This document shows, piece after piece, positions 1 to 38,622 of a stretch of 38,622 bases of DNA. How positions within the stretch are numbered: the stretch's first letter is position 1; each line of letters begins with the position of its first letter. The notes beneath the pieces were generated by a model, which saw only the letters and a program-made list of their open reading frames with translations, had not been told where the DNA came from and did no database searches. Source of the stretch: Amphiscolops sp. MND2022 (Eukaryota); contig OZ076411.1 of NCBI GenBank assembly GCA_964187785.1, forward strand, positions 25,321,379 through 25,360,000. The letters are read 5' to 3'. Made by a program: the position numbers and the translations under genes.

Positions 1-263
1 CTGCTAAAGATCTCAGAAGCTCCAAATTCATCCATCTTTCCCCAGTAAACCCCTGTCACAAATTCAAAACCCAGGAATCTTACTTCCAGAGAATCTGCTG
101 CTACTCTAACTACCTATCAGCAATCAATATTTCTGTCTTGGATAACTTCAACAGCTTCAGAAGGGACCTTTCTATTTACCTTCATAATCGAGTGTCTTCC
201 TTCGATATAAATCGTTCTTGCACTTGGTTTATTAAGTGCTCTTGTAGCATCTGTCGTGCTTGA
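1..263 (+). pseudogene. 3' end of a LINE (L2/CR1-like) ORF2, copy 1
   Basis: Frame reads ...FQRICCYSNYLSAINISVLDNFNSFRRDLSIYLH...FDINRSCTWFIKCSCSICRA*. This resembles the 'N-LP...sFK..L..yL' tail plus Cys-rich C-terminus of L2/CR1-type ORF2 proteins (recognised by eye). Confidence 0.5.
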
Positions 264-559
264 AATTTTTTTCACTTTTTACCCTGTAAAAGTCATTTAT
301 ACCGCCTTTTAGAACATGCCTTTTAATACAAAGNNNNNNNNNNNNNNNNNNNNNNNNNNNNNNNNNNNNNNNNNNNNNNNNNNNNNNNNNNNNNNNNNNN
401 NNNNNNNNNNNNNNNNNNNNNNNNNNNNNNNNNNNNNNNNNNNNNNNNNNNNNNNNNNNNNNNNNNNNNNNNNNNNNNNNNNNNNNNNNNNNNNNNNNNN
501 NNNNNNNNNNNNNNNNNNNNNNNNNNNNNNNNNNNNNNNNNNNNNNNNNNNNNNNNNNN

Positions 560-857
560 CTGCTAAAGATCTCAGAAGCTCCAAATTCATCCATCTTTCC
601 CCAGTAAACCCCTGTCACAAATTCAAAACCCAGGAATCTTACTTCCAGAGAATCTGCTGCTACTCTAACTACCTATCAGCAATCAATATTTCTGTCTTGG
701 ATAACTTCAACAGCTTCAGAAGGGACCTTTCTATTTACCTTCATAATCGAGTGTCTTCCTTCGATATAAATCGTTCTTGCACTTGGTTTATTAAGTGCTC
801 TTGTAGCATCTGTCGTGCTTGAAATTTTTTTCACTTTTTACCCTGTAAAAGTCATTT
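560..857 (+). repeat. Exact copy of bases 1-298, sandwiched between N-gaps (334-559 and 858-1527)
   Basis: 560-857 matches 1-298 base for base and both ends abut gaps, so it is probably an assembly or scaffolding duplicate. Confidence 0.9.
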
Positions 858-1527
858 NNNNNNNNNNNNNNNNNNNNNNNNNNNNNNNNNNNNNNNNNNN
901 NNNNNNNNNNNNNNNNNNNNNNNNNNNNNNNNNNNNNNNNNNNNNNNNNNNNNNNNNNNNNNNNNNNNNNNNNNNNNNNNNNNNNNNNNNNNNNNNNNNN
1001 NNNNNNNNNNNNNNNNNNNNNNNNNNNNNNNNNNNNNNNNNNNNNNNNNNNNNNNNNNNNNNNNNNNNNNNNNNNNNNNNNNNNNNNNNNNNNNNNNNNN
1101 NNNNNNNNNNNNNNNNNNNNNNNNNNNNNNNNNNNNNNNNNNNNNNNNNNNNNNNNNNNNNNNNNNNNNNNNNNNNNNNNNNNNNNNNNNNNNNNNNNNN
1201 NNNNNNNNNNNNNNNNNNNNNNNNNNNNNNNNNNNNNNNNNNNNNNNNNNNNNNNNNNNNNNNNNNNNNNNNNNNNNNNNNNNNNNNNNNNNNNNNNNNN
1301 NNNNNNNNNNNNNNNNNNNNNNNNNNNNNNNNNNNNNNNNNNNNNNNNNNNNNNNNNNNNNNNNNNNNNNNNNNNNNNNNNNNNNNNNNNNNNNNNNNNN
1401 NNNNNNNNNNNNNNNNNNNNNNNNNNNNNNNNNNNNNNNNNNNNNNNNNNNNNNNNNNNNNNNNNNNNNNNNNNNNNNNNNNNNNNNNNNNNNNNNNNNN
1501 NNNNNNNNNNNNNNNNNNNNNNNNNNN

Positions 1528-3570
1528 CACTAGGGGTATATGAACGTATCTGACGGAGTGTACGCCTTTGATCTAAATACTTGGGTCTAATGGAATTAGA
1601 TCTAACTTTCAGATCTAATTTAGGTCTAACCTTCAGATCTAATTATTTTATCTAAAATACTTAAGTCTAACCCCTTTATGATCTAATATGTAATCTTTTC
1701 AGATATTAGCTATGGCCGATACTGCTAATTTTCGTGTCATTGAAGGCAATGGTCGTGGTACTAAAGTGTATGTCTCCGATAATTTTATCTACAGCACAAA
1801 CAGAACTGTTGGCATAACAAGATACTTCAGATGCGTTGAGAAGCGCGATGGATGCAATGAAACTGCTACAATTATCGACGGAATTCTTGTACATGGGTGA
1901 CCACATTCACATTCGGGCGATCAGAGCAGGGTTGAAAAGCGTGAAGCCGTAACCGAATTCAAGCATCAAGCTGAAACGTCGCGTCAACCATTTCGTGTTA
2001 TTTATGACAACGTTGCGAGCACTCATCCAGCAATTAAAGACGTTCCTTATCCAGAAATCGAACCAGTTATGGCTAAAAGGCGCTGCTCAAATACTGAACC
2101 TGTCCCAACTACAAAGCAGGAATTCGTTAAAAAATTGTCCAATAAATTACGCTTTTATGGATGTGAGTGGAGGCGAAGGCTTTGCATTATTATTTTCTGA
2201 CACAAAATCAGTTGATCTTCTATCTGGAACGAAGAATATGCACGTGGATGCCACGTTCAAAGTTGTGCCCCGGCAGTTCTATCAATTGTTGGTTATTTAT
2301 GGTGTGAAATCAGAAACTGTTTTGCCATCTATTTATGTGCTAATGACAACCAAGTCGCGGGCTCTCTATGACGCTGTGTTCAACTTTGTCAAAACTCTCA
2401 CTTCCGCTGAACCGCCGACAATAGTCATTGTTTTCGAGGTGGCGCTGAGACATTCTCTCCAAAACATTTTCAAGGAGGCGCGTATTCAAGGATGTTTTTT
2501 CCACTTTACACAGGCTATCTGGCGAAAAGCAGTTAAACTGGGACTGCAACCGATAATGATTGAAAACCGCGATGTGAGTTTCTGGGTTCGCGATATGATG
2601 TGTCTTGCGTTGGTCCCATGTGATCGTATTGTATCTGTATTCCAAACCCAACTACACCCATCAAAACTGCCGGACGATTACAGTACGAAGGATGCAACTG
2701 TTAATTTCTATGTGTATGTTGATCGGTATTGGTTATCTTTGGTTGGCCCTCAGCGGTTTTGCCTTTTTAATGCAAAATCGCGAACAAACGCTGCTGTCGA
2801 AAGCTCTAATAATACCTTGAAATTACGTTTCCAAATTGCGCATCCGAATTTCTGGACTTTCTACGATCGGCTTTCCAGAATTATTTCTACCAACGAAATC
2901 GAAATTGATCAAGTCCATAGTGGAGGTACTGTGCGTCGGGAGCCAAACAAAAGGTATGATGTTATTGAACGACGAATAAGGGCCGTCGAAACACTCTATG
3001 AACATGGCAAATTAGATGCTTCTCAGTTCTTGCGAAGGGCAAGCTATCAGGTCTCTCTTTTAAAGATTGAAAGTTTTGATGTCGAGGGGGACGATAGTGA
3101 ACTTTCCAGCAATGCTGATCTCCCACCAGTTCCAATTCCAGCTGCCATAGCTGTTTCAATTATTCCTCTCCAGTCTGTTGTCGGCGAGTATCAATATGCT
3201 CAGCCTGCTGATCTCGATCCTGTCACTGATAACCACGACTCTGATACAGACCCAGGTGTCTGCAGCGAAAACGAAGATCTTGGTCAAATTTTAATAATAA
3301 CAATAATAATGGTGATAGTAATGTAAATGCTACGATGGATCGTCGATTAATTGCCCTTGCTATGATGCGCTAAAGAATGTGATTAAAATTCAGCTAGACT
3401 CCCTTTTCAAGATGCCACTTTCTTTTTCTGTTATTTTTGCTCTCAAATTAGATCAAATTAGAAGAGATTTTTAGACCTGATTATTTAGATCAATTTATTT
3501 AGATCTCAGTTTTGCCCCCTCTCTTAGATCTATTTCTTTAGACCTGTTTCCACGTACCTATATCTGACTA
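1528..3570 (+). mobile_element. Mutator-like (MULE) DNA transposon, defective; boundaries approximate
   Basis: Transposase pseudogene flanked by inverted arrays of a 7-mer: 9 x NRTCTAA at 1570-1686 and 6 x TTAGAYC at 3448-3544. The left end abuts a gap. No clean TIR or TSD seen. Confidence 0.8.
1712..3326 (+). pseudogene. MULE transposase (FLYWCH-like Zn finger + DDE domain) with a stop, a frameshift and a catalytic substitution
   Basis: N-terminus YFRC-x6-C...HG*PHSH with TGA at 1898-1900. Frameshift near the A6 run at 2129-2134. Then HVDATFKVVP (D1), IVFEVAL where DFE is expected (GTT at 2430-2432), GCFFHFTQAIWRK (CxFH) and RTNAAVESSN (E). Confidence 0.9.
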
Positions 3571-4337
3571 CGTTATAAAAATTTCGATCCGAGTTGTTTC
3601 GATCCCATTCAAAAATTTGGTATGTCGACCTGAGGACTAACTCTGATTTTCGATCCCGTTCCTTCGACCTATTTCCGCCCACCCGAACAGGAGCAAAGAC
3701 CTAGCGGGAACGAAGATCGCGAAGCGATCGTAGTGGGAGCTGGTCTTTGCGACGGTGAGGGCGAGCGTGCATACACCGCATATGCCCCACATTATGATAT
3801 TTCCGTGAGTTGACATTTTTTTTCCTTGAGTTGGAATGGAGTTGGCTCAATTTTGTGGTCACTTGGCTTAAAATTTTTGAAGCCAAATGACTCGACGGAA
3901 AATTTAAGCCAAATGCTATTAAGCCAAGTGACTGTTAACCACAAAAATCCTCATAAAGTCATTACTGGGCTGGATACTATGAATATTCAAGCTGTTAGAA
4001 AATATTTGATGCTGAAAAATTTCTGTTCTGATCTTGTTTGCTCTCATTACATATGTTGTGCTTGTAACTCTTGTAAGTTTAGTAAGGGTTTCAGTTGAAA
4101 TTTTGTTTTTCTCGGAATGAGAATGAAGTCTCTCTCTATCTGATAGAGGAAAAAAATTACAAAAAGTTAGTTCTGTTACAAAAATTTCAAGGTAAAAGTG
4201 CTAACACCGATTTGATTTTCCGTCATCCGTTTGTCGTGTGGCAGCCACCTGAAATGATACGATTCATTGTTTTTTTCGCTACTCGCTCAACGCTATTATG
4301 CCTCTATCTAACGCTTTTTTTTCAGAATTTTTCACTA

Positions 4338-9785
<5,448 letters not shown>

Positions 9786-11032
9786 ATATCGGTAAGCTTG
9801 GGATACAACGGGTGCTCTTATTTTTGTGTGGTCTTGATGATGTATATGATCTTCCTCAAAATGCAATCAAGTTTTTGCTGATAATTTTTGGTTTTGGTTG
9901 ATAAAATTGTAAATAACTTTTCCTTAATTGTATAGTATGTTGTTTCTTTGTTGATAATGATTACAATAGATTTATCCCCTTGTGGTTTGAAATTGGTGAA
10001 ATTTTCATGTTTTGCAGTTTTTTGGGTCAGAAGTTCACCTTGGAATGGAAGAGAATTTTAGAAGATATTCAAGGAAGGCGACCTTCGAATACTGGTTTTT
10101 TCCTCATTGAACAAAAATTGTTTTATGGGTTTCGAGTCAGTCAATTGTATTAAAACCTTTGAATTCATGTTTTTTGAAACATTGAAATTGATGAAAAGAA
10201 AAATATAGGAACGAAACGCCATCAGTTTTCATAATCGTTCAATTCAAAGGGTTTGTTCCACAGAAATGTCTCGAATTGTCTTTTCGAAGTGTTTCAAAAT
10301 GACGATGGAAGTAAAAATGACCGAAACGTCTTTCCTGTCGCAACGTCACTTAATAACGTCTTGATTTTTTCAAACATAGCTTACATTGACATCCGATGTG
10401 CTTTCGGACACAACCTTTCGTGCTCGGTAAATGCTTTTTTTTCGTACTCAAATTATCCAAATTGGTGAAAATGATATGTTCGAGAACAGTCAGTTCCAAA
10501 CAAAAATAAAAGGACAGTTTATGCTCATTTAGCACTATTTGAAACCATATTGAAATTGAGAGACCCTATGGCAAAAAATAGAAAACCAATAGAGAAGACG
10601 CATAGTGCCGAAAAATTCAAAGGGTCCGTTATAGCTCAGAGGATACAGTAAAACTATGAAATACTCAATTCTTTTTGGCTTCGGGTACTCCGTAAATCTC
10701 AGGCGTAATGTCAAATAAATTCCACTTCGATGTGAACTCTGTAGTCTGGAGAAAACAAACTAGTCACTGTATCAGACAGGCACTTTTCTTAAAAATTATC
10801 GTGACTAAAAATTGAGAATGTTTTGAAAATTGTGTTTGAAAATTATTTGAATGGGTTTTGTCCTGAAAACTCAAGGGTAAAACTTTCAAAAATTACTTCC
10901 TATGAACTTGAAAGGTTTGCAAGAAGTTATGCCTTGCTTTTGTTTCCGCAAGATCCAATATAATTAAAAACAATTCGAACAAAGGTAAATTATTCGTTAC
11001 ATGTTATAACAGATGACGGTAATAGTTATGTA

Positions 11033-11985
11033 CAGTACTCTGATTAAGAAATCGCCCCCCTATGCGCAGAGCGTCGTTATCAATCAATTAGAATTGCGTA
11101 TTTGCTCTCACTTTCAATTCTGATTGGCGCATCAAGTGAAATCTCCGGCGCAGAAAGAACACTTCTATTTTCCCAGTTTTGGGCAGGTTTTTGAAATATT
11201 TTTCTGAAACTTAAATTTATCGAATTTTGCAGTTTGTATTGAATTCAATGATATATTTGTTGTTTCAAAAACATTCTAAATGAAAAAATAAGTTTGTCGC
11301 CGCGAAACGTTCATTTCCTATCTTAATACATGTAAATCGAAGAAATTTTACCTTTCGAGCATGCTATTTCAAAAACGGTTGATAATTTTTGAAATCGAAA
11401 AATATCCATAGATTCAGTAGATTTGTGCGAGTTATTTGAGCATAAAACTTGCCAAAAAACATGTGGGTAACCCAGTCAAAAATTGGAAAAACGGAAAAAA
11501 GTCCCAAATTTGCTCAAAATTAGCTATATGTAACTTTCTCAATTTTTGTCCCAGAAAAATTGAAAAACACTAATATAAACTAGATAAAATTCTAAGAAAC
11601 TTTTATTTTTGATGTTTTTGCACATAACGAAGTCAATGTGAATTGCAGTCCAGCTAAGTAAGTCTTTTTTTCCACTATAGTCAACTTCATAATGAGCGCC
11701 TTTTAGAAAAAAAACCAAAACCCCAGAGAGATTCGAACCTGCAGCCTCCCGATTGCACGGCATAAGTGTTGACCACTGTGCCATAGGGACGTTATTGAAC
11801 AAAGTTGAACTATTGAATATATACGCATGCGATTAAAATAATATATATACGCATATTAAAATAATCGATGTCTTCGTCATGTGTTGCGAAGCACCGCTTC
11901 GCCTCTGTGTTCGAAATTCTCAACTGATTTCAAGCAAATCGAGCCTAAAATTGCCCCTGGGGACGTTTTCTTAATCACAGTACTG
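11033..11985. mobile_element. Non-autonomous Tc1/mariner-type element (MITE, 953 bp), copy 1
   Basis: TIRs CAGTACTCTGATTAAGAAATCGCCCC and GGGGACGTTTTCTTAATCACAGTACTG (about 24/27 match). TA on both sides (11031-11032, 11986-11987). No transposase ORF. Confidence 0.85.
11718..11790 (-). pseudogene. tRNA-like unit (tRNA pseudogene or SINE head; anticodon position reads TGC, Ala-like) inside the MITE
   Basis: GTCCCTATGGCACAGTGG...GGTTCGAATC...TGGGGTT has an A box (TGGCACAGTGG), a B box (GGTTCGAATC), canonical 72-nt spacing, a partial acceptor stem and a downstream T-run. D, anticodon and T stems are degenerate and U33 is replaced by G. Confidence 0.65.
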
Positions 11986-12001
11986 TATAGTTGAAAAATA
12001 C

Positions 12002-12262
12002 AAAGATCCTATTATTCTGTCTGTGGGTGAAAAAGATGAAATCTCAATCGCGGACGCTGTGCAATACATCTGCAAAGCTCTGGATTATCCATTCGACCAA
12101 TTAGAGTTTGACACGTCAATGGCGGATGGGCAGTTCAAGAAAACCGTATCCAATGAACGCCTTCTGAAATTTCTGCCTGACTTCAACTTCACCTCATTCG
12201 ATGTCGCAATCAAAGAAACATGCGATTGGTTCGTTGAAAATTTTGAATCGTGTAGAAAATGA
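12002..12262 (+). pseudogene. Duplicated 3' part of GFUS exon 4 (KDPIILSVG...CRK*)
   Basis: Identical to 9525-9785; lacks the first ~83 codons of the exon. Confidence 0.9.
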
Positions 12263-13509
12263 ATATCGGTAAGCTTGGGATACAACGGGTGCTCTTATTT
12301 TTGTGTGGTCTTGATGATGTATATGATCTTCCTCAAAATGCAATCAAGTTTTTGCTGATAATTTTTGGTTTTGGTTGATAAAATTGTAAATAACTTTTCC
12401 TTAATTGTATAGTATGTTGTTTCTTTGTTGATAATGATTACAATAGATTTATCCCCTTGTGGTTTGAAATTGGTGAAATTTTCATGTTTTGCAGTTTTTT
12501 GGGTCAGAAGTTCACCTTGGAATGGAAGAGAATTTTAGAAGATATTCAAGGAAGGCGACCTTCGAATACTGGTTTTTTCCTCATTGAACAAAAATTGTTT
12601 TATGGGTTTCGAGTCAGTCAATTGTATTAAAACCTTTGAATTCATGTTTTTTGAAACATTGAAATTGATGAAAAGAAAAATATAGGAACGAAACGCCATC
12701 AGTTTTCATAATCGTTCAATTCAAAGGGTTTGTTCCACAGAAATGTCTCGAATTGTCTTTTCGAAGTGTTTCAAAATGACGATGGAAGTAAAAATGACCG
12801 AAACGTCTTTCCTGTCGCAACGTCACTTAATAACGTCTTGATTTTTTCAAACATAGCTTACATTGACATCCGATGTGCTTTCGGACACAACCTTTCGTGC
12901 TCGGTAAATGCTTTTTTTTCGTACTCAAATTATCCAAATTGGTGAAAATGATATGTTCGAGAACAGTCAGTTCCAAACAAAAATAAAAGGACAGTTTATG
13001 CTCATTTAGCACTATTTGAAACCATATTGAAATTGAGAGACCCTATGGCAAAAAATAGAAAACCAATAGAGAAGACGCATAGTGCCGAAAAATTCAAAGG
13101 GTCCGTTATAGCTCAGAGGATACAGTAAAACTATGAAATACTCAATTCTTTTTGGCTTCGGGTACTCCGTAAATCTCAGGCGTAATGTCAAATAAATTCC
13201 ACTTCGATGTGAACTCTGTAGTCTGGAGAAAACAAACTAGTCACTGTATCAGACAGGCACTTTTCTTAAAAATTATCGTGACTAAAAATTGAGAATGTTT
13301 TGAAAATTGTGTTTGAAAATTATTTGAATGGGTTTTGTCCTGAAAACTCAAGGGTAAAACTTTCAAAAATTACTTCCTATGAACTTGAAAGGTTTGCAAG
13401 AAGTTATGCCTTGCTTTTGTTTCCGCAAGATCCAATATAATTAAAAACAATTCGAACAAAGGTAAATTATTCGTTACATGTTATAACAGATGACGGTAAT
13501 AGTTATGTA

Positions 13510-14462
13510 CAGTACTCTGATTAAGAAATCGCCCCCCTATGCGCAGAGCGTCGTTATCAATCAATTAGAATTGCGTATTTGCTCTCACTTTCAATTCTGA
13601 TTGGCGCATCAAGTGAAATCTCCGGCGCAGAAAGAACACTTCTATTTTCCCAGTTTTGGGCAGGTTTTTGAAATATTTTTCTGAAACTTAAATTTATCGA
13701 ATTTTGCAGTTTGTATTGAATTCAATGATATATTTGTTGTTTCAAAAACATTCTAAATGAAAAAATAAGTTTGTCGCCGCGAAACGTTCATTTCCTATCT
13801 TAATACATGTAAATCGAAGAAATTTTACCTTTCGAGCATGCTATTTCAAAAACGGTTGATAATTTTTGAAATCGAAAAATATCCATAGATTCAGTAGATT
13901 TGTGCGAGTTATTTGAGCATAAAACTTGCCAAAAAACATGTGGGTAACCCAGTCAAAAATTGGAAAAACGGAAAAAAGTCCCAAATTTGCTCAAAATTAG
14001 CTATATGTAACTTTCTCAATTTTTGTCCCAGAAAAATTGAAAAACACTAATATAAACTAGATAAAATTCTAAGAAACTTTTATTTTTGATGTTTTTGCAC
14101 ATAACGAAGTCAATGTGAATTGCAGTCCAGCTAAGTAAGTCTTTTTTTCCACTATAGTCAACTTCATAATGAGCGCCTTTTAGAAAAAAAACCAAAACCC
14201 CAGAGAGATTCGAACCTGCAGCCTCCCGATTGCACGGCATAAGTGTTGACCACTGTGCCATAGGGACGTTATTGAACAAAGTTGAACTATTGAATATATA
14301 CGCATGCGATTAAAATAATATATATACGCATATTAAAATAATCGATGTCTTCGTCATGTGTTGCGAAGCACCGCTTCGCCTCTGTGTTCGAAATTCTCAA
14401 CTGATTTCAAGCAAATCGAGCCTAAAATTGCCCCTGGGGACGTTTTCTTAATCACAGTACTG
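13510..14462. mobile_element. MITE copy 2 (part of the tandem duplication)
   Basis: Same sequence as 11033-11985 at +2477. Confidence 0.85.
14195..14267 (-). pseudogene. tRNA-like unit, copy 2
   Basis: Duplicate of 11718-11790. Confidence 0.65.
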
Positions 14463-17225
14463 TATAGTTGAAAAATACAAAAGTTTCAGACTCGAACTAC
14501 AGAGTCATCATAAAGCTAAACTCATGATTCCAAGTATTTCGCTGAATAGTCAAAAACTTACTCAGAAACCGTGCTACGAAACCAGTTTTGGTTTCCCTAG
14601 TTTCTTGAGTAGAATATTGTTTGTCTAGAACAAGAACTCCCTGATTACCTTGGTGGAAACTTTCGTGCTGTCGTGATTCTGCTTCGCTGATTCAAGTTTC
14701 GAAAAATGTCCATGCAAACTGATAAATTCAAGGTTATATTGCACCTGAATAAAAAAATTGAAACCTAAACAGTTTTTTTTTCGTTTTGAGTGGAGCGTCT
14801 TTCATTTCTACTCCCTCTTTCATCTGTTCCAAGAGCAATGACTTCAGCCACAGTAATATTCAGCGCAATGAGATCAATATTCTGAGATTATAAATTAAAT
14901 CTTTTTGTTCCAATTATAGTCGAACCCCAAATCAATGCATTTGTTACAATTTCTTAGAACACTGGGCAATTGAAGCAACTAGTTAGTAGCTTGATGTGCG
15001 CAATTCAGGAAATTTTTCCCAGAAAGGTTTTGACTAGCAAAATGTAGAAGTTCAATATCGAAGGTTCTTTATCTCAATTTTTCCGCGATGTGATGAGCAC
15101 GAAGTAAACTGTAAACGTTTTGCCTGAAACACTTTTCAACAGATCTGAAGATCATGTATCATACTCAAAATTTGATATGATACAGTAATTTCTAGTGCTG
15201 TCAAAAATGAAACGTCGAAAAACGTTTGAAAAAAACCACGTGAACTTGTTGGTGGCCCAGAAATCTGAGTCACGAGTTGATGTACCAATCAGAATGAAAA
15301 CGACATCAAAAGATTGCACGTCAAAAGAATCAGCGAAATACTACGCTGAAAAGAACGGAAACAACAAGAACACCGATAGCTACCAAATATTGGTCATTAA
15401 AACCCTACCTGCGAAACAAATGTCACAAATCAAAAAAGTCCAACTCGGCTAAAACTTGGGAAATTTTTTTCTCTTTCCAGAAATGTCTCATAGTGACGAA
15501 AAACCCAAAAGGAGGCCTCCAAGTTTGCAACACGTTCTTAAGTCAAAATCAGAATTTTAGCTTTTTTTCTAGTACCGCCGCTTCGTGGCAATTCCGCTCT
15601 TTGCGGGGGCTTTTAGTATCAACAACAGCAAATTGTTTCGTTTTGGAGCACAGCGTCTTGCAGTGTGGAAGAGTCTGGGGCGAAAGTAGTCAGAAGGCGA
15701 AAAAAAGTAGGGTACCTTAAAGTACCGCTTGGTTTTCCAGGGTCACGAAGTTGAACAAAACAAATCGAACAAACAAATTGCACAAAAACCTTTGAGACCT
15801 TGTTAGTCGGCACCTTATGAAGTGAAACGCGACTATTATAGTGACTTTTTTTTCAATTCACACCAACTGACCAAAATAGTTCTACAGAGTTCTACGAAAT
15901 TTTATGGTGACAATTGAACCATTTGGACTGGCGAACTGAACCAAAAAGGGTTTTCTGTTTTTCCGCGTAACATACAATACCGGGAGAGACTAAAGCGTCC
16001 CCTTTCAGTTTTTTTGGCATTGTGATACTTTGCTAAAAAATCCAAAAGGGTCCCCCCTTTTACCGCGCCGGCGCTAAATTCGGTTCAATTCTTGGGTTTT
16101 TCGGGTACTGTAAAAGAATACCTATCACTTTGAAGACCTTTAGCTATTTTTGAGCCTTATATATGGTTCCCGGGTTGTTTTCTTTCATTTCTTCTTTGTG
16201 GATCTTTCGAAAATTGGAGGGGTAAGTCAGATGATGATTTCTTACAATGATTCTATTATAGACTAATACTAATAAATAATGTTGTTTTGGAAAATGGGCC
16301 AGTGTCAACATTCAACTGGTTCGAGTCCGGAGTTTTTGTTTGCGGTAGATTTTACTTTTTAACTCTTTTTTCGACAGCATATAATTCCGAAAACTTTCTC
16401 CACATAGAAACTTACCGAAGACTCAAAGTTAATATTGATCAAGCTGCTGGAAAATTTTAAACGTTTCGCGCTGTGGAAAATGAATAATTCTGAGACGAGA
16501 TATTGCATGCAATTGTTTTTCAAACCGTGAGCTAATCAATTATTTTTTTGTTACACGGTATCGCGCGCAATATATTTTTTTTACAAAACTGAAGCTCTGC
16601 AGAAGAGAACACAGATGATTTTGTTGCAAAATGAAGAAGCAATCATTGGAAAAAGTTTCCGATGTTGAAAAACTTTTGCTCGTGTATGATTTTTTCTTGG
16701 TAGAAATTTTCGAAGAGTTGTAGTGTTGAAAAAATTGTGTCTATTGATTTTCCAATTCAATCAAATGAGGCGCATGTTTCCAGATTGCTCGCGAGATAGC
16801 AAATGAGGGACATATTCGGGTCAAGTTGGAATAGAGCTGCTTTTAGAAAAAACGTCTGTGACTACTCGTTTATGACAAAAGAGTGAATACTACGAATCTC
16901 TATGCAGGAACAATTTGGAAAACCTCCCTTAGTTAAAACAAATGCTGCTTGATCATCAATCTCATCATAGTTCAGTGTTGAGATGGGACCTTTCTTAAGT
17001 TTTAAAGCTAGGAATTCGTTCATGGTCAACTTGGATTTCAATGGCGATGACTCGGAGAGCAGGTTTGCTCCGTTTACTTCCTGATTGGAAGGTTTTGTGG
17101 ACAGTCTTGTAGCATAGTAGCTATTCAATGATTAAATTGTCGCGTCTGGTAAATGTCACAAATAGGTTAGTGATTTTTTTTCAGCATGTTTGCACACTCT
17201 TTGGTCTGTTTTACCAGATAATAAG

Positions 17226-17922
17226 ATTCCATATGTTCTCCTTAGATGAAAGAAATTTCCTTTACATAGATAATAGCCTTGTTATCCCGCAAGCTAAGTG
17301 AGCAATGATCATGTGTTCTTCACAATTCGGACACCCAGGCGGAGATGCCATGCTAGGTATGGTATTTGACATTTGATGGCCTAAGATTCACAGGGAGCTG
17401 ACGAGAAAGTGCGGACATACTTGCAAGCAGGTGAGAATTTGAAGTGTATGTTTAAACAGAAACAAACAGGAAAAATACCTGAAGTAACAGAGATGAATGG
17501 AGAGATAGCATAGAAATGAATTTTGCAGGACCGTTTTAGACATTCTCTCAACATTCAAACTTCATTGTTTTCAATTGAGATTCCATCAATTATCCTACAA
17601 CACTAAGAGATTGCTGGAATATCTAACTTGGTTTAGGAACGCTCCAGTGCAATGAAGGACTGCTGAGCCTTATTAGAGTTTTTGAGCAACTTCGAACAGT
17701 TTGTCAGTCCTGCTCAAGATCATTCATCAAAATATAATGAAAAAATGATTGTAAAGATGAATTCACGTCTTCATAAAGTCAAAACCATTTCATCAGAAAA
17801 CATGTGCTTTTGATACTGTTATACCGAACACTGGAGATCAAAAATGCAGGTTGAGGAACTCAGAGCAAAAAATTGATAGAAACATGTATGATAACATTTA
17901 AACATAAACAAATGTTCATCAT
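17226..17922 (+). repeat. Partial unit of a ~1.41-kb tandem array (decayed Gypsy integrase HHCC fragment), interrupted by the LTR element
   Basis: Similar to about 33330-34027 and 34745-35415. Translates in pieces as SLDERNFLYIDNSLVIP...FGHPGGDAML...WPKIHRE...QAGENLK...FAGPF. Confidence 0.85.
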
Positions 17923-19698
17923 TGTCATGCCAGCATGATGGAAATATAATCTACTAAATATCTGTAATGTAAATATTATGTCTTATGTACTTAGATATGG
18001 GCAATATGATGTCATATAATAAGATCCATGGTTGTGAGCAACCCTACGTTACTTGTACTTAACCCCCTATTTTCCCCAGTGAGATTTGAGCTATTTATTT
18101 AATTAATACTGAGCATTCTAGTTCAGTTTGTCCGCAATTAGTGATTGTGCTAATAAGCAAATGATGCTATTCTACATTTAATGGCTTGTCACGAGGAAAG
18201 AAAGTAGTTTCTCGGTCAAACTGGACCGCCATGACAAATAGACGAGATTGAACACTCGCTAGGGAATTCCCGCCTCAGAGGAAACTAGCGTGGCAAGCCT
18301 CCTCTCTTTGAAATACACGAAACGATGAAATAACGATGTTATTGGTGCTAGAACTCATAATTTGACTCAATCTAACAAATTTCATCCATATTACATCGCC
18401 TAACTGTGACCAGAACGCTAGAAAACGAGAGAATTGAAACACGATGTAAAAGCGATGAAACTACTTGATTGAGGGACTTGTTACCATATGTTTCATCATT
18501 TGTACATCGCTCACGCCTCCAAAACCTGAAAACGGTGCTAAAATAGCTAACGATGGATAAACGATGGAAATCTTTCATCGTTTTCTCATCTAGAGCTGAA
18601 TCACGCTTCCAAGACCTGAAAACAGTGCTAAAATCAGGAACGATGGAAAAACGATAGAAATCTTTCATTGTTTTCTCATCTATAATCAAAATTCACCAAT
18701 AACTATGGTAAAGCGATGTAACCACTCCTGAACGATGCACAGTGCTCTCCCCACCACTCATTTCATCGTTTTCACATCTAGTTGATCGTTTCAACACTAG
18801 AACAAAGCTCATTCATCATTCCTGCATCCACAGCCACATAAACAGAATCAACTAGTAGAAACGATGCCAAAACGACAAAACTACTGAATCCCGTATCTCC
18901 AGTTAAATTAGCGCTATTGATTCATCGTTTTTACATCATACTTGTTTAAAGTTGATTTAATCGACCCCCAGCTGGATTGTACCCCATTTTGATGTGATTT
19001 CGACACTTGCCGTGACTCAGACGATGCTTACTACAAGTTACTAATTTGAATGCATTAAATATTCATAATAATTGGTTTAAATAGATTCAGCGCGCAATTT
19101 CAGCTTGGTAGCCCTCCAGCGACATGCGATACAACCGGTCTAGTGACCAAGTGCTAATTAGCACCTTGCTAACTAACCAATAAGAACGAAACGATGGTAA
19201 GAATTGAGTCTTACCATCGAACTGGTGGAAGGCTACCGGAGAGACAACACAAGATTTACTAACGCTACATTGTACAAGTACTTATATTTACTTACCCTTT
19301 ATACGTACCTTACTCGAGCTTACAACAATTCAACTCTTATCCACAACAATCATCTCTTTCTCATCGTATGAGTTCTAATTCCCAAATAACCTTGAGAAAC
19401 GGGAAAACGTTAACTGGCACTACTTCAGTAGATTCAACAGAACTTACTCACGAGGAGCAAATCGTTAACATGGAAAATGACAACGAAAATGTAGATGATC
19501 AAACCCAATCAAGACAAAATTCATCAGGTCCAGAGATAGATTCACAGAGGGCAAATGATGAAAGATTTAGCCACCTACAATCAGAAATGTCTATGCTGAA
19601 AGCTATGATGGAAAAGTTGCTAGAACAAAACGAGGAGAGAAATAGACAAACGGATACCAATGCCGCAACGTCCTCGTTCGCGGTACGGTCGTCCAACA
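17923..19698 (+). repeat. 5' LTR (1,776 bp)
   Basis: Runs TGTCATGCC...GTCCAACA and aligns end to end with 30835-32609. Contains a ~90-bp internal tandem pair (18512-18592 / 18602-18682). Confidence 0.97.
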
Positions 19699-19711
19699 TG
19701 GTGACAGGAGT
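19699..19711 (+). other. Primer-binding site TGGTGACAGGAGT (probably tRNA-Leu)
   Basis: Begins with TGG immediately after the LTR's CA. From memory it matches the tRNA-Leu-type PBS TGGTGTCAGGAGT at 12/13. Confidence 0.75.
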
Positions 19712-20841
19712 CAACAGGACTCACAGAAACCAACGCAACTATTTCCACGACGAAGAAGATGAAGAAGATTACGAAGACACACCAAGCAACTCAACAGAGA
19801 CCGCATTACTCAACGCCATCCAAGATCTACCAAGGAAATGGCAGAAAACAAACACGAAACTCCTGCAAACCCACGTTCCCAATTTCCGAGGCTCTAAAGA
19901 CAAATACAACGAATTCGAGCACCTCTTACTTAACCATTTCCGACCCATCGCCAACAAGATCACAGAGGAAGATAAAATACACTTCTTCCAGAGCTTACTC
20001 CGCGATGAAGCCATTGACTTTTGGCAATCCATCACCATCAACCCAACCACCACTCTACAGGACATCCTGCAACTATTCAGAAAAGAGTTCGCAAAAGAAG
20101 ATATGAGAGAAGTCGCCCGCTACAAATGGAATGAAGCCAAATACGACCCGACCACCCAGACATTCGGAGATTTTCTAAAAAACCTCAAGAAAATAGCCAA
20201 GCAAGCATACGGCGACGAGGCTGACCAATGCATCAAGATGTTCCTCTTCGGGAAAATACCAAGCGAAATCCAACAAGAGCTGACAATGGCGAACAAGGAA
20301 GACAGCAGCCCCGAAGAAATCAAAACCTACCTACTCAGAAAATACCAATATCAGAACGTCCTACAACAACCTGCAGCGACATATCAGCCATTTAACCAAA
20401 TGTCTGATAACAACCCCAAACGAGAATTCACACGCTCCGACCAATCTCAGCCCAAACCAGACATCAAACGGTTCGATGGATAATGCTTCTACTGTGGTAA
20501 ACAAGGCCACAGGAAACAAGAATGCAGAGGACGCCAAAGAGATGAAGCTAATGGCATTAACAAACCAGACGCCATACAACCTACCAAACGGCAAGATGAA
20601 GATAAGCCAAAATACAACCCAAAACTGGTATGCCAGATTTGCGGTATACTGGCCACTCAGCCAAGGACTGCAGAAAAAGAATCCCAAAGCAAACGAGCAC
20701 ACCCTACGGACAACTACCATATCAACGAACAGATGAACAAGAGAACAAAGAACGACGACGAGAATTAAAACAACAACAGCGCCCCATGAACCAAATGGAA
20801 ATACAAGACAACGACGAAGATCCATCCTCAGAAGGAGAACA

Positions 20842-20848
20842 GGATTTT
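20842..20848 (+). other. Candidate -1 ribosomal frameshift heptamer G_GAT_TTT (gag to pol)
   Basis: In phase with gag, one codon before the gag stop. The -1 frame is open from here into the protease ORF (ATG 21031). Confidence 0.65.
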
Positions 20849-20853
20849 CAGTA

Positions 20854-23800
20854 AAGCCACAATTTCACTCCGCGAACAATCGAAGTGCGCACCCACACTC
20901 TGACTCCAAAACTCACTCGACTCAACAAACTCAACGCAATCGTCACCAGAGGTCTTGGCAGCCCTCTGGTGATTCCAGCAAAGCAGACGAAGTCTATCTG
21001 CGAAGAAACCAGAAAACCGATGAACAACCGATGAAGTCAATGCGGACTACCAACAAATTCACCCCATTGGAAAATTCACTCGATGAGCAAACGATGAACT
21101 GGCATAACGACGCATTGAGGCCTGCGCACGATGCCAAAGAGATGTACTCACATCTACAACCGACGGACCGACTCTCAACCGATGACAAATCGACAAAACG
21201 GCTTAGTAGCAAAACAATTGCAAACGACAAAAATAGTAGTACCAAAACTAAAAAACATGCAACCAATAATCAATTTCACGTACTTAGTCCCACATTACAT
21301 TTAAATAAAAAGGATAAGATGTTGTTTGTTCCCCTCCAGTTTAACAGCTACGAAAACCAAGGTCTTTTAGACACAGGAGCAGTGCAAAGCGCACTTTCGG
21401 AAGCAGAATTACGCAAAATCACTGCTGCTCATCCCGAAGCAGTACTAGACGAATTACCACCCCCTAACTTCAAAGTTCAGATAGCTAACGGAAGCTTGGT
21501 CCCCATTCGAAAACAAGTCCTTCTACGCTTTTTCATAGCTGGAAAAGTATTTGAAGAAGTCTTTTTAGTCCTCCCAACAATGGGAACAATCCTGATTGGA
21601 ATGTCGTTCTTTGAAAAATATTCGGTCAACCTTGACATCAAAAATCATTTAATCCACTTTCCAAACCACATGATGTCAATGCAAGTGAGACAACAGACGA
21701 ATAAAAAGTTCAAAACTGGATTAATTAATTTGTATTCCAGCAGCCGAACCACCATCCCTCCCCACCATCAAGTACTGATTGAGGTCCACAGTGACGAGGA
21801 CATATCACGTACAACCGGTACGGTAGAAGGGACTCCAGCATTCATGCGCAAGACGTGTCTCTTGGTGTCTCCAGCAGTGGTTGAACTAGACGATGGCAAA
21901 ACGATGATTCAGGTCACCAACCCCAATGAGCACGTGTACACACTCGAAACCAACACCAACCTAGCAAACTTTATAATACCAACGCCCCACCAAGTTGCCA
22001 ACATCACACCGATGCCAGTCGAACACCTGAAGTTGATCACCGATCACCCCGACGATGCAGCAGCAGTGATCAATCAACTCTTTGTGAACACCGAGATGAA
22101 GTCTACAAAATGGTACCCGACACCAGAGACGTGTAGTGAGCCAGACAAACTCAACAAGATCGAACGACGCATTTTCGATGAGATTCTGGCCCTCAGAGAA
22201 CTGGAGAAGCTCGACCCTACCCACTCCCATGAAGAACGAGTCAAGTTCCTGCAGAACTTCAAGTGGGAGGAATCACTTCTCTCTCCATCTCAACAAGCTC
22301 AGGTAGAGGAGTTGCTGGTAAAGTACAACTCCATTTTTGCTAGACATCGTTTAGACATCGGCATGAACACTGATTTTAAAGTAAAATTAACACCCCAGCA
22401 TGAAGAACCGGTGTACTCCCAAAGTCTCCCTACCCCTACTAACCTAAAAGATGACTTGCTTGTAGAATTAGCGTTAATGCAGGAGTACGGGATTATAACT
22501 ATTCTTCCTTACAGCAAATACTCTTCACCGATATTTGCTCAGCGCAAACCGAATGGTAAACTAAGGATTTTAGTTGACTTGCGGAGAATCAACCACCTGA
22601 TCAAGAACGATTACGGCGAACACAACCACCCAGTCACAACCGTTTGAGACGCTGCTCAACACATGGCCGGGAAAAAATATTTCTGTAAACTTGACTGTTC
22701 CCAGGCCTACCATTGCATTCCAATGGCTGATGAGCAGTCAATCCAACTTTTGTCTTTCAACTTTGGATCCCGCACCTTTGCTTTTCTTAGACTAGCTCAA
22801 GGTCTTAACCGTTCTCTTTCAGCCTTCACCAGCGTAGTCCGCGAGTACTTGGACCCCTTGGTCAAAGCGGACCGCTGTGCCCAGTATGTTGACGACATAG
22901 GCATAGCAGCAGATACGCCTGATGAATTGATTGAAAATTTAGAACTTGTTTTTCAGCAGTTGACCAAAGCTGGTTTAAAACTCAGCATGAATAAATGTGA
23001 TTTCGGCCAACAACAAATTGAATACTTTGGAAAATCAATTTCTAGCACTGGAATAGAACCCATCGAAAAACGAATAACTGATTATTTGAAGAAACTCAAA
23101 CCGTCCAATTCAGTCAAAGCTCTCCAACGGTACTTAGGATTTGTCAACTTTTACAGGTCCTACATTCCCCGGTTGGCAGACAAAACAGCCGTTCTCCACG
23201 AGTTAATCAAAAAAGACACTACCTTTAAATGAGAACAACGTCACAAAGATGTAATTTTTGACATTAACGAAAGTTTACTCAAGGCTACTAAACTGTCATT
23301 GAAACTTCCCCTTCCGGATAAACAATTAGTAATCATGTGTGACGCGAGTGAACACGCAGCAGGTTATGTTCTTTTAATAGAAGACTACTCTGAAACACAA
23401 TCGGGTAGCTTGAAGAAGTACGCACCAGTTGCTTTTGGCTCTAAGAAATTTCAGGGTGGACAGATGTCATTAACAATGTACGCTAAAGAATTTTTAGCCA
23501 TGCACTTCGCGTTCGACGAGTTCGGTCACATTTTGTGGGGTGCAAAGAAACCTATAATTGTAATGACAGACAGTAAAGCACTCACCCGTTTCTTTCAGGC
23601 CAAACACATACCACCGTCACTTTGGAATTTTTGCGACCAGACGCTTCAGTTTAATTTTATTTTAGCAGATGTACCAGGTGTAGAGAATCCCGCAGCGGAT
23701 TACCTTTCCAGGTTGGAAATTCGACCTGAAGACCGTGTTCATCTAAAATTAACTGATTCCATTCCAGTACACCACATAGAAATTGAAATCGCCTCGAAGA

Positions 23801-26000
23801 CGCCAAAACAGGAGGAAGACGAACCAGACTACTTCCCTCCTAGCGAAACACTGAGACAGAAGAGGTCACACGATGCTAAACCGATGAAAGTGATCAACTC
23901 TGAGACAGTGACGACTGATGATGGCAAACTGATGATTTCAGTTGACGCAGCGACGGCAGACGGTGACGATGACAAGACGATGAACTACGTACATTCCACA
24001 CCACTGGCCTCTGAGAATGATCACACAAGCTCCCCTCAGATCTACCAGCTAATGCCTGACGCTCACCTACCAGAGTACACTAGATTCATCGTAAAAACAT
24101 CGTTACTACACCCGGTAACGAAAGAGGTTAGCCCCCAAGGGGGAGTCGATCTAATTTTAACCCAAAAAACAGATAGTGACATTCAACTTATGTTAAAAAT
24201 TTTGTCTGGCGAAACAACTCTAACCCACTCTGTGAACTTGATGTCAACGTTTTTCCAAAAACTCCACAAAAACCGTAAACGCCTTGAAAAAGTAAACGGA
24301 GCTCTGTACCGTATCTTTTATGACCATACTGGCCTTGAGTCCCATAAACAAATCGTCGTACCTGATCAAGTCATGCTAGAAATAATCAGGTCCTTACACA
24401 GTAACCCTGTACAGGGACACCCCGGCTCTAAAGAGATGTTACATGAACTACGCAAACGCTACTTCTCTCCAAGTCTTGCTGAAAAAACACAAAAAATACT
24501 CGAAAGCTGTGAAAATGCATGCGATCGAAATCGACGAACGAATCAAAGGTCCGTCCACCGTTACAGAAAATTTACGACCCGTGTAACGGCCCTTCTGATC
24601 TGATGGAAGTTGACATAGTCGGACCACTGCCTGCATCAAACGGATTCACACATATCCTGACCGCAATCGACGTATTCGCGCGTTATTTGTTTGCTGTACC
24701 GCTACGAAAACCCGATACACCATCCGTAGTTAAGGCTTTACTGTCGGTATTCGCCAAACACGCGTACGTCCCAACGCATATCCTGACTGACAAAGGATCC
24801 GTGTTCACCGCCGAACTATTCCAACAACTGACCAAAGCCATAGGCATTGAAATCTCCCATGCAACTGTAAAACATGCACAAACCATAGGCATGGTTGAGA
24901 GAAGTCATGCAAAACTTAAAAAGATCCTAAAAATACATGTAAATGTAGACAGACCACAATGGGACCGCTATGTCGACATAGCAAGCATGGCCCATAACAC
25001 AACGTACCACACTTCTCTGAAATGCTCACCAACTGAAATCTTTCACGGACGCACTCGATACAACGCTTTGGACCTAAAATACTCTAACCCCGAAAGACGA
25101 GTCGACACCAAGTTTGGAGACGTCAACCAGATCCTAAACCTTATGAACGAAATCTACCGAAATAACACAGACAACATAGTAGCTGCATACCACAAGTACA
25201 AAGCTTATTATGACAGAAAAGCCAAAGCACAACCGCTCAAAGTGAACGACCTTGTTTTCCTACTTGACCCCAAATACGACTCTCAGGGTTGCAAAGAAGA
25301 GTTCAAGACCTTCCACTGGAAAGGTCCGTTCAAAGTGATGAAAGTGCTGTCCGACAGTAATTACATCATACGAAAGGTAAGAACGTTCAAAACACAATGC
25401 GTTCATCGTATACGACTGAAAATCTTCAAACCGGAATTCCCTGTAGAAGACGTAGAAATCAGCAACCAACCAGTATACGCTGACACGGACCGAACGGAAG
25501 ATTCTGATATTTTCGATTCCCACATTCCCACACAAACAAACATAAACTCCAACTCGGACGAACCAGAAACTGATGAAGAAACACTAGTTGAAAGAGTCAT
25601 TCGAATCAAATCACCAGATTATCGACAGCCAATCAAACACGACAGACCACTGAACCGACTACCGAACCGACTGTCGTTAACACCACAACCGGAAATAATC
25701 ATAGACGACCTGCCTCTAAACGCCCCACAGGTGCAATTAAACGAAAATGATGATATAAGTCCACAGGAAATCATTCCAGATACAGCGAAACAAACAGAAC
25801 CATCAACAAAACCTGCCAACACCGAGACACCCCGACAGGTGAACAATGACGAAACGCCAAATCTGATAGCAACGAGGACAAATAAAAACAAATATAGTCT
25901 ACGCGAAAACCCTCAGCCGAAACGCTACTCAGACTTCCTAATTCATGAAATCTCAACTGCTCGAAACGCTCTACGCAAAACAAACACTACTTTACAGTAG
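20854..26000 (+). pseudogene. pol: pol: protease, RT, RNase H, integrase; two in-frame stops (22645-22647, 23230-23232) and one frameshift (~24515)
   Basis: PR LLDTGAVQS. RT YSSPIF, LRILVDLRRIN, QYVDDI. RH CDASEH, KEFLA, TDSKAL, ADYLSRL. INT HSNPVQGHPG...C/C, EVDIVGPL, LTDKGSVF, GMVERSH. The ORFs at 21031, 22663 and 23299 share one frame. Confidence 0.95.
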
Positions 26001-26092
26001 AAAACGACAGAAAAACATGTAAACGACAATCTCACATCAAAACGATGGTTAAATAACACCCCATCGTGAAGAAAAAGTGAAATTACCAGAAA

Positions 26093-27333
26093 CGATGTAA
26101 ATCCGATGGAACATTTCCATCGGCAGCACATCGCTTCCAGAAACACATAAAATTCAAATGAGTTTAACGATGGTTCACATCCATCGTTTTCTCATCCCAA
26201 CCTTCTCTCTGACCATGCCACAAAAACAATCTGAGTTTCCATGACCTGTCTGTTGATTATCCGTAGGCTTTGCCTCGTGTCATCTGATGAACGACCCTCA
26301 GTTGATGAAAAATTTAATTACCAACTGCTAGATGGAAATTAGACAAACTACCGCATTTGACTACAAACTTATAACAGCACGATGTAAAAGAGATGGAATT
26401 TCTCCATCCCTTCTACACCTCCCTTCTCTCTACAATTACATTCAGTCAAGAGAGAATAATCATCAATCGTCAACAGACCATAGGCCTTGCCTTGGGTTGA
26501 CATTCGGTTCATTACCGCCCTGATTGAGGACACCGAAAAGATACAACTGCTATTCATTGGCTAACGCACCCACAGACACACGCCGATGAAAAAACGATGG
26601 AAATCTTCCATCGTTAGTTCATCGCTTCCACTCCCCAACGCAAAATTAACTAGTTATCAGGCGACGATGGAAAACGATGAAAATGTTTCATCGTTATCGC
26701 ATCGTCTCACAGTTCGTCGAGCAACCTTAACAAGCTCATCGACACGATGATAAAACGATGGAAAACCTCCATCGTTTCACACAACTCTTGAAGAACGCAC
26801 GAAAACCAACCCTGATGGAAAACCGATGAAAATCTTCCATCGGGTAATCATCGCTTTTAGAATTTCCACCTCAAATGAACCAACTCTTAGCCAACGATGA
26901 TGGAATGATGGATATACTCCACCGTTCCACTCACCTTTTATATCTCAACGCCAAAACCCACTTAAGCCTCTGTATCGATGCCTACACGATGAAAATACTT
27001 CATCGCGTGCACATCGCTTTGAAAGGTTAACATGAAACTCAGACTATTCATGCAATTCAAAGGTACATGTAATTTCACGCACGCGAGTACAACAACAGTC
27101 ACGATGTATAACAGATGGAGTTTCCCCATCACTTAATCACTGGTAACAACCTAACATGAAAACTACCTAAGTCTCGTAACCTACACTTCGAATACATGCA
27201 ACTGAGCCCCGCGATGGGAAAACGATGAGAATGTTTTATCGTTTACTCATCATCCAAAGGATTCATACTAATTTACACACAAACGCAATTACAGATGAAG
27301 TAACGATGGAAATTTTCCACCGCCCTCTCATCT
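26093..27333. repeat. Array of about 12 copies of a 41-bp motif CGATG-N6-CGATG-N9-CATCG-N6-CATCG
   Basis: Exact copies at 26093, 26584 and 26976. Near or partial copies at 26168, 26380, 26665, 26745, 26813, 26895, 27102, 27212 and 27293. Confidence 0.9.
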
Positions 27334-27564
27334 CCCTAATCAGCCTGCCTACCAATTAACTCCCACCTTATGGCACACGAAAACTCTAACTAAATGTTCA
27401 ATTCAGAAAATCTCTAATAACCTTAGCACAAAGTACAAAAATAAAAGAACAACAATTATAGCAAAATCCCAACACAAATGTTAGTGCTTCGCACTTTCTA
27501 ATAATACTGTTAAAACTCAATCAAAGTTAAAACAACGAAGAAACAAGTGTGAAATAAATATTTT

Positions 27565-30500
27565 TCAAAATCGATGCTCTCCGCCAATTTCCGGACTCGC
27601 AGGCCTTCCTCCATCCGACGTGAAACCTAACAGCTCCAAAACTGCACCACGATAACCATCAGGAGACTCTCTGCCGATTTCATCCCACAAACTGCCTAGC
27701 GTGACGTCTCGCAAATCTTCCGATCTTCCAATCACTTCGCTACTTTCCATCACTAAGCCATCGGGGATACTCTGTAAACCCCGCACATTTCGGGCCTCAC
27801 ACCAACTGAGGATTGTCAGGAAAATACTTCTAAGGGACTCTGAAGATAAAACTGGCAAGCAAATATTGACCATCTGAACATTTTGGATTACACTGCCGCT
27901 CAAACACAACGACAACTGCATCATTCGCCGCAAATTAGCATCGTTAGTTCCATACTGCAACAGCTCCCTATCATGGACATCTGATGCATACTCACTCGGT
28001 TGGTCATCTCGGAATTGTCTGACGAAGCGTACATAAGATTCAGACATCGCAATTCTTTCTTCTCCAGCTATAACACTATTTCCCTCTAGAGCTTCAAGAA
28101 AGTAGCCAATTGTTTCCTCTATTTCATTGATACTTCCGCACATCAGCACAACCGGACACCAACATGCTAGGGCCATATTGACTTGATCAGAAATCTGTGG
28201 CATCCGTAGCAAGTTCATAGCAACGGTGATCAGGAACTGCCGCTCGATACTCCCCCCCACAAGCATATCGGGCACGATGAGCTTCGAAAGTCCGATACAA
28301 CTGTGACTCTCTCGCTGCACTTAACCGTAGATCTCCGATTTGAAAATTGGCCCAGCGGTGCAACTCAAATGATTCCGGAACTGTCGCAGGTTGAGCAACC
28401 ATCAAGCAAAGTTCTCGGACGGTACTCAGCAACTCATTGACAGCATACAATCCGCGATGCATACTTCCACCGAAAGTCTGCTTCATGTTCTTGAGTACTA
28501 AAACAACAGGATTAAAACACAACACGCCAATGACCAGATGCTAATCCGATGTACACTGTATAACAACGCCCTCACCTAGTACAGACCTAACAAATCACTC
28601 GAAATAGTAGTTCCACGCCACATGACATTTTTCCGATGATAACTATAGACAGTTCTCCCAACCCTCATACAACGCGACGGAAAACCGACAAAACCTGTAT
28701 AAACGTAATTACATGTAACAAAAGCAAAAATCTAACCAATGGAGTATACCGCTCCCATAGCATGCAATTTCAAAGCTAGTCCTGATTCCTGCAAGATTAT
28801 TAATTCCATCCGATTGGGATCTGCACTTCCTCCTAACTGATCAAGACGCTGTACCAACGCCAGAATACTGTCCCACGACTGATGTAACTCCTCCAGGACA
28901 GAGACAATCTCCCAATTAGAGATTTCACCGGTTACGACACACTGAAATAAAACACATTACTTACACACCTCACGTCAAATTCCAAGATGACCACTACGTG
29001 TTCTTAACTCCAAAACTCTTGCCGAACTGAAACCAAATATATGAACACACTAACATGCAACAAGGCAGGACAACTGCGTAACACAGGATCAGTCAAACAG
29101 TCGCGAAGCTTCCCCAGAAGAAAGTTCATCACCACATGAACGTCCTGCCCGACGAACACAGACAATCCAGCGGTTGTAATAATCTGCAATACGGCATGCA
29201 ATTGTAACGGATTCAGCTGCAACCCGCGTCGGCCGCCGTCTCCTTCTAACAACCCTCCAACAGATGAGAGACATCCACAACTGATCCCCAATGGGACAAA
29301 GTCATCAACCACACAACTCCAGTAGTCCGCGAGCCACTCAGACACTCGCCTCTCCCAGTCGCCAGTAGCTACGACCTCAAACAGGACCACACCCTGCACT
29401 GCGTCTGCCTCAGCCACACTGACAGAGCAACGAACGACACTCCTATCCAACTCCAGATATAGTCCAACAGGATTTTCACCACATAGCGAAGCTGCGAGTG
29501 TACGGACGACATAAGGCCACACTCCGAAGATCAAAAGCGCCTGGAAAAAGTTAAAAAAAAATATTCCAAAACACCAATCAGCCTCACGACAATAGCACAC
29601 AAAACTCCCCTCAGAACCTAGATCATTTACCCGTCTATAGACACAGCATGAAGGTTATTAGGAAATTCCAAACATGTAATAACATGTATACATGTAAGTC
29701 ATGAAACATATAATTACCACTACGTCTTCCTTTCGGCATCCACCACCGAAAAGACTTCTGTACGACACGTCCGTCGTCGACAAGGAATCCCACAAATTGG
29801 TGAGTCCCGTCACGTCACCACCTCGATAAAGCGCGTCCACGACGACACACAGGAACATCCTCAGACTGCGTTCTGTATCAGGCACTTCCTGCACGGTCGA
29901 ACTCCAGATACTGCCGCCTCCTGACTCAATCCGGAACACATCCGGCACTGACAAGGCAGGACACACTTCCACGTCAGGCACTGACAGCCCACGTAACTCT
30001 TCAACCATTCGCGCCGCTTCTAACACGCCCATCACGGCACCAGTAGGACGTCTTAGCAACATTCCACGTCGCAGACGCACCAGACAGTCTAACCTGTGAT
30101 GGATCACGCCGCGACAATGTTCCAGATAGGTCGAAATCCCGCGACTGCCACCTTCAAATCGCGACGACACAAGAGACATCGCACATAAGCATCAGATGAG
30201 CGATGCTCACGAGCGAAGCCAAGCGAGATTCCGGCATACGGGTGTTGAAACCAAGTCGCGCGAATGCTGTTTAAAGCGACTAAAACGAAATCCGATGGAT
30301 AAACGATGAAACTACTTAACTGCAAATAGAACTGAATGGAATTCATTCATAATAACCCCCCTGATGTAAAAACGAAGTTTTAGTTAAATTAGCTAAGAGA
30401 AAACTTCTACCGACTGAAAAAAAAATCAAAACTACTGAAAAGAAAGTATCGAGAAAACGATATCAAATCACACTTGAAAATAAAAATACCCACGCCCACT

Positions 30501-30834
30501 ACGTATTCCGAAAAAGCACATAACTTGCAAGACAGTGAATCACGTGATCGATGAAGTTGTTTAGTTTACCTGCCCGAACTGACTGCCTGACAACAACTGG
30601 ACCAGGTTGTGCAGATGAACTGACGATGGAAGTACCAGCCTCACCCACAACGGCAACATTTCCAGATGACTCGGCAACGTCTTCATCATCAAGGATCATC
30701 GCATCTGCCTTCGCCGCTCATCCTCAGGGACTGCCTCAATGTCCTCTGACTCCCTGGAAGGCGACTCCACCACGAACTCACGACGCGTCTGTGTTGCTAC
30801 ATCACGTGACGACTCCGACGCTTCCGGTCCACAG
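27565..30834 (-). pseudogene. Antisense multi-exon accessory gene: acidic N-terminal region, C2H2 (BED/TTF-like) finger, putative inactive hAT-transposase-like fold; frameshifted and 5'-truncated by the 3' LTR
   Basis: Consecutive minus-strand ORFs with in-phase GT-AG introns: 30569-30280, 29717-29541 (phase 0, KEDVV|ALLIF) and 28736-28695. C-x2-C-x16-H-x5-H at about 30178-30099, split by a frameshift near 30146. The hAT assignment is by-eye inference. Confidence 0.7.
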
Positions 30835-32609
30835 TGTCATGCCAGCATGATGGAAATTCAATCTACTAAATATCTGTAATGTAAATATTATGTCTTATAT
30901 ACTTAGATATGGGCAATACGATGTCATATAATAAGATCCATGGTTGTGAGCAACCCTACGTTACTTGTACTTAACCCCCTATTTTCCCCAGTGAGATTTG
31001 AGCTATTTATTTAATTAATACTGAGCATTCTAGTTCCGTTTGTCCGCAATTAGTGATTGTGCTAATAAGCAAATGATGCTATTCTACGTTTAATGGCTTG
31101 TCACGAGGAAAGAAAGTAGTTTCTCGGTCAAACTGGACCGCAATGACAAATAGACGAGATTGAACACTCGCTAGGGAATTCCCGCCTCCGAGGAAACTAG
31201 CGTGGCAAGTCTCATCTCTTTGAAATACACGAAACGATAAAATAACGATGTTATTGGTGCTAGAACTGATAATTTGACCCAATCTAACAAATTTCATCCA
31301 TGTTACATCGCCTAACTGTGACCAGAACGCTAGAAAACGAGAGAATTGAAACACGATGTAAAAGCGATGAAACTATTTGATTGAGTGCTTGTTACCATAT
31401 GTTTCATCATTTGTACATCGCTCACGCCTCCAAAACCTGAAAACGGTGCTAAAATAGCTAACGATGGATAAACGATGGAAATCTTTGATCGTTTTCTCAT
31501 CTAGAGCTGAATCACGCTTCCCAGACCTGAAAACAGTGCTAAAATCAGGAACGATGGAAAAACGATGGAAATCTTTCATCGTTTTCTCATCTATAATCAA
31601 AATTCACCAATAACGATGGTAAAGCGATGTAACCACTCCTGAACGATGCACAGTGCTCTCCCCACCACTCATTTCATCGTTTTCACATCTAGTTGATCGT
31701 TATAACACTAGAACAAAGCTCATTCATCATTCCTGCATCCACAGCCACATAAACAGAATCAACTAGTAGAAACGATGCCAAAACGACAAAACTACTGAAT
31801 CCCGTATCTCCAGTTAAATTAGCGCTATTGATTCATCGTTTTTACATCATACTTGTTTAAAGTTGATTTAATCGACCCCCAGCTGGATTGTACCCCATTT
31901 TGATGTGATTTCGACACTTGCCGTGACTCAGACGATCCTTACTACAAGTTACTAATTTGAATGCATTAAATATTCATAGTAATTGGTTTAAATAGATTCA
32001 GCGCGCAATTTCAGCTTGGTAGCCCTCCAGCGACATGCGATACAACCGGTCTAGTGACCAAGTGCTAATTAGCACCTTGCTAACTAACCAATAAGAACGA
32101 AACGATGGTAAGAATTGAGTCTTACCATCGAACTGGTGGAAGGCTACCGGAGAGACAACACAAGATTTACTAACGCTACATTGTACAAGTACTTATATTT
32201 ACTTACCCTTTATACGTACCTTACTCGAGCTTACAACAATTCAACTCTTATCCACAACAATCATCTCTTTCTCATCGTATGAGTTCTAATTCCCAAATAA
32301 CCTTGAGAAACGGGAAAACGTTAACTGGCACTACTTCAGTAGATTCAACAGAACTTACTCACGAGGAGCAAATCGTTAACATGGAAAATGACAACGAAAA
32401 TGTATATGATCAAACCCAATCAAGACAAAATTCATCAGGTCCAGAGATAGATTCACAGAGGGCAAATGATGAAAGATTTAGCCACCTACAATCAGAAATG
32501 TCTATGCTGAAAGCTATGATGGAAAAGTTGCTAGAACAAAACGAGGAGAGAAATAGACAAACGGATACCAATGCCGCAACGTCCTCGTTCGCGGTACGGT
32601 CGTCCAACA
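30835..32609 (+). repeat. 3' LTR (1,775 bp)
   Basis: Same termini as the 5' LTR, followed directly by the TSD ATCAT. Confidence 0.97.
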
Positions 32610-32623
32610 ATCATATCCCATAA
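32279..32623 (+). CDS. LTR-encoded Gag N-terminus (110 codons) in the 3' LTR, running 4 codons into flanking DNA
   Basis: Identical to gag residues 1-110 except D43Y. Ends at TAA 32621-32623 in host sequence. Confidence 0.6.
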   Translation: MSSNSQITLRNGKTLTGTTSVDSTELTHEEQIVNMENDNENVYDQTQSRQNSSGPEIDSQRANDERFSHLQSEMSMLKAMMEKLLEQNEERNRQTDTNAATSSFAVRSSNNHIP

Positions 32624-35415
32624 AAAAACTTTCTGTCAGCACTGAGACTTTTTCGAGAGGAATCTATCTGAAAATTTTTTTCTCTTTTTGTTTTGTTAAG
32701 TGAGATAGGCGTTTGATAGTGATATATCCGCTTCTATATATCTAAGCAAATATAGTGAGATCATAGACAAAAACATTATTTAATTTGTGATAACCTCTCT
32801 ATGGATAACTTGTCCTGTGGTATTGAAATTTGGGTGCAAGCAACTTTGTTGAAACAGTTCAAACTGAGCAGCAAACTGATAAAATTATTGTAGCACTCAA
32901 AGCTACTTGAAAAGCCAACACAGAACAAAAAATCCACAATTTGCATAACAAACTATCCAAATTGATGCGGAGTTTTCACGGGAAAACTACAGGTTGATGT
33001 GGAAGCTGCCGGTTTTGTTTGAATGATGTTTTAAATGGCAGCGCGAAAGCAAGTGAAAGAATCAAGGCGGCAGAAATGATTGATGAGAATAGGAGCGTCA
33101 ATCGAGTGAACGAAGCAAAAAAGAAGCGACCAGCCAGATCGCTAGAACAACGAAATCAGACGAAACCAAACAGGATTAGTCTTAATAGCACCAAATTGAA
33201 AGTGAAATGAGTCAGAGGCTCTCAATTCCCGTAATAAATTACGCGGCAAATACTATCATCCGAAAAATCATCATTTTAGTGAAAAATATAACAGAACCAC
33301 GAAAAGCCGGTTTTCTATTTGAAAAATTCCATGTTATCCTTAGATGAAAGAAATTTACTTTACATAGATAATCGCCTTGTTATCCCGCAAACTAAGTGAG
33401 TAATGATCATGTGTTTGCAATTCTGACACCCATGCGGGGTTGCCATGCTAAGTATGGTATTTGACATTTGGTGGCATAAGATTCATCAGGAGCTGACACA
33501 TCCGACGAGAATGTGCGGACAATGCTTTCAAGCAGGTGAGAATTTGAAATGTATTTTTAAACAGAAACAAACAAGAAAATTACGGAAAGAATAGAGATGA
33601 ATGAGGTGTTAGCATAGAAATAAATTTTTCAGGACCGGTTCAGACATTCTTTCAACATTCAATCTGCATTGTTTTCAACTGAGATTCCATCAGTTATACT
33701 ACAACACTAAGAGATTGCTGGAATATCTAACTTGGTTTAGGAACGCTCTAGTGAAATGAAAGACTTCTGAGCCTTATTACAGTTTTTGAGCAACTTCAAA
33801 CAGTTCGTCAGTCCTGCTCGAGAACATTCATCAAAATATAATGAAAAAATGATTGTAAAGATGAATTCACGTCTTCATAAAGTCAAAACCATTTCCATCA
33901 GAAAACATGTGCTTTTGATGCTGTTATACCGAACACTGGAGATCAGAAATGCAGGTTGAGGAACTCAGAGCAAAAAATTGATAGAAACATGTATGATAAC
34001 ATTTAAACATAAACAAATGTTCATCATATCCCATAAAAAAGCTTTCTGTCAGCACTGAGACTTTTTCGAGAGGAATCTATTTGAAAACTTTTTTCTCTTT
34101 TTTTTTGTTAAGTGAGATAGGCGTTTGATAGTGATATATCCGCTTCTATATATCTAAGCAAATATAGTGAGATCATAGACAAAAACATTATTTAATTTGT
34201 GATAACCTCTCTATGGATAACTTGTCCTGTGGTATTGAAATTTGGGTGCAAGCAACTTTGTTGAAACAGTTCAAACTGAGCAGCAAACTGATAAAATTAT
34301 TGTAGCACTCAAAGCTACTTGAGAAGCCAACACAGAACAAAAAATCCATAATTTGCATAACAAACAATCCAAATTGATGCGGAGTTTTCACGGGAAAACT
34401 ACAGGTTGATGTGAAAGCTGCCGGTTATGTTTAAATGATGTTTTAAATGGCAGCGCGAAAGCAAGTGAAAGAATCAAGGTGGCAGAATTGATTGATGAGA
34501 ATAGGAGCGTCAATCGAATGAACGAAGCGAAAAAGAAGGGACCAACCAGATCGCTAGAACAACGAAATCAAACGAAACCAAACAGGATTAGTCTTAATAG
34601 CACCAAATTGAAAGTGAAATGAGTCAGAGGCTCTCAATTCCCGTAATAAATTACGCGGCAAATACGATCATCCAAAAAATCATCATTTTAGTGAAAAAAT
34701 ATAACAAAATCACGAAAAGCCGGTTTTCCATTTGAAAAATTCCATGTTATCCTTAGCTGAAAGAAATTTACTTTACATAGATAATCGCCTTGTTATCCCG
34801 CAAACTAAGTGAGTAACGATCATGTGTTTGCAATTCTGACACCCAGGCGGTGTTGTCATGCTAAGTATGGTATTTGACATTTGGTGGCATAAGATTCACC
34901 AGGAGCTGACACATTCGACGAGAATGTGCGGACAATGCTTTCAAGCAGGTGAGAATTTGAAATGTATTTTTAAACAGAAACAAACAAGAAATTTACCGAA
35001 AGAACAGAGATGAATGAAGAGTTAGCATAGAAATAAATTTTGCAGGACCGTTTCAGACTTTCTTTCAACATTCAAACTTCATTGTTTTCAACTGAGATTC
35101 CATCAGTTATACTACAACACTGAGAGATTGCTGGAATATCTAACTTGGTTTAGGAACGCTCCAGTGAAATGAAGGACTGCTGAGCCTTATTACCGTTTTT
35201 GAGCAACTTCAAACAACTCGTCAGTCCTGCTCAAGAACATTTATCAAAAAAAGTGAGAAAATGGTTGTAAAGATGAATTCACGTCTTCATAAAGTCAAAA
35301 CCATTTCCATCAGAAAACATGTGCTTTTGATGCTGTTATACCGAACACTGGAGATCAGAAATGCAGGTTGAGGAACTCAGAGCAAAAAATTGATAGAAAC
35401 ATGTATGATAACATT
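32610..35415 (+). repeat. Two units of a ~1,413-bp tandem repeat (32610-34022 and 34023-35415), derived partly from decayed Gypsy RNase H/integrase sequence
   Basis: atcatatcccataaaa recurs at 32610 and 34023. The units are highly similar but not identical. Remnants HK(K)A-LSALR and YIDNRLVIP...WWHKIHQE...QAGENLK. Confidence 0.9.
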
Positions 35416-35469
35416 GTACAATTGTGTTACGATACTTCAGTAAATCAAAACGCTAATTCTCTCACTCTA

Positions 35470-35800
35470 ACTCGCGTGAAGCCGAGATTGGAACTTGTGC
35501 CCAAAATGGCCAAAGTTTGAGGGAAACTGATTCTTACAGTAAAAATAATAGACTGTCAGGAGAACTGAATTAAAGAATCACACAAAAGATGGGAAATTTT
35601 ATGAGTGCTGTAAGTTCCCAGGTCCAAAGGGCTATAAATGAAGAAATAAGTGATCAAATATTGCCTCAGATCCAAGCTACATTAAGGTCCGGACAGGGAC
35701 CGATGCCAGAGAGAAGATGGGAAGTTCCAGTTAGAGGACAGGGGTACAGATCTGAAGAAGTCTTAAATCGTAGATTCAGAAGCAACTGGTTCAAACAATT
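35470..35800 (+). pseudogene. Fragment of an unknown coiled-coil ORF, probably transposon-derived
   Basis: Reads SNSREAEIG...RLSGELN*RITQKMGNFMSAVSSQVQRAINEEISDQILPQIQATLRSGQG with one in-frame stop. No splice context and no family recognised. Confidence 0.35.
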
Positions 35801-36033
35801 TCTACACTCATCATACAACAAATCTCATCATTATTATTTTCGACATCAGGTTTGCTGATTCCTTTCACGAGACATCAGCATTAAATTTTCATGATAGTCA
35901 AATTGTTTGAAATTGTTTCATTTTAAGGGGCGTGAAAATATCAGAAAAATTGCTTTCAAAAACAGCTAAACATTGGCTTAATTAACACGAAATAAATGTC
36001 AGAAAGCATTTTAAAAGAATTACTTTGTTGTTT

Positions 36034-36306
36034 TGTGACGATATGGATGACGGCGTAACTCACCCAAAAGTCACCCAACAACTGAATGGAGAGTGAGTTA
36101 CGAGTTTAATGGTAACTAAGTCGATGGTAAGAGTGAGTGGGTCATCGCCAGATGGTTGATTCATCCACGTCATGGCTGCTGCTGTTGGTGGCTGGCTTTA
36201 TAGTGCTGTGCTTGTTGCCCTACTGGCTCCTCAATCTCATTCTCTCTATTGTCGGCGTTCTCTTAATGATTATTCGGCTCTTGTTATGGTTAGCTACTAA
36301 GTAACA
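36034..36306 (-). mobile_element. Candidate solo LTR (273 bp)
   Basis: The minus strand reads TGTTAC...CGTCACA with near-inverted termini, an internal TATAAA followed by ATTAAA. No PBS or PPT, and no matching TSD. Confidence 0.5.
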
Positions 36307-37448
36307 TACAGACTGTTCAGAGATCAAGATGATGAAATGAAAGGCCACAATTTTTTTCTGTCAAACGGAAAGTTCAGAAACTTTGCAGAGATACTGATAC
36401 GAGAGGGATATTTCAGATATTCTAAACATCAAGAGTCTTTTACTTTGGTTTTTCGTTCGTGTTTTCTCTCCATTAATCCATTTCAGGATATTTTTCTTGA
36501 TTTTGGCTCTAGAAAGTTTCACCTTAATCTGTGAACATCCTGAACATTTTCTTCTACTCAACATGAAAAAAATACCTCGTTAACTGGGCAGCTAGAGAAA
36601 TCTTTTCGCAAAGTTGTACTGTATTTGCTGTATTAAATCAATTCAAGGAGTCTTTTCCCTCGGAGAGTGAAAAAAACTTGTTGTTTCAAGTTTTTTTAAG
36701 AACAGAAGGAAAATATAATGCCTAGATTCTCATTGTTTTCAACTCAAAAGTTGGCGAAGTTACCTTCGAATGTTTTAGGTTTGCGTTAAAAGTAGCGAGG
36801 AAATTTTTTTCGATCCTCCGCAGCAGATCATAAAATTGATGGCAGTGATAAGCCCCGCTCTGACTTCCTTCCATGGACACCAACTGTCATCCGAGTTCTG
36901 CAATCCCCTCAACTCCTCTGCCTTCCTATGTTTCCTGAATCTACCTCCTTCACATCACAACGAAGTAGGTATTGTACCTTCAGATGTTTCAACTCTGTTT
37001 TTCTATACGGTAATTTTCAACAATTGATAAAAAAATATTAAGTCGCAAAAATCACCGTATGTTATCGAATAAACAATTTCTGGTGAAAGTTTGCTAACCA
37101 GAAATAATTTGTCAAAATTTCTTAGCTTCTTGGTTTTTAATCCATTTTCTACCAAAACTTGATAACTAAAACGATAAAAGTAGAAGCCAATAAGCGAGTG
37201 TCCGTCTGCAAAGCTAAGAGTTTCTTGTAAAAAATGAAACATCCCAACAAAAACGAAAATTCGCCATATTTATCAAAAATTTGACTTGAAACAATTAACT
37301 GTCAACGTCTCAACCCAAGGGGATTTCCTATTCAAAGTCTAGGTTTTGTTGCTTGATAATTTTATATCTTTTGTATTCATCTCTATATTGTTTTCATCGA
37401 ATGGCGGATAAATTCAATTGAATTCAATTATTACTGTACGTTTTGCAG

Positions 37449-37596
37449 CCCATCCGGATCTCCTTCGACCTGAGTGACACGATTACGGTGAACTGGATTG
37501 TGTACCAGCACCTGCCCTTTGACCAGTACTCGCCAGAGTCTCTCAAGACATATGAAAGCATCTGGGAGTCACACTTAATGTCCGATTGTTACGCTG
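37449..37596 (+). CDS. Isolated internal exon of an unidentified host gene (PIRISFDLSDTITVNWIVYQHLPFDQYSPESLKTYESIWESHLMSDCYA)
   Basis: Acceptor gttttgcag|, donor |gttagc, 148 nt open (phase 0 to 1). GC3-rich codons stand out against the AT-rich flanks. Confidence 0.6.
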
Positions 37597-37752
37597 GTTA
37601 GCCTCCCCCCCCCCATAATAGAACTGCTGCTCCAAACAGAAGTCACATAATCCCACATGTCAGAATGAAGTGATTAACGCCTAGGTGAAAATACCACTTT
37701 CGGGAAAAAAGGTTTACTTCAAAAGGGGGAAGAAACAGTTAATGGCTTCTTA

Positions 37753-38380
37753 CATCCCGGGTCGACCCTCCATGGATATCTTAGAAAGATCTTGGCAAGA
37801 TCTTACCAAGATCTTGAAAAATCTTAGCTAAGATGGTGACAAGAATTGCAAAATATCCAAAAATTGCAAGATATCATGGTAAAATCTTATCAAGACAGTC
37901 ATGTTTCCAAGAAAAATCTTGCTAAGAAGCCCAATATGGCAAGAAACATCTTACTAAAAAGCCAATTATATCAAGAAAAAACTTGCTACGAACTGCTTGA
38001 TATCAAGAAAAACTAGAATCAGAAAACCACTAAATTAAAAGTTCTGCAAAAATAATCTAGATATCACTCAAAACAAAATTACTGGATGACCTTTACAACC
38101 ATTACAAACCAGAACGACGATATTTTCTCAATTTCATAATGAAAACCCCTGAAAAGACCTTGTACGTTGGTTTTCATTTCACAGGAATAAGCTCTAAAGC
38201 TACTGGAAAAAGGTCTAAAATTCTTATATGAATGTAACTATTTTCAGCCTTCCTGATAGAAATTTTGAAACCTTAGAACTTTTTCAATCTTGGGGTAATG
38301 ATTTGCCAAGATGTAGTAAGAATTTGGCGAGTTCTTGCCATGGCATCCAAGATGCCAGTAAGAGGGTCAATCCGGGATGG
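37753..38380. mobile_element. MITE (~630 bp) with CAAGA/TCTTG-rich interior
   Basis: TIRs CATCCCGGGTCGACCCTC (37753-37770) and GAGGGTCAATCCGGGATG (38362-38379) match 16/18. TA at 37751-37752 and 38381-38382 (one extra G on the right). Confidence 0.7.
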
Positions 38381-38622
38381 TATTCTTTATGGTCTAAACC
38401 TGGTGTCAACAAAACTTAACATAGAATTTCAGACAAAGAAATTTTAGTTCAGCAAAGTTCAGACAAAGGAGTGATTCTCAAAAAAATTTTTGAGTAATTT
38501 TTTCTTCAGCTTTAGAATGAAAGCTAGCTTCTGACCTCTTCAATTTTCACACAAATCGACAGCATAAGGCCATAGAGCTTGGTTGAATTTAGAAAAATAG
38601 AAAAAAACTACTAGAATAGTGG

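What the first reader, a model, noticed from the sequence alone, without database searches (positions are those of the whole stretch)
18323..30308. Possible self-encoded protein/operator system: the same CGATG-N6-CGATG sites occur in the LTR, in pol linkers and in an intron of the antisense gene
Seen: full or half sites in the LTR (18323, 18442, 18494, full at 18551-18591 and 18641-18681, 18764, 18923), inside coding linkers of pol (21018, 21081, 23871, 23967) and in the antisense-gene intron (30293). Lone half-sites argue for DNA-level direct-repeat recognition. Known: hAT BED domains bind short subterminal repeats; Arabidopsis VANDAL elements encode VANC anti-silencing proteins that bind short motif arrays in their own non-coding DNA; transposase-derived CENP-B homologues bind S. 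pombe Tf LTRs. Inference: the antisense Zn-finger protein binds these CpG-containing sites to regulate, protect from silencing, or target its own element. I know of no such system described for animal Gypsy elements.
Basis: inference. Interest (0 to 1): 0.85.

Follow-up and report, generated by a model that had tools for sequence, protein, structure and literature searches.

The report
Retrotransposons carrying a captured transposase regulator
A large group of retrovirus-like jumping genes in this animal carries, backwards, a gene whose protein is predicted to fold like a cut-and-paste transposase without its cutting residues, and each family's version of its zinc finger goes with a different short DNA repeat in the element, so these elements likely make their own sequence-specific regulator.

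Summary
The Gypsy element (17923-32609) holds 21 exact CGATG-N6-CGATG dyads against 0.025 expected. The antisense gene is a real, conserved gene (finger dN/dS 0.03-0.07), though broken in this copy. A relative's protein is predicted to fold like Hermes hAT transposase, with a BED-like finger and no conserved catalytic acids. Related Gypsy families here carry the same gene. Families with other finger helices lack the GATG dyads and carry their own: GGCCT-12, GGGAC-12, GGAC-N5-GTCC, TGAC-N5-GTCA, GACT-N9-AGTC. One family shows no clear motif. So site and finger change together. Binding, expression and function are untested. Protection from CpG methylation is unlikely: CpG o/e is about 1 and no DNMT1/3 was found. 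Best reading: a self-encoded, family-specific regulator of the LTR, like plant VANC or TnpA. Ten literature searches found no such system. The scan earlier noted antisense zinc-cluster genes in fungal Gypsy elements, on other DNA.

The parts
17918..17922 (.). 5-bp target-site duplication, left copy (right copy 32610-32614)
   Evidence: element inserted into a 1413-bp tandem unit
17923..19698 (+). 5' LTR, 1776 bp, TG...CA; its last third overlaps the start of the gag frame
   Evidence: 98.5% identical to the 3' LTR
18323..18940 (.). LTR site cluster: 3 exact dyads and about 6 one-mismatch dyads on both strands, upstream of gag
19699..19712 (+). Primer-binding site (tRNA-Leu-like by recall), inside the gag frame
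   Evidence: sequence; tRNA identity recalled, not tested
19263..20768 (+). gag with zinc knuckle, interrupted by a stop in this copy
20737..26000 (+). pol (protease, RT, RNase H, integrase); two stops and one frameshift in this copy
21018..21096 (+). Two dyads in the linker before the protease, read as D-x-x-P/T-M
21891..22360 (.). Two further coding dyads between protease and RT (21891 +, 22345 -); the second lies in the conserved RHRLDIG peptide
23871..24102 (.). Three dyads in the RNase H-integrase linker (23871, 23967 +; 24087 -)
26043..27336 (.). Main array between pol and the antisense gene: 10 exact dyads, mostly in 41-bp palindromic full sites (four-half-site cores at 26094, 26585, 26814, 26977)
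27565..28498 (-). Antisense gene, last exon: helical insertion domain and C-terminal part of a hAT-like core; frameshift near 28240 in this copy
28753..28941 (-). Antisense gene, exon 4 (predicted)
29043..29540 (-). Antisense gene, exon 3 (predicted): start of the RNase H-like core
   Evidence: placed by homology to family D
29721..30267 (-). Antisense gene, finger exon: C-x2-C...H-x5-H BED-like finger and following helical domain; frameshift near 30140 in this copy
30293..30308 (+). Dyad in the predicted intron upstream of the finger exon
30568..30834 (-). Acidic N-terminal exon, cut off by a deletion of about 1.56 kb that also removed the purine tract before the 3' LTR; frameshift near 30711
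30835..32609 (+). 3' LTR with the same site cluster (4 exact dyads)

Best explanation
This Gypsy clade carries an antisense gene under purifying selection whose protein is predicted to be a catalytically dead hAT transposase, and its BED-like zinc finger likely binds the fixed-spacing short repeats of its own family and likely controls transcription from the LTR. Shown: the sites, their spacing, their retention in pol by codon choice, the gene's conservation, and that site sequence differs between families whose finger helix differs. Predicted: the Hermes-like fold and the loss of the catalytic acids. Inferred: that a dimer or larger oligomer reads two half-sites at once (11-bp direct dyads, 9-bp inverted pairs), as Hermes BED domains read short subterminal repeats cooperatively; that the acidic, Ser/Pro/Thr-rich N-terminus acts as an effector; and that the net effect is to switch on or keep open the element's own promoter, family by family, by a route other than CpG demethylation. 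I put binding to the own-family sites at about 0.8 and transcriptional control, given binding, at about 0.7.
For: Sites: 21 dyads vs 0.025; 1479 vs 0 genome-wide; 9 of 10 sites checked away from known gene copies lay in LTRs of this or related families, 1 unmatched. Coding sites: 3-9 GATG dyads per pol frame in 6 of 6 A and 4-8 in 6 of 6 B elements, against 0.2-0.8 after synonymous-codon shuffles; 0-1 in 16 of 16 D and E elements. Gene: dN/dS 0.03-0.07 for the finger, 0.07-0.23 for other exons in pairs where dS is measurable and large. Fold: family D protein, Foldseek ranks 1-10 all Hermes, probability 1.00, E 0.0016-0.025; VIA Z 12.0, 401 aligned, rmsd 4.9, next Z 6.8; last-exon model of families A-C also ranks Hermes first, Z 7.2, 217 aligned, rmsd 7.4. 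Finger: the only PDB hit of the finger profile is the ZBED2 BED domain, E 0.044; Atlas neighbours are hAT-derived. Covariation: GATG-11 dyads 13-72 per locus in 50 of 50 A/B/C loci and 0-5 in 23 of 24 D/E/G loci; GGCCT-12 in 6 of 6 D1; GGGAC-12 in 4 of 4 D2; GGAC-N5-GTCC 6-7 per element in 3 of 3 E1 scanned; TGAC-N5-GTCA 8 in the one E2; GACT-N9-AGTC 4-6 in 4 of 4 G1/G3. The top dyad beat the top dyad of 100 shuffles in all of them for A, B, D1 (direct), G1, G3, E2 and all but 2 for D2. D2, E1 and E2 share a Glu in the helix and a GAC core; D1, sister to D2, has Gly and GGCC. In every family with a motif the sites cluster in the LTR.
Against: No binding, RNA or chromatin data. Kin share both finger and LTR, so only about five or six switches are independent, and I ran no formal test; family G was not in the RT tree. 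Family G2 (4 loci) keeps an intact-looking finger but shows no significant dyad. In E1 the LTR-only test was significant in 1 of 3 LTRs (0, 8, 15 of 100). Family C has a different helix residue yet keeps GATG. L227 (G3) has 12 GATG-11 matches, from a 31-bp tandem repeat. L133, fetched for a decayed gene fragment, has 1 dyad and no readable finger. Site load is very unequal (about 40 per element in A/B, 2-3 in D), and sites deep in pol are not what a simple promoter activator needs. Sequence methods do not link the protein to hAT: Pfam blank, profile comparison with genuine hAT frames probability 0.1; Foldseek E-values were above 0.001. Catalytic positions were placed by secondary structure, not by a residue-level superposition.
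Confidence: 0.56

Rival explanations
1. The protein binds its own sites, but on the cDNA or the integrated copy as a structural coat: it bridges the LTRs, guards the cDNA from self-integration, helps nuclear entry, or steers integration.
For: The whole transposase scaffold is kept, not only the finger. Sites are spread through pol and the post-pol spacer in A and B. hAT oligomers bridge DNA ends (PMC10368747, passages).
Against: Sites lie 400 bp or more inside the window LTR's ends, away from where integrase acts. D families have only 2-3 dyads, all in the LTR. The long acidic N-terminus and basic stretch resemble a transcription factor (inference).
Confidence: 0.2
2. The arrays are sites for host transcription factors; each family tapped a different factor, and the finger differences only mirror family divergence.
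For: LTRs commonly carry host factor sites (PMC13547354, passage). Covariation rests on few independent switches. G2 and C do not fit a simple code.
Against: A and G1/G3 share the 9-bp inverted spacing and E1 and E2 share the 5-bp one while the half-site changes, which suits one protein family changing specificity. The finger stays nearly fixed within a site class while the rest of the protein falls to 25-50% identity. 9 of 10 sites checked away from gene copies were LTRs, not host DNA.
Confidence: 0.14
3. The sites are leftovers of the subterminal repeats of the captured hAT element, or RNA hairpins, and the protein has a job unrelated to them.
For: The arrays flank the gene on both sides, as subterminal repeats flank a transposase. 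Outer spacers of 93 distinct full sites pair somewhat more than shuffled partners (0.52 vs 0.41; sites not independent).
Against: Leftovers would not be written into pol by codon choice or be replaced family by family. Most dyads are lone direct repeats on either strand, and family B has about 50 dyads but only 1-4 of the 9-bp palindromes. None of 22 hAT loci examined had a GATG dyad.
Confidence: 0.07
4. The protein shields CpG-containing sites from DNA methylation, as VANC and TnpA do in plants.
For: Family A prefers C before GATG (0.66-0.79 in 23 of 24 loci); D2 and G1 sites also hold CpG. Same layout as VANDAL arrays (PMC5735166, passages).
Against: CpG o/e near 1 in element and left flank. 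PF00145 gave 5 matches, read as DNMT2-like or bacterial-looking. B has C in only 0.29-0.41 and C-family 0.03-0.25 of half-sites. The DNMT1-RFD search was blank but uninformative.
Confidence: 0.03

Closest known systems
VANDAL/VANC of Arabidopsis (PMC5735166, passages seen)
   Same: An element-encoded accessory protein, family-specific short motifs in arrays in the element's own non-coding DNA and introns, protein and motifs changing together.
   Different: VANDAL is a DNA transposon; VANC probably derives from host MAIN (PMC13547354, passage) and acts on DNA methylation. Here the carrier is an LTR retrotransposon, the protein has a hAT fold, sites also sit in coding DNA, and binding is not shown.
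Spm TnpA and dead transposases as regulators (bioRxiv 10.64898/2026.08.24.746577; abstract, outline and passages seen)
   Same: A transposase that lost catalysis and serves as a sequence-specific regulator of cognate copies.
   Different: Those cases stay in DNA transposons or become host genes; the word 'retrotransposon' does not occur in that main text. Here a class II protein serves a class I element.
Hermes hAT transposase and its BED-bound subterminal repeats (PMC10368747, passages seen)
   Same: Predicted fold; BED-like finger; 4-bp core followed by A-rich bases; paired sites.
   Different: No conserved catalytic acids or TRW motif, no terminal inverted repeats around the gene, and the sites lie inside an LTR element with fixed spacing.
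Retand/Grande antisense ORFs with TRP28 domain (PMC11963269, PMC7264820; passages seen)
   Same: Gypsy elements with a conserved antisense gene between pol and the 3' LTR, next to family-specific repeat arrays; DNA binding and regulation proposed.
   Different: Plant only; origin of those ORFs stated as unknown; tandem repeats rather than fixed-spacing dyads; no protein/site pairing shown in the passages read. No Pfam match to TRP28 here.
brtn of Boty-like fungal Gypsy elements (Zhao et al. 2011; seen only as a reference-list entry)
   Same: An extra antisense gene in a Gypsy element.
   Different: Described in earlier scan notes as a small zinc-cluster-type protein (unchecked); unrelated fold.
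Foamy virus Tas and S. pombe CENP-B homologues on Tf LTRs (both recalled, not read)
   Same: Tas: a retroelement's own DNA-binding activator of its LTR. CENP-B: a transposase-derived protein on LTRs.
   Different: Tas is not transposase-derived; the CENP-B proteins are host genes and repress.

Membership tests
Ty3/Gypsy LTR retrotransposon | TG...CA LTRs, target-site duplication, PBS | tested here: met
   1776-bp LTRs, 5-bp duplication, TGG after the 5' LTR
Ty3/Gypsy LTR retrotransposon | gag then PR-RT-RH-IN order | tested here: met
Ty3/Gypsy LTR retrotransposon | Purine tract before the 3' LTR | tested here: inconclusive
   lost by deletion in the window copy; relatives have only a short G-rich tract
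hAT transposase (as origin of the antisense protein) | RNase H-like core with helical insertion domain, Hermes fold | tested here: met
   on a family D model; on a last-exon model of families A-C; D linked to A by the finger alignment and weak tblastn
hAT transposase (as origin of the antisense protein) | N-terminal BED zinc finger | tested here: inconclusive
   C-x2-C...H-x5-H invariant in 14 of 14; ZBED2 E 0.044; zf-BED weak in 3 of 14, below cut-off
Active hAT transposase | Conserved DDE triad and TRW motif | tested here: not met
   no conserved Asp/Glu at the strand ends or last helix in 32 family D rows (positions placed by secondary structure); no TRW-like motif in any of the 196 stored proteins
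hAT transposon (nested insertion) | Terminal inverted repeats and 8-bp duplication around the gene | tested here: not met
   no such inverted repeat of 25 bp or more found; the gene sits in the same place in families whose RT is 58-97% identical
VANC/TnpA-type self-regulator | Family-specific motif arrays in the element's own DNA that change with the protein | tested here: met
   one family (G2) without a clear motif
VANC/TnpA-type self-regulator | Direct binding of the protein to the motif | not testable with these tools
   needs EMSA, SELEX or ChIP
VANC/TnpA-type self-regulator | Loss of DNA methylation and activation in trans | not testable with these tools
   indirect signs point away from methylation
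VANC or Retand TRP28 protein family | Homology to VANC/MAIN or PF04195 | tested here: inconclusive
   no Pfam match; fold search points to Hermes

The most novel reading that the evidence does not exclude
An animal LTR-retrotransposon clade of thousands of copies captured a hAT transposase once, dropped its catalysis, and turned it into a self-encoded master regulator whose BED finger and operator have co-diversified into at least six protein/site pairs. That makes a natural recognition code, and lets each family address only its own copies.
Probability: 0.6. Interest if true: 0.9.

Novelty: new variant of a known kind. Interest (0 to 1): 0.83.

Why it matters
Self-encoded, sequence-specific regulators that co-evolve with their sites are known from plant DNA transposons. 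An LTR retrotransposon that took such a regulator from a DNA transposon would join the two classes in one element. It offers a testable origin and role for antisense accessory genes of Gypsy elements, which a review calls unknown (PMC7264820). It may help explain how this clade spread (17,712 first-look RT candidates; not a copy number). The family series is also a ready natural panel for how BED fingers read DNA, which has been worked out for few proteins.

Tried and rejected
RNA: no RNA holder listed, so no reads were laid; no evidence either way. Pfam on the antisense exons and proteins was blank. The PDB sequence search with the last-exon profile gave only chance-level hits, and Foldseek on the last-exon model gave nothing. 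Profile comparison with 9 genuine hAT frames of this genome failed, and no catalytically intact donor turned up among 157 hits, 120 listed, all unnamed. A single-exon query found no longer homologues. The DNMT1-RFD search was blank and its control did not ring. I looked for a related family without the gene as a control and found none: D, E and G all carry it; one unrelated Gypsy (RT 28%, 7.4 kb) had 0 dyads. Rejected: a nested hAT insertion; a protein-level D-x-x-T/P-M motif as the cause of the coding sites (codons are fixed to the DNA motif in 40 of 42 listed A/B peptides at all ten positions); a tandem duplication in place of LTRs. One regex run printed nothing and was rerun. Ten paper searches found no Gypsy element with a hAT-derived gene; the library lacks most subscription papers and Repbase Reports, and I read no supplements. 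No complex prediction was run.
Full report
Element. The window holds one Gypsy retrotransposon at 17923-32609. It has 1776-bp LTRs (98.5% identical), a 5-bp target duplication and a PBS at 19699, and gag plus PR-RT-RH-IN. The copy is dead: stops in gag and pol, frameshifts in pol and in the antisense gene, and a deletion of about 1.56 kb just before the 3' LTR. My recall that the pol motifs resemble acoel flatworm elements was not tested.

Observation. All 12 coordinates hold the motif, 8 exactly and 4 with one mismatch. The element with one LTR has 21 exact dyads against 0.025 expected; the flanks have none. The period is 11 bp, about one helical turn. Full sites are two dyads facing each other across 9 bp. 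The three-half-site pattern occurs 1479 times in the genome and its reversed control 0 times. Of 10 sites picked from the first 100 listed because they lay away from known gene copies, 6 were LTRs of family A, 3 shared the LTR start of related families, and 1 had no match.

DNA-level sites. In 12 of 12 A and B elements with a long pol frame, GATG dyads number 3-9 against 0.2-0.8 after synonymous-codon shuffles; in 16 of 16 D and E elements they number 0-1. The spacer residues vary while the motif stays. Most dyads are lone direct repeats on either strand. Family B has about 50 dyads per element but only 1-4 of the 9-bp palindromes. Outer spacers of full sites pair slightly above chance (0.52 vs 0.41), so a hairpin role for some sites is not excluded.

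The antisense gene. It has at least five predicted exons with candidate GT/AG borders; no RNA was available. It is under purifying selection: dN/dS 0.03-0.07 in the finger and 0.07-0.23 elsewhere in diverged pairs. Pfam is blank. Family D encodes the core in one frame; its model (pLDDT 74.9) matches Hermes transposase at Foldseek ranks 1-10 (E 0.0016-0.025) and at VIA Z 12.0 over 401 residues, next Z 6.8. A last-exon model from families A-C also ranks Hermes first of 48,161 chains, at a middling Z of 7.2. The finger has four invariant ligands in 14 of 14 rows and weak BED matches; the Atlas neighbours are hAT-derived. No Asp or Glu is conserved where the catalytic residues should lie (placed by secondary structure and by my recall of Hermes numbering). 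The N-terminus is acidic and rich in Ser, Pro and Thr.

Finger and site change together. I examined 75 loci of about 20 kb, the window included. They were chosen by gene or RT matches, not at random. A (24 loci; helix GISTY/FLEH) and B (23; GITTFxEH) have 39-72 GATG-11 dyads, except rearranged L057 with 14. C (3) has 13-20. A prefers C before the core and forms palindromes; B and C do so little. Sister families with RT 58-72% identical also carry the gene but have 0-5 GATG dyads in 23 of 24 loci. D1 (GP/ARGIWRH) has GGCCT at 12 bp in 6 of 6. D2 (GEP/LEIWRH) has GGGAC at 12 bp in 4 of 4. E1 (GAREIV/TRH) has GGAC-N5-GTCC, 6-7 per element in the 3 scanned. E2 (GVKEILSH, one locus) has TGAC-N5-GTCA 8 times. 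G1 and G3 (GLQ/HNLWxH) have GACT-N9-AGTC 4-6 times in 4 of 4. These motifs were found in the same loci, so I compared each region's best dyad with the best dyad of 100 shuffles: 0 of 100 reached it for A, B, D1 (direct), G1, G3 and E2, 2 of 100 for D2, and 0, 8 and 15 for three E1 LTRs (the G regions were set after I had viewed them). G2 (GL/ISSLWxH, 4 loci) gave nothing significant; a weak GTGG-N9-CCAC is a lead only. L133 could not be assigned. D1 and D2 are sisters (98/95) and join E (96/90) in the RT tree (G not included). D2, E1 and E2 share a helix Glu and a GAC core, while D1 has Gly and GGCC. The number of independent switches is small and untested.

Cassette swapping. Elements with nearly identical pol can carry very different versions of the gene: L047 and L055 are 99% alike in pol and 65% in the antisense gene; L071 and L105 are 96% alike in pol with the gene barely alignable as DNA. 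The finger and the site class stay the same in these pairs. Why old versions of the protein body persist is unexplained.

Mechanism. Hermes BED domains bind 4-bp subterminal repeats followed by AT-rich DNA, cooperatively at paired sites (PMC10368747, passages). The sites here have that form. I infer that the protein binds its own family's dyads as a dimer or oligomer, and most likely acts on LTR transcription, since every family with a motif clusters it in the LTR upstream of gag. A structural role on the cDNA is the main rival, and host factors the next. Protection from CpG methylation is unlikely: CpG o/e is near 1 and only DNMT2-like or bacterial-looking methylases were found, though the DNMT1 search was uninformative.

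Comparison and novelty. It works like VANC (PMC5735166, passages) and TnpA (bioRxiv 10.64898/2026.08.24.746577, abstract and passages), and is laid out like Retand (PMC11963269, PMC7264820, passages), but shows no homology to them. Ten searches found no Gypsy element with a hAT-derived gene; coverage of the library is partial and no supplements were read. Earlier scan notes describe antisense zinc-cluster genes in fungal Gypsy elements, a parallel on other DNA; none exist for this genome. Verdict: real feature, new variant of a known kind, interest 0.83, binding still to be shown.

Noticed in passing
L047/L055, L071/L105 (loci pairs): Elements 96-99% alike in pol carry antisense-gene versions only 65% alike or not alignable as DNA: the gene behaves as a swappable cassette with many old versions.
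   Followed up: partly
window 19263-19712; also families B, D, E, G: The gag frame starts inside the LTR and runs through the PBS, so each 3' LTR and solo LTR carries a short gag start.
   Followed up: partly
before the 3' LTR in L031, L047, L055, L105, L181, L185, L207: No long purine tract; a short G-rich end, in A and B preceded by a C run.
   Followed up: no
L071 oriented 17450-18900; L173/L175/L185 oriented 13570-14190: Extra frames between the antisense gene and the 3' LTR: more upstream exons in family B, and a sense frame of about 170-230 aa in D1/D2 ending at the LTR.
   Followed up: no
window 17223-17922, 32610-35415: The element is inserted into a 1413-bp tandem repeat.
   Followed up: no
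window 9525-14481: Perfect 2477-bp tandem duplication (100% over 2480 bp), overlapping an epimerase-like exon; recent duplication or assembly artefact.
   Followed up: no
window 1953-3326 (+): 457-aa open frame with a MULE transposase domain.
   Followed up: no
window 8533-9785 (+): Two exons of an NAD-dependent epimerase/dehydratase gene.
   Followed up: no
window 19192-19219: Perfect 11-bp inverted repeat with CGATG arms and a 6-bp gap, a different spacing from the other sites, upstream of gag in both LTRs.
   Followed up: no
G000 C1674 and C265 (L195): Methylase matches on small contigs look bacterial rather than animal; possible contaminant or transferred DNA.
   Followed up: no

What the first reader, a model, noticed from the sequence alone, without database searches (positions are those of the whole stretch)
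26093..27333. Fixed-geometry CGATG operator-like array in the post-integrase spacer
Seen: about 12 copies of CGATG-N6-CGATG-N9-CATCG-N6-CATCG. The pentamers and their spacings (11-bp period between direct repeats, about one helical turn) are conserved, while the N6 spacers vary freely and do not pair with each other (aaaaaa/ttagtt, cctaca/cgtgca, taaatc/gcagca). The sequence between copies is unrelated, so this is not a simple tandem repeat. The N9 core covaries (GAA-nnn-TTC versus AAA-nnn-TTT). Inference: either a four-half-site binding element for a multimeric DNA-binding protein, or an RNA hairpin with a 6x6 internal loop (a packaging signal or protein-binding array).
Basis: partly seen in the sequence, partly recalled or inferred. 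Interest (0 to 1): 0.85.

Follow-up and report, generated by a model that had tools for sequence, protein, structure and literature searches.

The report
Retrotransposon self-recognition motif array
A jumping gene marks itself from end to end with a short, precisely spaced DNA motif and carries an extra backwards gene that may read that mark, which would be a plant-style self-activation trick in a kind of element where I found no report of it.

Summary
The array is real (10 window matches at up to 3 mismatches, 0.00 by chance), but two details of the finding are wrong. It is not confined to the post-integrase spacer. The basic unit is the half-site (C)GATG-N6-(C)GATG: 39 exact cores lie across a 14.7-kb Ty3/Gypsy element (one LTR counted), 0 in 22 kb of flank. 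Seven are threaded into gag-pol coding sequence, far above synonymous-shuffle expectation. Also, the N6 spacers do pair, copy-specifically. The array lies between pol and a conserved, spliced antisense gene of no known family, whose first conserved-looking exon has a BED-like C-x2-C...H-x5-H pattern split by a frameshift. Best reading (0.45): a double-stranded DNA self-recognition tag read by that element-encoded protein, working like plant VANC/TnpA. For it: lone half-sites, uncompensated pentamer changes, variable gaps between halves. Main rival (0.30): an RNA hairpin array (Rev/RRE-like or packaging), favoured by the covariation. Binding, binder identity and hAT origin are inferred, not shown; no related DNA loci could be fetched.

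The parts
26093..27333 (.). Spacer array: 12 inverted pairs of half-sites with 9-nt gap, starts 26093, 26157, 26380, 26584, 26664, 26745, 26813, 26895, 26976, 27102, 27212, 27293
17923..19698 (+). 5' LTR, 1776 bp, TG...CA; ATCAT target-site duplication flanks the element
   Evidence: 27 differences to the 3' LTR
30835..32609 (+). 3' LTR, 1775 bp, with the same motif cluster (about 31235-31850)
18323..18938 (.). LTR motif cluster: two 9-gap copies (18551, 18641; a 90-nt tandem duplication) and four long-gap copies (18323/18383, 18442/18494, 18703/18764, 18862/18923)
19192..19219 (.). Perfect 11-bp inverted repeat with one pentamer per arm, 6-nt loop
   Evidence: I19
19699..19710 (+). Putative primer-binding site (starts TGG) directly after the 5' LTR
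   Evidence: tRNA not identified
19368..20735 (+). gag-like ORF starting inside the LTR, interrupted by a stop at 20481-20483, zinc knuckle downstream
20737..26000 (+). pol: protease, RT, RNase H, integrase in Ty3/Gypsy order; broken by stops (22645-22647, 23230-23232) and frameshifts
21018..21144 (+). Three lone half-sites in coding sequence (21018, 21081, 21129) upstream of the protease, no cognate partner within 400 nt
21891..22360 (+). Half-sites at 21891 (forward) and 22345 (reverse) in pol
23871..24102 (+). Half-sites in the RNase H-integrase tether (23871, core at 23920, 23967 forward; 24087 reverse)
27565..28497 (-). Last exon of the antisense gene, about 310 codons, helical, frameshifted near 28240 in this copy
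28737..28941 (-). Antisense exon; register with the last exon supported by homologues that run through this junction
29055..29540 (-). Antisense exon of 162 codons; homology stops at the predicted splice sites; predicted three strands then helices (low confidence)
29714..30319 (-). Predicted upstream antisense exon with C-x2-C (30178-30167) and H-x5-H (30119-30099) about 16 codons apart, in different frames; BED-like finger candidate. No homologues retrieved
28536..30628 (+). Lone half-sites in the antisense region (28536, 30293, 30613); a reverse one at 27748

Best explanation
The motif is a family-specific self-recognition tag read on double-stranded DNA. SHOWN: the unit is (C)GATG-N6-(C)GATG with an A-rich spacer and a fixed 11-bp period; it is spread over the whole LTR retrotransposon, absent from its flanks, kept at nucleotide level even inside coding sequence, and usually arranged as head-to-head pairs; the element also carries a conserved spliced antisense gene. 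INFERRED: an oligomeric protein contacts the two pentamers on one face of the helix, and the inverted pairs and clusters (LTRs, post-integrase spacer) give cooperative high-occupancy platforms. By analogy with plant VANC and TnpA it would keep its own family's chromatin open or drive its transcription, with feedback on its own promoter beside the 3' LTR cluster. The copy-specific arm complementarity would then come from inverted-duplication origin and template-switch homogenisation.
For: 39 exact GATG-N7-GATG cores in 12.9 kb of element, 0 in 22,331 flank bases; the five other spacings tested give 6 in the element altogether. 7 exact halves in gag-pol coding sequence, at most 3 in 3000 synonymous shuffles; all 5 forward ones use the one codon phase that avoids CGA-TGN. 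6 of 9 lone forward halves have only background-level partners within 400 nt (10-12 of 19 WC); mean predicted pairing of lone halves is 0.59/0.63 on the two strands against background 0.48/0.66 and 0.85 (+) for paired copies. Of 28 pentamer deviations among 150 positions in 15 paired copies only 1 is compensated; 7 of 14 at the tolerant C are mismatches on either strand; pentamers do not covary (89 vs 89.6). Wobble pairs favour neither strand beyond composition. Orientation 23 forward to 16 reverse. Antisense exons have 17 and 16 homologues at 49-97% identity and 53 representatives reaching 18-29% identity. Both frames holding C-x2-C and H-x5-H score as coding (the model picked the right frame in 34 of 44 held-out windows); the pattern fits the BED definition Cx2CxnHx3-5(H/C) (PMC4890040, passages). 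Precedents: VANC motifs (PMC5735166, passages), TnpA motif clusters and dead-transposase origin (10.64898/2026.08.24.746577, abstract and passages), BED binding to short phased motifs followed by AT-rich DNA (PMC10368747, passages).
Against: Copy-specific covariation of N6 and inner bases is strong (18 cells changed on both sides against 9.1 +/- 2.5, 0 of 500 shuffles) and is not predicted by duplex binding alone. Every folded copy gives a hairpin on both strands (z -1.9 to -6.9). 11 bp is also one A-form RNA turn (own knowledge). Three lone halves still have high predicted pairing on the + strand (0.80-0.89), and 28536 has a 14/19 partner at 28804 (8 of 1500 random 19-mers reach that). Long LTR gaps (36-45 nt) are out of helical phase with the 9-nt gap, so no single tetramer geometry fits. 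The zinc finger is split by a frameshift, has no Pfam or PDB match and its conservation is untested; such a pattern can arise by chance in a Cys-rich protein. hAT ancestry rests on my recall of motif layout; Pfam and fold searches found nothing, with low-confidence models. CpG observed/expected is about 1.0 in the element and left flank, so a demethylation output as in plants is doubtful. All DNA evidence is from one decayed copy.
Confidence: 0.45

Rival explanations
1. RNA hairpin array. Each inverted pair folds in the transcript into an imperfect 19-bp stem that displays two CGAUG/CAUCG helices one A-form turn apart. An element protein (the antisense product, or Gag) binds them in multiple copies to export, stabilise or package the genomic RNA, as Rev does on the RRE or as CERV is needed for Cer1 RNA export.
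For: Covariation at 9 of 19 pairs, 0 of 500 shuffles reach the observed cell count; consensus 10-bp stem with a 3-nt loop; z -7.6 (+) and -7.1 (-) for 26560-27060; long-gap LTR copies still fold arm to arm, as loop size would be free; perfect hairpin at 19192; possible long-range partner for 28536. CERV precedent: PMC10309623, abstract only.
Against: Lone halves kept under nucleotide-level selection without partners; 1 of 28 pentamer deviations compensated; no clear G-U strand bias (12 A-C, 6 G-U, 6 other in the inner stem); no Rfam family. The shuffle control ignores relatedness of copies.
Confidence: 0.3
2. Host transcription-factor sites. The element has accumulated a homotypic cluster for a host dimeric factor (germline or stem-cell enhancer), and the antisense gene is unrelated to the motif.
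For: Clusters in the LTR, the usual place for host-factor sites; duplex-type evidence above does not identify the binder.
Against: 0 sites in 22 kb of flank that includes a host gene (a small sample); threading through pol and a strict 11-bp period over 39 sites is unusual for enhancers (inference); no matching host motif was tested.
Confidence: 0.12
3. Single-stranded cDNA hairpins or cruciforms that act during reverse transcription or integration (pausing, strand transfer, loading of integrase or the accessory protein).
For: Arm complementarity without RNA strand bias; no purine-rich tract before the 3' LTR, so plus-strand priming may be atypical.
Against: Does not explain lone halves or the invariant GATG core; DNA folding energies were not computed.
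Confidence: 0.07
4. Neutral relic: decayed units of an old tandem repeat of about 81 nt containing a palindrome, with no present function.
For: 5 of 11 intervals are 80-82 nt, weak similarity of some adjacent linkers; 90-nt duplication in the LTR.
Against: Linkers are near background while GATG cores are almost invariant; halves inside coding sequence exceed 3000 of 3000 shuffles; TRF finds no array.
Confidence: 0.04

Closest known systems
VANC/VANDAL and Spm TnpA sequence-specific anti-silencing systems (PMC5735166 passages; PMC10398659 passages; 10.64898/2026.08.24.746577 abstract and passages)
   Same: Short motif at high density in the cognate element plus an element-encoded, spliced accessory gene; TnpA is reported to derive from a transposase.
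   Different: Those are plant DNA transposons with single 8-10 bp motifs in non-coding tandem repeats and a DNA-demethylation output. Here: an LTR retrotransposon, a bipartite 11-bp-period motif in inverted pairs, also in coding sequence, linkers unrelated, no CpG depletion, no detected protein homology.
Retand (Tat) plant Gypsy elements (PMC11963269, abstract and discussion)
   Same: Long pol-to-3'LTR region (2.9-6.6 kb; here 4.8 kb) with antisense ORFs proposed to bind DNA and regulate the element, next to repeat arrays.
   Different: Retand arrays are ordinary tandem repeats and the ORFs carry TRP28; no Pfam family was found here, and the motif is dispersed through LTRs and pol.
hAT transposase BED finger and subterminal repeats (PMC10368747 passages; PMC4890040 passages; PMC8097297 first 10,000 of 24,209 characters)
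   Same: Short motif with AT-rich flank, direct and inverted copies at exact spacing, read by a multimer; candidate C-x2-C...H-x5-H at the protein's N-terminal end.
   Different: Sites are not beside terminal inverted repeats; no catalytic triad or dimerisation domain was detected; homology is untested beyond the pattern.
Rev/RRE and Cer1 CERV (PMC10309623, abstract; Rev/RRE from search listing and recall)
   Same: Spliced accessory gene in an LTR element; structured RNA potential.
   Different: Here the gene is antisense and the element is dozens of short repeated dyads, not one large RNA domain.

Membership tests
Ty3/Gypsy LTR retrotransposon | LTRs TG...CA with 4-6 bp target-site duplication and PBS | tested here: met
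Ty3/Gypsy LTR retrotransposon | Domain order protease-RT-RNase H-integrase | tested here: met
Ty3/Gypsy LTR retrotransposon | Polypurine tract before the 3' LTR | tested here: not met
   the 24 bases before the LTR are not purine-rich; an atypical feature, does not overturn the assignment
VANC/TnpA-type anti-silencing system | Short motif dense in the cognate element and scarce outside | tested here: met
   (outside = 22 kb of flank only; genome-wide not testable)
VANC/TnpA-type anti-silencing system | Motifs sit in non-coding tandem repeats | tested here: inconclusive
   Densest in spacer and LTRs, but also in coding sequence; linkers near background
VANC/TnpA-type anti-silencing system | Carried by a DNA transposon (MULE or CACTA) | tested here: not met
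   LTR retrotransposon; so not a member, at most works like one
VANC/TnpA-type anti-silencing system | Accessory protein homologous to VANC or TnpA | tested here: inconclusive
   No Pfam family for window exons or homologues; folds low confidence
VANC/TnpA-type anti-silencing system | Protein binds the motif and relieves silencing in trans | not testable with these tools
   needs binding and expression data
Retand/Tat lineage | Long pol-3'LTR region with antisense ORFs | tested here: met
   4834 bp
Retand/Tat lineage | TRP28 domain in the antisense ORF | tested here: not met
   no Pfam match up to E 10 for the exons scanned
Retand/Tat lineage | RT phylogeny within plant Tat | not tested
   no named references were retrieved; the 120 listed integrase hits are unnamed
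hAT-derived BED-finger protein | N-terminal Cx2CxnHx3-5(H/C) | tested here: inconclusive
   pattern present but across a frameshift; no profile match; no homologues of this exon
hAT-derived BED-finger protein | RNase H-like core, insertion domain, C-terminal dimerisation domain | tested here: inconclusive
   strand/helix order compatible but pLDDT 37-50 and no fold hit
Rev/RRE-like RNA element | Conserved RNA structure with covariation | tested here: inconclusive
   covariation in flanking pairs, none in pentamers, no strand bias
Rev/RRE-like RNA element | Accessory protein binds the RNA and exports it | not testable with these tools
   experimental
Ordinary tandem repeat | Homologous head-to-tail units including linkers | tested here: not met
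Known Rfam RNA family | Match at gathering score | tested here: not met
   one chance hit (E 0.25) elsewhere in the element

The most novel reading that the evidence does not exclude
A non-plant Gypsy lineage captured a hAT transposase gene, lost its catalytic function, and uses it as a private sequence-specific regulator whose bipartite site has been written about 40 times across the element, including inside pol: a retrotransposon-encoded protein-operator (anti-silencing or autoactivation) system. The inverted pairs might let the same duplex site be shown on chromosomal DNA and on single-stranded replication intermediates.
Probability: 0.25. Interest if true: 0.85.

Novelty: new variant of a known kind. 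Interest (0 to 1): 0.66.

Why it matters
Sequence-specific self-regulation by a transposon's own protein is documented for plant DNA transposons. Antisense ORFs in long Gypsy elements have been proposed to do this, but without a target motif (PMC11963269, discussion). Here a sharply defined motif and a candidate reader sit in one element, so the question of what such accessory genes do becomes directly testable by a binding assay. The protein family is diverse (53 representatives), so protein-motif co-evolution can be tested across clades. My searches (listings only) showed no report of this motif or of a BED/hAT-derived accessory gene in an LTR element; the library lacks most subscription papers.

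Tried and rejected
Rfam: nothing at the motif. tRNA scan: none. Pfam on antisense exons and homologues: only scattered sub-threshold hits. PDB sequence searches: none meaningful. Fold searches of two low-confidence models: no significant match; XerD N-terminal domain at Z 5.9, rmsd 2.4, 68 aligned is within background and not used. Profile comparison with the window's MULE transposase: no similarity. Peptide footprint D-x-x-[TPSA]-M in 120 integrase homologues: 0 found, 3.3 expected; uninformative, since the window's integrase holds no half-site either. Exact full motif in bacterial and archaeal genomes: 7 isolated copies in 65-75% GC contigs, none in an array, taken as chance. Tiny 23-28 nt introns in the antisense gene: rejected, one 113-nt intron keeps the phase. 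P0205 among the 53 representatives is a low-complexity repeat and likely spurious. Rows dropped: 26664 from the alignment; 26157, 26664, 26745. The host is not established: an intron-bearing eukaryote; my guess of an acoel flatworm is recall, untested, and nothing here rests on it (PMC9911081, passages only). bioRxiv supplements of 10.64898/2026.08.24.746577 were not seen and may list further transposase-derived regulators. PMC5408684 and PMC13547354 (passages) showed no matching case.

Full report
1. Observation. The pattern gives 10 matches in the window at up to 3 mismatches, against 0.00 in 100 shuffles. Six lie in 26093-27333 and a looser scan gives 12 there. The other four lie two in each LTR. 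The 11-bp period dominates (14 of 22 CGATG pairs, 7 of 12 CATCG pairs within 60 nt). The claim that the N6 spacers do not pair is wrong: 38 of 72 positions are Watson-Crick against 27.1 when right arms are dealt among copies (p=0.0008), and the three inner bases 28 of 36 against 21.3 (p=0.0014); outer flanks and pentamers show no such excess. An independent count on 13 aligned copies gave 18 doubly changed cells against 9.1 +/- 2.5; this control ignores relatedness among copies.

2. Context. The array sits in a Ty3/Gypsy element at 17923-32609: LTRs of 1776 and 1775 bp with 27 differences, TG...CA ends, ATCAT duplication, TGG-starting primer site, and protease, RT, RNase H and integrase in order. 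This copy is broken by stops and frameshifts. The integrase has 324 relatives at E 1e-20 or better; the 120 listed are unnamed. The array lies between the pol stop (26000) and the stop of a convergent antisense gene (27565).

3. The unit is the half-site. Forty halves with at most one mismatch give (C)GATG-N6-(C)GATG; 16 of the 19 mismatches fall on the C, the spacer is A-rich and R-A-A follows the second pentamer. Exact GATG-N7-GATG cores number 10 in the 5' LTR, 9 in gag-pol, 16 in the spacer, 4 in the antisense region and 11 in the 3' LTR, and 0 in the flanks; five other spacings give 6 in the element altogether. In coding sequence 7 exact halves occur where 3000 synonymous shuffles give at most 3, and the five forward ones all use the phase reading D-x-x-[T/P]-M, the only phase without CGA-TGN. 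So the selection is on nucleotides. In the LTR the gap between inverted halves is 9, 9, 36, 44, 45 and 45 nt.

4. DNA or RNA. For hairpins: covariation, a 10-bp consensus stem, strong folding on both strands, a perfect single-pentamer hairpin at 19192, and a possible distant partner for 28536 (about 5% by chance over nine sites, my estimate). For duplex sites: six of nine lone forward halves have background-level partners and lone halves pair near background on average; only 1 of 28 pentamer deviations is compensated; wobble pairs favour neither strand beyond composition. Template switching is known to homogenise imperfect inverted-repeat arms (PMC8604942, start of abstract in listing), which could give covariation without structural selection. 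A sequence-specific protein on an RNA stem could equally give invariant cores with covarying flanks. The data lean to DNA but do not settle it.

5. Origin of the array. Linkers are near background (1 of 120 pairs p<0.01, the LTR duplication; 9 of 120 p<0.05), yet 5 of 11 intervals are 80-82 nt and three weak hits are adjacent linkers. This fits old duplication of an 81-nt unit followed by selective retention of the motif, not a neutral repeat.

6. The antisense gene. Two ORFs have 17 and 16 homologues at 49-97% identity. Homology of the 162-codon exon begins and ends at predicted splice sites. Identical longest-contig lengths link integrase and antisense hits in four cases I noticed (P0067/P0123, P0004/P0152, P0019/P0151, P0030/P0142), an indirect sign of co-location. 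A profile search finds 53 representatives, down to 18-29% identity, in several deep clades. Homologues P0200 and P0170 span the junction of the last two exons. Splice signals give a phase-consistent gene of roughly 700 codons or more (upstream exons are predictions). The upstream exon holds C-x2-C and, about 16 codons on and in another frame, H-x5-H; a frame model trained on the conserved exons favours the first frame over 30380-30201 and the second from 30140, and is undecided between. This fits the BED definition (PMC4890040). From recall, the order finger, three strands, helices resembles a hAT transposase; no tool confirmed it.

7. Mechanism. Most likely (0.45): the element labels its DNA with the half-site, and its own oligomeric antisense protein binds the clusters and sustains expression or open chromatin of the family, as VANC and TnpA do for plant DNA transposons. 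CpG is not depleted here, so the output is unlikely to be demethylation. Rivals: RNA hairpin array (0.30), host factor (0.12), cDNA hairpins (0.07), neutral relic (0.04).

8. Comparison and novelty. It is a Gypsy element with Retand-like architecture but no TRP28 match; it is not a member of the VANC or TnpA systems, though it may work like them. The motif is not a prokaryotic array (7 isolated chance copies) and has no Rfam family. Six literature searches showed no such case (listings). Verdict: real, wider than reported, new variant of a known kind, interest 0.66. The main limit is that all DNA evidence comes from one decayed copy.

Noticed in passing
window 19368-19698: The gag ORF starts about 330 nt inside the LTR, so the 3' LTR repeats the first 110 codons and the primer site lies within gag.
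   Followed up: partly
window 30811-30834: No purine-rich tract before the 3' LTR.
   Followed up: no
window 9525-14481: Perfect 2477-bp tandem duplication; very recent or an assembly artefact.
   Followed up: no
window 17223-17922 and 32610-35415: The element is inserted into a 1413-bp repeated unit that by eye resembles a decayed integrase fragment of another LTR element.
   Followed up: no
window 1953-3326: MULE transposase ORF of 457 codons; no similarity to the antisense exon tested.
   Followed up: partly
window 4340-9785: Intron-bearing host gene of the NAD-dependent epimerase family, GDP-fucose synthase-like by recall.
   Followed up: no
window 28536-28554 with 28804-28822: An intronic half-site is complementary, including 5 of 6 spacer bases, to an exonic stretch across the splice donor at 28736; could affect splicing of the antisense gene, or be chance.
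   Followed up: partly
window 26044-26065: Single-pentamer inverted pair with a 14-nt gap just upstream of the array.
   Followed up: no
window 30570-30800 (-): Acidic, low-complexity candidate first exon of the antisense gene ending at a donor at 30569; start lies at or in the 3' LTR.
   Followed up: partly
window 1600-32609: CpG observed/expected about 1.0 in the element and left flank, 0.7 in the right flank.
   Followed up: no
window 37778-37992: Short tandem repeats of 11-33 nt period at the window end.
   Followed up: no
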